Part shown: one piece after another, positions 1 to 42,005 of the stretch
How the letters are laid out: every line of letters starts with the position of its first letter
How positions within the stretch are numbered: position 1 is the first letter of the stretch
Assembly: GCA_046090525.1 (NCBI GenBank)
Contig: JBJTAA010000342.1
Coordinates: 1-42,005 of the forward strand
Length of the DNA stretch: 42,005 nucleotides
Direction of reading: 5' to 3'
Source of the DNA: Planctomycetota bacterium
GTDB taxonomy: Bacteria; Planctomycetota; Planctomycetia; Pirellulales; UBA1268
The notes under the pieces: generated by a model
What the model was told of the DNA's origin: nothing
The model's input: only the letters and a program-made list of their open reading frames with translations
The model's database searches: none
Made by a program: the position numbers and the translations under genes

Positions 1-202
1 TCATCTCGGCCGGTCCGGGCAAGTCGGCCATGAAAAATCTGGCTTTCGCCCGGTTGGCCCGGCATCTTCCGAGGCGGGTCGGACGGTGAGGTGGCCCGGC
101 TGTGCAGGCCCCGTCGCGGCGCGGAAATCAGGTCGGCAGAAACGCCGATCTGGGCTGCGCCCCAAGCGAGCGCCGGGCGGGCTTGCGCGAAACAGCGCGA
201 AA

Positions 203-274
203 CTCCCCGAGTAGGGCTCGAACCTACAACCTACCGGTTAACAGCCGGCCGCTCTACCATTGAGCTATCGGGGA
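203..274 (-). tRNA. tRNA-Asn (anticodon GUU), 72 nt, 3' CCA not encoded
   Basis: The reverse complement folds as a canonical cloverleaf. Acceptor TCCCCGA/TCGGGGA; D arm GCTC-AATGGTA-GAGC; anticodon arm GCCGG-CTGTTAA-CCGGT (GTT); variable loop AGGTT; T arm GTAGG-TTCGAGC-CCTAC; discriminator G. Confidence 0.95.
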
Positions 275-499
275 TCGTCGAAAGGACGAGCCCCCGAGAA
301 TAGCGATTCGAGCGGGCAAAAGCGAGGCTCCCGGCCCGGGCGGGCCGCAACTGTCCAGCCGCCTGGCGACCGGTGCCGCGAGCCATTTCCCGCCGCTGAT
401 TGCCCGCCGTCCGCCTCCCGCTAGCCTGCCTGAGGACGGACTCCGTGGTGCCGGGCAGGCCGCCCTGGTCGACGACCCGCTCGGGGAGAACCTCCGTCC

Positions 500-2431
500 A
501 TGGCTGCGCGGCTGCAGGCCAATCCGTTCAACAACGGCATCATGTCCGACGCGTGGGCCCAGCCCGTCGTCGACGTGCCCGCGATCCACGGTGAGGTCAC
601 CGACTTCTGCCTCCAGCTGCTCGAGGAGGTCGCCCGCCAGCGAAAGAAGCGATCGATCCTGATTCACGGGGTGGCCGGCAGCGGCAAGACCCACACCCTC
701 TCCCGGCTCCGCACGTCGGCGGCCGGCAGGATCGCACCGACCCCGATCTTCTCGTACATCCGGCTCACGACCAGCCCGAACATGATCCGCAGGCACCTGC
801 GGCAGGGCCTGGTGCGGGATTTGGTCAGGAAGGGCGCCGACAACGCGCCGCTGCTCGAATCGCTGTTGCTCGAGGCGCTCGCCACGGAGACGGGAACCCG
901 TCCCGACCGGGCCGAACTGGACCGCTTCTGCGAGACGCCGGGGCAGTGCGGCACGCTTCGCACGGCGTTCGAGGAGATGTGTGTCCGGCTCGGGCTCGAC
1001 TATCACCTGGCCTGCGCCTGCCGCCTGTTCCTGCTGCGGCGGCAGCGGCATGCGGTGGTGCACTGGCTGGAGACGGGCGACCTGCCGGACGACGTGCGGG
1101 AGCAGCTGGGCTGCGACCTCGGCGCCCCCGCCGACGAGACTGCCGACCCCGAGCACGTCGCCTTCGGTGTGACGCTCCAGCTGGCGGCGCTCGCCACCGA
1201 CACGAGGCCGCTCGTGCTCTGCTTCGACCAGCTGGAGGCGATGCAGGTGGCCGCCGACGACGAGGCGGGCTACTTCGCCTTCGGCAAGCTCGCGGCCGAC
1301 CTGTTCGATCACTGTCAGGCGCTGCTCTTGGTCACCTGCGTGCAGACGGCGGCGGTGCCCCTCTTGGCCCAGGCGGTTCCCCCCCACGATTTCCACCGGC
1401 TGGCCCAGCATGAGCAGGTGCTCGCGCCGCTCACGGAGCAGCAGGCCCGCGAGCTGATCCGCGCCCGGCTCGACACCTCGGCGGCGCTCAGGCTCGATCC
1501 GCGGCGGCGTCTCAATCCGCTCTGGCCGATCGACGAAAAGCGGTTTCGCCGCTTCCTCGCCGCCGACCCGACGCCGCGGAGGCTCTGTGCCCTCGGCCGG
1601 GAGGCCTTCACGGCAGCCCATCGGATGCCGCCCGCGATCCACGAGTACCTCTCGGTGCTCTTCGAGCAGCGGCGGGGCGAGCCCCCGGAGGCCACGGGCT
1701 CGGAGCGCAACATCGTGCACGGGCTGGCCGTGTTGCTCGCCGCGCGGGGAGCGGAGGTGACGACGCCCGATGACCGTGAGGACGTCGATCTCGTGCTCGA
1801 CCTACCGGGCCGGCGGATCCTGATCAGCGTCTGCAACGAGGATGGTGGAACCCTCGCCCACAGGCTGAAGCAGATCCTCGACCGGCCGCCGACCGGCACC
1901 GAGGAGCGGGTCGTGGTCCGGGAGTCGCGCCGGCCGATCCCGCTGACGTCGAAGAAGGCCTGGGAGCACTGGCGCCGCCTGGCATCCGATCCCGGCGTCA
2001 CCGCGGCCGGGTTTCGCCGCGTGCGAACCCTCGCCCCGACGACCGAGGTGATCGCGGCGCTCGAGGCCGTGCGGTCGCTCATGTCCGACTCCCGGTCGGG
2101 CGACCTCGAGGCCCACGGGGAGGTCGTGCCGCCGGAGATCGTCGCCACCTGGATCCGGCAGCACCTCGAGGTCGACGGCCTGCAAGCGCTCCTCGCGGAG
2201 ATCGGTCTGGGGACCGTCGGGGCTGCGGCCGCGGCCAGCCACGGCGAGCTGCGAGACGCGGCCCTGGAGATCCTGCAGCGCCGCCACGTGATGTTCATCG
2301 AGGACCTCGCCGCCGCGGCGTGCTGCGACGCCGAGGAGATGCGGCTGATCCTGTCGGCCGACGCCGACGCGTTCGGCACGCTGGGCATCCCGCCGCTCGT
2401 GGCCTTCGACCGCTCGCGTCCCGGCCCGTGA
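500..2431 (+). CDS. P-loop NTPase, Orc1/Cdc6-like AAA+ type, with ~300-aa uncharacterised C-terminal region (643 aa)
   Basis: GGAGAA lies 9 nt upstream of ATG 500. Walker A is GVAGSGKT (nt 668-691) and Walker B-like is LVLCFDQLE (aa 238-246). A lid-like VLAPLTEQQARELIRARL resembles the Cdc6/Orc1 pattern. G/C-rich third codon positions run throughout. The stop is 10 nt before the next ORF. Confidence 0.8.
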   Translation: MAARLQANPFNNGIMSDAWAQPVVDVPAIHGEVTDFCLQLLEEVARQRKKRSILIHGVAGSGKTHTLSRLRTSAAGRIAPTPIFSYIRLTTSPNMIRRHLRQGLVRDLVRKGADNAPLLESLLLEALATETGTRPDRAELDRFCETPGQCGTLRTAFEEMCVRLGLDYHLACACRLFLLRRQRHAVVHWLETGDLPDDVREQLGCDLGAPADETADPEHVAFGVTLQLAALATDTRPLVLCFDQLEAMQVAADDEAGYFAFGKLAADLFDHCQALLLVTCVQTAAVPLLAQAVPPHDFHRLAQHEQVLAPLTEQQARELIRARLDTSAALRLDPRRRLNPLWPIDEKRFRRFLAADPTPRRLCALGREAFTAAHRMPPAIHEYLSVLFEQRRGEPPEATGSERNIVHGLAVLLAARGAEVTTPDDREDVDLVLDLPGRRILISVCNEDGGTLAHRLKQILDRPPTGTEERVVVRESRRPIPLTSKKAWEHWRRLASDPGVTAAGFRRVRTLAPTTEVIAALEAVRSLMSDSRSGDLEAHGEVVPPEIVATWIRQHLEVDGLQALLAEIGLGTVGAAAAASHGELRDAALEILQRRHVMFIEDLAAAACCDAEEMRLILSADADAFGTLGIPPLVAFDRSRPGP

Positions 2432-2441
2432 GGATCCCGTC

Positions 2442-4277
2442 ATGCCAGTCGCCTTGAGTGTCGCCGAGATTCGCAAGCGGCTCCTCGCCGAGCGGGATGC
2501 CGCGGCGGACCGAGATGGAGCCGCGGTCGTCGCGGCCGAACTGGGCGTGTTGTTCCACGAGGTCGTGTCGCTCTGCTTCACGGTCGGCTCGTCGCTCTAC
2601 GTGATCGACGTGCTCGAGGACGCCGAGCCCGCTGCCGTGGCCTGGAAGACGGCCCTCGTCGACGCCGTCTACCGGAGCGTCTTCGGGCCGCGACTGGATC
2701 GCGACCGCCCGACCTTGAATCACTTTCCCCGGGAGGTCGCGACCTGCTGGCGGGCGATCGAAAACCTCTGCGAATGGCTCGCCGGCGTGCTGCTGGTCGT
2801 CCACCGGAAACACGGATCGCTCGACGCCGCCCGCGACCTCGTCGATTGCGAGCGGATGCTCGAGATCGAGCTGCGGGAGCCCGGCTGGGCCGACAGCGTG
2901 CTGCTCCGCGGCCCGGCCGACGCCCTCCTCCGCCTGCCGGAGAGCCACACCTGGTGCGTGGTGGTGCTGGAGTCGGGCAAGCCGGCGTGGGAGGCCGACC
3001 TCGCGCAGGCGGCGCTCTACCGGCTATTGCTCACGAGCACGGAGGGGCAGCCGCGCGATCTGCGGCTCGTGGCCTTCGCCAACACCGTCCACGAGAAGCC
3101 GATCTCGCCGACGGAGATCGAACGGGCCGAGGCCCGGCTCAAGGAGGCCATCGGCCGGATCGCCGGGGTCGATGCCGAGGCCCCGGTGCAGCCCTCGCCC
3201 GACTGGCAGCAGCCCACGGCGGTTCATCGGGCCATGCGGGAGAGCCTGCTGCGGGTTCTCAAGGACTACGGGCTCGAGGCCACCATCGACGAGGAGCCCC
3301 GCCTGGGCCCCACCTTCATCCGGTTTCTCGTCACACCGGAAGCGGGCGCCAAGGTGTCGCGCTTCACCAGGCTCGTGGAGGAGATCGCGCTGGGCATGAA
3401 CCTCAAGAATCCACCGCTGATCGAGCGGCTGGGCGACCGCATCGCGATCGACATCGAGCGTCCCGACCGGCGGGCCGTGCGGTTCGACGAACTCCGCGGC
3501 CTGCTCCCCGCCCGCGATCCGCTGGTGGGAAACTCCCGGATCCTGGTGGGCGTGGACATGGACGGCCGCCCGGTGTTCATCGACCTGGCGAAGCCCGAGC
3601 ATTGCCACGTGCTCGTCGTCGGCACCGCCGGCAGCGGCAAGAGCATCTGGATGCGGGCCGCGATCGCGAGCCTCGTCGAGACCAACACCCCCGCCACGCT
3701 GCGGCTGGTGCTGATCGATCCCAAGCGAAACGCCTTCACGGCCTGGCGGTCCTCACCCTTCCTCCGGGCACCGATCGTCTACCCCGACGAGACCTCCCCC
3801 CTGCAGGTGCTCACCGGGCTGATCGAGGAGATGGAGGCCCGCTACCGGCGGATGGCGGAGCTGGAGGTGGACGACCTTGTCGGGCTCAACCGTCGCGAAC
3901 GGCGCCCGACGCCGCGGATCGTCTGTGCCTGCGACGAGTATGCGGATCTCGTGACCACCAGCGACGACCGGCGGGAGATCGAGGAGGCCATCGCGCGGCT
4001 CGGCGCCAAGGCGCGGGCCGCGGGCATCCACCTCGTCCTTGCCACGCAGACGCCCCGCCGGGAGATCATCGGCGGCACGATCAAGGCCAACCTGCCGACC
4101 TGCGTGGGCCTGCGGGTCTCGAGCGAGACGGAAGCCAAGATCATCGAGACGCCAGGCGCCGAACTGCTGCTCGGTGACGGCGACCTGCTGCTCCGCTCGA
4201 TCGGCGAGCCCCGCCGGCTGCAGGGAGCGCTCCTCACCGCCGGCCGCGAGAGCCCGGAACTCGTCGCCACGGGCTAG
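2442..4277 (+). CDS. Soluble FtsK/SpoIIIE-family DNA translocase with N-terminal RecB/Cas4-like PD-(D/E)xK-type domain (611 aa)
   Basis: GAGGA lies 7 nt upstream of ATG 2442. The N-terminus carries GPAD(160)...VVVLE(177)SGK(180)...Q(189)AALY(193). An FtsK alpha/beta-like segment reads GPTFIRFLVTPEAGAKVS. Walker A is GTAGSGKS (nt 3621-3644), Walker B is IVCACDEYADL, followed by HLVLATQTPRR. No hydrophobic N-terminal TM segments and no C-terminal gamma domain are present. Confidence 0.88.
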   Translation: MPVALSVAEIRKRLLAERDAAADRDGAAVVAAELGVLFHEVVSLCFTVGSSLYVIDVLEDAEPAAVAWKTALVDAVYRSVFGPRLDRDRPTLNHFPREVATCWRAIENLCEWLAGVLLVVHRKHGSLDAARDLVDCERMLEIELREPGWADSVLLRGPADALLRLPESHTWCVVVLESGKPAWEADLAQAALYRLLLTSTEGQPRDLRLVAFANTVHEKPISPTEIERAEARLKEAIGRIAGVDAEAPVQPSPDWQQPTAVHRAMRESLLRVLKDYGLEATIDEEPRLGPTFIRFLVTPEAGAKVSRFTRLVEEIALGMNLKNPPLIERLGDRIAIDIERPDRRAVRFDELRGLLPARDPLVGNSRILVGVDMDGRPVFIDLAKPEHCHVLVVGTAGSGKSIWMRAAIASLVETNTPATLRLVLIDPKRNAFTAWRSSPFLRAPIVYPDETSPLQVLTGLIEEMEARYRRMAELEVDDLVGLNRRERRPTPRIVCACDEYADLVTTSDDRREIEEAIARLGAKARAAGIHLVLATQTPRREIIGGTIKANLPTCVGLRVSSETEAKIIETPGAELLLGDGDLLLRSIGEPRRLQGALLTAGRESPELVATG

Positions 4278-4288
4278 GCCCGGCGATG

Positions 4289-4735
4289 TCAGCCACCGGC
4301 TGCCGGCCTGTCGCCCCGCCGCTTCTCGAGCAGGACGCTGTTACCCTTGGCGTTGTACTCGATCCTGGTCATGAACGAGCGCATCAGCATCACGCCGCGG
4401 CCGCCGGGCGCCTCGAGCCGCTCCTCGAGCGTGCAGTCGGGCACCTTCGCGGGGTCGAAGCCCTCGCCCTGGTCGGTGATCTCGAGCCGGACGAGCTCGG
4501 GCGATACCTCGCACTCCACGTGGACGGTCTTCGTGGGATCGAGCCGGTTGCCATGCACGACGGCGTTGACGAGGGCCTCCTCGGCGGCCAGGTGAATCGC
4601 GAACACGTCGTCCGCCGGCCAGCCGTGGAGGCCGAGCTGCTCGAGCAGGTCGTCGGTGACCAGCCGGCTCGCGCCCCGCTCACTGGGCAGTTCGATCGAC
4701 CGTCGCCAGGTCTTCACCGGGGGATTGTCCGCCAT
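4289..4735 (-). CDS. Anti-sigma factor serine kinase, RsbW/SpoIIAB-like (HATPase_c)
   Basis: 148 aa. N-box-like EEALVNAVVHGN, G1 box DQGEGFD and G2-like GGRGVMLM are typical of GHKL partner-switching kinases. It lies 36 nt downstream of a STAS gene. Confidence 0.85.
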   Translation of the reverse strand: MADNPPVKTWRRSIELPSERGASRLVTDDLLEQLGLHGWPADDVFAIHLAAEEALVNAVVHGNRLDPTKTVHVECEVSPELVRLEITDQGEGFDPAKVPDCTLEERLEAPGGRGVMLMRSFMTRIEYNAKGNSVLLEKRRGDRPAAGG

Positions 4736-4771
4736 GCCGTCCGCTCCGCCTCGTTCCGCCGGGCACCCGTG

Positions 4772-5122
4772 TCAGAAGGCCGCGATCGCCTCGGCCGCGT
4801 CGCCCCGGATGTCGAAGACCTTGTTGAGCTTTGTGACCTGGAAGACCTCCAGGATGCCGGGCGAGATGCCGCACATCTTCAGTCGGCCCTGGGCCGTCTT
4901 CACCTTGCGGTCGAAGGTGATGAGCTTCCCCAGGGCGGCGCTCGAGAGGAACTCGACCCCCTCGAAGTCGAGGAGAATGGCCTTGCGGTTGTCGACATCG
5001 ACGAGCGCCGCGAGCTCGGCTCCGAGCTCCTGGATCGCCGCCTCGTCGAGGATCTTGCGGTCGCGAAACCGGACCACCGAGACGGCGCCCGTCTTGGAAA
5101 CGTCGATCCGCTGCGTCGCCAT
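4772..5122 (-). CDS. STAS-domain anti-sigma-factor antagonist (SpoIIAA/RsbV-like)
   Basis: 116 aa. DFEGVEFLSSAALGKLI matches the conserved phosphorylatable-Ser segment of SpoIIAA/RsbV proteins. It is operonic with the kinase. Confidence 0.88.
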   Translation of the reverse strand: MATQRIDVSKTGAVSVVRFRDRKILDEAAIQELGAELAALVDVDNRKAILLDFEGVEFLSSAALGKLITFDRKVKTAQGRLKMCGISPGILEVFQVTKLNKVFDIRGDAAEAIAAF

Positions 5123-5496
5123 ACGGGTGCTCGCTACGTGTGTCCGGGGCCGACCCGGAGCGAGTGCACCTTACCGGTTTGGGCGGCCGCCTGCCATGCG
5201 GCCAGACAGCCGCCCGGCAGCGCGGGCACGAGCGGCCGGCGGCCGCCGAGGCGGGCCCGAACGAGCCCCGCCGCTGCCAATCTGGCAGCACCGCCGGCCG
5301 CGGGGCGGGGACACCCGGAAGGTTCGGCAAGCTCGCGAAAGACGGGAAAACCACGGATTTTCACTCCCTCAAGGGCGCCGGCTCGGTTCCGGCGCGCCAG
5401 TTGCAGGAAGGGGGGCGACGGTCGCAGTGTCGACCGGCGGCGGCAGGCAGCCCACGGGCGGATTCGGTTCCGACCTCAAAGGGTTCCCCGCCCGAA

Positions 5497-5523
5497 CTTG
5501 TCTTCCCCGAGCACTCCCCGTTT
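5497..5523 (+). promoter_or_regulatory. Candidate sigma32 (RpoH)-type heat-shock promoter upstream of groES
   Basis: CTTGTCT-N12-CCCCGTTT, compared with the consensus CTTGAAA-N13/14-CCCCATNT. It sits about 20 nt upstream of groES ATG 5542. This is a weak hand match only. Confidence 0.25.
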
Positions 5524-5541
5524 CCCAGAGGTTCTTCACGC

Positions 5542-7553
<2,012 letters not shown>

Positions 7554-7607
7554 TGGAGGGCCGCGGCAGCGGACCTGCATCGAGGCCGATTCAGGCCACG
7601 AGTGGAT

Positions 7608-7805
7608 TCAGCGATCGGGGCGGCCTGCGGGTCGCCCCGATCCTTTTTTCGCCGTCTGGCCGAGGGCGTCGAGCGGGACGAAGCCGTCGCTGCCGGGCGG
7701 GGTGTCCGCCTGGCCGCATCCCGGCGCGGCCAGTTGCCGCACGAGCGTCCGCGCGAGCCACAGGCCCGCGGCCAGGGCGACGGCGATGGCGATGGCGTCC
7801 TGCAT
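7608..7805 (-). CDS. Small FeoB-associated membrane protein (65 aa), FeoB-associated Cys-rich-like
   Basis: Its ATG is 2 nt after the feoB stop. An N-terminal TM helix (MQDAIAIAVALAAGLWLA) is followed by R..GCG. The first ~55 codons have very high G/C at third positions. Only one Cys is present, so the family assignment is tentative. Confidence 0.45.
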   Translation of the reverse strand: MQDAIAIAVALAAGLWLARTLVRQLAAPGCGQADTPPGSDGFVPLDALGQTAKKGSGRPAGRPDR

Positions 7806-7807
7806 GG

Positions 7808-9790
7808 TCACCAGCCCAGCCGCGTGCCCAGTTGGTAGGTGGCGAAGGCCCCGAGCCACGCGAGGACCGTCATGTAGGTGAACGTGACGACCGGCCAGAA
7901 CCAGCTCCGCGTCTCCTTGCCGATGATCACCAGGGTGCTCGCGCACTGGGCGCACAGCGCAAAGAACACCATCAGCGACAACGCGACCGGCAGGGTGAAG
8001 ACCTTGCGGTCGGTGCCGTCCCAGGTGGCGGCCTTGAGCCGCCGCACGAGGGCCGTGGCTCCCTCCTCCTCGCCGGGGTCGACGTCGCCGAGGTTGTAGA
8101 TCACGCCCAGCGTGCCGAGCACGACCTCGCGGGCCGGGAAGCTCGCCACCGCGGCGCAGCCGAGCCGCCAGTCCCAGCCGAGCGGCGTGACGACGGGCTC
8201 GATCAGCCTCCCCGCCCGACCCAAAAAGCTCTGCCGCAGCGCTTCGCCCCGCGCTTCCGCCTCGGTCAGGTCGCCGGCCGCGGGCAGCACCGGCTTCGGG
8301 TAGCTGCCCAGGGCCCAGATCACCACGCTCATCGCCAGGATCAGCGTGCCGGCGTTCCTGAGGAACGACCAGGCCGCCTCCCGCACCCGCTCCGCCACCA
8401 CGGTCGGCTGCGGCCACCGCCAGCCGGGCAGCTCCATCACGAAGGGCTGCGGCGGGCCCTTGAAGATCGTGCGCGAAAGCACGAAGGCCACGGCCGCCGC
8501 CACCGCGACGCCGAGGGCGTACATGCCGGCGAGCACGACCGCCGGCAGCCGCAGCCAGGGCAGGCCCACGGCCACGTCGGGCACGAACGCGCCACACAAG
8601 AGCAGGTAGACCGGCAGCCGGGCCGAGCAGCTCATCAGCGGCGCCACCAGGATCGTGAGCAGGCGGTCGCGGCGGTTTTCGATCGTGCGGGCGGCCATGA
8701 TGCCGGGGATCGCGCAGGCGAAGCTCGAGAGCAGCGGGATGAACGACTTGCCCGAGAGCCCCGCCCCCACGAGCAGCCTGTCCATGAGGTAGGCGGCCCG
8801 GGCCAGATAGCCGCAGCCCTCGAGCGCCGCGATGAAGAGGAACAACAGCGCGATCTGCGGCACGAACACCACCACGCCCCCCACCCCCGCGAGCACCCCG
8901 TCGACCACGAGGTCGCGAATCGCCCCCGGGGGGAGCACCTCGGCCACCCAGGCGGAGAGACCGTCCATCCCGGCCGAGATCAGATCCATGAGCGGCGCGG
9001 CCAGCCAGAAGATCGAACTGAAGAGCGCGAGCATCACCGCCGCGAAGAAGAGCGTGCCCCAGAGCCGGTGCGTCAGGAGCCGGTCGATGCGGTCCTCGGG
9101 TAGCCGCGGCGGGGTGGAATCCACGCGGATGAGCCCCTCGAGCAGCCGGTCGACGAGGGCGTAGCGACGGATCGCGTCGCGGGCGGCCGCGGGTCGGCCG
9201 CCGTCGCCCGGCACGGGCTGAAGCGGCAGCGGTGCCGGCGGGCCGGCCGCCGCTGCCGACAGGATCGCCGCCTTGAGTCCATCGAGCCCTTCGCCCCGCG
9301 GCGCCGCGACGGGGACCACCGGGCAGCCCAGGCGGCTGGCGAGCGCGGCGTCATCGATCGCGCGGCCCCGGCGGCGGCCGAGGTCGGAGAGCGTCAGGGC
9401 CACCACGAGCGGGAGGCCGAGCTCGGTGGCCTGCGTCGCGAGAAACAGGTTGCGCTCGAGATTGGTCGCGTCGGCCACCATGACCACCACGTCGGGCCGC
9501 GGCACATCCGGCTGCCGGCCGTGGAGCACGTCCACGGCCACCTGCTCGTCGGGCCCCTGGGGTGAGAGGCTGTAGGTGCCCGGCAGATCGACGAGCTCGA
9601 TGACCGTGCCTGCGTGCGTGAACCGGCCGAGCTTCTCCTCGACCGTCACGCCGGGATAGTTGCCCACCCGCGTCGGGATACCCGCCAGGGCCGTGAACAG
9701 CGTGCTCTTGCCGGTGTTCGGGTTGCCGAGCAGGGCGACCGTGAGCCGCGCCGGTCGCTGGCCGGTCGGGGGCTGTTCCATTCGAGACAC
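7808..9790 (-). CDS. feoB: Ferrous iron transporter FeoB (660 aa)
   Basis: The N-terminal G-domain reads VALLGNPNTGKSTLFTALAG and DLPGTYSL, followed by a polytopic membrane domain. The start is GTG at 9790, with an alternative ATG at 9781. Confidence 0.97.
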   Translation of the reverse strand: MSRMEQPPTGQRPARLTVALLGNPNTGKSTLFTALAGIPTRVGNYPGVTVEEKLGRFTHAGTVIELVDLPGTYSLSPQGPDEQVAVDVLHGRQPDVPRPDVVVMVADATNLERNLFLATQATELGLPLVVALTLSDLGRRRGRAIDDAALASRLGCPVVPVAAPRGEGLDGLKAAILSAAAAGPPAPLPLQPVPGDGGRPAAARDAIRRYALVDRLLEGLIRVDSTPPRLPEDRIDRLLTHRLWGTLFFAAVMLALFSSIFWLAAPLMDLISAGMDGLSAWVAEVLPPGAIRDLVVDGVLAGVGGVVVFVPQIALLFLFIAALEGCGYLARAAYLMDRLLVGAGLSGKSFIPLLSSFACAIPGIMAARTIENRRDRLLTILVAPLMSCSARLPVYLLLCGAFVPDVAVGLPWLRLPAVVLAGMYALGVAVAAAVAFVLSRTIFKGPPQPFVMELPGWRWPQPTVVAERVREAAWSFLRNAGTLILAMSVVIWALGSYPKPVLPAAGDLTEAEARGEALRQSFLGRAGRLIEPVVTPLGWDWRLGCAAVASFPAREVVLGTLGVIYNLGDVDPGEEEGATALVRRLKAATWDGTDRKVFTLPVALSLMVFFALCAQCASTLVIIGKETRSWFWPVVTFTYMTVLAWLGAFATYQLGTRLGW

Positions 9791-9815
9791 GGCCTGGCGG
9801 GAGGGAGGAGGGCCG

Positions 9816-10055
9816 TCACTCGGGCTCGATGGCGACCCGGGCCGCCTCGGCCCGCCGGATCGAGAGCCGGTAGCCGCGGAGCTCGAGTTCGAGCGGGTCG
9901 CCGAACGGAGCGCGGCCGACGACGCGGACGGTCACGCCCGGCGTCAGCCCCATCTCGAGCAGGCGGATCGCCACGCCGTCGTCGCCGGCGACGTCGCCCA
10001 CCCGCACGAAGTCGCCCACGGCGACCTGATCGAGGGTGGTCAGGGTGCTGGCCAT
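9816..10055 (-). CDS. feoA: FeoA family protein (79 aa)
   Basis: An SH3-like FeoA pattern is present (LDQVAVGDFVRVGDV...LLEMGLTPGVTVRVV...G.RLSIRR). It lies directly upstream of feoB. The upstream 60 codons of track ORF 9816..10235 were rejected. Confidence 0.9.
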   Translation of the reverse strand: MASTLTTLDQVAVGDFVRVGDVAGDDGVAIRLLEMGLTPGVTVRVVGRAPFGDPLELELRGYRLSIRRAEAARVAIEPE

Positions 10056-10075
10056 CGGGTGGGACGAGTCGGGGC

Positions 10076-10090
10076 TGAGAATCGGTCTCA
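10076..10090. promoter_or_regulatory. Candidate Fur-box-like palindrome upstream of feoA
   Basis: TGAGAATCGGTCTCA is a 7-1-7 palindrome. It matches 11/15 positions of the Fur consensus TGATAATNATTATCA and lies 21 nt upstream of the feoA start. Confidence 0.3.
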
Positions 10091-10238
10091 AGTGACGCTT
10101 GGAGTGTAGGAACCAGGTGGGGCCGCGGCAACGCCGGCGGCGGTGTTTCCCGGGGAGCACGAGCGACATAGCCTCAGTGCGCTTCCGGCGGCCCGGCGGC
10201 GGCCTGCGGTGGAACGCGTGCGAGGCGAGACTCATCCC

Positions 10239-10961
10239 ATGACCCCTTCCGATGCCTTTCCCGGCCGCGGGTTGTTCGTGACCGGCACCGACACCGATGT
10301 CGGCAAGACCTTCGCGGCCGTGGCGATCGTGCGGTCGCTCGTCGCCGCCGGCAGACGGGTGGGCGTCTACAAGCCGGTGGCCAGCGGCGTCGCCAACGTG
10401 GACGATCCGGGCGGCGATCCATACCGGCTCTGGGAGGCGGCGGGCCGTCCGGGAACGCCCGCCCAGGTCTGCCCGCAGGCATTCCCCGCGGCGATCGCGC
10501 CGGTGCGAGCCGCCGCCGCCGTCGGCCGCGCCGTGGACGAGGCGCTGCTCCGCACCGGCTTGGCCGCCTGGCGGGCGAGCGACCTGGTGGTCGTCGAGGG
10601 TGCCGGCGGCCTCTTCTCACCGCTCGGGGAGCGGACGCTCGGCGTTGAGTTGGTCCGCGAGTTCGCCCTGCCGCTGGTCGTCGTCGACTCCGCCCGGCTG
10701 GGCGCGATCGGCCGCACGCTCGCCACCGTGCGCGCAGCCCGGTCCGAGGGGCTCTCGATCGCCGCCTGCGTGCTTTCGCAGGTGGTGCCGCCGCGGGGAG
10801 TCGCGGGCGACCCGCAATCAGACGCCCAGATCGCAGCCGATGCCGTGGCCGATCTCCGCCGGCTGCTTCCCGGCGTGCCGGTCACGATCCTCGGGCACGC
10901 GGCGGCGGGCTTCACGCCGGCGGTCGACTGGTGGGCGGCGGCACGTGCGCCGGTCACGTGA
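10239..10961 (+). CDS. bioD: Dethiobiotin synthase (ATP-dependent), 240 aa
   Basis: The BioD P-loop GLFVTGTDTDVGKT is present, plus VVVEGAGGLFSP. The start was moved to ATG 10239. Confidence 0.9.
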   Translation: MTPSDAFPGRGLFVTGTDTDVGKTFAAVAIVRSLVAAGRRVGVYKPVASGVANVDDPGGDPYRLWEAAGRPGTPAQVCPQAFPAAIAPVRAAAAVGRAVDEALLRTGLAAWRASDLVVVEGAGGLFSPLGERTLGVELVREFALPLVVVDSARLGAIGRTLATVRAARSEGLSIAACVLSQVVPPRGVAGDPQSDAQIAADAVADLRRLLPGVPVTILGHAAAGFTPAVDWWAAARAPVT

Positions 10962-11039
10962 GGAGCCCGGTTCCGCCGGACCCGGGTCAGAGTTGCCGCT
11001 GCGTCACAAGTGATCCGGTCACGGCGTGACCGGGCTCCT
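10961..11039 (+). repeat. 79-bp palindromic REP/MITE-like intergenic element, copy A
   Basis: It has perfect 10-bp terminal inverted repeats (aggagcccgg ... ccgggctcct). It is 65/79 identical (ungapped hand alignment) to the reverse complement of 13994-14072. It starts at the last base of the bioD stop codon. Confidence 0.8.
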
Positions 11040-11076
11040 GGGCTGGAACCGGGTCGGCCGCGGCGCCCTCGCTGCG

Positions 11077-11095
11077 CCGGTCACGGCGTGACCGG
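11077..11095. repeat. Extra copy of the 19-bp hairpin core ccggtcacggcgtgaccgg
   Basis: It is identical to 11015-11033 inside copy A. Both are preceded by gctgcg. The stem is 8 bp with a 3-nt loop. Confidence 0.6.
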
Positions 11096-11110
11096 AATTC
11101 TCGGCCGTCG

Positions 11111-12112
11111 TCACGCGTCCCGCAGTCGGGCGGCGGCGTCGGCTGCCGGGAGCGCCGTGATGTGGCAGCCGGTGGCCAGTTCGAACCCGGCCAGTTCCGT
11201 GGCCCGCGGCAGGATCTCGAGGTGCCAGTGCCAGCGGTCGGTCGCGGCCGTGGACGTGGCGCCGTCCCAGGCAGCTTCATGCAGCCACCAGTTGTAGTCC
11301 GCGCCCGGCAGGAGCCGCGCGAGCCGCCCGACGAGATCCCGGGTGAGGTCGGCGACCGCATCCGCGGTGGCGGGCGGGGCCGCATGAAAGAAGGGCTGCC
11401 GCGCGGCCGGCACGATCCACGTCTCGCCGGGCTGGCGGGGAGCGGCGGGCACGAGCACCACGAGGCCGCCGCGCTCCGTCACGATCCGGCCGTCGGCCCG
11501 GGCCTCGGCCAGGAGATCCGCGAACGGGTCGGTCCGCCGGGCCGCCGCCTCGAACTCCGCCCGCACCGCCGGCGGCACGAAATCGATCGCCACGAGCTGG
11601 CTGTGGACGTGCTCGAGCGATGCGCCGGCCCGCGGTCCTGAGTTCTTGAAGACGGTGCCCCAGGCCAGATCACCCCGCCCGGCGAGCGCGGCCAGCCGCC
11701 GCCGCACGAGCTCCCAGGCGGCCCGCCAGCCGGCGGAATCGACCGTGAGGACCGACGTCTCGTGCCGGGGCGACTCGATCACCACGTCGTGCACGCCCAG
11801 GGCCGGTCGCAGATCACCGGCGTTCATGACGGCCGGCTCGGCGGCCTCCACGAAGGGAAAGCGATTGGGCACGATTCGCGCCTGCCAGGCCCGCGCGGGA
11901 TCGGCCGGCGCACGCATCACGTCGGGGGGCGTGCGGGTTTCGTTGCCCACGCAGAAGGGGCACCACGCGCTCGGTGCGGCACCGCCGTGCGCCGCGGCGA
12001 GTTCGGCGTCGCCGGGCCGTTCGTCCCGGCGGGGCGCCACGAACACCGCGCGGCCGGTGCGGTCGTCGTGCTGGACGAACGGGTTGCGGCGCGGCTGGGG
12101 CGATGCGGGCAT
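11111..12112 (-). CDS. Galactose-1-phosphate uridylyltransferase-like HIT-family nucleotidyltransferase (333 aa)
   Basis: The zinc motif CPFCVGNE, RIVPNRFPF, HDVVIESPRH and the active-site SLEHVHSQLVA (HxHxQ) are present. Confidence 0.85.
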   Translation of the reverse strand: MPASPQPRRNPFVQHDDRTGRAVFVAPRRDERPGDAELAAAHGGAAPSAWCPFCVGNETRTPPDVMRAPADPARAWQARIVPNRFPFVEAAEPAVMNAGDLRPALGVHDVVIESPRHETSVLTVDSAGWRAAWELVRRRLAALAGRGDLAWGTVFKNSGPRAGASLEHVHSQLVAIDFVPPAVRAEFEAAARRTDPFADLLAEARADGRIVTERGGLVVLVPAAPRQPGETWIVPAARQPFFHAAPPATADAVADLTRDLVGRLARLLPGADYNWWLHEAAWDGATSTAATDRWHWHLEILPRATELAGFELATGCHITALPAADAAARLRDA

Positions 12113-12147
12113 CGCGATCCAGTATGCCCAAGCGGGAGGCCCGCGTG

Positions 12148-12176
12148 TTGAACCGCCCCCAGCGGCCCCGTAGACT
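12148..12176 (+). promoter_or_regulatory. Candidate sigma70-type promoter for the peroxiredoxin gene
   Basis: TTGAAC-N17-TAGACT, 35 nt upstream of ATG 12211. GGAGG is at 12199-12203. Confidence 0.4.
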
Positions 12177-12210
12177 CCAAGGCTGCGATCCGATCCCCGG
12201 AGGTTCCCGC

Positions 12211-12741
12211 ATGCTCACCGTTGGCGACTCGTTTCCCCAGTTCTCCTGCCAGGCCTGCGTGGGCACCGGCAAGGACGACGTGAAACTGCTCACCAATGCC
12301 GACTACGCGGGCAAGTGGGTCGTCTACTTCTTCTATCCCAAGGACTTCACGTTCGTCTGCCCGACCGAACTCGCGGAGTTCAACAAGCAACTGAAGGCCT
12401 TCGCCGACCGCGACACGAGCGTGGTCGGGGGCAGCACCGACAACGAGTATTCGCACCTCGCCTGGCGGCGGGCCCACCCCGACCTCGAGAAGCTCGGCTA
12501 CCCGCTGATCGCCGCCCAGAAGCTCTCGGCCGAGCTCGGCATCCTCGAGAAGACCGAGGGCTACTGCCTGCGGGCCACGTTCATCGTCGACCCCCACGGC
12601 GTGATCCAGTGGGTGGACGTCAACCAGGGACGGGTCGGCCGCAACGTGGCCGAGGTCATCCGCGTGCTCGACGCCCTGCAGAGCGACGAGCTCTGCCCCT
12701 GCAACTGGAAGAAGGGCGATCCCTACGTGAAGGTCGGCTGA
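12211..12741 (+). CDS. Peroxiredoxin (AhpC/TSA family, 2-Cys type), 176 aa
   Basis: WVVYFFYPKDFTFVCPTEL is the peroxidatic-Cys motif, and a C-terminal Cys lies in ELCPCNW. The long N-terminal extension of track ORF 11974..12741 was rejected. Confidence 0.95.
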   Translation: MLTVGDSFPQFSCQACVGTGKDDVKLLTNADYAGKWVVYFFYPKDFTFVCPTELAEFNKQLKAFADRDTSVVGGSTDNEYSHLAWRRAHPDLEKLGYPLIAAQKLSAELGILEKTEGYCLRATFIVDPHGVIQWVDVNQGRVGRNVAEVIRVLDALQSDELCPCNWKKGDPYVKVG

Positions 12742-12761
12742 GGCCGGGAGGCGAAGGATCC

Positions 12762-13133
12762 GTGCCTCCTCCTCCCCGCACCTGGCTCGGGAAGTTCGCC
12801 GACGCGTTTCGCGGCCTGTTCCTCTCGGTCCGCACCCAGTCGAGCTTCGCGGCCCATCTGCCGGTGGCGGCCGCCGCGGTCGCGCTGGGTGCGTGGCTCG
12901 GGCTCTCGGCGGTCGAGTGGGGCCTGGTGGCGCTCGCCATCGGCCTGGTGATCATGGCCGAGGTGTTCAACACGTCGATCGAGGCGCTCGCCAAGGCCGT
13001 GGGCTCCTATCCCGACGACGGGATCCGCGACGCGCTCGACCATGCCAGCGGCGGCGTACTGGTGGCGGTGCTCACCGCCGTCTCGATCGGCCTGATCGTG
13101 CTCGGGCCCAAACTCTGGGCCGCGCTCACCTAG
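12762..13133 (+). CDS. dgkA: Diacylglycerol kinase family protein (DgkA-like), 123 aa
   Basis: Three TM helices and the AEVFNTSIEALAKAV motif (DgkA E..NTAIE). The start is GTG 12762, preceded by GGGAGG. Confidence 0.85.
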   Translation: MPPPPRTWLGKFADAFRGLFLSVRTQSSFAAHLPVAAAAVALGAWLGLSAVEWGLVALAIGLVIMAEVFNTSIEALAKAVGSYPDDGIRDALDHASGGVLVAVLTAVSIGLIVLGPKLWAALT

Positions 13134-13172
13134 CCGGGGGCCGGTCCCCGCCGGGCTGGCCGCCGGGTGAGA

Positions 13173-13202
13173 TTGACGGCCGGAACAAGGTGGTTCTAGG
13201 TT
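13173..13202 (+). promoter_or_regulatory. Candidate sigma70-type promoter for aqpZ
   Basis: TTGACG-N18-TAGGTT, about 65 nt upstream of ATG 13269. Confidence 0.3.
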
Positions 13203-13268
13203 GTCGCCCGCCGCGGCATTCTGGCCGCCGGCAAGGCGGATTCAAGACACATCGCGGAGGCGGACACC

Positions 13269-13985
13269 ATGGCCGGCAAACTTCTGGCGGAGGCGATCGG
13301 TACCTTCTGGCTCGTGCTCGGCGGCTGCGGCAGCGCCGTCTTGGCGGCTGCCTATCCCGAACTTGGCATCGGGTTCGTGGGGGTGTCGCTCGCCTTCGGC
13401 CTGACGGTGCTCACGATGGCCGCGGCAATCGGCCACATCTCCGGCTGCCACCTGAACCCCGCCGTCACCGCGGGGCTCGTGGCCGGCGGCCGCTTCCCCG
13501 CCAAGGATCTCGTGCCCTACTGGGTGGCCCAGGTCCTCGGGGGCATCGCCGGGGCGGGCGTGCTCTACCTCGTGGCCCGGGGGCTCCCCGGCTTCGACGC
13601 CGCGGCCAGCGGCTTCGCCAGCAACGGCTACGGCCCGCACTCGCCGACGGCGGCCCTGGGCAAGGGGGGCTACCCGCTGGCCAGTTGCTTCCTGATCGAG
13701 GCGGTCCTGACCGCCGTCTTCCTGTTCGTGATCCACGGGGCGACCGACAAGCGGGCGCCCGGCGTGATCGCCCCGCTCGCGATCGGCTTGTGCCTGACGC
13801 TGATCCACCTGGTGAGCATCCCCGTCACCAACACCTCGGTGAATCCGGCCCGGAGCACGGCCACGGCCGTGTTCGCGCAGGGCTGGGCGCTCGAGCAGCT
13901 CTGGCTGTTCTGGGCGGCGCCGATGCTGGGGGCGATCGTGGGCGGGCTCGCCTACCGGGCCGTCTCCGAGTGCGGCACGGACTGA
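13269..13985 (+). CDS. aqpZ: Aquaporin Z (238 aa)
   Basis: Two NPA boxes (HLNPAVT and SVNPARS) and the AqpZ-like N-terminus [20 protein letters not shown]. Confidence 0.97.
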
Positions 13986-13993
13986 CCCGGCTC

Positions 13994-14072
13994 AGGAGTC
14001 CGGTTGCGCCGTGACCGGATCACGCAGGACGCAGCGCCGGCTCCCAACCGGTTCCGGCGGAACCGGGCTCCT
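13994..14072 (-). repeat. 79-bp palindromic REP/MITE-like intergenic element, copy B (inverted relative to copy A)
   Basis: Its reverse complement aligns without gaps to 10961-11039 (65/79 identical, including blocks of 20 and 16 identical nt). It lies between the convergent stops of aqpZ (13985) and the PQQ-propeller gene (14090). Confidence 0.8.
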
Positions 14073-14089
14073 GCCTGACCGGCCATGTC

Positions 14090-15358
14090 CTACTGCGCCC
14101 GGATGTCGTAGCAGAGGAGGGCGTCGCCCTCGCGGAGGTAGAGCCGGCCGTCGAGGATCACGGCGTGCGCCCAACTCGGGCGGTCGCCGCTGCCGGGCAC
14201 CTTGAAGCTGCTCACCTCCGCGTAGCCGGCCGGGTCGGCCTTCACGAGTGACAGGGTGCCGTCGGCGTACTTCACGTACACGTGCCCGTCACCCGCGACC
14301 ACGCAGGCGGAGTTGCGGCCGCTGCCCCGCTCCTTCCAGGCGAGCTTGCCGGTCATGAGCTCGGCGCAGAAGGGAATCCCCTTGTCGTCGGAGTCGCCGT
14401 AGAGATGGTCGCCCACGAGCACGATGCCGCCGTGCTTGTTGGCCAGGTCGGGATTGAGGGGATAGACCTCCTCGACCGTGACCGCGCCCCCCGCCCCCGG
14501 CACCTGGCGGAGGAGCGCCCCCCCCCGCTTGTAGCCCGCGGCGAAGAAGACGAGGTCGTCCCTCAGGATCGGCGTGGGGATCACGGCGGTGGTCCGCTCG
14601 ATGGGGTAGGTCCACAGCAGCCTGCCCGTCTCGGCATCGATCCCGATCGCGCCGCCGGCGGTGGTCGTCACGTAGACCCGCCTGCCGCCCACCTGCGAGA
14701 TCACGATCGAGGCGTGGCCCGCTCCGGGGTCGTTCGGCACCGGGCAGGCCCAGACGAGCCCGCCCGACTTCTTGTCGAGGGCCACGACCGTCGCCTGCGG
14801 GCCGCCGGGCGTGCAGACGAGCTTGTCGCCGTCGATCGTCACCGATTCGCTGTAGCCCCAGGAGTCGCCCTTCGTGCCGCCGAACTGCTTCGTCAGATCG
14901 ACGCGAAACACCTCGCCACCATCCGCGACGCGGCAGGCCACGAGCTGGCCGAAGGGGGTCAGCACGTAGACCATCTCCCCGTCCACCGTGGGCGTGCTGC
15001 GGGAGCTCTGCCACGACTCCTGGCCGCTCGTCCAGGGGCCGCCGGTCTTGGTCTTCCAGAGCTGCCTGCCGGTGGCGCGGTCGAAGCAGGAGAGGTATTC
15101 GTCGGCGTCGGCCGCGGTCGACAGGCCGTCGCCGAGGGTGAAGATCCGATCCCCGGCGATCGCCGGGCTCGCGTAGCCGCGGCCGGCACCCTGCGCCTCC
15201 CACACGAGGGGCGGGCCGTCGGCCGGCCAGGCTTCGAGGAGGTCGGTGTCGGGCGCCACGGCCGTGCGGTCGGCACCACGGAAGGTCGGCCAATCGGCTG
15301 CGGCCGCGGCCGCCATGCCGACTGCCAGGACGACGACGAGCGGGGGCTGGAACCGCAT
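14090..15358 (-). CDS. Secreted PQQ-like beta-propeller repeat protein (BamB-like fold), 422 aa
   Basis: The signal peptide is MRFQPPLVVVLAVGMAAAAAADW. Repeated ...G.l.a.d..tG...W... blades are typical of PQQ-type propellers. Confidence 0.85.
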   Translation of the reverse strand: MRFQPPLVVVLAVGMAAAAAADWPTFRGADRTAVAPDTDLLEAWPADGPPLVWEAQGAGRGYASPAIAGDRIFTLGDGLSTAADADEYLSCFDRATGRQLWKTKTGGPWTSGQESWQSSRSTPTVDGEMVYVLTPFGQLVACRVADGGEVFRVDLTKQFGGTKGDSWGYSESVTIDGDKLVCTPGGPQATVVALDKKSGGLVWACPVPNDPGAGHASIVISQVGGRRVYVTTTAGGAIGIDAETGRLLWTYPIERTTAVIPTPILRDDLVFFAAGYKRGGALLRQVPGAGGAVTVEEVYPLNPDLANKHGGIVLVGDHLYGDSDDKGIPFCAELMTGKLAWKERGSGRNSACVVAGDGHVYVKYADGTLSLVKADPAGYAEVSSFKVPGSGDRPSWAHAVILDGRLYLREGDALLCYDIRAQ

Positions 15359-15573
15359 GTGGGGCCTCGCGAAGCTGGGAAGAAGCCGGGAAGTCGAGGG
15401 TATGGCCGCGGGCCGACGCGGGTCAACCGCCCCGTGGTCATCCCCTGGGCGACGTTCTATCCTCGGGACCCGTCAACCGCCCCCCATCTCCCGCGCGAGC
15501 ACCGCCGGTGGCGATCATCCCCACGCCCGTCCCCGCACCGAGCGACGCGGCCCCGCCGCGGCTCACCCTCTGG

Positions 15574-16644
15574 ATGAAGGCCTGGCTGGCCTTCCTGGCC
15601 GCGGTGTTCCTGATTCCTTCGGCGCTCTTGGCCCGCGGCCAGTGGCAGGGCCGGCGCGACGACCGGCTGGCATGCCAGGCCATGCTCGATCCGGATCTGC
15701 CCGACCCGGGCGCGCAGCCGATCGAGGACGTGTCGACCGCCGCCGCCCGCCGGGTCGCCATCGGCTTCTACCTCGAGAGCATCAGCGGCGTCTCCCTCCA
15801 CGACGGCGAGTGGTCGGCCGTGCTCGACGTCTGGTGCCGCTGGCAGGCCACCGCCCCGGACGACGCCTTCAACCCCTTCGACCGCCTGATCGCCGTCGAC
15901 GGTGCGATCACCGACTCGCGGCTGCTCGCCCGCGTCGATGACGGCGACGAGCACTACGAGCTCCGCCGGCTGTCGGTGACCTACACCAAGCCCTTCCGGA
16001 TCCGCACCTTCCCCATCGACGAGCACCTGCTCCTGGCGTCATTCGAGAACTCGGCCTTCACCCGGCGCGAGCTCGTGTTCGTGCCCGACACGGACGACAC
16101 CTCGATCAGTCACCGGGCCACCCTCTCCAACTACCGGGTCGTGCGGTACCACGCCGTGGAGAATCCGCACACCTACAAGACCAGCCGGGGCCGCTCCGAC
16201 ATCGACGCCGATCATCGCCGCACCTACTCGCAGCCCCGGTTCGCGGTGATGATCGACCGCGGCGGCCTGGGGCTGTTCATCAAGATGTTCCAGGCCCTGT
16301 TCATCTCGGTGGCGGTGGCGCTGTTGACCTCGTTCATCAAGCCGACCCACGTCGATCCCCGGTTCGGCCTGGGCGTCGGCGGGCTGTTCGCCGTGGTGGC
16401 CAACGCCTACTTCGTCGGCAGCCTCGTGCCCGAGACCAACGAGTTCTCGCTGGCCGACGTGATCAACCTCCTGGGCATCGTGACCATCCTCCTGTCGCTC
16501 ACGCAGTCGACGCTCTCGCTGTTCGTCTACGAGGCGCAGGCCCGGCCGGCCCTCTCCCGGCGGTTCGACCGGGCGAGTTTCTGGACGATGCTGGGCGGCT
16601 TCGGGGCGGCGCTGGCCATGATCATGGCCGGGGCCTGCGGCTGA
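15574..16644 (+). CDS. Pentameric ligand-gated ion channel (Cys-loop receptor/GLIC-ELIC)-like membrane protein
   Basis: The signal peptide is [21 protein letters not shown] beta-rich N-terminal domain contains [31 protein letters not shown] and the loop-7 motif FPID ([12 protein letters not shown]). Four C-terminal TM helices follow in an M1-M4 layout. The track ORF starts at GTG 15508; ATG 15574 is preferred. Confidence 0.6.
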
Positions 16645-16672
16645 GGCGGCCCGCGGCGGATCAGCCGAGGGT

Positions 16673-17206
16673 ATGATGAGCGGGTCGGCTTCGTTCAGGA
16701 GGTGTGCGGTGAGTGTGACGGCGGCAGGCGGCGGCGATTCGCTCTTCGGCCGGCGGGAAACCGTCGAGCAGGTGGAGGAGGGGCATGATCTGGCCCCGAA
16801 GTTCGACGACCAGGGCTTCATCCCCTGTGTGACCACCGACTACCACACCGGCGAGGTCCTGATGGTCGCGGTGATGAACCGCGAGGCGCTGGCGAAGTCG
16901 ATCGAGACCGGCGAGGCCCACTACTGGAGCCGCAGCCGGAAGGTGCTCTGGCACAAGGGCGCCACCAGCGGCCTGGTGCAGAGAATCGTCGAGATGCGGA
17001 TCGACGACGATCAGGACTGCGTCTGGCTGCGGGTCGAGGTGGCCGGCGGCGCGAGCTGCCACGTCGGCTACCGGTCGTGCTTCTACCGCAAGGTGCCGGT
17101 CGGGGCCGAGCGGCGGGCCGGCACGACGCTCGAGTTTCTCGAGCACGAAAAGGCGTTCGATCCCAAGGCCGTCTACGGCGACGCCCCGAACCCGACGCAG
17201 CTGTAG
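16673..17206 (+). CDS. hisI: Phosphoribosyl-AMP cyclohydrolase (monofunctional HisI)
   Basis: [53 protein letters not shown]...DCD-like DDDQDCV...CH.G..SCF. GAGG lies upstream of ATG 16673. Confidence 0.9.
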
Positions 17207-17227
17207 CGCGGCGGACTGCCGACGATC

Positions 17228-19162
17228 CTACTCGCCGGCCGAGGCCTGCTCGCGGGCGAAGGCGAGGGCCTCCCGCATCCCCTCGGTCCGCAGCGGCTCC
17301 GGCACGTCCTCGATCACGGCGACGGCCTCGCCGAACCGCCCCGCCTCCACCAGCGCCATGGCGAGGTTGTGGCGGAGCTCGACCTGCTGTGGGTAGCGGT
17401 CGGCGGCGATCGCGAACAGGTCGACGGCGTCGTCGAGCCGGCCGCCCTGGGCGTAGGCCGAGCCCAGGTTCTGCAGCGTGGCCAGGCGGTTGGGATTCGC
17501 GGCCAACGCCCGCTCGAACGCGGCCGTGGCCGCGGGCAGATCGCCCAGTTCGAGTTCGGCGAGGCCCTCGAGCATGGCGACCGGCACGGCCAGCGGGTCG
17601 AGCGACTTCCAGGGGGTGGTGCCGCGCCGGGCGGCATCCCGCATCGCCCGCCAATCGCCGTCCCGCTGGGCACGGCGGGCATCCATCACCGCCCGCTCCT
17701 GGAAGACCGCCGCGGCGGCGTAGCCGACGCCGAGCGCGAGCGCCGCCATGACCGGCGGAGCGACGAGCCAGCCGGCGAGTCGCACTCGCCCCGCGGCGGC
17801 CGCGGGGCGCCCGGCGCGGGCCACGAGCACGACCACCGCCAGGTGCACCGCGAGCACGGCCTGGTGGCTGATGCGGTCGAGCGGAAAGTCGAGGCAGCTG
17901 AACACGAGATAGGCGACGAGCGCCCCGAGCGCGGCCAGGGCCAGCCGGGCGTCGGTGACGCTCGGATCGCCGGCGAGGACGCGGCGCACGCCCGCAAGCG
18001 CGAGCAGGAAGACGGCCGCGAAGGCGAGGAAGCCGGGCAGGCCATGCTCGGCGAGCACCTCGAGAAAGTCGTTGTGCGGGTGGAGCCAGTTGTCGCTCGC
18101 AAGATTCGAGAAGTCGCGGGCCGCGCCCGATTCCGGATCCCGCAGGTGTTCGTGCAGGCGGATCGTGAAGTTGCCCCCGCCGACTCCGGCGATCGGGTGG
18201 GCGGCGAACATCTCGGCCGCGATGCCCCAGACCATCGTCCGGCCGCCGTCGGTGGGGCCCTCCTGCTGGTGCGGCCGCGTGATCGCGAGCCGGTGGATCG
18301 CCCGCCCGATCGCGGTGTCGGTGAACGCGAGGCCGCCGAGGCCGGCCGCCGCGATCAGGAGGCCGACCAAGCCCGCGGCGACGCCACGGCAAAGTTGCGG
18401 TGACGCGCCAAGCGGCCGCCGGCGGCGGAGGAGCGCGATGCCAGAGAGCACCGCCGCCACGGCCAGGGCCAGCCACGCCGCCCGCGATTGGAGCACCACG
18501 AGCACCGCCGTCGCCGCCAGGGATGTGACCATGGCCACCGCCCGCCAGCCGCCGGCCAGTTCCACCGTCGCGCAGAGGCACCAGGGCAGGAGCAGGAGCA
18601 GATAGCCCGCGAACAGGTTGACGTTCGACATCATGCCCTCGAGGAAGGCCAGTTCGAGGTCGCGACGGCCGGGCAGGCCGGCCCGCGCAAGCGGCCAGAT
18701 CTCCCACGCGGCGACCCCGACGGCCACGAGCGTGGCGACGACCGCCGTCTCGAGCAGCCGCTCGCGCCACCGCGGGTGCAACGGCAGCACGAGCAGGCAG
18801 AGGCAGAGCACGAGGAACCAGCTCAGCGTCCGAAACACGTCGGTCAGCCCGGCCGACGCGTTCACGGCCGCGAGGAGCGAGAGGCTCGAGGCGGCGAGGA
18901 ACGCGCCCGCCGCGATCACCACCGGTTCGCTGAGCACCCCCCAGTCGAGCCGTCGCGCGATCGGGCGCGTGAAGAGCACGGCGGGCACGGCCACGAGCAG
19001 CCCCACGAGCAGGGCCAGGAGCCGCGGCAGCTGCGAGACGTCGTAGGCCGCCGGATCGACGACGACGTGGAGCGCGACGAGCACCGCGGCGAGCAGGCTC
19101 GTGGCGGCCAGCAGGCCGGCCCGCGCCGGCACGGCCTCGGACGGGATGGGGCGATCGGTCAT
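17228..19162 (-). CDS. O-antigen ligase (WaaL/Wzy_C)-family polytopic membrane protein fused to C-terminal TPR repeats (644 aa)
   Basis: About 10-12 TM helices and the Wzy_C signature region HPHNDFLEVLAEHGLPGFLAF. The C-terminal ~170 aa carry TPR-like repeats (AFERALAANPN..., LGSAYAQGGRLDDAVDLF...). Confidence 0.8.
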   Translation of the reverse strand: MTDRPIPSEAVPARAGLLAATSLLAAVLVALHVVVDPAAYDVSQLPRLLALLVGLLVAVPAVLFTRPIARRLDWGVLSEPVVIAAGAFLAASSLSLLAAVNASAGLTDVFRTLSWFLVLCLCLLVLPLHPRWRERLLETAVVATLVAVGVAAWEIWPLARAGLPGRRDLELAFLEGMMSNVNLFAGYLLLLLPWCLCATVELAGGWRAVAMVTSLAATAVLVVLQSRAAWLALAVAAVLSGIALLRRRRPLGASPQLCRGVAAGLVGLLIAAAGLGGLAFTDTAIGRAIHRLAITRPHQQEGPTDGGRTMVWGIAAEMFAAHPIAGVGGGNFTIRLHEHLRDPESGAARDFSNLASDNWLHPHNDFLEVLAEHGLPGFLAFAAVFLLALAGVRRVLAGDPSVTDARLALAALGALVAYLVFSCLDFPLDRISHQAVLAVHLAVVVLVARAGRPAAAAGRVRLAGWLVAPPVMAALALGVGYAAAAVFQERAVMDARRAQRDGDWRAMRDAARRGTTPWKSLDPLAVPVAMLEGLAELELGDLPAATAAFERALAANPNRLATLQNLGSAYAQGGRLDDAVDLFAIAADRYPQQVELRHNLAMALVEAGRFGEAVAVIEDVPEPLRTEGMREALAFAREQASAGE

Positions 19163-20115
19163 GGCGCGTGCGGCGGGCGGTATAGCTGCGAGTGTACCCC
19201 CGGAGAAACTGTCTCGACGGCTGCGGGGGAAGCGAGGCTCGCGGCAGCGTCGGCGGCCCAGCGGCCGCTTCCGGGCACGAACGGCCGTGGCGCGAAGCCC
19301 AAATCGAGGGCCGCCTCGGCGTGACTGGCGGAGAGATCCTCGTTCATGCGTTGTCCGATCCCCACCGCGGAGCCCGGCATCAGGCCCACCCGCTCGGCAA
19401 CCGTGGCCAGTGTCCGCCAGAGCCAGGGCGGCAGGCTGAGCGTCCGCGGCGTCAGGCCGTGGGCCCGGCAGGTTCGCTCCACGAGTTCGCGAAACGGCAG
19501 CGGCTCACCCCCGGAGAGCGTGTAGGACCGCCGCGGGGGATCGCGCTTGAGGGCGGCCACGCAGGCCGCGGCGACGTCGCCGGCGTGGACCGGCTGCCGC
19601 AGGCCCTCCGCCGCGCCGCACAGGGGAAACCAGCCACAGCGGCGGACACAGGCCGCGATGGCGGCCACGTTTCGGTCGTGGAGGCCGTCGTAGATCATCG
19701 TGGGCCTGAGGATCGTGAGGCCGACGCCGCTGGAATCGGCCCAGTCGAGGAGGCCCTCCTCGGCCGCGGCCAGGCGGCCGGCGAGCCGGCGTTCCTGGGC
19801 GTCGGGCGAGCCGGTCTTCGTGGCGACGCTCATCGAGGAGAGGGCGACCAATCGCTGGACGCCGAGCGACTCGAGCCACGGCAGGTGCGCCGCGACGGTC
19901 CAGATCGGGCACAGGGCGATCCAGTCCGGCAGGGGCGAGGCCACGGCCGGTGGATCCCCCGGAAGGCACCAGGTGATCAGGGCCTGCTGTGTGGGCGTGG
20001 CCTGGGAGCGGGACACCGCGAGCACCCGGGCCGACCGCATCGTCACCAGCGGCAGCAGGTGGCGTCCGACGAGGCTCCTCGCGCCCAGCACGCCGACCCA
20101 GGGCGGCTCGCTCAT
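19159..20115 (-). CDS. NAD-dependent epimerase/dehydratase (SDR) family protein (318 aa)
   Basis: A Rossmann-type N-terminus VGVLGARSLVGRHLL is present. Its stop overlaps the ligase start by 4 nt (19159-19162). The N-terminal 179 codons of track ORF 19159..20652 were rejected as Arg/Pro-rich. Confidence 0.72.
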   Translation of the reverse strand: MSEPPWVGVLGARSLVGRHLLPLVTMRSARVLAVSRSQATPTQQALITWCLPGDPPAVASPLPDWIALCPIWTVAAHLPWLESLGVQRLVALSSMSVATKTGSPDAQERRLAGRLAAAEEGLLDWADSSGVGLTILRPTMIYDGLHDRNVAAIAACVRRCGWFPLCGAAEGLRQPVHAGDVAAACVAALKRDPPRRSYTLSGGEPLPFRELVERTCRAHGLTPRTLSLPPWLWRTLATVAERVGLMPGSAVGIGQRMNEDLSASHAEAALDLGFAPRPFVPGSGRWAADAAASLASPAAVETVSPGVHSQLYRPPHAP

Positions 20116-20135
20116 GGTGTTCACGCCAGCCGCTG

Positions 20136-21170
20136 TCAGGAGGGAAGCGTCGTCGGCGAGGCGGTCTTGGGGAAGACGGCCGCCGCGGCCCAGCGGGCAT
20201 CGGGCTCCGGTGTCGTCGCCGCGCCGGCGGCCAGCGAGCGGACGATCTGACGGGTGGCCACGGCCGCGAACCTGAGCCAGACGCCCGCCACGACCAGGCC
20301 GAACAGGCCGGCGGGATACGAGTCGCGGAAGTGCTTGCGGTAGAAGCGGATCATGCCCCGGTGCTTGTGCCATTCGACGGCCAGTGGCCGCGAGCGGCCG
20401 CACATGCCGCGATGGTGCACCGCCGGCGCATCGGGCACGAACAGGATCCGCCAGCCCGCGGCCCGGAACCGCATGCACAGGTCCAGGTCCTCGCAGTGAA
20501 GGAAGAAGCCCTCGTCCCAGGGACCGACCTCGGCGAACGCCTCGCGCGAGACCATCGTCAGGGCGCCCGAGACGGCCTCCACCTCGACGGGCTCGCTCGG
20601 CAGCGGCTCGCGATGGAGGCAGAAGTCGGAGAGCAGCCGCGGGGCCAGCCACGCGAGCCGGCCCAAACCGAAGCCGCGGACGAAGGCTCGCCAGGGCGTC
20701 GGCACGCTTCGCCGCGCGCCTCCCTGCTCCTGGCCGAAGGCGTCGGTCAGCAGCCCGCCGGCCATGCCCACACGGCCGCCCGGACGCATGACCCGTTCGA
20801 GCGCGGCGAGCGAGCCGCTGCCGAGAATGCAGTCGGGATTGAGAAACAAGAGCAGCGGTTCCGTGGCCAGCTCGGCCCCACGATTGCAGCCTGCCGCGAA
20901 CCCCGTGTTCACCCGCGACCGCACGACCCGCAACCGCGGATTGGTCGCGAACCGGCTGACGACGGCCTCGAAGGGGCCGATCCGCGAGGCATTGTCGACG
21001 AGGATCACCTGCCGCGCCTGGGAGAGGGCTGCCTCGAGGCAGTCGGCCAGCAGGCGGCCGGCATCGTGGTTGACGATCACCACGCTCACTGGTGCCAGCG
21101 ACGGGTCTTCCGGATCGGTCAGCGGCCCCGCCGGGTGAGGCCGAAGTCCATCGCGCTCAGGATTCGCCAT
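20136..21170 (-). CDS. Glycosyltransferase family 2
   Basis: VSVVIVNHDAGRLLADCLEAAL and VDNASR are GT2 motifs. An ATG 21170 start would overlap the upstream gene by 52 nt. The alternative GTG 21089 start avoids the overlap and fits third-position G/C better. Confidence 0.82.
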   Translation of the reverse strand: MANPERDGLRPHPAGPLTDPEDPSLAPVSVVIVNHDAGRLLADCLEAALSQARQVILVDNASRIGPFEAVVSRFATNPRLRVVRSRVNTGFAAGCNRGAELATEPLLLFLNPDCILGSGSLAALERVMRPGGRVGMAGGLLTDAFGQEQGGARRSVPTPWRAFVRGFGLGRLAWLAPRLLSDFCLHREPLPSEPVEVEAVSGALTMVSREAFAEVGPWDEGFFLHCEDLDLCMRFRAAGWRILFVPDAPAVHHRGMCGRSRPLAVEWHKHRGMIRFYRKHFRDSYPAGLFGLVVAGVWLRFAAVATRQIVRSLAAGAATTPEPDARWAAAAVFPKTASPTTLPS

Positions 21171-22120
21171 GACGAGATTCGGCGCGCGGCCTGCACGGTC
21201 CGTCGCTTCTGCCAGCACCTGCCCAGCCCCGACCAAGCATCCCACTTCGCCCGGGCGAACGCACGTCCCCGGCCCCGGCAGCCGAGAATCACTCCTGTAA
21301 AGATAGATTGGGAAAGATGCGCAAGCAAAACCGGGGCTAAAAGCGGTCCCGGGGTGTCTTTGAGCACGGTCCAGGTGAGGTTCCTGTGGCCAAGGTAGGT
21401 CGCCAGGTTTCCCTCCGAACTCGCCCCGCCGATATGGGCGACCACGGCGTCGGGCACGTAGCGGGCGCGATGGCCGGCGAGCCGCAGGCGGTAGCCGAGG
21501 TCCACGTCTTCCCCGAAGCAGAAGTAGTCCTCGTCGAAGCCGCCCGCCTCGACCAGCGCGGCCCGCCGGTAGAGCGCGGCCGCCGCACAGGCGGAGAAGA
21601 TCTCGCGCGCCGCCAGATCGGCGGGCTCGAGCCGGCGGCCGTGTCCCTCGCGCCAGGCCAGGCCGCTGACGTGCCAGCGGTCACCGATCCCGTCGAGGAC
21701 GCCCTCGTAGCCGGCGAGCATCTGCCGCGAACCGAACGCGGCGCACTCGGGGTGAGCGGCGGCGGCGGCGACGAGGCACCCGAGCCAGCCCGGCTCGGGG
21801 AAGGCGTCGGGATTGAGCAGGGCCACGAAGTCGGTCGTGGCCATGGCGAGCCCCCGGTTCGAGGCCGCGGCGAACCCGAGGTTCCGCCCGGCTGCGTCGA
21901 ACGTCGTCCGGCCCACGAGGGCCGGCGTCGCACCAACGAGCGTCCGCGCGGCCGCGAGCGACTCGTCGCTGCTGGCGTTGTCGATGACGACGATCCGCTC
22001 GGGCAGCGACGACTGGCGGGCCAGGCACTCCAGGCACCGCGGCAGGTGCTCGCCGCCGTTGAAGTTGACGATCACGACGGTGACCGGGGCCGTGCCAGCC
22101 GGTTCGACGACCTCATTCAT
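21119..22120 (-). CDS. Glycosyltransferase family 2 (333 aa)
   Basis: VTVVIVNFNGGEHLPRCLECL, VVIDNASSD, FAAASNRG and the ED-containing FCFGEDVDLGYRL are present. The start was moved to ATG 22120. Confidence 0.85.
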   Translation of the reverse strand: MNEVVEPAGTAPVTVVIVNFNGGEHLPRCLECLARQSSLPERIVVIDNASSDESLAAARTLVGATPALVGRTTFDAAGRNLGFAAASNRGLAMATTDFVALLNPDAFPEPGWLGCLVAAAAAHPECAAFGSRQMLAGYEGVLDGIGDRWHVSGLAWREGHGRRLEPADLAAREIFSACAAAALYRRAALVEAGGFDEDYFCFGEDVDLGYRLRLAGHRARYVPDAVVAHIGGASSEGNLATYLGHRNLTWTVLKDTPGPLLAPVLLAHLSQSIFTGVILGCRGRGRAFARAKWDAWSGLGRCWQKRRTVQAARRISSWRILSAMDFGLTRRGR

Positions 22121-22139
22121 GAGGGGGTTCCCCGCGCGC

Positions 22140-22168
22140 TTGACGCTGCCCGCCGGCCGACCTAGGGT
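22140..22168 (+). promoter_or_regulatory. Candidate sigma70-type promoter for wzm-wzt
   Basis: TTGACG-N17-TAGGGT in the 166-bp divergent intergenic region. Confidence 0.3.
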
Positions 22169-22286
22169 CGAAAGGGGACATCCGCCGCTGCCTCCTGCGG
22201 CCCTCCCCGACAGCCCCCCCATCCCGAGCCGGAACACCGTGCCAGGCCTCGAAACCACCGCCCCGCCGCCACGGGAGATCGCGACG

Positions 22287-23096
22287 GTGAGGCAGGCGGG
22301 CGGAGACCCGGCTCCGGCCGACACGGCCTGGACCGATTGGTGGGCGGGCACGCGCCGCTTCGATCTCTGGAGCACGCTCGCCTGGTACGACATCGTGCTC
22401 CGGTATCGGCGGTCGATCATCGGTCCGCTGTGGATCACGCTCAGCATGGGAGCGATGCTGCTGGGCATGGGCCCCCTCTACGCCGCGCTGTTCGACGTGC
22501 CGCTGGCACGCTTCTACCCGCATCTGGCCCTCGGGATCATCTTCTGGAACTTCTTCAGCACGACGCTCAACGACGGCTGCCAGGTGTTCATCACCGCCGC
22601 CGCCTACCTCAAGCAGGGCCCGGTGCCACGGAGCGTGTTCGTGTGGCGGAGTCTGGCCCGCCACCTGTTCTTCCTCGCGCATCACGTCGTGCTCTATCTG
22701 CCCGTCGCCCTGTGGTCGGGCCTGGCCTGGAGCCCGCGGATGCTGCTGGCCATCCCGGGGCTGCTCGTGGTGATCGTCAATCTGCACGCCCTGTCGATCA
22801 CGCTGGGCCTGCTCTCGGCCCGCTTCCGGGACGTCCCCAACATCGTGTCGAGTTCGCTGCAACTGTTGATGTTTTTGACGCCGGTGTTCTGGTTCCCGGA
22901 GAAGCTGCCCGAGCGTTCGCGATTCATCCTCTACAACCCGCTCGCCCAGCTGCTCGACGTGCTGCGGGTGCCGCTCCTGGGCGGCCTGCCGGCGCCGGGC
23001 ACCCTGTGGTTCCTGGGCTACTTCACGACGCTCAACGTGGCCGTGGCGGCGTACCTCTACGCCACCTGCCGCCGCCGGGTCGTTTACTGGGTGTGA
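22287..23096 (+). CDS. wzm: ABC-2 type polysaccharide export permease (Wzm/TagG/KpsM-like), ~269 aa
   Basis: LAWYDIVLRYRRSIIGPLWITL is the ABC-2 N-terminal signature, followed by 6 TM helices. GTG 22287 was chosen. The upstream part of track ORF 21813..23096 is antisense to the GT2 gene. Confidence 0.85.
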   Translation: MRQAGGDPAPADTAWTDWWAGTRRFDLWSTLAWYDIVLRYRRSIIGPLWITLSMGAMLLGMGPLYAALFDVPLARFYPHLALGIIFWNFFSTTLNDGCQVFITAAAYLKQGPVPRSVFVWRSLARHLFFLAHHVVLYLPVALWSGLAWSPRMLLAIPGLLVVIVNLHALSITLGLLSARFRDVPNIVSSSLQLLMFLTPVFWFPEKLPERSRFILYNPLAQLLDVLRVPLLGGLPAPGTLWFLGYFTTLNVAVAAYLYATCRRRVVYWV

Positions 23097-23103
23097 CACG
23101 ACC

Positions 23104-23838
23104 ATGGCCCTGCTCGCCCTCGACGACGTGTCGGTCGATTACCCGATCTTCGGGGCCCACGCCGACTCGCTCAAGACCACGCTCACCAGCGCCGTCACCG
23201 GTGGGCGGATCGGCCGGGAAACGGGGGTGACCGTGGTGCAGGCGGTGCGGAACGTCTCGCTCGAGCTTCGGGACGGCGACCGGCTGGGCATCGTGGGGCA
23301 CAACGGCGCCGGCAAGTCCACGCTCTTGCAGACGCTCGCGGGCGTCTACCCGCCGACCCGCGGCCGCTACCGCCGCGAGGGCTCGCTGGCGAGCCTCGTC
23401 AACCCGATGCTCGGCATCGAGCGGGAGGCGACCGGCTACGAGAACATCATGATCCGCGGCCTCGTGCTGGGCATGAGCCGCCGGGCGATCCGGGCGATCA
23501 CGCCGGAGATCGCCGAGTTCAGCGGGCTGGGCGAGTATCTCGACATGCCGGTGCATACCTACTCCACCGGCATGCTGATGCGGCTGACCTTCGCGATCAC
23601 GACGAGCGTGCGGGCCGACATCCTCCTGATGGACGAGTGGCTTTCGGTGGGCGATGCCCAGTTCCGGCAGGTCGCCGAGCGGCGGATCCGCGAGATGGTC
23701 TCCCACAGCGGAATCCTCGTGATCGCATCACATTCGGCCGACCTCATCGCCCGCGAGTGCAACCGGGTGATCGAGCTGTCGCACGGGTCCGTGATCCGGG
23801 ACGAGCCGTTGGCTGAGTTCGTGCCGGAGGAACGCTAG
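23104..23838 (+). CDS. wzt: Polysaccharide export ABC transporter ATP-binding protein (Wzt/TagH/KpsT-like), 244 aa, NBD only
   Basis: Walker A GHNGAGKST, signature YSTGMLMRL and Walker B ILLMDEWLSVGD are present. At this length there is no C-terminal carbohydrate-binding extension. Confidence 0.93.
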   Translation: MALLALDDVSVDYPIFGAHADSLKTTLTSAVTGGRIGRETGVTVVQAVRNVSLELRDGDRLGIVGHNGAGKSTLLQTLAGVYPPTRGRYRREGSLASLVNPMLGIEREATGYENIMIRGLVLGMSRRAIRAITPEIAEFSGLGEYLDMPVHTYSTGMLMRLTFAITTSVRADILLMDEWLSVGDAQFRQVAERRIREMVSHSGILVIASHSADLIARECNRVIELSHGSVIRDEPLAEFVPEER

Positions 23839-25289
23839 CGGCGGCCCGACGACAGCGCCGCCTCGATGCGGCCGGTCATGTCCTGCCGCAGGGACTCGTG
23901 GATTGCCCGCTCCGCCACGAGCTGGGCGACCAGCTCGTCCCGCTCTCCCACCGCCGACGCGGCGGTTCGTTCGAGCTGTTCGCCTCGCGCTCGGGCCTCC
24001 GCCAGGTCCACCGCGAGCCGCTTGACCGCGACGTCGCGTTCGGTCCGCTCGGCCTCGAGTTGGGCGACGGCGCGGTCGGCACGTGATGCGGCTTCGGCGA
24101 GGGCCGACTCCAGTCCCGCCATGGCGCGGACTCGTTCGGCCCGCTCGGCCTCACGTTGCTCGACGGCCCGATGCCTTTCAGCCCGTTCGGCCTCGAGTTG
24201 CACGGCGAGACGGTCTCGTTCGGCCCACTCGGCCTCGAGTTGCATCGCGAGACGGTTTCGTTCGGCCCGCTCGGCCTCCAACTGCTTCTCGACCGCCGCC
24301 GCTCGGGCAGCGCAGGTGTCGGCGCGGTTGGTCGCAGCGAGCCGCTCGGCCCGCTCGGCCGCCAGTTCGCCGGCCAACTGCTCGACCTTCCGCTGCGCCT
24401 CGGCCTCCCGGACCGCGAAGCCGCCCCGCTCGGCGACGGCACGGCAGGCCGCGGCCCATTCGATCAGGGCGGCCGCGGCGACTTCCGTCGGCCGTGAGAG
24501 CCCGCGGCCGAGAGCCACCGGTGCCGCCGGTGCCGCCGGGGCGGCAAGCCGCAGGATCTCGGCCTGGAGATCACGCACCTCCGGCCTCAGGGCGATCACG
24601 ATTCCCTCGCGGTGGCCCGGTTGTCCGGTCACGAGCAGCCCGGGCTCGTACGTGGCCGCGGGCGTGGCGAGAGGCACGGCGAGCAGTTCTGCCGCGCGCG
24701 ATACGACGCCGGCTGGATCGGTGACGACCTGCGACAGATCCACGACGATCGTGCGGTCGCCGTGTCGACGGGCGAAGTCGAGGATCCTGCGGTTGTAGGC
24801 AACCCAGACGTCCACCGCGTGCCGCGGATTGACGACGAACGCGGTGTCGCCCCGGCGCAGCAGCGAGTCGCACACCTCTGCGGGCGGCCGCACCACGAAC
24901 AGCCAGCGGGCCTCGGGCACGAGTTCGGCCCAGAAGTCGAGAAACAGGGTCGTCCGCGGGTCCTTCCAGCCCCATGGGCGGCCCGCCGCCCGGCGGCGGC
25001 GCACCATGTCGGCCGCCTGCGCCCGTGCCGCTGCCGGCACCTCGATGGCCTCCTGGCAGGTGAAGCCCTCCATCGACAGGCCGTTGCCTGCGAGGATCCG
25101 CTGATGCAGGTTGTAGAACTCGAGGTCCTCGAAGTGGCCCCGCGGATTGCCCGCCGCGGCCGGCATCAACTCGTCACCCAGATGGACCCCCGCCGTGGCG
25201 AGCAGCGAAGCCGTCAGCGACGTGCCTGACCGGTGCATGCCGGTGATCACGAGAGCCGGCGGGCGATCGGCATCGAGCGGCTCTGCCAT
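23835..25289 (-). CDS. Sulfotransferase-domain protein with ~180-aa C-terminal repetitive coiled coil (484 aa)
   Basis: The N-terminal PAPS-loop-like motif is VITGMHRSGTSLTASLL, followed by NPRGHFED. The C-terminus is heptad-like and Ala/Glu/Arg-rich, with QLEAERAER units. The start was moved to ATG 25289. Confidence 0.8.
   Translation of the reverse strand: MAEPLDADRPPALVITGMHRSGTSLTASLLATAGVHLGDELMPAAAGNPRGHFEDLEFYNLHQRILAGNGLSMEGFTCQEAIEVPAAARAQAADMVRRRRAAGRPWGWKDPRTTLFLDFWAELVPEARWLFVVRPPAEVCDSLLRRGDTAFVVNPRHAVDVWVAYNRRILDFARRHGDRTIVVDLSQVVTDPAGVVSRAAELLAVPLATPAATYEPGLLVTGQPGHREGIVIALRPEVRDLQAEILRLAAPAAPAAPVALGRGLSRPTEVAAAALIEWAAACRAVAERGGFAVREAEAQRKVEQLAGELAAERAERLAATNRADTCAARAAAVEKQLEAERAERNRLAMQLEAEWAERDRLAVQLEAERAERHRAVEQREAERAERVRAMAGLESALAEAASRADRAVAQLEAERTERDVAVKRLAVDLAEARARGEQLERTAASAVGERDELVAQLVAERAIHESLRQDMTGRIEAALSSGRR
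24117..24284 (-). repeat. Four tandem 42-bp (14-aa) coding repeats inside the coiled coil
   Basis: The units are QLEAERAERNRLAM / QLEAEWAERDRLAV / QLEAERAERHRAVE / QREAERAERVRAMA. A fifth dispersed unit, QLEAERTERDVAVK, lies downstream. Confidence 0.85.
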
Positions 25290-25526
25290 AGGAAGCGGCC
25301 TCGGTCTCGGGCGGGCGGCGCGGATTCTTCCACCGGAGCAGCAGGCCGTCAACGCCGTCCGCGCCCGGCACCCGGCTCACCCGGTCGACGTGGGCTGCCC
25401 GTCTTGCCCGCCTCACCGGGCCGGCCGTGATCTTGACCCGCGGCGGCAGGGCGCGGTACCTCCCCTGCCGATTCTGCCGGGTCGGCCCCGCCTGCCCGCG
25501 CGGCCACCGCCAGGAGGCGCACCCGC

Positions 25527-28500
25527 ATGCCGGACCAAGAGCAGCCCGACCTGCGCCGCTACTTTGATCGGCGCTGGTATGTCGCCACCTACGGCGCGGG
25601 AAGGCGGCGGATCCGCTGGTGGCCATGGCACTACTACCGCCGCCGCGGCTGGCGAAAGGGCCATGCTCCCTGTCAGCTCTTCGATGCGGCGTGGTACCTC
25701 GACCGGAATCCCGACGTGCGGGCCGCCGGTCTCGACCCGCTCGCGCACTACGCCGGGCATGGCTGGCGCGAGGGGCGTCAACCACACCCGCTCTTCGATC
25801 CGTCGTGGTATGCCGCGCGCTACGCCGATGTCGGAGCCGCCGGCGTCGAGCCGCTGTTGCACTATCTCACCGTCGGCTGGCGGGAGGGCCGGCAGCCCCA
25901 TCCGGCCTTCGATGCAGCCGGCTACCTGGAGGCGAACCCCGACGTGGCGGCCGCCGGACTCGAGCCGCTGGCCCACTATCTCGCCTACGGTTGGCGGGAG
26001 GGTCGCCAGCCGCATCCCTTGTTCGACGGCGGCTGGTACATCGACCGCAATCCCGACGTCGCGCTCGCGGGGCTCGAGCCGCTCACGCATTTTCTGGGCA
26101 CTGGCTGGCGGGAACGGCGGGAGCCCTGCCCGTCGTTCTCGCTGGCCGCGTACGTGGCCGCCCGGCCCCGGCCGCTCGACGCGGGTGTGAATCCGTTCGT
26201 CCACTTTCTCGTCACCGAATACGACCCGGGCGATCGCGAGTCCCGAGCCGCCGTGGCGGCCCGCTACGCATCGGCCGCCCGACCGGCCGCCGTGGCGGCT
26301 GCCGCGCCGGCCGTCGGGCCGGCCAACCGCGGGCACGTGCGGGCGATCGCGATGTACCTGCCGCAGTTCCACCGCGTGCCGGAAAACGACGCCTGGTGGG
26401 GGGAGGGATTCACCGAGTGGACCAACGTCCGGCGGGCCCGCCCCATGTTTTCCGGCCACCAGCAGCCTCACGTGCCGCATCGCGACGTCGGCTACTACGA
26501 CCTGGACGACGAGACGGTGCTCGAGCGGCAGGCCGAGATGGCCCGCCGCCACGGCATCCATGGGTTCTGCTTCTATCACTATTGGTTTGACGGTCGCCGC
26601 ATCCTCGAGAAGCCGGTCGAAAGGCTGCTGGCGAGTGGCCGGCCCGACTTCCCCTTCTGCCTCTGTTGGGCCAACGAGAACTGGACGCGGACGTGGGACG
26701 GGCTCGAACGCGAGGTGCTCCTCGGGCAGCGGCACTCGCCCGACAGTGACGAGCGGTTTCTGCGCGACCTGCTGCCGGCCCTGCGCGACCCGCGGTACAT
26801 CACGGTCGAGGGGCTGCCGCTCGTGGCCGTCTACCGGCCGGGGCTGCTCGCCGAGCCCAGGGCCACCGCCGACCGCTGGCGGCAGATCGCCGAGCGGGAG
26901 GGCCTGCCGGGGCTGCACTTGGCCGCCGTGCACTCCTTCGACCAAGCCGACCCACGCACGTACGGCTTCGACGCGGCGATCCAGTTTCCCCCGCTCCAGA
27001 TTCCCGCGGCGAACCTGCGCGAGACGGGCCTCGCCGGCATGGACCGGCGGTTTCGGGGCGGGGTGCTCGATTACCGCGAGGCGCTCTGTCATTCGCTCGC
27101 CCGGCCGACGCCCGACTATCCGCTCTACCGGGGCGTGATGCCCGGCTGGGACAACACGCCGCGCCGGATGGAGCGGGCCACGGCCTGGGTCAACTCGTCG
27201 CCTGGTCTGTACGGCCGCTGGCTGCGGGGCGTCGTCGAGCAGATGCAGCGGGAGCAGCCGGCCGAACGGCAGCTCGTGTTCATCAACGCCTGGAACGAAT
27301 GGGCCGAGGGCGCCCACCTCGAGCCGGACGAGCGGCACGGCTACGCGATCCTCGAGGAGACGGCGGCGGTGCTCCTCCCCCAGCCGGCCGGAGCCCAGGT
27401 CGCCGCCGCGGCGGCGACCGCGCTGCCACGGGCCCGGGACCGCCATCCGACGGTCGTCGGTCACCGCCGGGCACGCCTGCGCACCCTGTTTGGCGGCGAC
27501 GTGCCCGAGGCCAGTCATGCCTTCCTGCTCGACCATGTCGCGGCGGTCGCCCGGCTGGCCGCGACCGGTCATCGGCTGACGCTCTGCGACGGCGTGCCCG
27601 TCTGCCAGGGCGACACCGAAACGATCCCTCTCGACGATCCCGCGGCGCTCTCCGCCAGCCTGCTCGCAGCGGATCGCGCCGGTGAACGCCCCTTCTGTTT
27701 CGTGCTGCTGCAGTTCAACCAGCCGGAGGTCACGGCCCGCTGCGTCGCCTCGCTGCGGCGGCTCTCCACGGTCACTCGCCGGGTGCACGTGGTGATCGTG
27801 GACAACGGCTCCGAGCCGGCGACGGTGGCCCGCACGCGGGAGTTGTTCACGGGCCTGGCCGACGTGACGCTCCTGTTCACCGGTGCGAACCTCGGGTTCG
27901 CCAAGGGCAACAACGTCGGCTACGCGCACGCCCGCGATGTCCTCGTGGCCGATTTCATCGCCGTCATCAACAACGACACGGTCGTCGGCGATCCCGCCTT
28001 CGTGGAGCGCTGCCTGGACGCGTTCCGGGAACGCCCCTGGTCGGTGCTCGGGCCCGATATCGTCACGCCCGACGGTCGGCACGAGAACCCGTGGAACGAC
28101 CATGTCTACGAGGCCGGCGAGTGGGAGGCGCTCGAAGACCTGTTCCGCCGGCAGCGGGCCGCCTGGCAGGCGGGCGGCCCGGCGGAGTTTCGCCGGCTCG
28201 GCTCCCGCAGTCCCGACGCGCCGACGCTCTGCGATCCGATCCTGCAGGGGGCGGCCTACGTCTTCTCACCCGTGTTCACCGCCGAACATGCGCGGGCCTT
28301 CGACGAGCGCACGTTTCTCTACGGCGAGGAGTTCCTGCTCGCGGTCGACTGTCTGCTCGCCGGGCACCTCGCCGTCTACGACCCACGGATCACGATCGTC
28401 CACGAGGAGGGCGTCTCCACCGCACGCGTGCCCGAGCGGCGGAAGCTCGCCCTCGGATACGACGCGGTCGTCGAGACGGCGGCGATCTGCCGGACGCGCC

Positions 28501-29855
28501 TCGAGCGACACGAAGCGGCCGCCCGCGGCATGTGGCTCACGCCCGACTCCCCCGCCCTCGCGGTCCTCACGGGAGACGGCCGGACCCATGTCCTCGTGGA
28601 TCTCCTGTTCTGCCAGCCCGGCTTCCACGGGGGCGGCGAGTACGGCAAGGCCGTGTTCAACGCCCTGGTCGCCGCGGCCGCGAGGCGCGGCGACGTGCAG
28701 CTCTGGGTCGCGCTCGATCCCAAGCTCTTCATCGACGGCTGGGTGTGGGAGGCGTGCCGCGAGCATGCGGTCAACGTCGTCGCCGTCACGTCGTACGCCG
28801 AGATCACGCGGCTCGTGAATCGGGGCCTGTTCGGCTCGTTTTTCGCGCCGGCGATCGTCGTCTACACGGGTTACGAGTACCAGCAGCGGATCGGGGGCGA
28901 GCTCGGCTTGGCCTCCGGGCCGACGCGGGTGATCGGCACGCTGCTCGACGTGCGCGACCTGGAGATGGCGCGGGATTGGGAGCGGATCGCGACGGCCCGC
29001 CGCGAGGCGGGCTGCCGCCACGAGCGGTCGCTCTCCCCGGCCGCATGGCAGGCCACACGGGAGCGGCAGCAGGCCCAGGCCCGTGACCTGCTGGGGATGT
29101 ATCGCGGCATCTGTGGCCACGCCGCCGTCGACACGCTGGTGACGATCTCCGCCTACTCGGCCGCGTCGCTCCGGGAACGGGTCGGCACCAGTCGGCCCGT
29201 CGAGGTGCTCTTCCCGCCGGCCAAGAATCGGACGGCTCCCGAAGCCTTCGGGGTGCCGGGGGTCGAGGCGGGTCGCGACCAGTTCGGCCTGGTGGTGAAT
29301 GCCGGCCGGATCGAGAAGAACGCCGCCACGGCGGTGGCCGCCTTCGACCGCCTCTGCTCCGATCCGGGCTTCGCGGCGGAGCATCCACGGCTGAAACTCG
29401 TGCTCACCGGGATCGACGGCCTCGACGGTCTCGGCCTCGAGCCGCTCGCCAATCCCGCCCGGTTCGTGGCCCTGCCGCATCTGCCGCCGGAACGGCTCGA
29501 ATACCTCTATCGCGAGGCGCGATTCCTGCTCTACCCGTCGTTCAACGAGGGTTTTGGATACCCGCCGCTCGAGGCGATGACCTACGGCACCCCGAGTGTC
29601 GTCGCCGACAACACGGCAGTGCCCGAGGTCTTGGGCCCCGCGGCGATCCCCTGCGACCCGTTCGCCCCCGCGTCGGTCATGCAGGCGATCCGCACCGTTC
29701 TGGCCGCCCCGCCCACCGCGGCGGAACTCCACGACCAGCTCGCGACCGTGGCCGGCCGACAGGATGCCGACTTGGCGCGGCTCGTCGCGCTCGTCTGCGG
29801 CCCGGTCCCGGCCCTGGAACCCGTGGGCGCCACCCGGTCGCTGCTAGCCGCATGA
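25527..29855 (+). CDS. Giant multidomain glycosyltransferase (1442 aa): N-terminal 38-aa repeats, then WbsX-like domain, GT2 domain and GT4/GT1 domain
   Basis: AGGAGG lies 9 nt upstream of ATG 25527. The WbsX-type motif is IAMYLPQFHRVPENDAWWGEGFTEWTNV. GT2 motifs are FCFVLLQFNQPEVTARCVASL, VVIVDNGSEP and FAKGNNVG. The C-terminal GT4 motif is EGFGYPPLEAMTYGTPSVV. Confidence 0.9.
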   Translation: MPDQEQPDLRRYFDRRWYVATYGAGRRRIRWWPWHYYRRRGWRKGHAPCQLFDAAWYLDRNPDVRAAGLDPLAHYAGHGWREGRQPHPLFDPSWYAARYADVGAAGVEPLLHYLTVGWREGRQPHPAFDAAGYLEANPDVAAAGLEPLAHYLAYGWREGRQPHPLFDGGWYIDRNPDVALAGLEPLTHFLGTGWRERREPCPSFSLAAYVAARPRPLDAGVNPFVHFLVTEYDPGDRESRAAVAARYASAARPAAVAAAAPAVGPANRGHVRAIAMYLPQFHRVPENDAWWGEGFTEWTNVRRARPMFSGHQQPHVPHRDVGYYDLDDETVLERQAEMARRHGIHGFCFYHYWFDGRRILEKPVERLLASGRPDFPFCLCWANENWTRTWDGLEREVLLGQRHSPDSDERFLRDLLPALRDPRYITVEGLPLVAVYRPGLLAEPRATADRWRQIAEREGLPGLHLAAVHSFDQADPRTYGFDAAIQFPPLQIPAANLRETGLAGMDRRFRGGVLDYREALCHSLARPTPDYPLYRGVMPGWDNTPRRMERATAWVNSSPGLYGRWLRGVVEQMQREQPAERQLVFINAWNEWAEGAHLEPDERHGYAILEETAAVLLPQPAGAQVAAAAATALPRARDRHPTVVGHRRARLRTLFGGDVPEASHAFLLDHVAAVARLAATGHRLTLCDGVPVCQGDTETIPLDDPAALSASLLAADRAGERPFCFVLLQFNQPEVTARCVASLRRLSTVTRRVHVVIVDNGSEPATVARTRELFTGLADVTLLFTGANLGFAKGNNVGYAHARDVLVADFIAVINNDTVVGDPAFVERCLDAFRERPWSVLGPDIVTPDGRHENPWNDHVYEAGEWEALEDLFRRQRAAWQAGGPAEFRRLGSRSPDAPTLCDPILQGAAYVFSPVFTAEHARAFDERTFLYGEEFLLAVDCLLAGHLAVYDPRITIVHEEGVSTARVPERRKLALGYDAVVETAAICRTRLERHEAAARGMWLTPDSPALAVLTGDGRTHVLVDLLFCQPGFHGGGEYGKAVFNALVAAAARRGDVQLWVALDPKLFIDGWVWEACREHAVNVVAVTSYAEITRLVNRGLFGSFFAPAIVVYTGYEYQQRIGGELGLASGPTRVIGTLLDVRDLEMARDWERIATARREAGCRHERSLSPAAWQATRERQQAQARDLLGMYRGICGHAAVDTLVTISAYSAASLRERVGTSRPVEVLFPPAKNRTAPEAFGVPGVEAGRDQFGLVVNAGRIEKNAATAVAAFDRLCSDPGFAAEHPRLKLVLTGIDGLDGLGLEPLANPARFVALPHLPPERLEYLYREARFLLYPSFNEGFGYPPLEAMTYGTPSVVADNTAVPEVLGPAAIPCDPFAPASVMQAIRTVLAAPPTAAELHDQLATVAGRQDADLARLVALVCGPVPALEPVGATRSLLAA
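25680..26135 (+). repeat. Four well-conserved tandem 114-bp (38-aa) coding repeats (degenerate copies flank them, ~25563-26249)
   Basis: The unit is FDxxWYxxxNPDVxAAGxEPLxHYxxxGWREGRQPHPx, read four times in register in the translation. Confidence 0.85.
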
Positions 29856-30706
29856 TGTTCGAACTCTTCGCGACGGAACTCGCCGAAATTGATCGCCGGC
29901 TGGCGGCGGCCCCGGACCTGCCGCTCCCCGAGGCGATGCGGACGGTGCCGCTCGAGGTTTTCGCCGAGCTCCTGCTCGGGGTGCCCGGTCACCTCCCGGC
30001 GGTGGCGGCCCGACTGCCGTCGATGCCCGATGACCAGGTGCAGCGCAACTGGACCGGCAACCACGGCATGGCGCTCATGCACCAGTCGCTCGCGTTCGTC
30101 CGGACGCTGCTCGGCCTCTGGGGTCGGCACTCCGGGCGGGGCATCGACACGGCCAGCGTCCTCGATTTCGGCTGCGGTTGGGGCCGGCTGCTGCGGCTGC
30201 TCTTGCACGTGGTGCCGGAGGGCATGCTCTACGGCGTGGATTCCTGGGACGAATCGATCCGGCTGTGCCGGGAGAGCGGCCTCAGGTGCCGGCTGGCGGT
30301 GAGCGACGAGGTGCCGACGACGCTGCCGTTTCCCGGCCCCTTCGACCTGATCTTCGCGTTCAGCGTCTTCACGCACTTGAGCGAGCGCACGGCCCGCACG
30401 GTGCTCGCGACCCTGCGCCGGGTCGTGCGCGACGACGGGCTGCTCTGCCTGACGATCCGGCCGGTGGAGTACTGGGCGCACCGGGGTGGTGCGGGGTGTG
30501 AGGACCTCGCCGCCCGGCATCGCGCGACGGGATTCGCCTTCGCGCCACACCAACGGCGGCCGGCGGCCGACGGCGACATCACCTACGGCGACACGTCGCT
30601 CACGCTCGGTGCCCTGGAGCGGCTGGCGCCCGGCTGGCGGATCAGTCGGGTCGAATGGACGGGCCACGATCCGCTGCAGGTGATCGTGGCCCTCGTGCCG
30701 ACGTGA
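29852..30706 (+). CDS. Class I SAM-dependent methyltransferase (284 aa)
   Basis: Motif I is VLDFGCGWGRLLRLL and motif II-like is FDLIFAFSVFTHL. Its ATG overlaps the preceding stop (ATGA at 29852-29855). Confidence 0.85.
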   Translation: MMFELFATELAEIDRRLAAAPDLPLPEAMRTVPLEVFAELLLGVPGHLPAVAARLPSMPDDQVQRNWTGNHGMALMHQSLAFVRTLLGLWGRHSGRGIDTASVLDFGCGWGRLLRLLLHVVPEGMLYGVDSWDESIRLCRESGLRCRLAVSDEVPTTLPFPGPFDLIFAFSVFTHLSERTARTVLATLRRVVRDDGLLCLTIRPVEYWAHRGGAGCEDLAARHRATGFAFAPHQRRPAADGDITYGDTSLTLGALERLAPGWRISRVEWTGHDPLQVIVALVPT

Positions 30707-30714
30707 GGTCAGCC

Positions 30715-31437
30715 GTGGCCGTCCGCATCCATCAGATCTTCTACGCCGACGCCCAACGGCCGGCCCTCGATCCGGCCTTCATCCCCTATGACAACCGCCC
30801 GAATCCGCGACCCGAGTGGCGGGAATACCACGTCTTCCGCACGGAGTGGCTCGCCGGCCGCTGCCAGGACGGGGATGTGACCGGCTTCCTGTCGTGGAAG
30901 TTCTCCGCCAAGACCGGCGTCACCGGCCGGGAGTTCGTCGAGTTCATCGAGCGGCATCCCGGCCACGACGTCTACTTCGTCCATCCGCACCGGGTCGAGC
31001 CCCGGCCCTTCACGAATCTCTGGCAGCAGGCCGAGGTCCACCATCCAGGGATCATCGGCCTCGCCCAGCGGATTCTGGACGCCGTCGGAATCGAGGTGGA
31101 CCTGGCCACGCTCGAGCAGCCCCGCGACCAGTTGCTGTTCTGCAACTACTGGGCGGGCACCCGGGCGTTTTGGGATGCCTACATGGCCTTCTGTGAGCCG
31201 GTGCATCGATACGTGCTCGAGGGGCTCTCGGCTGCCGACCGCACGCTGGCCTGGTCCCGGGCCGACCGCGAGATCGATGCGCCCTACATTCCCTTCGTCA
31301 TGGAGCGGCTTTTCAGCACGCTCCTGGCACTGCAGCCGGGCATCCGCTACCTGGGGTTCGCCGCCGAGCGGGGGCAGCGCGCGGCCCGGCGTCCCTGGTG
31401 GCGGCGGCTGCTGCGCCGGCGGCGTCAGGCCGCCTGA
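30715..31437 (+). CDS. Hypothetical protein (240 aa), conserved-looking soluble protein in glycan cluster
   Basis: The start is GTG 30715, with GAGGT 6 nt upstream. Third positions are G/C-rich. The N-terminus reads IHQIFYADAQRPALDPAFIPYDN. I can assign no catalytic motif. Confidence 0.6.
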   Translation: MAVRIHQIFYADAQRPALDPAFIPYDNRPNPRPEWREYHVFRTEWLAGRCQDGDVTGFLSWKFSAKTGVTGREFVEFIERHPGHDVYFVHPHRVEPRPFTNLWQQAEVHHPGIIGLAQRILDAVGIEVDLATLEQPRDQLLFCNYWAGTRAFWDAYMAFCEPVHRYVLEGLSAADRTLAWSRADREIDAPYIPFVMERLFSTLLALQPGIRYLGFAAERGQRAARRPWWRRLLRRRRQAA

Positions 31438-31460
31438 GTTGCCCCGATGTGAGCCCCGGG

Positions 31461-32876
31461 TCAAGGCTGGGTTGGGGCGGGGGGCGAGGTCCTCGTGCAG
31501 TACAGCGGGTATGACGTGCGGCGAAGCAGCGCGATGCCCTCGGCGATCTTGCGGCGGATGTCGGGAGTGTCGATGAAATAGAGCGCCGCGGCATGCCGCG
31601 CGGCCACCTCGTCGGGTGGCAGGCTTCCGCGCATGTCGGTGGCGATCACGGCCACGGACTCGTCGCCGGACCGCCAGTTTCGCACCGCCTGGCGGGCGTG
31701 CACCACGGCGACGGTGACGGCCACGATGCAGAGCACGGCCTGCATGGCGCGGGCAGCGCGCGTCTGGGGGAGCGTTGCCCAGATCAGCCCGAGGGACAGC
31801 GGCACGCCGAGGGTCAGTGTCGCATAGTGGCCGTAGAGGTGACTGAAGTCGCGGGTGCCCCGGCCGTAGCCGATCGCCAGCGCCATGAGCCCCAGTGCGG
31901 CGAGGTGGAGCAGCAGGATCGCGAGCCGGTGGCGGAGGGTCGCGTCTCTGGCGCGGGCCGCGGCCGCGGCCGCCAGTGCGGTGCCGCCGCCCACGAGCAC
32001 CGTCGCCACGAGCCACGCCGTTCGTGAGCGTGTGACCAAGCTGCCGGGATAGGACGAGAAGGCGTCGAGGCCGGCGATGAGCGTCCGCCATGGCCCGGCG
32101 TAGTTCTCCGCCGGCATCAGCCGCAGGGTGACGACGTAGGCGAACGCCACGATCACGGTCAGACCGGAAGCAGCCGCGGCCAGGCTGCGGACGAGAGGCG
32201 ATCGGCCGGCCGGCGGCGCGTTCCAGCCGAGGGCTTCGGCGCCGAGGAGCGCGGCCGCGGCCGCGGCGACCACCAGGCCGCCGGTGCCCGTCAGGGGCAG
32301 CAGGCCGGCGCAGGCGCCCATCACGGCCACCCGCCAAACGCCTGGCGGCGCGGCCACGGCCGTCGCGACGAACAGTCCGCCGAGCACGGTCGTGAGGACG
32401 AACGGCGTCTGGAATGACCAGACGAGCGCCCCTTGTCCGAGATGGAGCAGGACGGCTGGAAACAGGGCGTCGGTCCAGACGGTCTTTCCCCGCACCCGCC
32501 GGGCGGCGACCACGAGGGCCGCCGCGGTGAGCGACAGGAAGACCGCGTTGGCGGCGAGCGTCCAGCGGTGGTCGGCCCCGGACAGCCGTCCCAGAACCAC
32601 GAATACCAGCTTCACCAGCGGGATCCGGTGCTCGTTGTGTTGCTTCCAGAGCCACGTGGCCGTGACGGGCCGGTCGCCGGTCACATAGGGGACGATGTCG
32701 AAGTCATCGCTCCAGGGGAGCCAGCGTCCGTAGATCGAGGTGGCGGTCAGTGCGAGGATCGTGGCGACAGCCCATACGATCCAGGGGAACAGGCCGCCCC
32801 AGACGGCGGCGGCCGAGCCCTCGTCGACTTGGGCGACGCGTGGCAGGTCGTGCTCGTTGATCACCCGCCCCGTCAT
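31461..32876 (-). CDS. Polytopic membrane protein (471 aa), putative GT-C-like glycan-processing enzyme, HNEH-motif family
   Basis: About 11-12 hydrophobic helices. The motif WLWKQHNEHRIPLVKL after the first helix is shared with ORF 34480..36324. The 4-nt overlap at 32873-32876 puts its start on the upstream gene's stop. Confidence 0.7.
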   Translation of the reverse strand: MTGRVINEHDLPRVAQVDEGSAAAVWGGLFPWIVWAVATILALTATSIYGRWLPWSDDFDIVPYVTGDRPVTATWLWKQHNEHRIPLVKLVFVVLGRLSGADHRWTLAANAVFLSLTAAALVVAARRVRGKTVWTDALFPAVLLHLGQGALVWSFQTPFVLTTVLGGLFVATAVAAPPGVWRVAVMGACAGLLPLTGTGGLVVAAAAAALLGAEALGWNAPPAGRSPLVRSLAAAASGLTVIVAFAYVVTLRLMPAENYAGPWRTLIAGLDAFSSYPGSLVTRSRTAWLVATVLVGGGTALAAAAAARARDATLRHRLAILLLHLAALGLMALAIGYGRGTRDFSHLYGHYATLTLGVPLSLGLIWATLPQTRAARAMQAVLCIVAVTVAVVHARQAVRNWRSGDESVAVIATDMRGSLPPDEVAARHAAALYFIDTPDIRRKIAEGIALLRRTSYPLYCTRTSPPAPTQP

Positions 32877-34372
32877 CGCGCCTCCCTGCTCGGTGTCGGC
32901 TCCGCCTCAGGACCGCGGTCCTCCTGGCCGCGGTGCCGACCGATCATGGTACCGGCGCGGGCGAAACCGTGAACGGTTGCGGCTGCAAGGGCTGCCAGGG
33001 CGAGCGGCTGCGCTGGAAAGGCGTAGCGGTCCTCCGAGGCGAGCATCGCCGCGTGGCCCAGCAGGTAGGCCAGCGGGATCACCGCGACCACGATGAGCCG
33101 CACGTCGCGGCGAAACAGGCCCGTGATCCCGACGCCGACGAGGGCGAGGCAGCCGGCGGGCACGAGCCAACGGTCGAACAGGGGTGCCAGCCGCCAGAGC
33201 GTCGCCGACAAGAGCCCCGGGCCTGTCGGCTGAGTGAAGCTGGCTCGCGTCCGTTCGGTGAGCCGCGCCAGTCCGTCATCGATCCGGTTGTGGCCCACGT
33301 CGAGCGCCGGACCGAACGCCGCGTGCTCGGACGACCCGTTGGTGCTCTGGGCCGCCGGGAAACCGGCGAACAGGAGCAGCGTGCGGCCCACGCCCGCGGC
33401 GTAGCGATCGGGATGCTCGGCCGCCAGTCGCCCGAACGTGGCGCCGGGGGGGTCGAGCCGCGGATAGAGCGACGTGGCCAACTCTCCGATCTGTCCGGCC
33501 CGCAGCCCGGAGACGAGGCCGTCGTCCTGCCACGCTTCGTCGATCGCATGCGCGTAGGCATCGGTGGCGGCGCCCAACAACGGGGCGCCGGGGGGAATGA
33601 GAGCCTGGCGCACGATCCCCTGCTTGAGCATGTAACTGCGAATGTTCCGCGACGGGGCGTATGGCTCCCAGAGCATGGACGTGGCGAGCGGCACGATGAA
33701 GATGGCCGCCGCCTGGAGGGCGACCAGCCAGCCGGGGCGGGCGGGCCGCCGCAGGCCGTCGCGCCAGGCCGTGCCCGGTGGACAGCAGGCCCCGACCGCG
33801 AACAGGATCGCCGCCGCCGGAACGACGAACTGGAGCGACTGCCGATGGTAATAGCCCGCGGCGAGCACTCCGGCGAGCAAGCCCGCCTTCCACCAGCCAT
33901 CGCGGTCGGATCGATCCGTCATGACCAGAACGGCGGCCACCAGCGTGAGCCACGCTGCGGCACCGCTTTCGGTCAGGGCGTGGTGCTGATAGGCCACCGA
34001 GAGAGGGAAGACGGCCACGGTCAGGAGGGCGACCGCCGCGGCGACCGGGCCGGCGAGCAGGCGGGTGACACGGGTCACCGCGAGGAGCATCAGCCACGCG
34101 AATGCGGCGTTGACGCCCACGATCGCCAGCGGCTGCCGGCCCACGACCGCGAAGGCGACCTTGAGGACGAGCGGGTAGCCCGGCGTGCGAATCGGCGGCT
34201 GCCAGTCGTCGGGAAAACGGTCGGAGAACAGGACGCCTGCGAAGTCGATGTATTCATGGCCGTCATAGGGAACGACCAGCGGCAGGGCCAGCACGTGAAG
34301 CAGCGTGAAGCCGGCCGCGGCGGCCAGGCATCGCCGCAGCAGCCTCGAGTCAGCGACCTCCGAGCGATCCAC
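32873..34372 (-). CDS. ArnT/PMT-like (GT39/GT83-type, GT-C fold) membrane glycosyltransferase (499 aa)
   Basis: The first loop contains HEYIDF...RTPGYPLVLKVAFAVVG, typical of ArnT/PMT_2-like enzymes. More than 10 TM helices are present. The start is GTG. Confidence 0.7.
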   Translation of the reverse strand: MDRSEVADSRLLRRCLAAAAGFTLLHVLALPLVVPYDGHEYIDFAGVLFSDRFPDDWQPPIRTPGYPLVLKVAFAVVGRQPLAIVGVNAAFAWLMLLAVTRVTRLLAGPVAAAVALLTVAVFPLSVAYQHHALTESGAAAWLTLVAAVLVMTDRSDRDGWWKAGLLAGVLAAGYYHRQSLQFVVPAAAILFAVGACCPPGTAWRDGLRRPARPGWLVALQAAAIFIVPLATSMLWEPYAPSRNIRSYMLKQGIVRQALIPPGAPLLGAATDAYAHAIDEAWQDDGLVSGLRAGQIGELATSLYPRLDPPGATFGRLAAEHPDRYAAGVGRTLLLFAGFPAAQSTNGSSEHAAFGPALDVGHNRIDDGLARLTERTRASFTQPTGPGLLSATLWRLAPLFDRWLVPAGCLALVGVGITGLFRRDVRLIVVAVIPLAYLLGHAAMLASEDRYAFPAQPLALAALAAATVHGFARAGTMIGRHRGQEDRGPEAEPTPSREAR

Positions 34373-34479
34373 GCTCGATTCCTCCCGCAGGTGGCGATGG
34401 CTCCTGTCGAAAGGCGACGGTATCCTCGCCGGATACCTCGGTCAAACCGCCAACCCGCCCGCCGCACCCGTCTCTCCCG

Positions 34480-36324
34480 ATGCCTGCAATCACCAGCGAG
34501 CCGTCGTCGACGTCAGCGGGCACCGCCACGGCCGCCCCGGGGGCGGACTGGATCGCCGCAGCGCTGCTCCTCGTGCCGTCGTTGGTCGCCGTGTGGATCT
34601 CGGCGGGGCTCGTGACCGACATCCCCTGGGGCGATCATCTCACACTCGTTCGCGATACGCGGGTTCTCGAGGGAGTCACGCTCGAGAGCCTCTGGCGGTT
34701 TCACAACGAGCACCTGATCGTGCCGACCCGGCTGGCGGTGGCGGCCGACTATTGGCTCTGGCATGGTGCGAACGCGCTGCCCGCCCTCTGGAGCCTGCTC
34801 TTCGTGGTGGGAATCATCGCCGTCGAAGCACGTGTGTTCCGCCGGGCCGTGCCGGGGCTCGGCTCGGCGCAGGCGGCCGTGGTGACGGCACTGCTGGCTG
34901 CCATCCTGCTCAACGGCCGGCTGACATGGACGCTCACGTTTCCGATCCTGCTGCCGCACGCCTCGGCCAACTTTTTCGTGGTGGCGACGCTCGCGGCCTT
35001 CGCCACGCTCGCGGCGGGGACGGCGGTGTCGCGGCGGCTGGCCGGGGCGGCCTGCCTGGCCGGCGCCGGACTGGCCGCGATCTCGGCCGCCAGCGGCGTC
35101 TTCGCCCTGCCTGCGGCCACCGCCGCGACGATCCTGCTGGCGACGATCTCCCCGACCCTCCGGCGGTGCCCGTGGCGCGGGGCGACGATCGCTGCCGCAG
35201 CGGCCGGACTGCTCATCGTCGCGGGCTATGCGGTGGCCTATGCGACCACCGCGGCCGCCGGCCCGCGGTCGGTGCCCAACCTGCCGCAGGCACTCCGGTT
35301 CGCCATCTACTTTCCGGGCGGCGCCTGGTTTCGGAATAGTACCTGGCCGATCGAGCATTTCGCCGATCCGTTGCTGTTGCACGCGGTGGTGCTCGGGTTC
35401 TGGCTCGTCCTTGCGTTCCTCGGCTGGCGCATCTGGCAGCGGCGGCACGAACTCGGCGAGTTCGAGATCTTCCACGTGTCGGTGGTCGCCTTCGTCGTCA
35501 TCACCGCGGGGGTCGGGGGGCTGTTTCGCGCGGATCTCGGGTATTTCGAGGCGCTGAGCAAAAAATACGCCACCACGGCCTTGCTCGCCTGGGCCTCGGT
35601 GACGTCGCTGGTCGTCCGCGAGGCGGTCGGCTGGCTGTTTGCGCCAGGCTTCCGAGGTGATGTGCGACAGCTCGCCACGGCGGTTGCCGTGAGCGCGGCG
35701 ATCCTGCCGGGCGACCTGGTCGAGTTCCGGGCCTGGCAGACCTGGCAGAGCCAACTCCGCGCGGCCGCCATGGCCTATGCCGCCGGAGCACGGAGCGACG
35801 AGGTGCTGCTCCGATTTTTCCCCAACGCACGCGAAGCGGAGCGGCTGCTGGCGCCGATCGCCGCCGACCGGGCGTATTGGTTTCGGCACGCCGCCACCAC
35901 CGCTCCCGTGCCGGCGTTCGAGGCCGCGGATCGGCCCGGCCACCGCCTGGCCCGCGTGCCCGATCACGAGGACTATGCGCTCGAGTTCATCAACGAGCAG
36001 CGCGAGCCGCTCGGTCGGCCGCCGACCCGGATCGGGGCCGCCGACGCGGTGTCGGTGCGGGGCTGGGCCGTCGATCGGGAGGCTGGCCGCGGGGCAGCGG
36101 TCGAACTCGTCGTCGCCGGCCGCCGGTTTCAGGCCGAGCACGGGCTGCCGCGCCTCGATGTGGCGGAGTATTTTTCCCAACCCGGGTTCGCGACCAGCGG
36201 GTTCCAGTGTCTGCTGCCCGCCGGCACGCTGCCCCCGGGTGAGCACGAACTCAGGCTCCGGATCCTGCTCTCCGACGGCGCGCAGTTTCTCGAGACACCC
36301 GCCTACCGGCTCGTCATCGAGTGA
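34480..36324 (+). CDS. Polytopic membrane protein with HNEH motif and ~115-aa C-terminal soluble beta-rich domain (614 aa)
   Basis: SLWRFHNEHLIVPTRL is paralogous to the motif in 31461..32876. About 11 TM helices are present. The C-terminus reads VRGWAVDREAG...LPRLDVAEYF...SGFQCLLP. Confidence 0.7.
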   Translation: MPAITSEPSSTSAGTATAAPGADWIAAALLLVPSLVAVWISAGLVTDIPWGDHLTLVRDTRVLEGVTLESLWRFHNEHLIVPTRLAVAADYWLWHGANALPALWSLLFVVGIIAVEARVFRRAVPGLGSAQAAVVTALLAAILLNGRLTWTLTFPILLPHASANFFVVATLAAFATLAAGTAVSRRLAGAACLAGAGLAAISAASGVFALPAATAATILLATISPTLRRCPWRGATIAAAAAGLLIVAGYAVAYATTAAAGPRSVPNLPQALRFAIYFPGGAWFRNSTWPIEHFADPLLLHAVVLGFWLVLAFLGWRIWQRRHELGEFEIFHVSVVAFVVITAGVGGLFRADLGYFEALSKKYATTALLAWASVTSLVVREAVGWLFAPGFRGDVRQLATAVAVSAAILPGDLVEFRAWQTWQSQLRAAAMAYAAGARSDEVLLRFFPNAREAERLLAPIAADRAYWFRHAATTAPVPAFEAADRPGHRLARVPDHEDYALEFINEQREPLGRPPTRIGAADAVSVRGWAVDREAGRGAAVELVVAGRRFQAEHGLPRLDVAEYFSQPGFATSGFQCLLPAGTLPPGEHELRLRILLSDGAQFLETPAYRLVIE

Positions 36325-36333
36325 CCGGGCGGG

Positions 36334-37590
36334 CTACCGCGCGAGGCGCCGCAGCACCCCCGCCACGCCCTCGGTCCGCAGCACCTCCCAGGCGCGGCGG
36401 GCGATGCGGCTGCGGTAGCCCGGTTCGGCGACGGCGCGGGTGAGCACGCCCCGCAGGCCGGCGCGCGGCGATCCGGCAGCGCCGCCGCGGAACCCCGGAG
36501 ACAGCCGGGCGAAGAGCGATTGCAGCCCATCGGCCACGGTCGCCTCGTCGAACAGGATCGGATACTCGATCCGCCCCTGGGACTCCCACCAGCGTTTGAA
36601 GCCGCCGGCTTGGAACGGATCTGGAAAGGCCGCCTGCAGGTCGACGCGCTCGCGGTACACGATCCGCGCAGCGGCGGGCACCGGGGTGCCGTCCGAGAAA
36701 CTGCCGAACGCCCAGGGCGCCTGCGACAGCGGGTCGCGGCCGAAGTCCGCGATCGCGGCGGCGTACCAGGTGATCAGGCCCTGCACCGCGGGCTGGTCTG
36801 CAGCGTGCTTCCAGGCCATCTCCCGATGGGCCCCGGAATCGAAGCCGGTGAAGTGGTAGAAGCCCAGCGGTTCGCCGTCCACGAGCACGTCGCCGGGGGC
36901 GCTGCCCGTCACCCGTCGTCGTGAAACGTTCCACGAGGCCACGTTGAGGCGGCTCGAGCGGAGAATGCAGGTGCCGGGGAAGAACGCGGGCACGAGATCG
37001 ATCCAGCGCTGGTCCGTGAACAGGCCATGCGGGATCGCATCACGGCAGAAGTGGTAGCAGCGATCGGCCCACCAGGCGGCGAAGTCACGGCCCGTGTCGG
37101 TGGCGGCCACGGCGAGGAACCCCAGATTGTAGATGCCGTGCTTGAGGGAGGCGATCTCGTTGTCCATCACCCCCTCGAGGCTCTCGTCGGGAACGGTGAG
37201 GTGGGGCGTGAGGGCCACGTTCGCGGCGGCCAACGCCTCGTCCACCTCGACCAGCGGCGAGAAGAGCACCGTGTCGGGGTCGAGGTAGACGACGCCCCGG
37301 CAGTCGGGGCGAGCGAGCAGCTGCCTCAGCAGAAAAGGCTTGATGGCCGTCGCGAGCTCCACGATCCGGTGGCAGAAGGCCCAGCCGCGGTGGTCCGGGA
37401 TGTCGAGTGCCGCGAGCGGATGGACTTCGTCGAATCCTTCACGACTCAGATCGATCCCCGCCGGCATCTCGTCGGCCAGCGCGAGATGGATTCGCCAGTC
37501 CGGTTGGTGGCGGCGGATCGAGGCCACCAGGGCCCTCACCTTGGGCACGTAGTTGCAGGCGGCGCTCGTGAAGACGTGGATCGTGCTCAC
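36334..37590 (-). CDS. GT-A fold glycosyltransferase, GT8-like (418 aa)
   Basis: The N-terminus is IHVFTSAACNYVPKVRALVASI, the DxD motif is VVYLDPDTVLFSP, and TDQRWIDL is present. The GTG start overlaps the upstream stop (GTGA). Confidence 0.7.
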   Translation of the reverse strand: MSTIHVFTSAACNYVPKVRALVASIRRHQPDWRIHLALADEMPAGIDLSREGFDEVHPLAALDIPDHRGWAFCHRIVELATAIKPFLLRQLLARPDCRGVVYLDPDTVLFSPLVEVDEALAAANVALTPHLTVPDESLEGVMDNEIASLKHGIYNLGFLAVAATDTGRDFAAWWADRCYHFCRDAIPHGLFTDQRWIDLVPAFFPGTCILRSSRLNVASWNVSRRRVTGSAPGDVLVDGEPLGFYHFTGFDSGAHREMAWKHAADQPAVQGLITWYAAAIADFGRDPLSQAPWAFGSFSDGTPVPAAARIVYRERVDLQAAFPDPFQAGGFKRWWESQGRIEYPILFDEATVADGLQSLFARLSPGFRGGAAGSPRAGLRGVLTRAVAEPGYRSRIARRAWEVLRTEGVAGVLRRLAR

Positions 37591-39197
37591 GCGGGGGCTC
37601 CGAGGCGTTGATCTGCGAGGTCGGCGGCGAAGGCGAGAAGCTCGGCGAGCAGGCCAGGGCCGTCGCTCCGGGGCGACACACGGCCGAGCGGATGACCGCG
37701 GGCGAGGTCCGCCGGCGCGCCGAGATCGAGCGTCATCAGGGGGAGGCCCATCGCCAGCGTCTCATGGGCCACGAAGGAGAACGTTTCCGGGCAGATCGAG
37801 GGGAGCAGGACGAGATGGACGCCATGCCGCTCGACGAGTCCCGGCAGTTCCGCGGGGCGATAGGCGCCCGTCTCGCTCACGATCTCACGCGGACAGGGGG
37901 CGTCGAGATGGCCGATGACGACGATTCGCACCGGCTTGCCGGCCGCCTCGATCGCCCGCGCCAGGTCGGCGACCACGCCGGCTCCCTTGTGGTGCGAGAT
38001 CGCCCCGATCACGCCGACGACGAGCGGGTCGCCGGGCACGGGGGCCGAGCGGCGGACCCGGCGGAGCGGCGCCACGTCGTGCGGCACTACGGTCGCCCGC
38101 GGGCCGACTGCGGGATAGGCCCGTGTCAGCAGTCTCCGCGACGAGTCGGAGAAGCAGCGAATCTCGTCGGCGGCCTCGAGCAGTCCTCCCCAGACCCGCC
38201 TCCACTCGTCGATCGACGTGCAGCCGGCCAGCGACACGAAGCCGTCCTCGTGCTTCGGCAGGCAGGCCCGACAGCGGTCGAGATCGGGCACCCCGCAGAA
38301 GCTGCCGCGGTCGTCGAGGAGGAAGGCCGCCGGGCAAACGGTGAAGTAGTCGTGGATCAAGACCTCGAGCCGGACGCCGCGCCGACGGGCGCTGTCGCGC
38401 AGGAAGCGGCCCAGGTCGAGCGGCCTCGGGAAGGAGACGCCGCAGTTGTAGACGACCCGCATGAGGCGGCCGCCGGCGAGCGCGGCGGCGAGCGCATCGA
38501 GGTCCGCGACGGCGAAGCCGCGGGGTGGACGGCCAGCCTCGTGCACCTCGGCCCGCAGCGAGAGCGACGAGACGACGAACGTCAGGAGCACGACGGTGGC
38601 GTCGCCGGCGAGCGCGTCGGCGACCAACCGGTCGCGATGGGCGTTGGCACCACCTCCCATGGCATGATCGACCACGAGGGTGAGGGAGCGGCCCCGGATC
38701 GCGGTCGTCAGTTCGCTTTCCGGCATGGTCGCGATGGCGGCACGGGAGCGATGCCGGAAGTCACGGAGTTTGCCGAGCAGGGCCCGCAGGCGGCCCTGGC
38801 GGAGGTGGATCCAGCCGCGGCGCAGGAGATAGGACCAGCCCACGCCGGCCGGTTGCCGCGGGGCGTCGGTGGGTGGTAGGGCGAGCGGCACGATCTCCCG
38901 GCCGCCGTCGGTCAAGTCGAACTCGATCGCCGCCGAGCGGGGCGGAGCGGCGGGCCAGCCGGCCAGAACCAAGAAGCCCGCATTGACCGCATGTGGATTG
39001 TGGGGAAATGCGGCGGCCACGTCTTCCCGGGCCCGGTCGATCGAGATGGCCACGCGCCGTGACGAGCCATCGGGAAAGTCGAGCACCAGTCGGGCGGTGG
39101 CGACTCTGCAGCGGGGCGGCACGGCCCAGCCGAAACCGAACAGGGCGTCGTCGCGGACCGCGAGATGGTCGAGTTGGCAGAGGAACGCGTCGCTCAT
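37587..39197 (-). CDS. Glycosyltransferase family 4/1 with N-terminal beta-rich accessory domain (536 aa)
   Basis: The C-terminal E-x7-E motif is CPETFSFVAHETLAMGLPLM. The N-terminus FGFGWAVPP...DRAREDVAAAF...AGF resembles the C-terminal domain of ORF 34480..36324. Its ATG overlaps the upstream stop (ATGA). Confidence 0.8.
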   Translation of the reverse strand: MSDAFLCQLDHLAVRDDALFGFGWAVPPRCRVATARLVLDFPDGSSRRVAISIDRAREDVAAAFPHNPHAVNAGFLVLAGWPAAPPRSAAIEFDLTDGGREIVPLALPPTDAPRQPAGVGWSYLLRRGWIHLRQGRLRALLGKLRDFRHRSRAAIATMPESELTTAIRGRSLTLVVDHAMGGGANAHRDRLVADALAGDATVVLLTFVVSSLSLRAEVHEAGRPPRGFAVADLDALAAALAGGRLMRVVYNCGVSFPRPLDLGRFLRDSARRRGVRLEVLIHDYFTVCPAAFLLDDRGSFCGVPDLDRCRACLPKHEDGFVSLAGCTSIDEWRRVWGGLLEAADEIRCFSDSSRRLLTRAYPAVGPRATVVPHDVAPLRRVRRSAPVPGDPLVVGVIGAISHHKGAGVVADLARAIEAAGKPVRIVVIGHLDAPCPREIVSETGAYRPAELPGLVERHGVHLVLLPSICPETFSFVAHETLAMGLPLMTLDLGAPADLARGHPLGRVSPRSDGPGLLAELLAFAADLADQRLGAPA

Positions 39198-41563
39198 CCG
39201 AAACGGTCCTCGGCTGCGGGTGGAAGCCTGCCCGGGAAGGCTTCGAGTTGGCGGGTGAGTTCCTCGATTCGGGAAAGCCGAGCGCGGGCCAGATCCTCGG
39301 TGGCCGCCAGGGCGGCGGCCGTCGCGTGCAACTGCCTGTCGAGCGCTTCGAGTGCCGAGAGCCGCTCGATCGCGAGCCGCTCGGCCTCGCCGTGCGCCGC
39401 TGTGGCGGCGCGAAGCTGCCCGTCCAGGGCTTCGATCTCTGCCAGCCGGGCGGTGGCCAGGCTTTCAGCGGCGGACTGGGCGTGTGACAGGCGGGTGATG
39501 TCGGTCAGCCGCTCCTCGGCGAGCCGGCGGGCCTCGGCGAGGGCGGCGTCGAGTCGGTCATTGTGGACGAGCCGTTCGTGGGCCACGCGGGTGGCCTCAC
39601 CGAGGGCGTTGTCGAGCGTGGCGATGTGCTCGAGCCGTTCGTCGGCGAGCCGGCGGGCCTCGGCGAGGGCGGCGTCGAGTCGGTCATTGTGGTCGAGTCG
39701 TTCGTGGGCCAGCCGCTGGGCGTCTGCGAGTGCCGTCGTGAGCCTGCCGGCCTCCGTCTCGCGCTCGCGGACGATCCGCTGGGCCTCCCCCAGGGCCGCA
39801 TCGAGCCGGGCCAGTTCGAGACGCAGTGCGTCGGCGGCGGCGATCCGCCCGGCGTCGCTCCGCCTGAGTTCGACGAACACGCGGTGCAGTTCTGCGGGGC
39901 CCCGGCAGGCGACCCGCGCCGCCGCGATGACGTCGCGGGCCGCCGCGAGCAGGTCGTCGTGGCGAAACCGGGCGATCGTCGTGTCGTAGGCGGGGTACTT
40001 GCGGCGCAGAACCTCTCCGGCCCGCCGCTGGAGCGCCTCAGTCTCCGCCAGGAAACTCACCCGTCCGTGATGCAACACGAACACGTCGGCGGCGAGGACG
40101 TTGCGCCAGCCACGGGCGACGGCCCGCAGGCTGAAGTCGTTCTCCTCGCCGTATCCCCGCCCGAAGAGCAGTTCGTCGAAAAAGCCGACATCCTCGAGGC
40201 AGTCGCGGCGCAGATACATGCAGAAACCAACGGCCGTGGGGATGTCCACGATCCACCCGGCGTTGGCCTCGCGAAACAAGGCGTCGAGCGCTGCAGCCGT
40301 CCAGCCGGAAGGGAGTTCGTTGTCGGTGAACGGGACCGGATAACTCGCCAACGTGGCGTTGTTCGAGAACGGGGTCACGGTGCCCACGAAGTCACCGTCC
40401 GCGGCCGCCCGCAGCCGCTCGAGCCAGCCTGGCGGCACGACCGTGTCGGCGTTGAGCAGCACCACGTCGCGGTCCGGGTGGAGCCTCATGCCACGGTTGG
40501 CCGCAGCCACGAAGCCGAGGTTCGATTCATGCTCGAGAAGCGTAAACTCGCCCCGGCCGGCCCGGTGCCGCAGCGCCGCGGCGAGTTCGGGCTCCGGTGT
40601 GGCATCGTCGATCACCACCAACTCGAAGTCGCCGCCGCCAGCGAGCACGGAATCGATGCAGGCGAACGTCGCCTCGCGTCCGCGGTGAACCGGCACGACC
40701 ACGTCGACCGGCGCCGTCCGGCGCCGCGAGTTTCGCCGTGCCGTCACGAGTTCCTCGAGGCCGGCGGCGATGATCGTGAGTTCGTCGCCGACGGCGGCGT
40801 CGCCGGCGGCGAGTCGTTCGAGGCAGGCGTGGCAGCGGGCGGCCAGCCGGCCTGCGGGTGTCTCTAGCCGCGGGTCATCGGCCTTGGCCTGGTGATGGAG
40901 GAGGTCGGCCGCGACGAACGCGTCGATCGCCCGACGGGCGTCGGCGGCCAGCGGAGCGTCCTCACCCAGCCAGGCGCGGAGTTCCGTCACGAACCCGAGG
41001 CCATCCTGGATCAGCCGCCGCAGGGGCGTGACGAGCAACCTGTCTCCCAGGAGGGGCCGCACCGCCTCGAGGTTGTGGTACAGCCACAACAGCAGTGCCT
41101 GCTCGGCGGGCATCTGGTTGCGGATTGCGAGCGAGTCGGCGACCTCGAGGGGATGGCGAAACACGTGCAGGAAGCGCGACTCGGCTCCGATCGCCGCCGC
41201 GGCGCGTTCCCAGAAGGGCCAGAGCCGGCAGAGCCGGGGATCCTTGATGCCCCACAGCGGAGAATCGGAGAAGTCGCGGGCGAGCGTCTCGGTGGCCTGT
41301 TCGGCGAGCAGGCCCAAACGCGGATGCATGAGCCAATCGGCCGGCAGCGGGGTGGGCACGTGCCAGGCGAGCGAGAGCGCTGTGAGCAGCCGTTCGTCGA
41401 TCGCGAGCACATCGCGATGCTCCCAGAAGCCGCGCGGGTTCTCGATCTCCTCTCCCACCATCAGGTTGCGGCCGAGATCGACGCCGGCCAAGCGCGCGAG
41501 CCCCGCGGCCAACGAGGTGCCGCTGCGGTGCATGCCCAGGATGAACAGGGCCCGGCCAGGCAT
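39194..41563 (-). CDS. Trifunctional-looking protein (789 aa): sulfotransferase domain, GT2 domain and C-terminal repetitive coiled coil
   Basis: The sulfotransferase motifs are FILGMHRSGTSLAAGLA and ENPRGFWEH, paralogous to 23835..25289. GT2 motifs are VDVVVPVHRGREATFACIDSVL, VVIDDATPEP and LNADTVV. The last ~250 aa are Ala/Leu/Arg/Glu-rich with 21-aa periodicity. The start was moved to ATG 41563. Confidence 0.85.
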   Translation of the reverse strand: MPGRALFILGMHRSGTSLAAGLARLAGVDLGRNLMVGEEIENPRGFWEHRDVLAIDERLLTALSLAWHVPTPLPADWLMHPRLGLLAEQATETLARDFSDSPLWGIKDPRLCRLWPFWERAAAAIGAESRFLHVFRHPLEVADSLAIRNQMPAEQALLLWLYHNLEAVRPLLGDRLLVTPLRRLIQDGLGFVTELRAWLGEDAPLAADARRAIDAFVAADLLHHQAKADDPRLETPAGRLAARCHACLERLAAGDAAVGDELTIIAAGLEELVTARRNSRRRTAPVDVVVPVHRGREATFACIDSVLAGGGDFELVVIDDATPEPELAAALRHRAGRGEFTLLEHESNLGFVAAANRGMRLHPDRDVVLLNADTVVPPGWLERLRAAADGDFVGTVTPFSNNATLASYPVPFTDNELPSGWTAAALDALFREANAGWIVDIPTAVGFCMYLRRDCLEDVGFFDELLFGRGYGEENDFSLRAVARGWRNVLAADVFVLHHGRVSFLAETEALQRRAGEVLRRKYPAYDTTIARFRHDDLLAAARDVIAAARVACRGPAELHRVFVELRRSDAGRIAAADALRLELARLDAALGEAQRIVRERETEAGRLTTALADAQRLAHERLDHNDRLDAALAEARRLADERLEHIATLDNALGEATRVAHERLVHNDRLDAALAEARRLAEERLTDITRLSHAQSAAESLATARLAEIEALDGQLRAATAAHGEAERLAIERLSALEALDRQLHATAAALAATEDLARARLSRIEELTRQLEAFPGRLPPAAEDRFG
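39516..39692 (-). repeat. 126-bp (42-aa) direct coding repeat in the coiled coil
   Basis: A 51-nt block (39516-39566) is identical to 39642-39692, and similarity extends ~20 nt further. The protein units are AHERL(D/V)HNDRLDAALAEARRLA(D/E)ERL.... Confidence 0.85.
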
Positions 41564-41706
41564 CGAGAGAGGGCCCGCCGCGAGGGGCGGGATCACAAGG
41601 GGCGACGTGCACGGGCGACCACCGCTCGGGGGCCCGCAAGGAAAGCCTACCTCGCGGATTTCACCGCTGCGGCACGGGGGTTGCCGGCCCGCTGCGGTCC
41701 CCGGGT

Positions 41707-42005
41707 TCACCGGGCCGGAAACAGCGGCGCTGCCGCGTCACGCGGCGACAGGACCGGCTCGGCCGTGAGCGGCCAACGAATCGCGAGCGTCGGGTCGTCC
41801 CAGCGGATGCACTTCTCACAGCCGGGCGCATAGAACGCAGTCGTCTTGTAGAGCACCTCGGCGGTGGCGGAGAGCACGAGGAACCCGTGGGCCAGCCCCT
41901 CGGGCACCCACAGCTGGCGCCGGTTTTCCGCCGACAACTCGACCCCCACCCAGCGGCTGAAGGTCGGCGACCCGGGGCGGATGTCCGCGGCCACGTCGAA
42001 GATCG
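41707..42005 (-). CDS. rfbC: dTDP-4-dehydrorhamnose 3,5-epimerase, C-terminal part (5' end beyond window)
   Basis: ...VAADIRPGSPTFSRWVGVELSAENRRQLWVPEGLAHGFLVLSATAEVLYKTTAFYAP...IRWDDP matches the RmlC cupin core. The reading frame stays open to the window edge. Confidence 0.93.
   Translation of the reverse strand, partial: IFDVAADIRPGSPTFSRWVGVELSAENRRQLWVPEGLAHGFLVLSATAEVLYKTTAFYAPGCEKCIRWDDPTLAIRWPLTAEPVLSPRDAAAPLFPAR

Follow-up and report, generated by a model that had tools for sequence, protein, structure and literature searches.

An Orc1/Cdc6-type ATPase paired with a nuclease-derived FtsK translocase in a Planctomycetota genome: a two-gene, nuclease-degenerate variant of a predicted 'HerA/FtsK capture' cassette

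Predicted capture systems and the locus under study

With respect to gene content, the nearest published counterparts of the locus described here are the predicted anti-invader 'HerA/FtsK capture' systems, recognized in silico, in which an Orc/CDC6 ATPase with iREase and wHTH domains is coupled to a protein consisting of REase, FtsK-alpha and FtsK domains. The latter two domains were taken from cellular FtsK, a separate protein with two to four wHTH domains is optional, and such loci are termed 'mobile gene neighbourhoods' (Rakesh, Aravind and Krishnan, NAR 2024; PMC10853773). No experimental test of any member of this class was found, in the article or elsewhere, and the available part of the article yielded no family name or accession list matchable to the family treated below.

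The window analyzed, a stretch of 42,005 nucleotides from a Planctomycetota bacterium (contig JBJTAA010000342.1), contains the following features:

203-274, minus strand: tRNA-Asn(GTT)
395-499, plus strand: conserved leader/promoter region 5' of ORF1, accompanying the pair (blastn and MAFFT)
500-2431, plus strand: ORF1 (gene B), 643 aa
590-1429, plus strand: ORF1 AAA+ core, aa 31-310, with Walker A G57-x-x-GSGKT64, Walker B hhhhF-D243-Q244-x-E246 and R300 (secondary structure from AF2)
1700-2224, plus strand: alpha/beta domain in the middle of ORF1, aa 401-575, possibly an inactive REase-like insert (AF2 secondary structure and position)
2246-2419, plus strand: ORF1 C-terminal winged-helix-like module, aa 583-640 (AF2 secondary structure)
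2430-2434, plus strand: Shine-Dalgarno-like GAGGA across the ORF1 stop, 7 nt 5' of the ORF2 ATG (from sequence)
2442-4277, plus strand: ORF2 (gene C), 611 aa
2442-3176, plus strand: ORF2 N-terminal PD-(D/E)xK (RecB/Cas4-like) domain, aa 1-245, with H39, D160, Q189 and Y193 kept, E175 replaced by V and K177 by E
3216-3464, plus strand: FtsK alpha domain, aa 259-341 (Pfam PF17854, E 1.6e-7; inside the Foldseek matches to FtsK motors)
3537-4241, plus strand: FtsK beta (RecA-like) motor, aa 366-600, with Walker A GTAGSGKS (K400), Walker B C-D498-E499-Y, K523/R525 and sensor Q536

As originally read, the two genes are co-directional and 10 nt apart (ORF1 stop TGA at 2429-2431, ORF2 ATG at 2442), and the GAGGA motif over the stop codon suggests translational coupling of ORF2. 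Positions 234-488 are about 72% identical (blastn, MAFFT) to the DNA immediately 5' of the ORF1 homologue in L113-L115, whose gene pair is 84% identical to that of the window; conservation is best in the last ~110 nt, while a sigma-70 consensus was not found in the leader.

The adjacent tRNA gene had been taken as a sign of an accessory hotspot. Elements that target tRNA genes usually insert on their 3' side, and the pair lies off this side because the 3' end of tRNA-Asn points to the contig end, away from ORF1. Since relatives of the pair also reside in unrelated, mostly housekeeping contexts without an adjacent tRNA, the hotspot argument is weak. As reported at the outset, base composition resembles that of the flanks (GC is flat at ~0.70; GC3 is 0.93 for ORF1 and 0.91 for ORF2, within the neighbours' range of 0.84-0.98), and neither an integrase nor meaningful flanking repeats, tRNA-derived or otherwise, were found around the pair in the window.

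Domain composition of the two proteins

ORF1 matches Pfam AAA_16 (1.6e-10) and AAA_22. Foldseek searches of the PDB with its AF2 model (pLDDT 86.8) returned ORC1, Cdc6 and ORC4 together with archaeal Orc1/Cdc6 as top matches (E 5e-6 to 1e-3, prob 1.0), so that by modelled fold ORF1 is an Orc1/Cdc6-type AAA+ ATPase, as first proposed. Both motifs originally pointed out, GVAGSGKT and LVLCFDQLE, are present; across the family, which comprises 566 clusters at E<=1e-30, K63, Q244 and R300 never vary, and 64 of 65 sequences have D243 and E246. Lower-ranking matches were BrxC (9zdx, 7e-4), RdrA (8hr8, 2e-3) and TnsC (7ufi, 3e-3). By fold, BrxC/PglY of BREX, RdrA of RADAR and TnsC thus belong to the same AAA+ clade as ORF1, whereas in sequence they match it in the P-loop only and differ in partners and C-terminal domains.

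Like the Orc/CDC6 ATPases of the capture systems, those of the present family appear to carry an insert between core and putative C-terminal winged helix (PMC10853773). The middle domain of ORF1 occupies the position of the iREase, and its modelled order of elements (helix, three strands, helix, strand), with a conserved D430 at the second strand and S443-x-C-N446 in the place of (D/E)xK, makes it a candidate inactive restriction-endonuclease-like insert; it had no Pfam match, and hhalign against the ORF2 nuclease gave no signal. The C-terminal elements (H583-595, E597-599, H600-606, H611-620, E625-628, E634-637) lie where the winged helix of Orc/Cdc6 is located and, judged by their order, form a putative winged helix.

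The C-terminal part of ORF2 is a genuine soluble FtsK alpha/beta motor, complete as originally described: residues 366-538 match Pfam FtsK_SpoIIIE (PF01580, E 1.4e-31), a PDB profile search retrieved Pseudomonas aeruginosa FtsK (8e-82), and the model superimposes on 6t8g, 6t8b and 2iut with TM 0.74-0.80, rmsd 2.5-3.5 A and 35% identity. Walker A/B, arginine finger and sensor Q are shared with cellular FtsK/SpoIIIE, and both ATPases of the pair keep their Walker, sensor and arginine residues. Unlike cellular FtsK, however, ORF2 lacks the N-terminal membrane domain, the linker and the KOPS-reading gamma domain, and possesses instead a nuclease-derived N-terminus and an Orc-like partner gene. The absence of anchor and gamma domain, also part of the original prediction, is borne out by a Kyte-Doolittle maximum of 1.82, located on the nuclease motif-I helix without any convincing membrane segment in ORF2, and by the lack of a Pfam gamma match.

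PADLOC v2 reported no complete system; the ORF2 motor alone matched the C-termini of SspH (2e-51) and mad8. DndH and SspH of the DndFGH/SspFGH systems likewise combine, within a single polypeptide, an REase-fold domain and a HerA/FtsK motor C-terminal to it, but they comprise 1500-1770 aa with many extra domains, and ORF2 residues 1-280 match nothing in them. The match of ORF1 to SspF is at P-loop level only (E 0.03), and no SspG or DndG homologue was detected. HerA-NurA, SIR2-HerA and DUF4297-HerA (Foldseek E 1e-6 to 1e-7) follow the same logic of a hexameric FtsK/HerA pump combined with a nuclease or effector; these machines, however, use a HerA-clade motor and separate effector subunits, whereas ORF2 fuses an FtsK-clade motor to a RecB-type domain and has an Orc-like ATPase as partner.

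Degeneration of the nuclease domain and loss of a third gene

The N-terminus of ORF2 had been proposed to be nuclease-related on the basis of a motif series, and a profile test supports this by way of its relatives: Pfam PDDEXK_1 (PF12705) matches 35 of 58 of them (best E 1.6e-12), and relatives score 27-38 bits against a gathering score of 22 over model positions 31-225 of 247, while the window's own N-terminus and those of L084 and L086 are unmatched, the former even at E<=10. The relatives show the motif order of RecB, AddA and Cas4 (G-x-x-F-H-E, h-h-h-D, E-x-K, Q-x-x-x-Y), and the modelled residues 139-241 (strands, helix 183-201, two strands, helix 223-241) fit the nuclease fold. By this homology, the domain descends from a RecB/Cas4-type PD-(D/E)xK nuclease, although the family differs from Cas4 in having one invariant cysteine only and no four-cysteine cluster.

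Of the residues originally named, D160 and Y193 are indeed invariant in the family and Q189 is kept in the window, but the assignment of E177-S-G-K180 as the (D/E)xK motif does not hold. The family alignment places the catalytic pair at E175-x-K177 (consensus WCVVELKTG), where the window reads V-L-E. The window and the other 13 aligned members of its clade have V, M or L as residue 175. At position 177 the nearest members carry E, D, Q or S, four of the five most similar sequences (those of the window, P0003, P0008 and P0011) having an acidic residue, and the next group carries K or R. Position 180 varies in the clade between K, R, Q, A, P and G (R, Q, A or P in the closest relatives), and the alignments contain no alternative conserved acidic-basic pair in the clade's nuclease domain. 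The equivalents of H39, D160, E175 and K177 make up the metal site in RecB-family nucleases. D1080 of Escherichia coli RecB corresponds to E175; the D1080A mutant is reported to be devoid of nuclease activity. Because the catalytic glutamate is missing in the entire clade, the idea of a translocase-nuclease effector fails for the window as originally worded. Active-site residues of PD-(D/E)xK enzymes are known to migrate, and given the recurrent acidic residue 177 some residual nuclease activity is conceivable. The fold of the domain is still conserved: N-domain identity is 0.50 at a motor identity of 0.74 in the window clade, and in the intact clade the two values are 0.54 and 0.66.

ORF1 and ORF2 homologues adjoin across phyla, confirming that the pair is conserved (adjacency in the window, L001-L004, L006-L009, L084-L101, L103, L104, L106 and L113-L116); among loci with DNA upstream of gene C, only L005 has this gene alone. 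In the wider family, three abutting genes, A-B-C, encode a rapidly evolving protein built from repeats of a winged-helix module, the Orc-like ATPase and the nuclease-FtsK protein. This order is present in every locus that retains (E/D)xK in C and has a sufficiently long upstream stretch on its contig, and was seen in Planctomycetota, Acidobacteriota and one Deltaproteobacteria MAG. The window clade lacks gene A, and the losses of E175 and of gene A are fully correlated in its seven contexts (window, L084/85, L086/87, L088/89, L113-115, L116 and GCA_041443045). A 105-aa upstream gene is kept in L086/87 and GCA_041443045, the L086/87 copy weakly matching the C-terminus of A (E 0.048).

Interpretation of the reduced cassette

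The pair is real and conserved and belongs to a known predicted class, of which the window copy is a nuclease-degenerate two-gene variant. As in the capture systems (PMC10853773), the relatives join an REase-fold domain to FtsK-alpha and FtsK and may include the gene for a protein with two to four winged helices, whereas the window clade has B and C without that gene and its 'active REase' lacks the catalytic glutamate. The view that the system is undescribed is thus superseded, the architecture having been published, and the window copy, having lost the catalytic residue of the nuclease and the third gene, which serves DNA recognition, is regarded as a trimmed variant. We consider it reasonably probable that ORF1 and ORF2 represent B and C of an Orc/CDC6-coupled cassette in reduced form, acting as a DNA translocase with an Orc-like guide and probably without cutting at the canonical site.

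That the window copy is still an active translocase-nuclease defence effector using relocated residues, such as D160 with E177 and K180, appears unlikely. D160, H39 and Y193 are retained, residue 177 is acidic in the window and three relatives, and the N-domain is still under constraint, but E175 is substituted in 14 of 14 clade members, positions 177 and 180 vary with no other acidic-basic pair conserved, PDDEXK_1 no longer detects these sequences, and the recognition partner A was lost alongside. Exaptation of the pair by a Planctomycetota lineage for a host function in chromosome or plasmid handling or repair, outside any conflict, is slightly easier to accept though still rather improbable. 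It would agree with the loss of catalytic residue and gene A alongside strong conservation of both ATPases, with ~50 clusters at 60-91% identity from many metagenomes, with fully host-like codon composition and housekeeping neighbours, and with the leader and downstream HATPase gene remnant common to the window and its 84%-identity relatives. On the other hand, relatives at 74-84% identity have different genes at their flanks, which is at odds with a fixed core locus, ORF2 has neither membrane anchor nor gamma domain, and dif/Xer, par or division genes are not linked to the pair at any locus.

FtsK-like pumps also move DNA in conjugative elements, and the pair might belong to the machinery of a mobile element itself, with an Orc-like protein as initiator and a TraB/FtsK-like pump that transfers or partitions dsDNA. 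The Foldseek match of ORF2 to TcpA, weak NCBIfam matches to TraB and TraD, the occurrence of the family in several phyla and the 'mobile gene neighbourhoods' wording of Rakesh et al. point in this direction; yet integrase, relaxase, replicase and repeats are absent around the pair in the window and ~20 relatives, no ORF1 relative was found in 2.9 million viral contigs, and the cassette spans only 4-5 kb amid housekeeping genes, leaving this a very unlikely origin. It is hardly credible that ORF2 is the divisome FtsK of the organism, despite the NCBI annotation 'DNA translocase FtsK' and a motor closest to cellular FtsK: ORF2 lacks membrane segments and a Pfam gamma match, its N-terminus derives from a nuclease, the Orc-like gene almost always accompanies it, and among the matches listed from 185,579 species genomes about ten loci hold full-length or contig-truncated relatives, the others listed matching the ORF2 motor only (33-40% identity).

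For the full cassette, the class model of Rakesh et al. (2024; PMC10853773) would have A and B recognize and mark DNA, B position or load the hexameric C motor, which is devoid of the two parts directing cellular FtsK, the membrane anchor and the gamma domain, and C reel in duplex DNA for cutting by its nuclease; the loader role of B is proposed by analogy with ORC/Cdc6. Under the favored reading as a reduced cassette, the window copy would be an ATP-driven DNA translocase guided by its Orc-like partner and probably unable to cut via the canonical site, because A and the catalytic residues were lost (the glutamate to Val, Met or Leu in the clade, the lysine position to Glu in the window) while both ATPase sites are intact and the N-domain fold is conserved. 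Its role may be that of an anti-invader device, either non-nucleolytic or dependent on a helper, or it may be an exapted or decaying derivative.

A defence function, as originally suggested, agrees with the published view of the class; for class and window copy alike it is a prediction from domain content and the associations reported in PMC10853773. The relatives' neighbourhoods speak less in its favor, consisting mostly of housekeeping genes, with occasional defence or mobile neighbours, namely HsdR (L092), toxin-antitoxin pairs (L002), transposases (L084, L091) and a reverse transcriptase (L115).

Domain architecture of the gene pair

The pair of an Orc1/Cdc6-type AAA+ ATPase gene (ORF1, gene B of the family) and a gene for a nuclease-derived domain fused to an FtsK motor (ORF2, gene C) is a new reduced form of a class known from computational description, the Orc/CDC6-coupled HerA/FtsK capture systems (Rakesh et al., 2024; PMC10853773). 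It combines two intact ATPase sites, a motif-degenerate nuclease-derived domain and tight operonic coupling. The features in and around it are:

203–274, minus strand: tRNA-Asn(GTT), 5' end toward ORF1
395–499: conserved leader of ~110 nt directly upstream of ORF1, shared with the relatives L113–L115
500–2431, plus strand: ORF1, 643 aa
1226–1237, plus strand: Walker B segment of ORF1 (aa 243–246), from the family alignment of 65 sequences
2429–2431, plus strand: TGA stop codon of ORF1, read from the sequence
2430–2434, plus strand: GAGGA overlapping the ORF1 stop, 7 nt before the ORF2 ATG
2442–4277, plus strand: ORF2, 611 aa
4289–4735 and 4772–5122, minus strand: RsbW-like HATPase_c_2 gene and STAS (anti-sigma antagonist) gene, converging on the ORF2 stop

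Coordinates, sizes, the 10-nt spacing and the GAGGA agree exactly with the original prediction. With the GAGGA overlapping the ORF1 stop and the ATG following 7 nt on, ORF1 and ORF2 look translationally coupled across their 10-nt gap.

ORF1 matched the Pfam families AAA_16 (aa 38–251, E 1.6e-10) and AAA_22. When an AlphaFold2 model calculated with 37 homologues as input (mean pLDDT 86.8) was compared with the PDB by Foldseek, human, fly and yeast ORC1/Cdc6/ORC4 and archaeal Orc1/Cdc6 (2v1u, 1fnn, 1w5t) headed the list (E 5e-6 to ~1e-3, probability 1.0), bearing out the proposed Orc1/Cdc6 likeness, and BREX BrxC (9zdx), RADAR RdrA (8hr8) and TnsC (7ufi) followed farther down. All 65 family sequences have K63, Q244 and R300, and 64 have D243 and E246, so that the Walker B motif reads hhhhF-D-Q-x-E instead of the usual D-E, which suggests that the ATPase may be slow and switch-like. 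Behind the lid the model contains an extra alpha/beta domain (aa 401–575; helix, three strands, helix, strand) and then a winged-helix-like module (aa 583–640). The extra domain, with a conserved D430 and S443-x-C-N446 at the place of (D/E)xK, yielded nothing meaningful in Pfam searches with eight diverse relatives and a probability of 0.4% in hhalign against the ORF2 nuclease domain. In the described class, the Orc/CDC6 protein carries an inactive REase-fold domain (iREase) between AAA+ core and C-terminal winged helix (Rakesh et al., 2024); the ORF1 domain sits exactly at this position, lacks (D/E)xK, and in modeled topology as well as position is consistent with a candidate iREase insert. 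With 566 clusters (50% identity, E ≤ 1e-30) out of 1.84 billion representatives, the Orc-like family is large; a search of viral contigs found no ORF1 relatives.

ORF2 contains FtsK_alpha (PF17854, aa 259–341) and FtsK_SpoIIIE (PF01580, aa 366–538, E 1.4e-31). The family profile matched Pseudomonas aeruginosa FtsK in the PDB at 8e-82, and the AlphaFold2 model (pLDDT 86.9) superimposes on FtsK motor structures with TM scores of 0.74–0.80 and an rmsd of 2.5–3.5 Å at 35% identity. Walker A (G394-x-x-GSGK400), E499, K523, R525 and Q536 are invariant, and Walker B D498 is kept in all sampled relatives except one. ORF2 thus shares the alpha and beta motor parts, Walker A/B, arginine finger and sensor Q with cellular FtsK/SpoIIIE, but lacks both the N-terminal multi-pass membrane anchor and the C-terminal gamma domain (winged-helix, KOPS-binding). 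A Pfam scan of ORF2 gave no FtsK_gamma match, only ~10 disordered residues follow the last motor strand in the model, and the sole hydrophobic peak (Kyte-Doolittle 1.82, aa 28–46) falls on a helix within the globular N-terminal nuclease domain. Pfam, hydropathy and model therefore agree with the predicted anchorless and gamma-less motor, and a reading of ORF2 as the divisome FtsK was dropped.

The degenerate nuclease domain

The N-terminus of ORF2 from the window did not match Pfam even at E ≤ 10, and a PDB search with the profile of this domain returned nothing at the same threshold; in a Foldseek search with the entire ORF2 model FtsK-superfamily motors dominated the matches. Relatives of 38–57% identity do match PF12705 (PDDEXK_1), as do 35 of the 58 aligned ORF2 members altogether (best E 1.6e-12), and the N-terminal 245–290 residues of five relatives alone reached 27–38 bits (gathering score 22), covering model positions 31–225 of 247. 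The RecB-type motifs of the relatives read G-x-L-F-H39-E, G-x-x-D160-A, W-C-V-V-E175-L-K177-T-G and Q189-x-x-L-Y193. In the corresponding stretch the window has W-C-V-V-V175-L-E177-S-G-K180, with D160 and Q189...Y193 kept. Since V175-L-E177 aligns with E175-L-K177, the E177 of the original prediction falls into the lysine column, and K180 is replaced by R, Q, A or P in the closest relatives. Homology to RecB/Cas4-type PD-(D/E)xK nucleases, as originally proposed, is thus upheld by the matches of the relatives, while the supposed catalytic motif E177-S-G-K180 has to be given up; the window copy is without a catalytic (D/E)xK.

This state is common to the window clade (members at 60% identity or more), all 14 of which have V, M or L at position 175. 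At position 177 the closest members carry E, D, Q or S, and the group after them K or R. By correspondence with RecB, H39, D160, E175 and K177 are the metal-site positions, and E175 is the equivalent of RecB D1080, mutation of which abolishes nuclease activity. From this correspondence and the loss of E175 we infer that the nuclease of the window is catalytically dead or severely impaired. Judged from the alignments, the N-domain of the window clade is nevertheless not in free decay; its identity is 0.50 at a motor identity of 0.74, and the intact clade has 0.54 at 0.66.

The three-gene cassette and its reduced clade

Profile searches over six-frame ORFs of all fetched loci served to survey the cassette. 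The ORF1 homologue stops 0–30 nt before the ORF2 homologue, or overlaps it, in the window and in L001 (ORF1 homologue frameshifted), L002/3 (Bryobacteraceae), L004 (a Planctomyces MAG), L006 (Solibacteraceae), L007 (Blastocatellia), L008 (a deltaproteobacterial MAG), L009 (Planctomycetota), L084–L092, the metagenome loci L093–L097, L100, L101, L103, L104 and L106, and L113–L116. Adjacency of B and C is kept in ~25 loci, and among loci with DNA upstream of C the ORF2 homologue stands alone only in L005 (Schlesneria). The pairing on which the original prediction was built therefore extends across phyla with this sole exception. A scan of genome contigs with motor-based patterns gave at least ~10 family loci, a figure from which, with canonical FtsK swamping the scan, no prevalence is derivable.

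A third gene, gene A, lies immediately upstream in every locus that has an (E/D)-x-K nuclease and a contig reaching far enough; it precedes B in at least 15 relatives, often overlapping the start of the Orc-like gene, and the order A-B-C is essentially invariant across phyla. Its products (280–690 aa) consist of repeated modules with weak winged-helix Pfam matches and are mutually 25–28% identical, with a conserved C-terminal module. Locus L097 has a second gene-A-like winged-helix gene (5811–6821) downstream of the nuclease-FtsK gene, and in L100 (7902–9977) gene A is enlarged to ~690 aa of repeated modules; with these variants, gene A would fit a fast-evolving modular DNA-recognition subunit.

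The window pair descends from this three-gene cassette. Gene A had no match in the whole 42-kb window (hmmsearch --max) and is missing from the window clade in seven different contexts. A 105-aa upstream gene is kept in L086/87 and GCA_041443045; the comparison with the C-terminal module of gene A, made for L086/87, gave a weak match (E 0.048). Within the sampled loci, gene A and the catalytic glutamate have always been lost together.

Among the three-gene loci, L001 carries an Orc-like gene broken over at least three reading frames (5839–8001, on a 1.07-Mb contig) with A and C intact, either a pseudogene or a product of long-read indel errors. In L008 a second, fragmentary FtsK-motor region in two frames (12815–13503) lies ~1 kb beyond the downstream end of the intact cassette.

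Relation to described systems and possible modes of action

The system cannot be called undescribed, as its architecture has been reported (Rakesh et al., 2024). Core domains of that class include an Orc/CDC6 ATPase, an active REase, a HerA/FtsK motor and wHTH; one set of motors carries FtsK-alpha, inferred to be captured from cellular FtsK, an active REase-fold nuclease is "usually" encoded in the neighborhoods, and a subset has an extra fast-evolving gene with 2–4 winged-helix domains (DndG/SspB/FokI-like). Orc/CDC6 was proposed to localise the restriction apparatus and the FtsK motor to intercept and pump invader DNA. The Orc/CDC6 ATPase beside an FtsK gene and the FtsK-alpha plus FtsK motor are present in the window, whereas the active REase (D...E-x-K...QxxxY) and the multi-wHTH gene (gene A) are found in the relatives and not in the window, which has V175 and E177. 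The supplement text of the same paper contains no taxon or accession that can be matched to the window's family. A 2026 paper of the same group cites the class as "HerA/FtsK anti-invader capture systems", a phrase that occurred in no other paper among those searched; literature searches for an experimental test of the class, and for PDDEXK, Cas4-like or RecB-like domains with FtsK, yielded none and nothing relevant, respectively.

PADLOC v2 recognized no complete system in the pair. The ORF2 motor matched the C-termini of SspH (2e-51) and mad8 (1e-21), ORF1 gave matches at P-loop level only and gene A none. The likeness to SspFGH/DndFGH is limited to the last ~260–320 residues of the SspH models for ORF2 and to the SspF P-loop for ORF1 (E 0.03), and SspG/DptG was detected in neither ORF1, ORF2 nor gene A. 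Overall, the original prediction was largely right in anatomy and wrong on catalytic motif, tRNA hotspot and undescribed status.

The class, predicted to intercept invading DNA, unites the two ring ATPases of replication licensing (Orc/Cdc6) and chromosome segregation (FtsK) with a nuclease. A full cassette would work by having A and B recognise DNA and put the C hexamer on it, after which C would reel in the duplex and cut it. In the window clade cutting at the canonical site would be lost, and the machine, if working at all, would be a guided translocase; non-nucleolytic defence, helper-dependent defence, exaptation or slow decay are candidate fates. That the two-gene clade is a distinct working machine and not a remnant, with the Orc/Cdc6-like ATPase loading a soluble FtsK hexamer onto DNA and the dead nuclease serving only as DNA clamp or sensor, we consider rather unlikely. 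Were it true, the pair might defend the cell by expelling or immobilising foreign DNA uncut or, alternatively, be a domesticated chromosome- or plasmid-handling device of a widespread environmental Planctomycetota lineage; in both cases bacteria would have an ORC-type loader for a ring translocase. The pair opens no new category; to the class it adds the near-invariant A-B-C order, the large Orc-like family and a whole sub-clade that has shed recognition gene and catalytic glutamate together and kept both motors, a natural separation-of-function variant useful as a comparison for motor action without cleavage.

Evidence on mobility of the pair is mixed, as L113–L115 (84% identity) share the leader and a HATPase remnant with the window and differ in their remaining neighbors, and the 74% relative L116 shares neither neighbors, leader nor remnant. 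The remnant, right behind the ORF2 homologue (L113 10956–11251), is a frameshifted version of the window's HATPase gene (47.6% over 82 aa, with a further piece in another frame). Window positions 234–488 are ~72% identical to L113–L115 over 263 nt, and the leader suggests a putative promoter or regulatory region carried by the cassette; sigma-70 promoter and intrinsic terminator consensus sequences were not found in 1–5200. The tRNA-hotspot argument does not hold, as no window-clade relative has a tRNA beside the pair, and a tRNA-island reading was dropped for this reason and because the tRNA, on the minus strand with its 3' end toward the contig end, faces ORF1 with its 5' end. The accompanying caveats were sound: no integrase was found around the pair, repeats in 1–6000 were short GC-rich chance matches and none tRNA-derived, GC content is level (~0.70), and GC3 of ORF1 (0.93) and ORF2 (0.91) lies inside the range of neighboring genes (0.84–0.98).

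Flanks are mostly housekeeping and different at each locus (efflux pumps, DnaE, peptidases and transporters outside the window), with occasional conflict-type or mobile neighbors. A type I restriction HsdR gene ~2 kb upstream of the three-gene cassette (L092 1–2879) and RelE/MqsA and DUF433/DUF5615 toxin-antitoxin-like pairs flanking the cassette (L002 4315–5013 and 13291–13691) are the sole conflict-type neighbors among ~20 loci; transposases occur near the pair in L084 and L091. In L091, a Planctomycetes MAG, a T2SSE/PilT-like ATPase gene (9988–11049, 353 aa) follows the nuclease-FtsK gene after 14 nt on the same strand, and a DDE transposase lies ~2.5 kb beyond it. L115 has a reverse-transcriptase gene (RVT_1, 434 aa, 5748–7052) ~1.4 kb downstream of its 84%-identity pair. 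The window itself, which is an entire contig (42,005 bp) from a Planctomycetota MAG, continues from the RsbW-like HATPase and STAS genes to GroES/GroEL, FeoB and a large polysaccharide-biosynthesis cluster (17228–41710) that includes:

17228–19162, minus strand: Wzy_C (O-antigen ligase-like) and TPR protein
25527–29855: WbsX, GT2 and GT4 glycosyltransferase domains fused in one protein of 1442 aa

What the first reader, a model, noticed from the sequence alone, without database searches (positions are those of the whole stretch)
23835..25289. Sulfotransferase fused to a long coiled coil: possible sulfate-capping chain terminator and molecular ruler for the ABC-dependent glycan
Seen in sequence: the N-terminal ~250 aa form a sulfotransferase-type domain (GMHRSGTS PAPS-loop-like motif). 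The C-terminal ~180 aa form an uninterrupted Ala/Glu/Arg heptad-rich coiled coil. The gene sits between wzt and the giant polymerase-like GT, divergent from the latter.

Established knowledge: in ABC-dependent O-antigen pathways, chain length can be fixed by a terminator enzyme whose coiled coil acts as a physical ruler. WbdD kinase/methyltransferase in E. coli O9a is one example. The WbbB-type GT with a beta-Kdo terminator in Klebsiella O12 and Raoultella is another.

Inference: this protein may be an analogous ruler whose capping chemistry is sulfation. I am not aware of that having been described.

Counterpoint: in terminator-coupled systems, Wzt usually carries a C-terminal carbohydrate-binding module that recognises the cap. 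The Wzt here (244 aa) has none.
Basis: partly seen in the sequence, partly recalled or inferred. Interest (0 to 1): 0.7.

Follow-up and report, generated by a model that had tools for sequence, protein, structure and literature searches.

The report
Sulfotransferase on a coiled-coil stalk
A planctomycete gene encodes a sulfate-adding enzyme on a roughly 30 nm helical stalk, always next to a giant sugar-polymerising enzyme, in the layout bacteria use to cap surface sugar chains and set their length; sulfate would be a cap chemistry not yet described.

Summary
Window 23835-25289 (-) encodes a 484-aa protein. Residues 11-249 form a PAPS-type sulfotransferase (ST) domain (Pfam PF13469; all top Foldseek hits are sulfotransferases). 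Residues 268-480 model as one continuous helix with significant heptad periodicity. The gene converges on a 244-aa Wzt without a carbohydrate-binding module (CBM). It diverges from a 1442-aa WbsX-GT2-GT4 protein.

The terminator/ruler reading is partly supported, by comparative evidence only.
- In 11 of 12 planctomycete contexts the gene lies directly divergent from the giant glycosyltransferase (GT).
- Among close homologs, every indel lies in the helix, and helix length runs in 14/28/42-aa series.
- A C-terminal motif of about 30 aa is conserved and specific to this family.
- In many cyanobacteria the same ST family is fused as ST–coiled coil–GT2–GT2(–GT4). This is the WbbB-type layout. It sits beside a Wzt that does carry a CBM and beside a WbdD-like methyltransferase–coiled-coil protein.

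Evidence against:
- No planctomycete Wzt has a CBM.
- wzm/wzt is not always adjacent.
- A second ST–GT2–coiled-coil protein lies in the window.
- No glycan structure or enzyme activity is known.

I found no published sulfate terminator. Verdict: a new variant of a known kind, still a hypothesis.

The parts
23835..25289 (-). ST-CC gene, 484 aa: sulfotransferase domain, linker, long helix, conserved C-terminal motif
24543..25259 (-). PAPS-type sulfotransferase domain, aa 11-249. Carries GMHRSGTS (5'-phosphosulfate-binding loop), GHFED, and R134...S142 (3'-phosphate motif).
   Evidence: Pfam PF13469 E 2.5e-11. AF2 pLDDT above 90. Foldseek top hits 4gox, TPST1/2, CurM ST, Stf1, NDST, 3-OST. Invariant columns.
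24489..24542 (-). Ala/Pro-rich flexible linker, aa 250-267
   Evidence: pLDDT 56-62, with aa 262-264 below 50
23850..24488 (-). Continuous 213-residue helix, aa 268-480. About 31-32 nm if straight. Heptad-periodic, coiled-coil-like stalk.
   Evidence: AF2 secondary structure. Heptad z=4.9. Local periodicity with coherent phase. The length in nm is an inference from about 0.15 nm rise per residue.
24133..24278 (-). 42-bp tandem repeat, 3.5 copies. Encodes the 14-aa (two-heptad) unit QLEAERAERxRLAx, aa ~338-386, inside the helix.
   Evidence: TRF, 80% matches; translation
23841..23954 (-). Conserved C-terminal motif, aa 446-483: GERDELVAQLVAERAIHESLRQDMTGRIEAA plus a short basic tail. Candidate docking or nucleation site.
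   Evidence: Conserved across homologs whose helices range from 43 to 298 aa. A profile search of 1.84 billion representatives finds only this family, plus one weak match.
25290..25526 (.). 237-bp divergent intergenic region between the ST-CC gene and the giant GT gene
   Evidence: The same divergent arrangement, about 200-240 bp, occurs in L001-L004, L084 and L085.
25527..29855 (+). Giant 1442-aa putative polymerase: basic/aromatic N-terminus, repeats of about 38 aa of NPDV..HY..GW.EGR.P type, then WbsX, GT2 and GT4 domains
   Evidence: Pfam WbsX E 4e-133, GT2, GT4. N-terminus conserved in partner genes.
29852..30706 (+). SAM-dependent methyltransferase; its start overlaps the giant GT stop. 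Homologous to the methyltransferase domain of the cyanobacterial methyltransferase–coiled-coil proteins.
   Evidence: Pfam; tblastn 25-36% identity and E 2e-8
30655..31437 (+). Conserved 260-aa protein of unknown function, found downstream of the giant GT in related loci
   Evidence: No Pfam hit and no PDB sequence hit. Homologs at 70-81% identity in L001, L002, L004, L005.
23104..23838 (+). Wzt ABC-transporter ATPase, 244 aa, without a C-terminal CBM
22239..23096 (+). Wzm ABC-2 permease. Likely GTG start at 22239 (285 aa), by comparison with the L002 ortholog.
21119..22120 (-). GT2 glycosyltransferase, likely 333 aa, divergent from wzm
17228..19162 (-). Wzy_C (O-antigen-ligase family) membrane protein with C-terminal TPR repeats. 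Candidate ligase for the exported glycan.
   Evidence: Syntenic in L002, L004, L005.
39194..41710 (-). Second sulfotransferase of the same family, fused as ST–GT2–coiled coil. Likely start at Met50, position 41563.
   Evidence: 35% identity to the target ST, E 4e-19. Sequence. GT2 by Pfam. C-terminal heptad z=21.

Best explanation
The protein is the stand-alone ('split') form of a widespread module in which a PAPS-dependent glycan sulfotransferase (ST) sits at the far end of a long coiled-coil stalk.

Proposed mechanism:
1. The conserved C-terminal end of the stalk docks at or near the membrane-proximal N-terminal region of the divergently encoded 1442-aa WbsX-GT2-GT4 polymerase.
2. This holds the sulfotransferase about 30 nm from the site of polymerisation.
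3. Only lipid-linked chains long enough to reach it have their non-reducing end sulfated.
4. Sulfation there blocks further extension and so sets chain length.
5. The finished glycan leaves through Wzm/Wzt.

The geometry is that of WbdD/WbdA, with sulfate replacing methyl or phospho-methyl. It lacks the Wzt-CBM export checkpoint.

Shown here: the ST fold and motifs, the long heptad-periodic helix, the conserved pairing with the giant GT, the fusion of this ST family to polymerase GTs through coiled coils in other phyla, helix-restricted length changes in heptad multiples, and the family-specific C-terminal motif.

Inferred: the acceptor is the polymer's non-reducing terminus; sulfation stops elongation; stalk length sets modal chain length; the C-terminus docks on the giant GT.
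For: - ST identity: Pfam PF13469, an AlphaFold2 model and Foldseek hits that are sulfotransferases only, and invariant PAPS-binding motifs.
- Stalk: a 213-residue single helix with heptad z=4.9.
- Genomic coupling: the gene is directly divergent from the giant WbsX-GT2-GT4 gene in the window and in L001-L006, L008, L078, L084 and L085. In L086 it lies in the divergent operon. wzm/wzt are adjacent in the window and in L002, L004 and L005.
- Fusions: about 20 cyanobacterial loci encode ST–spacer–beta domain–GT2–GT2–GT4 proteins of 1700-2500 aa, and about 10 encode ST–spacer–GT2–GT2 proteins of about 1000 aa. The spacers tested (13 fusions) are 108-416 aa, Pro/Gly-poor and mostly strongly heptad-periodic: z 2.2-27, except z 0.9 in L068.
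- Classical hallmarks in those loci: a Wzt with a Wzt_C CBM (PF14524, E 2e-26) and a methyltransferase–coiled coil–amphipathic-tail protein resembling WbdD.
- Natural split forms occur in L069 and L075, and in Eremiobacterota L053.
- In the fusions the spacer diverges faster than the ST or GT parts (48% against 72% identity). Its length is nevertheless identical, 239 aa, across Microcoleus and Tychonema.
- Among planctomycete homologs with at least 80% identity, all 130 pairwise gaps fall in the helix and none in the ST domain. Helix lengths form series with 14/28/42-aa steps.
- Published rule: the terminating enzyme lies at the distal end of a coiled coil, and the coiled coil is 'a characteristic marker' of this strategy (PMC11231755). 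The WbdD geometry is described in PMC5082667.
Against: - No Wzt in any planctomycete locus carries a CBM. Every experimentally terminated system described in PMC11231755 has one.
- wzm/wzt are not within 10 kb in L001, L003, L084, L085 and L086.
- Helix length among homologs paired with near-identical giant GTs runs from 43 to 298 aa. A ruler would then have to give very different chain lengths.
- The window holds a second ST of the same family, fused to a GT2 and a coiled coil. Coil-less STs of this family exist in Obscuribacterales loci. Sulfation may therefore not be confined to a cap.
- The C-terminal motif is highly charged, with no hydrophobic amphipathic helix like the SKFWK-type junction of the fusions. 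Membrane or partner docking is a guess.
- The heptad signal in this protein is only moderate.
- No structure, composition or sulfate content is known for any planctomycete glycan from such a locus. No acceptor specificity can be read from the fold.
Confidence: 0.5

Rival explanations
1. The protein is a glycan-decorating sulfotransferase, not a terminator. It sulfates internal residues of the polymer, perhaps a heavily sulfated and methylated polysaccharide. The coiled coil only oligomerises the enzyme or scaffolds it onto the biosynthetic complex. Chain length is set otherwise, for example by the transporter:polymerase ratio as in CBM-less Klebsiella O2a.
For: - Wzt has no CBM. PMC11231755 describes CBM-less O2a-type systems in which stoichiometry sets length, and a terminal pyruvate in O1 that is not needed for length control.
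- Two sulfotransferases of the same family lie in one window.
- Coil-less family members sit next to WbsX and Wzt genes in Obscuribacterales.
- Helix length is very variable, 43-298 aa.
- Cyanobacterial extracellular polysaccharides are commonly sulfated along the chain (PMC4390846).
Against: - An enzyme that must modify every repeat unit gains nothing from being held 100-400 residues of rigid helix away from the GT modules in the same polypeptide. That is nevertheless the dominant architecture of this ST family.
- In every characterised case that layout marks a terminator.
- Many relatives do have a Wzt CBM.
- Indels that preserve the heptad register, and spacer length held constant despite sequence drift, suggest that length itself is under selection.
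Confidence: 0.32
2. The acceptor is not the polymer. The enzyme sulfates a protein tyrosine (TPST/RaxST-like), a lipid, or the lipid-linked primer, and the stalk serves some other positioning role.
For: Foldseek and Pfam place the domain closest to polyketide-synthase 'activating' sulfotransferases and to tyrosylprotein sulfotransferases, as well as to carbohydrate STs. The fold does not reveal the acceptor.
Against: The gene is invariably coupled to large glycosyltransferases. The coupling is a direct fusion in cyanobacteria, within Wzm/Wzt loci across three or more phyla. No candidate peptide substrate or PKS genes lie nearby.
Confidence: 0.08
3. The C-terminal region is a monomeric single alpha-helix or a low-complexity repeat with no structural role, and its length variation is neutral tandem-repeat slippage.
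For: - The region is rich in Ala, Glu and Arg.
- i to i+4 Glu-to-Arg/Lys pairs are mildly enriched, z=2.1.
- Global periodicity is weak on a Kyte-Doolittle scale.
- A DNA tandem repeat is present.
Against: - Charged residues make up only about 39% (D+E+R+K), far below ER/K single helices as I recall them (own knowledge).
- The peak at period 3.5 is specific, z=4.9.
- Independent clades use repeat units of 14, 21, 28 and 42 aa, all multiples of 7.
- The helix is always capped by a conserved C-terminal motif.
Confidence: 0.1

Closest known systems
WbdD (E. coli O8/O9a, K. pneumoniae O3/O5): methyltransferase or kinase+methyltransferase terminator with a coiled-coil ruler, partner of the WbdA polymerase
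   Same: [quoted passage not shown]
- It is a separate polypeptide from a multi-GT polymerase.
- It is encoded in a wzm/wzt cluster.
- Stalk length is of the same order: about 20 nm in WbdD against about 31 nm modelled here.
   Different: - The catalytic domain is a PAPS sulfotransferase with no sequence relation to WbdD.
- There is no recognisable amphipathic membrane helix at the C-terminus.
- Wzt lacks the CBM that reads the cap.
- The oligomeric state is unknown; WbdD is a trimer.
WbbB (K. pneumoniae O12, Raoultella terrigena) and ORF6 of K. pneumoniae O7: terminator–coiled coil–polymerase GTs in one polypeptide
   Same: Cyanobacterial relatives of this ST have exactly this order: terminator-position enzyme, coiled coil, then GT2-GT2(-GT4). 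They sit beside a Wzt with a CBM. The window protein is the same module split at the junction between coil and polymerase.
   Different: Here the ST-CC and the polymerase are separate genes. The distal enzyme is a sulfotransferase rather than a beta-Kdo transferase (GT99) or a methyltransferase-kinase. The polymerase has a WbsX domain.
Uncharacterised cyanobacterial ST–coiled coil–GT2–GT2–GT4 proteins (for example Microcoleus asticus IPMA8, locus L054 9950-15322)
   Same: The ST family is the same: about 40% identity over the ST domain, with the GMHRSGTSL and WGWKDPR signatures. A heptad-periodic spacer follows the ST, and the proteins sit in a Wzm/Wzt context. A homologous methyltransferase is present.
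   Different: - The ST is fused to the GTs.
- The spacer ends in a conserved SSKFWK-type motif instead of the planctomycete ERAIHESLRQDMTGRIEAA motif.
- Wzt has a Wzt_C CBM.
- The methyltransferase carries its own coiled coil.
Structurally characterised PAPS sulfotransferases: OLS/CurM ST (4gox, 4gbm), TPST1/2, mycobacterial Stf0/Stf1/Stf9, NDST, 3-OST
   Same: They share the fold and the PAPS-binding motifs.
   Different: Identity is only 10-21%. None of the matched chains has a coiled-coil stalk (target lengths), and none, to my knowledge, is linked to an ABC-transporter glycan polymerase. The acceptor cannot be transferred by homology.

Membership tests
PAPS-dependent sulfotransferase superfamily (Pfam Sulfotransfer_3, PF13469) | Profile match above the curated threshold | tested here: met
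   44.7 bits against a cutoff of 27, E 2.5e-11, aa 11-207
PAPS-dependent sulfotransferase superfamily (Pfam Sulfotransfer_3, PF13469) | Sulfotransferase fold (P-loop-like alpha/beta core) | tested here: met
   AF2 pLDDT above 90 over the domain. All 33 PDB hits with E<=1e-3 are sulfotransferases.
PAPS-dependent sulfotransferase superfamily (Pfam Sulfotransfer_3, PF13469) | 5'-phosphosulfate-binding loop and 3'-phosphate-binding Arg/Ser motif conserved | tested here: met
   H19, R20, S21, S24, R134, D141 and S142 are invariant in 40 homologs. G51-H52-F53-E54 are conserved at 90% or more, and D55 is invariant. Assigning these residues to the motifs is by analogy (own knowledge).
PAPS-dependent sulfotransferase superfamily (Pfam Sulfotransfer_3, PF13469) | Sulfo-transfer from PAPS to an acceptor | not testable with these tools
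   Needs an enzyme assay
Coiled-coil chain terminator / molecular ruler of ABC-transporter-dependent glycan assembly (WbdD/WbbB type) | Extended coiled coil in the terminator-bearing protein | tested here: met
   213-residue continuous helix; heptad z=4.9. Oligomerisation was not tested.
Coiled-coil chain terminator / molecular ruler of ABC-transporter-dependent glycan assembly (WbdD/WbbB type) | Modifying enzyme at the end of the coil distal to the polymerase | tested here: met
   The ST is N-terminal. In fused relatives the order is ST–coil–GTs. In the window the polymerase is the divergent neighbour.
Coiled-coil chain terminator / molecular ruler of ABC-transporter-dependent glycan assembly (WbdD/WbbB type) | Encoded with wzm/wzt and the polymerising GTs | tested here: met
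   Met in the window and in L002, L004, L005. In five other planctomycete contigs wzm/wzt are not within 10 kb.
Coiled-coil chain terminator / molecular ruler of ABC-transporter-dependent glycan assembly (WbdD/WbbB type) | Wzt carries a C-terminal CBM that recognises the terminal cap | tested here: not met
   Wzt is 244 aa with ABC_tran only. No Wzt_C-like sequence occurs in the window. Planctomycete orthologs are 246 aa. The feature is met in many cyanobacterial relatives.
Coiled-coil chain terminator / molecular ruler of ABC-transporter-dependent glycan assembly (WbdD/WbbB type) | C-terminal membrane-association and/or polymerase-recruitment region | tested here: inconclusive
   The C-terminal motif is strongly conserved and family-specific. 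It is charged, however, with low hydrophobic moment. One giant-GT homolog (P0129) has an N-terminal coil with QLEAERAAHESL repeats fused upstream of its NPDV repeats.
Coiled-coil chain terminator / molecular ruler of ABC-transporter-dependent glycan assembly (WbdD/WbbB type) | The modification is on the non-reducing terminal residue and stops elongation | not testable with these tools
   No glycan structure is available
Coiled-coil chain terminator / molecular ruler of ABC-transporter-dependent glycan assembly (WbdD/WbbB type) | Coiled-coil length determines modal chain length | not testable with these tools
   Only indirect evidence: length changes in heptad multiples, and spacer length conserved despite sequence drift in Microcoleus/Tychonema.
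Coiled-coil chain terminator / molecular ruler of ABC-transporter-dependent glycan assembly (WbdD/WbbB type) | Sequence homology of the catalytic domain to known terminators (WbdD methyltransferase/kinase, GT99, GT137) | tested here: not met
   Pfam, NCBIfam and PDB searches return only sulfotransferases. Any relationship is one of architecture, not descent.

The most novel reading that the evidence does not exclude
O-sulfation is an unrecognised, phylogenetically widespread chain-terminating cap in ABC-transporter-dependent glycan assembly. It occurs in Cyanobacteria, Planctomycetota, Eremiobacterota and relatives. A dedicated ST family installs it from the tip of a coiled-coil ruler. The ruler evolves quickly by tandem duplication or loss of heptad-multiple units of 14 to 42 aa. 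In planctomycetes the module works without the Wzt-CBM export checkpoint, so termination and export proof-reading can be uncoupled.
Probability: 0.4. Interest if true: 0.78.

Novelty: new variant of a known kind. Interest (0 to 1): 0.62.

Why it matters
Chain termination with a coiled-coil ruler is the best-understood way bacteria make surface glycans of defined length. The known caps are methyl, phospho-methyl and Kdo, all worked out in Enterobacteriaceae.

A sulfate cap would add a new chemistry. It would extend the mechanism to environmentally dominant phyla, Cyanobacteria and Planctomycetota, whose envelope glycans are largely uncharacterised. It would also give a genetic handle on bacterial sulfated glycans.

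The hypothesis can be tested directly. Cultured cyanobacteria (Microcoleus, Tychonema, Coleofasciculus and others) carry the complete fused version, including a Wzt CBM that should bind the cap.

The natural length polymorphism of the helix in heptad multiples offers a ready-made series for testing the ruler idea. The CBM-less planctomycete form asks whether termination can work without export proof-reading.

Tried and rejected
1. Actinobacterial origin, suggested by 71% GC. Rejected: the identical protein and the closest relatives come from Planctomycetota metagenome-assembled genomes.
2. Modular reuse of the C-terminal motif on other catalytic domains, such as methyltransferase–coil–motif, which would have shown cap swapping. 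A profile search of 1.84 billion representatives found only 18 hits. They are this ST family and its fragments, two repeat-protein false positives, and one giant-GT homolog with a motif-like coil. Not supported.
3. A global Kyte-Doolittle Fourier test for heptads gave z=1.2, because Ala is scored as hydrophobic in a 25% Ala sequence. I replaced it with a strong-hydrophobe vector, which gave z=4.9, and with local windows.
4. A single alpha-helix (ER/K) reading. Charged content is too low, and the signal at period 3.5 is specific.
5. A separately encoded Wzt_C CBM, or PAPS-synthesis genes, in the window. None found.
6. PDB sequence search gave only a marginal hit, 4gox at E 0.006. Fold search was needed to settle the domain.
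7. NCBIfam has no model for the protein.
8. Literature searches for a sulfate terminator, or for sulfotransferase plus coiled coil in Wzm/Wzt systems, found nothing. The Whitfield 2020 review is not in the searchable library, so absence from the literature is not proven.
9. Multimer modelling of the stalk, or of the ST-CC/giant-GT complex, is not possible with the monomer-only predictor.


Full report
**1. The observation**

The ORF at 23835..25352 (-) is the only long frame in the region with the codon-position GC expected of a gene in this 71% GC window: 0.81/0.53/0.85. Homologs begin about 17 residues before the GMHRSG motif. The ATG at 25289, giving 484 aa, is therefore the start. The identical 484-aa sequence is deposited as 'MAG: sulfotransferase [Planctomycetota bacterium]' on a contig of exactly 42005 bp.

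Pfam places a Sulfotransfer_3 domain at aa 11-207, with 44.7 bits against a cutoff of 27. NCBIfam has no model for the protein.

An AlphaFold2 model was built from 40 homologs and has mean pLDDT 84.6. It shows three parts:
- a compact alpha/beta domain, aa 12-249;
- a low-confidence Ala/Pro linker, aa 250-267;
- one uninterrupted helix, aa 268-480.

Foldseek against the PDB returns only PAPS sulfotransferases at E<=1e-3: olefin-synthase and CurM ST, TPST1/2, Stf1/Stf9/Stf0, NDST and 3-OST. The PAPS-binding residues are invariant across the family.

The helix is A/E/R-rich with 3% Pro+Gly. Its strong hydrophobic residues show a specific periodicity of 3.5 residues, z=4.9, with nothing at neighbouring periods. 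Local windows keep a coherent phase along the whole helix. On a scale that scores alanine as hydrophobic the signal disappears. I therefore call the heptad character real but moderate.

The gene converges on wzt, and the two stop codons share one CTAG. It diverges from the 1442-aa WbsX-GT2-GT4 gene across 237 bp. Wzt is 244 aa with no CBM, and no Wzt_C-like sequence lies anywhere in the window.

**2. Anatomy seen through relatives**

At least 700 homologs exist, and those that carry a source name are from Planctomycetota. They share four parts:
- the ST domain;
- a short conserved 'AALxEW' segment;
- a helix that varies in both sequence and length;
- a strongly conserved C-terminal motif of about 30 residues, consensus ERxxLxAQLEAERxIHESLRQDMTGRIEAA, followed by a basic tail.

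The distance between the two conserved anchors ranges from 43 to 298 residues. Among pairs at least 80% identical, all 130 alignment gaps lie in the helix and none in the ST domain or linker. Of these gaps, 64% are multiples of seven.

Within lineages, helix lengths form arithmetic series with steps of 14, 28 or 42 residues. Examples are 195/209/223/237, 191/205/219 and 190/232/274. One pair differs by 21 residues. The window protein itself carries a 42-bp repeat in 3.5 copies, encoding a 14-residue unit. Independent repeat units that are all multiples of seven are what a register-sensitive coiled coil predicts. A neutral low-complexity tract does not predict this.

A profile of the C-terminal motif was searched against 1.84 billion representative proteins. 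It found only this family and its fragments, two repeat-protein false positives, and one 1729-aa homolog of the giant GT. That homolog has an N-terminal coil with four QLEAERAAHESL units placed directly upstream of its NPDV-type repeats and WbsX domain.

**3. Genomic coupling**

In the window and in ten further planctomycete contigs (L001-L006, L008, L078, L084, L085), the ST-CC gene is directly divergent from a WbsX-GT2-GT4 gene of about 1360-1443 aa. In L086 the giant lies further along the divergent operon. A conserved protein of about 234-260 aa with no detectable family follows the giant in the seven contexts that extend that far.

wzm/wzt, a GT2, an epimerase-like gene and a Wzy_C/TPR ligase-like gene flank the pair in the window and in L002, L004 and L005. 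They are absent within 10 kb in five other contigs. The invariant unit is therefore ST-CC plus the giant GT. The transporter is linked only sometimes, and it never carries a CBM.

**4. Fusions in other phyla**

A scan of one genome per species found the same ST family, with the signatures GMHRSGTSL and WGWKDPR, in many Cyanobacteria, Obscuribacterales and an Eremiobacterota genome. Identity over the ST domain is 37-45%.

In Microcoleus asticus (L054) the genes run in this order:
- wzm;
- a 470-aa wzt with a Wzt_C CBM (PF14524, E 2e-26);
- a 509-aa methyltransferase–beta domain–coiled coil protein ending in an amphipathic SKFWKVRTAWF tail, which is the WbdD layout;
- a 1790-aa protein that reads ST, then 28-residue-repeat coiled coil, then an SSRWWK junction, a beta domain, GT2, GT2 and GT4.

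About twenty cyanobacterial loci repeat this arrangement. About ten more have a shorter ST–coil–GT2–GT2 protein, next to a Wzt with a CBM (L011, L031, L033) or without one (L023, L029, L037). L069, L075 and the Eremiobacterota locus L053 have naturally split ST-CC proteins.

In the 13 fusions tested, the spacers are 108-416 residues long, poor in Pro and Gly, and mostly strongly heptad-periodic: z 2.2-27, except z 0.9 in L068. They diverge faster than the flanking domains, 48% against 72% identity. Their length is nevertheless identical across Microcoleus and Tychonema.

Of the 80 ST-bearing ORFs not cut by a contig end, 29 are GT fusions and 45 carry a tail of 80-450 residues. Only 6 have less than 80 residues after the domain.

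The window's stand-alone methyltransferase (29852-30706) is homologous to the methyltransferase domain of the cyanobacterial methyltransferase–coiled-coil protein.

The split in planctomycetes falls where the fusions join the coil to the polymerase part, at the SSKFWK-type junction. In L027 and P0129 that junction leads directly into NPDV repeats like those at the giant GT's N-terminus.

**5. Mechanism**

Published work on K. pneumoniae and E. coli states three things (PMC11231755; PMC5082667):
- an extended coiled coil is 'a characteristic marker' of chain-terminating assembly systems;
- the terminating enzyme always sits at the end distal to the polymerase;
- the coil sets chain length, with about 20 nm in WbdD.

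This ST family has exactly that placement. It appears in cis, like WbbB or O7 ORF6, and in trans, like WbdD/WbdA.

The best reading is that the window protein holds a glycan sulfotransferase about 31 nm from the giant GT. That figure is an inference from 213 residues at about 0.15 nm each. Sulfation of the non-reducing end would then terminate chains that are long enough to reach it.

An enzyme meant to decorate every repeat unit would gain nothing from such a spacer. I give this reading 0.5.

The main rival is non-terminal sulfation with the coil acting only as a scaffold, at 0.32. Four things keep it open:
- every planctomycete Wzt lacks a CBM, the one defining feature that was tested and failed;
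- wzm/wzt linkage is inconsistent;
- stalk length varies seven-fold beside near-identical giant GTs;
- a second family member in the window (39194-41710) has ST, GT2 and a strongly heptad-periodic C-terminal coil.

A non-glycan acceptor is unlikely (0.08). A functionless helix is also unlikely (0.10).

**6. Novelty**

Eight full-text searches found no description of a sulfate terminator. They also found no sulfotransferase–coiled-coil protein in a Wzm/Wzt pathway. A 2024 review of polysaccharide sulfotransferases mentions none of the six terms searched: coiled coils, cyanobacteria, ABC transporters, planctomycetes, O-antigens or non-reducing ends.

One paper notes an unexplained sulfotransferase-domain gene between wzt and wbbB in Aeromonas salmonicida, whose known O-antigen has no sulfate.

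The library lacks many subscription papers, so prior mention cannot be excluded.

The mechanism class is known. The chemistry, the taxa, the CBM-less form and the evolvable stalk are new. Verdict: a new variant of a known kind, supported by architecture and comparative genomics and untested biochemically. Interest 0.62.

Noticed in passing
window 39194-41710 (-): A second sulfotransferase of the same family: 35% identity to the target, E 4e-19, with GMHRSGTSL, WGIKDPR and RHPLEVADSL motifs. It is fused to a GT2 domain and to a C-terminal tandem-repeat coiled coil of about 200 aa (heptad z=21). Pfam misses its ST domain. It appears to form an operon with a GT4 gene (37587-39197) and an unknown gene (36334-37590). 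The locus may therefore hold two terminator-like modules, or make a multiply sulfated glycan.
   Followed up: partly
L054 5941-15322 (Microcoleus asticus IPMA8), and about 20 similar cyanobacterial loci such as L046, L061, L063, L064, L071, L081, L083: A complete 'classical' terminator-type locus in cultured cyanobacteria. It contains Wzm, a Wzt with a Wzt_C CBM, a WbdD-like methyltransferase–coiled coil–amphipathic-tail protein, and an ST–coiled coil–GT2–GT2–GT4 protein of 1790 aa. I found no published description of it in the library searched.
   Followed up: partly
window 25527-26340 (N-terminus of the 1442-aa GT); also L027 11835-14198 and protein P0129: The giant GT begins with a basic/aromatic stretch (RRRIRWWPWHYYRRRGWRKG). 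About five repeats of about 38 aa follow, of the type F-D-x-x-W-Y-x-x-x-N-P-D-V-x-x-A-G-x-x-P-L-x-H-Y-x-x-x-G-W-x-E-G-R-x-P. No Pfam model covers them. The same repeats follow the coiled coil in a cyanobacterial fusion (L027) and in a coil-bearing giant-GT homolog (P0129). They are a candidate docking platform.
   Followed up: partly
window 30655-31437 (+): A 260-aa protein with no Pfam or PDB sequence match lies downstream of the giant GT. Homologs at 70-81% identity lie downstream of it in L001, L002, L004 and L005, and unannotated genes of similar size occupy the same position in L084 and L085. It is an unassigned core component of the module.
   Followed up: partly
window 36031-36243, inside ORF 34480-36324 (+): The C-terminus of this 614-aa protein of unknown function matches the 'mid' beta domain of the cyanobacterial methyltransferase–coiled-coil proteins (tblastn E 4e-7). 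By eye, a similar-looking domain is repeated after the coil in the ST–CC–GT fusions. It may be a glycan-binding module.
   Followed up: no
window 23835-23838: The convergent wzt and ST-CC genes end on one palindromic CTAG, which supplies TAG stop codons on both strands. No intergenic terminator is possible between them.
   Followed up: no
homologs P0002-P0060: Natural length polymorphism of the helix in steps of 14/28/42 aa among near-identical proteins from different metagenomes. The two main length series are offset by 4 residues (mod 7 = 6 and 2), which may reflect a stutter-like 4-residue indel. This suggests rapid, repeat-mediated tuning of stalk length.
   Followed up: yes
L041, L057, L070, L073 (Obscuribacterales): Two coil-less paralogs of the ST, about 330-345 aa each, occur per locus next to WbsX-domain and CBM-less Wzt genes. 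The family therefore also exists without a stalk.
   Followed up: no
window 500-5170: Unrelated genes at the 5' end. They comprise an AAA_16/STAND-like ATPase (500-2431) and an FtsK/SpoIIIE-like ATPase (2442-4277). An anti-sigma-factor-type kinase (HATPase_c_2, 4289-4771) and a STAS-domain antagonist (4772-5170) follow.
   Followed up: no
literature, PMC4483657: The ABC-dependent O-antigen cluster of Aeromonas salmonicida A450 has a 216-aa sulfotransferase-domain gene between wzt (438 aa) and wbbB. The authors found no sulfate in the known O-antigen structure. A low-abundance terminal sulfate might have been missed.
   Followed up: no

Follow-up and report, generated by a model that had tools for sequence, protein, structure and literature searches.

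The 42,005-nucleotide stretch of planctomycetal DNA analysed here (the window) carries, at 39194..41563 on the minus strand, a gene for a 789-aa protein in which a sulfotransferase-fold (ST) domain is followed by a GT2 glycosyltransferase domain and a coiled coil. The ORF runs from an ATG at 41563 to a stop codon at 39194-39196. A longer version starting from a GTG at 41710 is possible; the ATG was set by alignment, all of the orthologues beginning at the equivalent position with M-x-x-R-x-L-F-I-L-G-M-H-R-S-G-T-S. An earlier note had described three modules in a single chain, and this layout was confirmed, with all of the motifs it quoted being found (GMHRSGTS at aa 10-17, NPRG at 42-45, VVPVHRG at 289-295, VVIDDATPEP at 316-325 and NADTVV at 371-376). 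An AlphaFold2 model of the whole protein had a mean pLDDT of 81.4. Orthologues retained the ST and GT2 domains as well as the final ~60 residues of the coil, and the number of coil repeats varied among them.

The N-terminal domain (aa 1-255; 40799..41563, minus strand) scored below the Pfam cut-off (PF13469, E 0.063, 14 bits versus 27), and its predicted identity as a sulfotransferase came from comparison with a paralogue, from profile searching and from a modelled structure. BLASTP aligned aa 5-193 with the product of 23835..25289 at 32% identity (E 2e-18), upholding the paralogy proposed earlier for these two proteins. When a profile of ST relatives was compared with the PDB, 35 of 35 matches were sulfotransferases; the best was the OLS sulfotransferase 4gox (2.8e-5), and this significant match fell on the RHPLEVADS stretch (aa 136-144; 41132..41158), the 3′-phosphate-binding motif. 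The domain was modelled with a pLDDT of 93.6, and the top 33 Foldseek matches were sulfotransferases only, with OLS/CurM ST, TPST1/2, Stf9, Stf1, SULTs and 3-OST among the matches; TM-scores to solved sulfotransferases were 0.4-0.5 and identities 15-18%. The 5′-phosphosulfate-binding loop GMHRSGTS (41513..41536), which occupies a strand-loop-helix of the model (E4-9/H13-25), was invariant from H12 to S17 (H12, R13, S14, G15, T16 and S17) in 15 orthologues and 57 distant relatives. Loss of catalytic residues, which would have made the domain a pseudo-enzyme, was not seen at the sequence level, since R136, P138 and S144 of the 3′-phosphate-binding motif and the candidate catalytic residues E48 and K107 were likewise invariant in both sets.

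A helical linker (aa 256-282; 40718..40798; model helix 256-280) joins the ST domain to GT2 and is too short to function as a spacer. The GT2 (GT-A) domain itself (aa 283-555; 39899..40717) matched Pfam PF00535 over aa 288-459 with 55.3 bits against a cut-off of 23.3 (E 1e-14), bearing out the suggestion that a GT2 domain was fused here. Orthologue alignment showed D320, N371, D373, T374 and the G470-Y-G-E-E-x-D476 stretch to be invariant, and Foldseek matched the domain to the GT-A enzymes GalNAc-T, WrtF and RmlT (E down to 8e-11). This is an intact, inverting GT2 domain.

GT2 is followed by a coiled coil (aa 556-775; 39239..39898). In the hydrophobicity spectrum of aa 576-775, the strongest signal lay at a period of exactly 3.50 residues, with a power of 139.8; shuffled sequences gave 10.4 ± 10.2 and none of 1,000 reached the observed value; aa 561-775 were free of proline, and the model placed helices at 556-650 and 658-774. 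Identity autocorrelation over aa 561-789 peaked at lags of 21 (0.31) and 42 (0.35) over a background of ~0.1, and seven tandem 21-aa, three-heptad repeats could be stacked (aa 587-733; 39365..39805). Thus, the coiled coil and the 21-aa periodicity noted earlier were both present, but the length of ~250 aa had to be reduced to ~220. C-terminal region lengths in the 15 orthologues were 127, 169, 180, 191, 197, 217, 218, 235, 238, 309, 336 (three times), 357 and 378 aa, including exact 21-aa steps (197 to 218, 217 to 238 and 336 to 357 to 378). The middle repeats were variable, while the block ERLxxxEALDRQLxxTAAALAxxEDLARxRLxxIExLTRQ at the coil end was kept, with R734 and L741 being invariant. 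We infer that this coil end and tail (aa 726-789; 39194..39388) may act as a docking site.

The start of the next gene (37587..39197, minus strand) overlaps the stop codon of the ST-GT2-coil gene. Its 536-aa product consists of an N-terminal domain of unknown fold and a GT4-like domain, with weak GT1/GT4 Pfam matches, and a counterpart adjoins the orthologue in four other loci (L001, L002, L004 and L005). A third gene (36334..37590, minus strand) overlaps the second; its 418-aa product was 76% identical to the counterpart in L004 and had no match in Pfam, NCBIfam or the PDB. The trio, with a third gene of ~420 codons, follows rml genes in four other loci. Directly upstream of the ST-GT2-coil gene is rmlC, encoding dTDP-4-dehydrorhamnose 3,5-epimerase (41707..41994, minus strand, cut by the window end; PF00908, 8e-36), and rml genes precede the orthologue in L001, L002 and L004. 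The ABC-transporter glycan cluster setting was also verified, as Wzm and Wzt are encoded at 21813..23838 on the plus strand (PF01061 and PF00005). The nucleotide-binding domain covers the entire ORF of this Wzt (244 aa), leaving no C-terminal carbohydrate-binding module, and the Wzt proteins of the syntenic loci L002 and L087 likewise had none. No PAPS-synthesis gene was seen within the window. The product is best read as a soluble cytoplasmic three-module subunit of Wzm/Wzt-dependent glycan assembly.

The paralogue (23835..25289, minus strand; PF13469, 2.5e-11) is a stand-alone sulfotransferase with a helical spacer, 484 aa in length. It had more than 50 orthologue clusters, in which a variable middle of 122-265 aa fell partly into a series of 14-aa steps. 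Its partner is a 1442-aa WbsX-GT2-GT4 protein (25527..29855, plus strand; Pfam), a counterpart of which adjoins the paralogue orthologues in L086 and L087. Related genomes had either the ST-GT2-coil module or the paralogue module, each ST protein being accompanied by its own polymerase module, while the window has both. The idea that two such proteins could mean two polymers gained support from this separation elsewhere and co-occurrence here.

The ST domain belongs to a family of 18,932 clusters, usually laid out as ST-coil or ST-coil-GT2-GT4, and no experimental characterisation of this large protein group was found in the searched literature. Of 57 sampled relatives, picked to include 28 long chains, 21 had a fused GT2 domain and 15 a GT4-type domain. 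Heptad-periodic segments of at least 70 aa were present in 24 of the 57 versus 1 of 30 shuffles, mostly within ~100 aa of the ST domain end. Scanning of eight large relatives gave ST-coil-GT2-GT4 (n = 5), ST-coil-GT2-GT2 (n = 1), ST-coil-GT4 (n = 1) and ST-coil (n = 1). One chain, P0119, combined ST-coil, a region matching the N-terminal domain of the 536-aa partner, a GT2 domain and a region matching the GT4 domain of that partner at 40% identity; the same modules thus cooperate in another protein. In the two more distant ST-GT2-coil loci that were examined, the gene lay directly after Wzm and a Wzt bearing the Wzt_C cap-binding module, and the homologue was the sole protein with a coil-like segment of more than 130 aa. 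The protein in the window is a rearranged (permuted, ST-GT2-coil) member of this large ST-coil-GT group, and with this order the coil cannot separate two enzymes within one chain. The WbbB-like logic suggested earlier found support in the family, with its many ST-coil-GT2-GT4 proteins, but not in this chain, where GT2 lies between ST and the coil and the accompanying Wzt lacks a carbohydrate-binding module.

The protein probably helps to build and cap a surface polysaccharide. Our tentatively favoured reading, the likeliest of those considered but somewhat short of even odds, is that it may be a scaffold and sulfating chain-capping subunit, a sulfate-using, domain-permuted counterpart of the terminator-rulers WbdD, WbbB and ORF6 (O7). 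The coil would oligomerise the protein, and its conserved end would dock the co-translated 536-aa partner and possibly the 418-aa protein. GT2, for which dTDP-L-rhamnose is the probable donor, would take part in chain building, and ST would sulfate the non-reducing-end sugar and so block extension, the coil fixing the distance between catalytic sites of different subunits of the complex rather than within one chain. The paralogue could play the same role for a second polymerase, the 1442-aa protein, and the cluster might then make two glycans, or one two-domain glycan, via one transporter. In favour of this reading are the agreement of the ST-coil-GT family order with the validated terminator-coil-polymerase order of WbbB and ORF6, the intact ST and GT2 motifs, the repeat coil with its 21-aa length steps, the Wzm/Wzt and rml context, the pairing of distant ST-GT2-coil loci with Wzt_C-bearing Wzt, the P0119 fusion and the separate polymerase modules that accompany the two ST proteins in other genomes. 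A study listed in PMC12514197 reportedly offers a precedent for halting a glycan polymerase in this way, namely sulfation of matriglycan by the HNK-1 sulfotransferase. Against it, just a 25-residue helix lies between ST and GT2 and the coil is elsewhere, so the arrangement that defines the known rulers is missing, and an ST domain beside GT2 would be expected to cap the product of its neighbour prematurely. The GT2 domain also resembles polymerase-side GT2 domains of relatives (45-59% identity), export is not visibly coupled to a cap given the Wzt proteins of the window, L002 and L087, and the length variation by repeat units could be neutral slippage.

In a rival arrangement, GT2 would add a sugar to each repeat unit and ST would sulfate that same sugar, so that the polymer carries sulfate throughout, with the coil oligomerising the protein and holding the GT4-like and 418-aa partners but measuring nothing. 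This build-and-decorate arrangement, which we regard as somewhat unlikely, is favoured by the short helix, which would suit hand-over of one sugar between the domains, by the kinship of GT2 with polymerase-side modules and by the lack of a carbohydrate-binding module on Wzt. It is also consistent with the occurrence of ST and GT2 as adjacent separate genes (L039) or fused together with a GT4 and a short or absent coil (P0046 and P0032), and with L003 and L085, whose additional stand-alone sulfotransferases indicate that more than one sulfation site per cluster is possible. Left unexplained, however, are the length of the coil (~220 aa here; C-terminal regions of 127-378 aa in orthologues), its conserved end and variable middle, the frequent placement of ST across the coil from GT modules in the family and the pairing of distant relatives with a Wzt carrying a carbohydrate-binding module.

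The coil might instead be a slippage-prone oligomerisation stalk whose length differences have no function, whatever ST does. Several of the length differences amount to one repeat unit (21 aa here, and partly 14 aa in the paralogue), as replication slippage on tandem repeats would give, but the repeats hold heptad phase (21 = 3 × 7, with a clean 3.50-residue periodicity), the flanking blocks are conserved, and two unrelated spacers of one pathway, built of 21-aa and 14-aa repeats, share the same conserved head, variable middle and conserved end. In WbdD, moreover, coil length sets chain length (PMC11231755). Such a functionless stalk seems improbable. Least probable, and in our view very unlikely, is an N-terminal domain that is not a glycan sulfotransferase but a nucleotide-binding pseudo-enzyme or an enzyme with a lipid, protein or small-molecule acceptor. 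The subthreshold Pfam score, the modest TM-scores, the lack of a PAPS-synthesis gene within the window and a sulfotransferase-domain gene in Aeromonas salmonicida with no matching O-antigen sulfate (PMC4483657) point in this direction; the invariance of both PAPS-binding motifs and of E48 and K107, the uniformly sulfotransferase matches in profile and structure searches and the frequency of glycosyltransferase fusions, albeit in a sample enriched for long chains, argue against it.

The A. salmonicida gene, ORF19 ("Hyp") of the wb cluster, lies between wzt and wbbB and has no assigned function (PMC4483657); like the gene described here, it is a sulfotransferase-domain gene in an ABC-transporter cluster, in its case for an O antigen, but it encodes a 216-aa stand-alone protein with neither coil nor GT. 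The absence of a corresponding sulfate from the known structure of that O antigen counts against sulfate capping, as does the searched literature, in which no sulfated chain terminus or sulfate-terminator system was described. TPST, Stf and OLS-CurM (Pfam Sulfotransfer_3) share with the ST domain the fold, the G-x-x-R-S-G-T-S/T 5′-phosphosulfate-binding loop and the R-x7-S 3′-phosphate-binding motif, and the spacing of R13, E48 and K107 resembles that of R78, E99 and K158 in TPST2 (PMC10951654), the mapping of residues being inferred. These enzymes differ in their low identity and TM-scores, in an acceptor that is presumably a glycan here and in the fusion to glycan-assembly modules.

A functional parallel exists in mammals, where matriglycan is made by LARGE1, a processive two-sugar polymerase, and the HNK-1 sulfotransferase sulfates the terminal sugar and stops it. 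That system consists of separate proteins of the eukaryotic Golgi without a coiled-coil ruler and, taken as a whole system, has no homology to the one described here.

The WbdD protein of E. coli O9a and K. pneumoniae O3 and O5 has, like the protein described here, an N-terminal catalytic head, a long C-terminal coiled coil, a conserved C-terminal end and an ABC-transporter pathway, a layout most closely copied by the stand-alone paralogue. WbdD caps in two steps, by a kinase and then a methyltransferase, and its C-terminal end mediates membrane binding and polymerase recruitment (PMC11231755; PMC3482155). In contrast, the head here is sulfotransferase-fold plus GT2, the sequences are unrelated, the acidic tail is, by eye, unlike an amphipathic membrane helix and Wzt lacks the carbohydrate-binding module. 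WbbB (K. pneumoniae O12 and Raoultella terrigena) and K. pneumoniae O7 ORF6, for which the terminator-coil-polymerase order has been validated (PMC11231755), likewise join a terminator, which in the protein described here is presumed, to a coiled coil and GT in one chain. The GT2 modules of ORF6 use dTDP-rhamnose (PMC11231755), which fits the rml genes found here. The protein described here, with its ST-GT2-coil order, differs in that its coil does not keep terminator and GT apart in a single chain, sulfate would take the place of beta-Kdo or methyl phosphate, and its second GT has a gene of its own. The exact terminator-coil-GT-GT order of WbbB and ORF6 is found in the relatives P0125, P0150, P0195 and P0119.

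The 789-amino-acid (aa) target protein, in which a sulfotransferase-fold (ST) domain, a GT2 domain and a coiled coil are joined in one chain, is a real feature of this window, which has a G+C content of 71%. The ORF runs on the minus strand from an ATG at 41563 to a stop codon at 39194-39196. A possible longer start, a GTG, was present at 41710; a start equivalent to the ATG was found in all of the aligned orthologues (14/14). The motifs quoted in the earlier note were all located in the translation, namely GMHRSGTS (aa 10-17), NPRG (aa 42-45), VVPVHRG (aa 289-295), VVIDDATPEP (aa 316-325) and NADTVV (aa 371-376). A scan of positions 36000-42005 for promoters and terminators gave matches at chance level only.

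The N terminus of the target had no usable match in Pfam or NCBIfam, the best being to PF13469 (Sulfotransfer_3) with an E value of 0.063 and 14 bits versus a cut-off of 27. The 484-aa paralogue encoded at 23835..25289 (minus strand) matched the same model at 2.5e-11 (44.7 bits), and the paralogy proposed for the two proteins was borne out by BLASTP (32% identity across target aa 5-193, E 2e-18). With aa 1-275 as the query, a full HMMER search across 1.84 billion representative proteins yielded 18,932 clusters at E <= 0.001, of which 1,052 reached E <= 1e-30; a PF13469 match at E <= 0.001 was present in 29/57 sampled relatives. The subthreshold Pfam score of the target is explained by the limited sensitivity of the model and is no argument against homology. 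When a profile built from 20 ST domains was compared with the PDB, all 35 matches were sulfotransferases, the top one being the olefin-synthase sulfotransferase 4gox (2.8e-5), at the 3'-phosphate-binding motif. A Foldseek query with the whole-protein model returned GT-A enzymes only, and the ST domain was then modelled separately. The AlphaFold2 model of aa 1-280 had a pLDDT of 93.6, and its first 33 Foldseek matches were sulfotransferases throughout (E 1e-5 to 7e-3, TM 0.4-0.5), including 4gox, 4gbm, TPST1/2, Stf9, Stf1, SULTs and 3-OST.

The 5'-phosphosulfate-binding motif GMHRSGTS was invariant and was modelled as a strand (aa 4-9), a loop and a helix (aa 13-25). The 3'-phosphate-binding motif, R136-H-P-L-E-V-A-D-S144, aligned with that of 4gox, and its R136, P138 and S144 were invariant. 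Both PAPS-binding motifs were thus represented among the residues shared without exception by the target, its paralogue and 55 distant relatives (H12, R13, S14, G15, T16, S17, N42, G45, E48, K107, P109, R136, P138, S144 and R148). R13, E48 and K107 were spaced like the catalytic residues R78, E99 and K158 of TPST2 (PMC10951654), the residue mapping being inferred. The concern that the domain might be a pseudo-enzyme was not upheld by the sequence, as the PAPS-binding motifs of the target are intact, and the N terminus is predicted, from sequence and model, to adopt a PAPS-dependent sulfotransferase fold.

The GT2 domain matched PF00535 at aa 288-459 with 55.3 bits versus a cut-off of 23.3. Its acidic motifs were D319-D320, N371-A-D373-T and G470-Y-G-E-E-N-D476, with D320, D373, E473, E474 and D476 invariant. 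This region was modelled as a GT-A fold with pLDDT mostly >90 and gave Foldseek matches to GalNAc-T2, WrtF and RmlT (E 8e-11 to 5e-9); the junction between the ST and GT2 domains was a single helix in the model (aa 256-280). The GT2 domain was 45-59% identical to GT2 modules located on the polymerase side in relatives. A putative donor, dTDP-L-rhamnose, is suggested by the adjacent rml genes only.

The coil occupied aa ~556-775 (~220 aa) as a long, Pro-free helical stretch. Its hydrophobicity spectrum peaked at exactly 3.50 residues, not 3.6, with a peak of 139.8 versus 10.4 +/- 10.2 in shuffled sequences, none of which (0/1000) reached the observed value. The 21-aa periodicity noticed earlier was recovered as identity peaks at lags 21 and 42, and seven 21-aa (three-heptad) repeats could be stacked from aa 587 onwards. 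AlphaFold2 placed a break at aa 646-664; a helical hairpin was set aside because pLDDT was 41-52 there in a monomer model, and was further disfavoured because one 21-aa step among orthologues would move each arm by 1.5 heptads.

The full layout of the target was found in ~20 clusters (35-58% identity), whose named sources were planctomycete MAGs, the closest species representative being a Pirellulales MAG (L005, 47%). In these orthologues, both enzyme domains were conserved, as were the final ~60 coil residues, and the number of middle repeats varied. The lengths of the C-terminal region, counted from a fixed position in GT2, were 127, 169, 180, 191, 197, 217, 218, 235 (window), 238, 309, 336, 336, 336, 357 and 378 aa. 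Exact 21-aa steps were observed from 197 to 218, from 217 to 238 and from 336 to 357 to 378; one such repeat corresponds to ~3 nm at ~0.15 nm per residue. These steps are a comparative hint that coil length might set glycan length.

The target is the first gene of a conserved trio. Its stop codon overlaps the start of a gene for a 536-aa partner (37587..39197), which in turn overlaps a 418-aa gene (36334-37590, minus strand), and the trio followed dTDP-rhamnose genes in four related loci (L001, L002, L004 and L005). The partner consisted of an N-terminal domain without a known fold and a region with a weak GT1/GT4 match. BLASTP and phmmer found no second copy of this N-terminal domain in the window, where one had been suspected (e.g., at the C terminus of orf614). 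Searches of the 418-aa and 536-aa proteins against PDB sequences gave nothing useful, and the 418-aa protein matched no family in Pfam, NCBIfam or the PDB. The 418-aa gene was the best conserved of the three (76% to L004), and by eye the N terminus of its product (IHVFTSAACNY ... YLDPDTV) looks like that of a GT-A/GT8-type nucleotide-sugar transferase.

The position of the coil was compared across the ST family with a simple detector that looked for strong 3.5-residue periodicity in Pro-free windows of 56 residues and was positive for 1/30 shuffled controls. A coil-like stretch of at least 70 aa was present in 24/57 family members, mostly no farther than ~100 aa from where the ST domain ends. 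Pfam analysis of eight large relatives placed the ST domain at ~1-260 and the coil at ~290-530, followed by the GT modules, if any (GT2-GT4 in five, GT2-GT2 in one, GT4 in one and none in one). This ST-coil-GT order is the order that has been experimentally validated for WbbB and Klebsiella pneumoniae O7 ORF6, in which the terminator lies across a coiled-coil ruler from the polymerising GTs (PMC11231755). The same placement of the presumed terminator was seen in the relatives P0125, P0150, P0195 and P0119. In P0119, ST and coil were followed, in this order, by a match to partner aa 23-132, a GT2 domain and a 40% identical match to the GT4 domain of the partner; as these are the same modules in one chain, the two genes of the window amount to such a chain in split and permuted form. 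Within the target chain, the ST and GT2 domains share the same side of the coil, so that the coil cannot hold the ST domain apart from its own GT2. Separation of a terminator from a polymerising GT, the core of the known ruler mechanism, is therefore absent within this chain; separation of the ST domain from the partner GT4 by the coil is possible.

In many ST-coil proteins, among them P0021, P0022, P0023, P0125, P0150, P0195 and P0203, the coil ended exactly at the short motif S-x-S-W-R/K-x-T-x-P, in many cases continued by L-R; this motif stood either at the C terminus or just ahead of the GT modules. It might serve in docking or membrane attachment; close orthologues of the target had L-T-R-Q-V-E-V-F-T-A-G-L in its place. 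In the cultured bacterium Sulfuricella sp. T08 (L039, 9977-13307), an ST protein (345 aa) and a GT2-containing protein (733 aa) were encoded by adjacent separate ORFs beside a Wzt with a long extension, and this organism would suit experiments. A locus considered as a GT2 link to O7 ORF6 (L055) was rejected, as its dense overlapping ORFs looked high in G+C and mislabelled; its K. pneumoniae MAG label is probably a binning or labelling error.

The cluster is ABC-transporter dependent, with Wzm and Wzt at 21813-23838 and the same synteny in L002. Wzt (23104-23838, plus strand, 244 aa) had no carbohydrate-binding extension, and its stop codon overlaps that of the convergent paralogue gene. In loci without an ST protein, fetched via the GT2 domain, a long C-terminal Wzt extension was seen in ~24/29. 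The window also contained two small GT2 genes (20136-22468) and a PMT_2-type membrane GT (32873-34372) adjoined by two multispan membrane proteins with 7-8 predicted spans and no family match (34480-36324, plus strand; 31461-32876, minus strand). These membrane proteins, the PMT_2-type enzyme and the small GT2 genes could form periplasmic, polyprenol-sugar-dependent systems for decorating glycans. At the cluster edge, an O-antigen ligase family (Wzy_C) protein whose C terminus carries TPR repeats (17228-19162, minus strand), conserved in L087, could act as a glycan ligase onto lipid A-core or protein. No PAPS-synthesis gene was seen within the window. A sulfatase gene was present in L086 (14537-15946), a few kilobases from the orthologue of the paralogue.

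Orthologues of the paralogue were found in >50 clusters, with a conserved head, a conserved C-terminal block and, between them, 122-265 aa of variable sequence, for which 11 of 19 distinct lengths fitted two series of 14-aa steps. Its spacer (aa ~295-484) was Pro-free and rich in E, R and A, with identity lags of 14, 28 and 42. The heptad detector did not flag this helical region, which had no clean 3.5-residue periodicity; it is therefore termed a helical spacer rather than a proven coiled coil and could represent either a stable lone helix or a coil of an atypical kind. The syntenic locus L002 shared with the window the rml genes, the trio, a ~600-aa membrane protein, PMT_2, Wzt, Wzm and two GT2 genes and was without the paralogue, the 1442-aa WbsX-GT2-GT4 protein (25527..29855, plus strand), the methyltransferase, orf260 and orf471. 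Relative to L002, the 23835-31437 block of the window is an insertion comprising the paralogue, the 1442-aa protein, the methyltransferase, orf260 and possibly orf471. L087 contained an orthologue of the paralogue, a 1447-aa GT, methyltransferases, Wzt, Wzm, two GT2 genes, Wzy_C-TPR, hisI and a BamB-like gene in an order matching 14-31 kb of the window, with no target-type trio within 10 kb on either side. L086 had only the paralogue's orthologue, a 1442-aa GT and a ~250-aa gene, between rmlC and hisI. As the trio (module A) and the paralogue with its 1442-aa neighbour (module B) exist separately elsewhere, the window represents a combination of both, each with its own ST-spacer protein. Both modules flank a single Wzm/Wzt pair here, and such polymerase/sulfotransferase modules are alternatives in relatives.

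Our preferred reading, which is tentative and has a real chance of being wrong, joins three steps: the ST domain would cap the glycan chain with sulfate, the conserved end of the coil would dock the GT4-like partner, and the length of the coil would gauge chain length between subunits, not inside one chain. The main rival, in which sulfate would be placed in line on the sugar that the adjacent GT2 domain adds and the coil would be a scaffold only, is favored by the lack of a spacer between the ST and GT2 domains and by a Wzt without a CBM, the C-terminal module that reads the cap; we consider it rather unlikely. The transporter evidence cuts both ways for the capping reading. Among the 11 fetched loci encoding both an ST protein and Wzt, five had a Wzt extended by 174-225 aa (L003, L012, L024, L039 and L085; Wzt_C annotated in L003 and L085) and six had no extension, including the window and the closest syntenic loci, L002 and L087. 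The two more distant homologues examined that have the ST-GT2-coil order, P0021 and P0023, were located directly after Wzm and a Wzt bearing the Wzt_C cap-binding module, with stand-alone sulfotransferases sitting in between, and were the sole proteins at their loci with a coil-like segment of >130 aa.

Two further explanations were considered. Neutral repeat slippage behind the differences in coil length seems improbable. Action of the ST domain on a non-glycan acceptor, or an inactive domain, appears very improbable. A broader version of the sulfate-capping reading, in which an undescribed sulfate chain stop for ABC-transporter glycans would occur in thousands of ST-coil proteins and the two ST-spacer proteins of this planctomycete-like cluster would each gauge their own polymerase and share a CBM-less transporter, is an unlikely though not negligible proposition. 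Under this version, the ST-GT2-coil order would require a ruler that works between subunits; in an antiparallel coil, for example, the head at one end would cap a chain made on the head at the other. We know of no glycan ruler with this between-subunit antiparallel geometry.

If true, a sulfate cap would be new chemistry beside methyl, methyl phosphate and Kdo. Structural work can easily lose or miss one sulfate in a whole chain, and such caps could therefore account for orphan sulfotransferase genes of O-antigen clusters. One example is the cluster of Aeromonas salmonicida, where an unexplained sulfotransferase-domain gene lies beside wzt and wbbB (PMC4483657). The window offers a compact test case, with two ST-spacer proteins, 21- versus 14-aa repeats and a polymerase for each. 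Planctomycetes are known for handling sulfated polysaccharides, and the cluster bears on how they assemble their own surface glycans.

In the literature searched, no paper tied any glycan ruler, WbdD and WbbB included, to a sulfotransferase, although an earlier mention is possible, and no experimental study of the ST family in a chain-capping or ruler role was found. Sulfation of matriglycan by HNK-1ST reportedly provides a eukaryotic precedent for sulfate as a polymer stop. The terminators named for bacterial systems are methyl, methyl phosphate and beta-Kdo, with pyruvate as a nonregulating addition (PMC11231755). Like the WbdD and WbbB rulers, the target has an extended coiled coil and belongs to an ABC-transporter glycan cluster. 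Unlike them, it has no in-chain separation of the terminator, and the Wzt of its window has no CBM to read a cap; its head is an ST fold plus GT2 rather than a methyltransferase/kinase or a GT99 or GT137 Kdo transferase, with no match to methyltransferase or kinase families. As it departs from the known rulers in these three features, the target should not be filed as a WbdD/WbbB-type member, and its permuted order challenges the simple rule that the coil separates terminator from polymerase.
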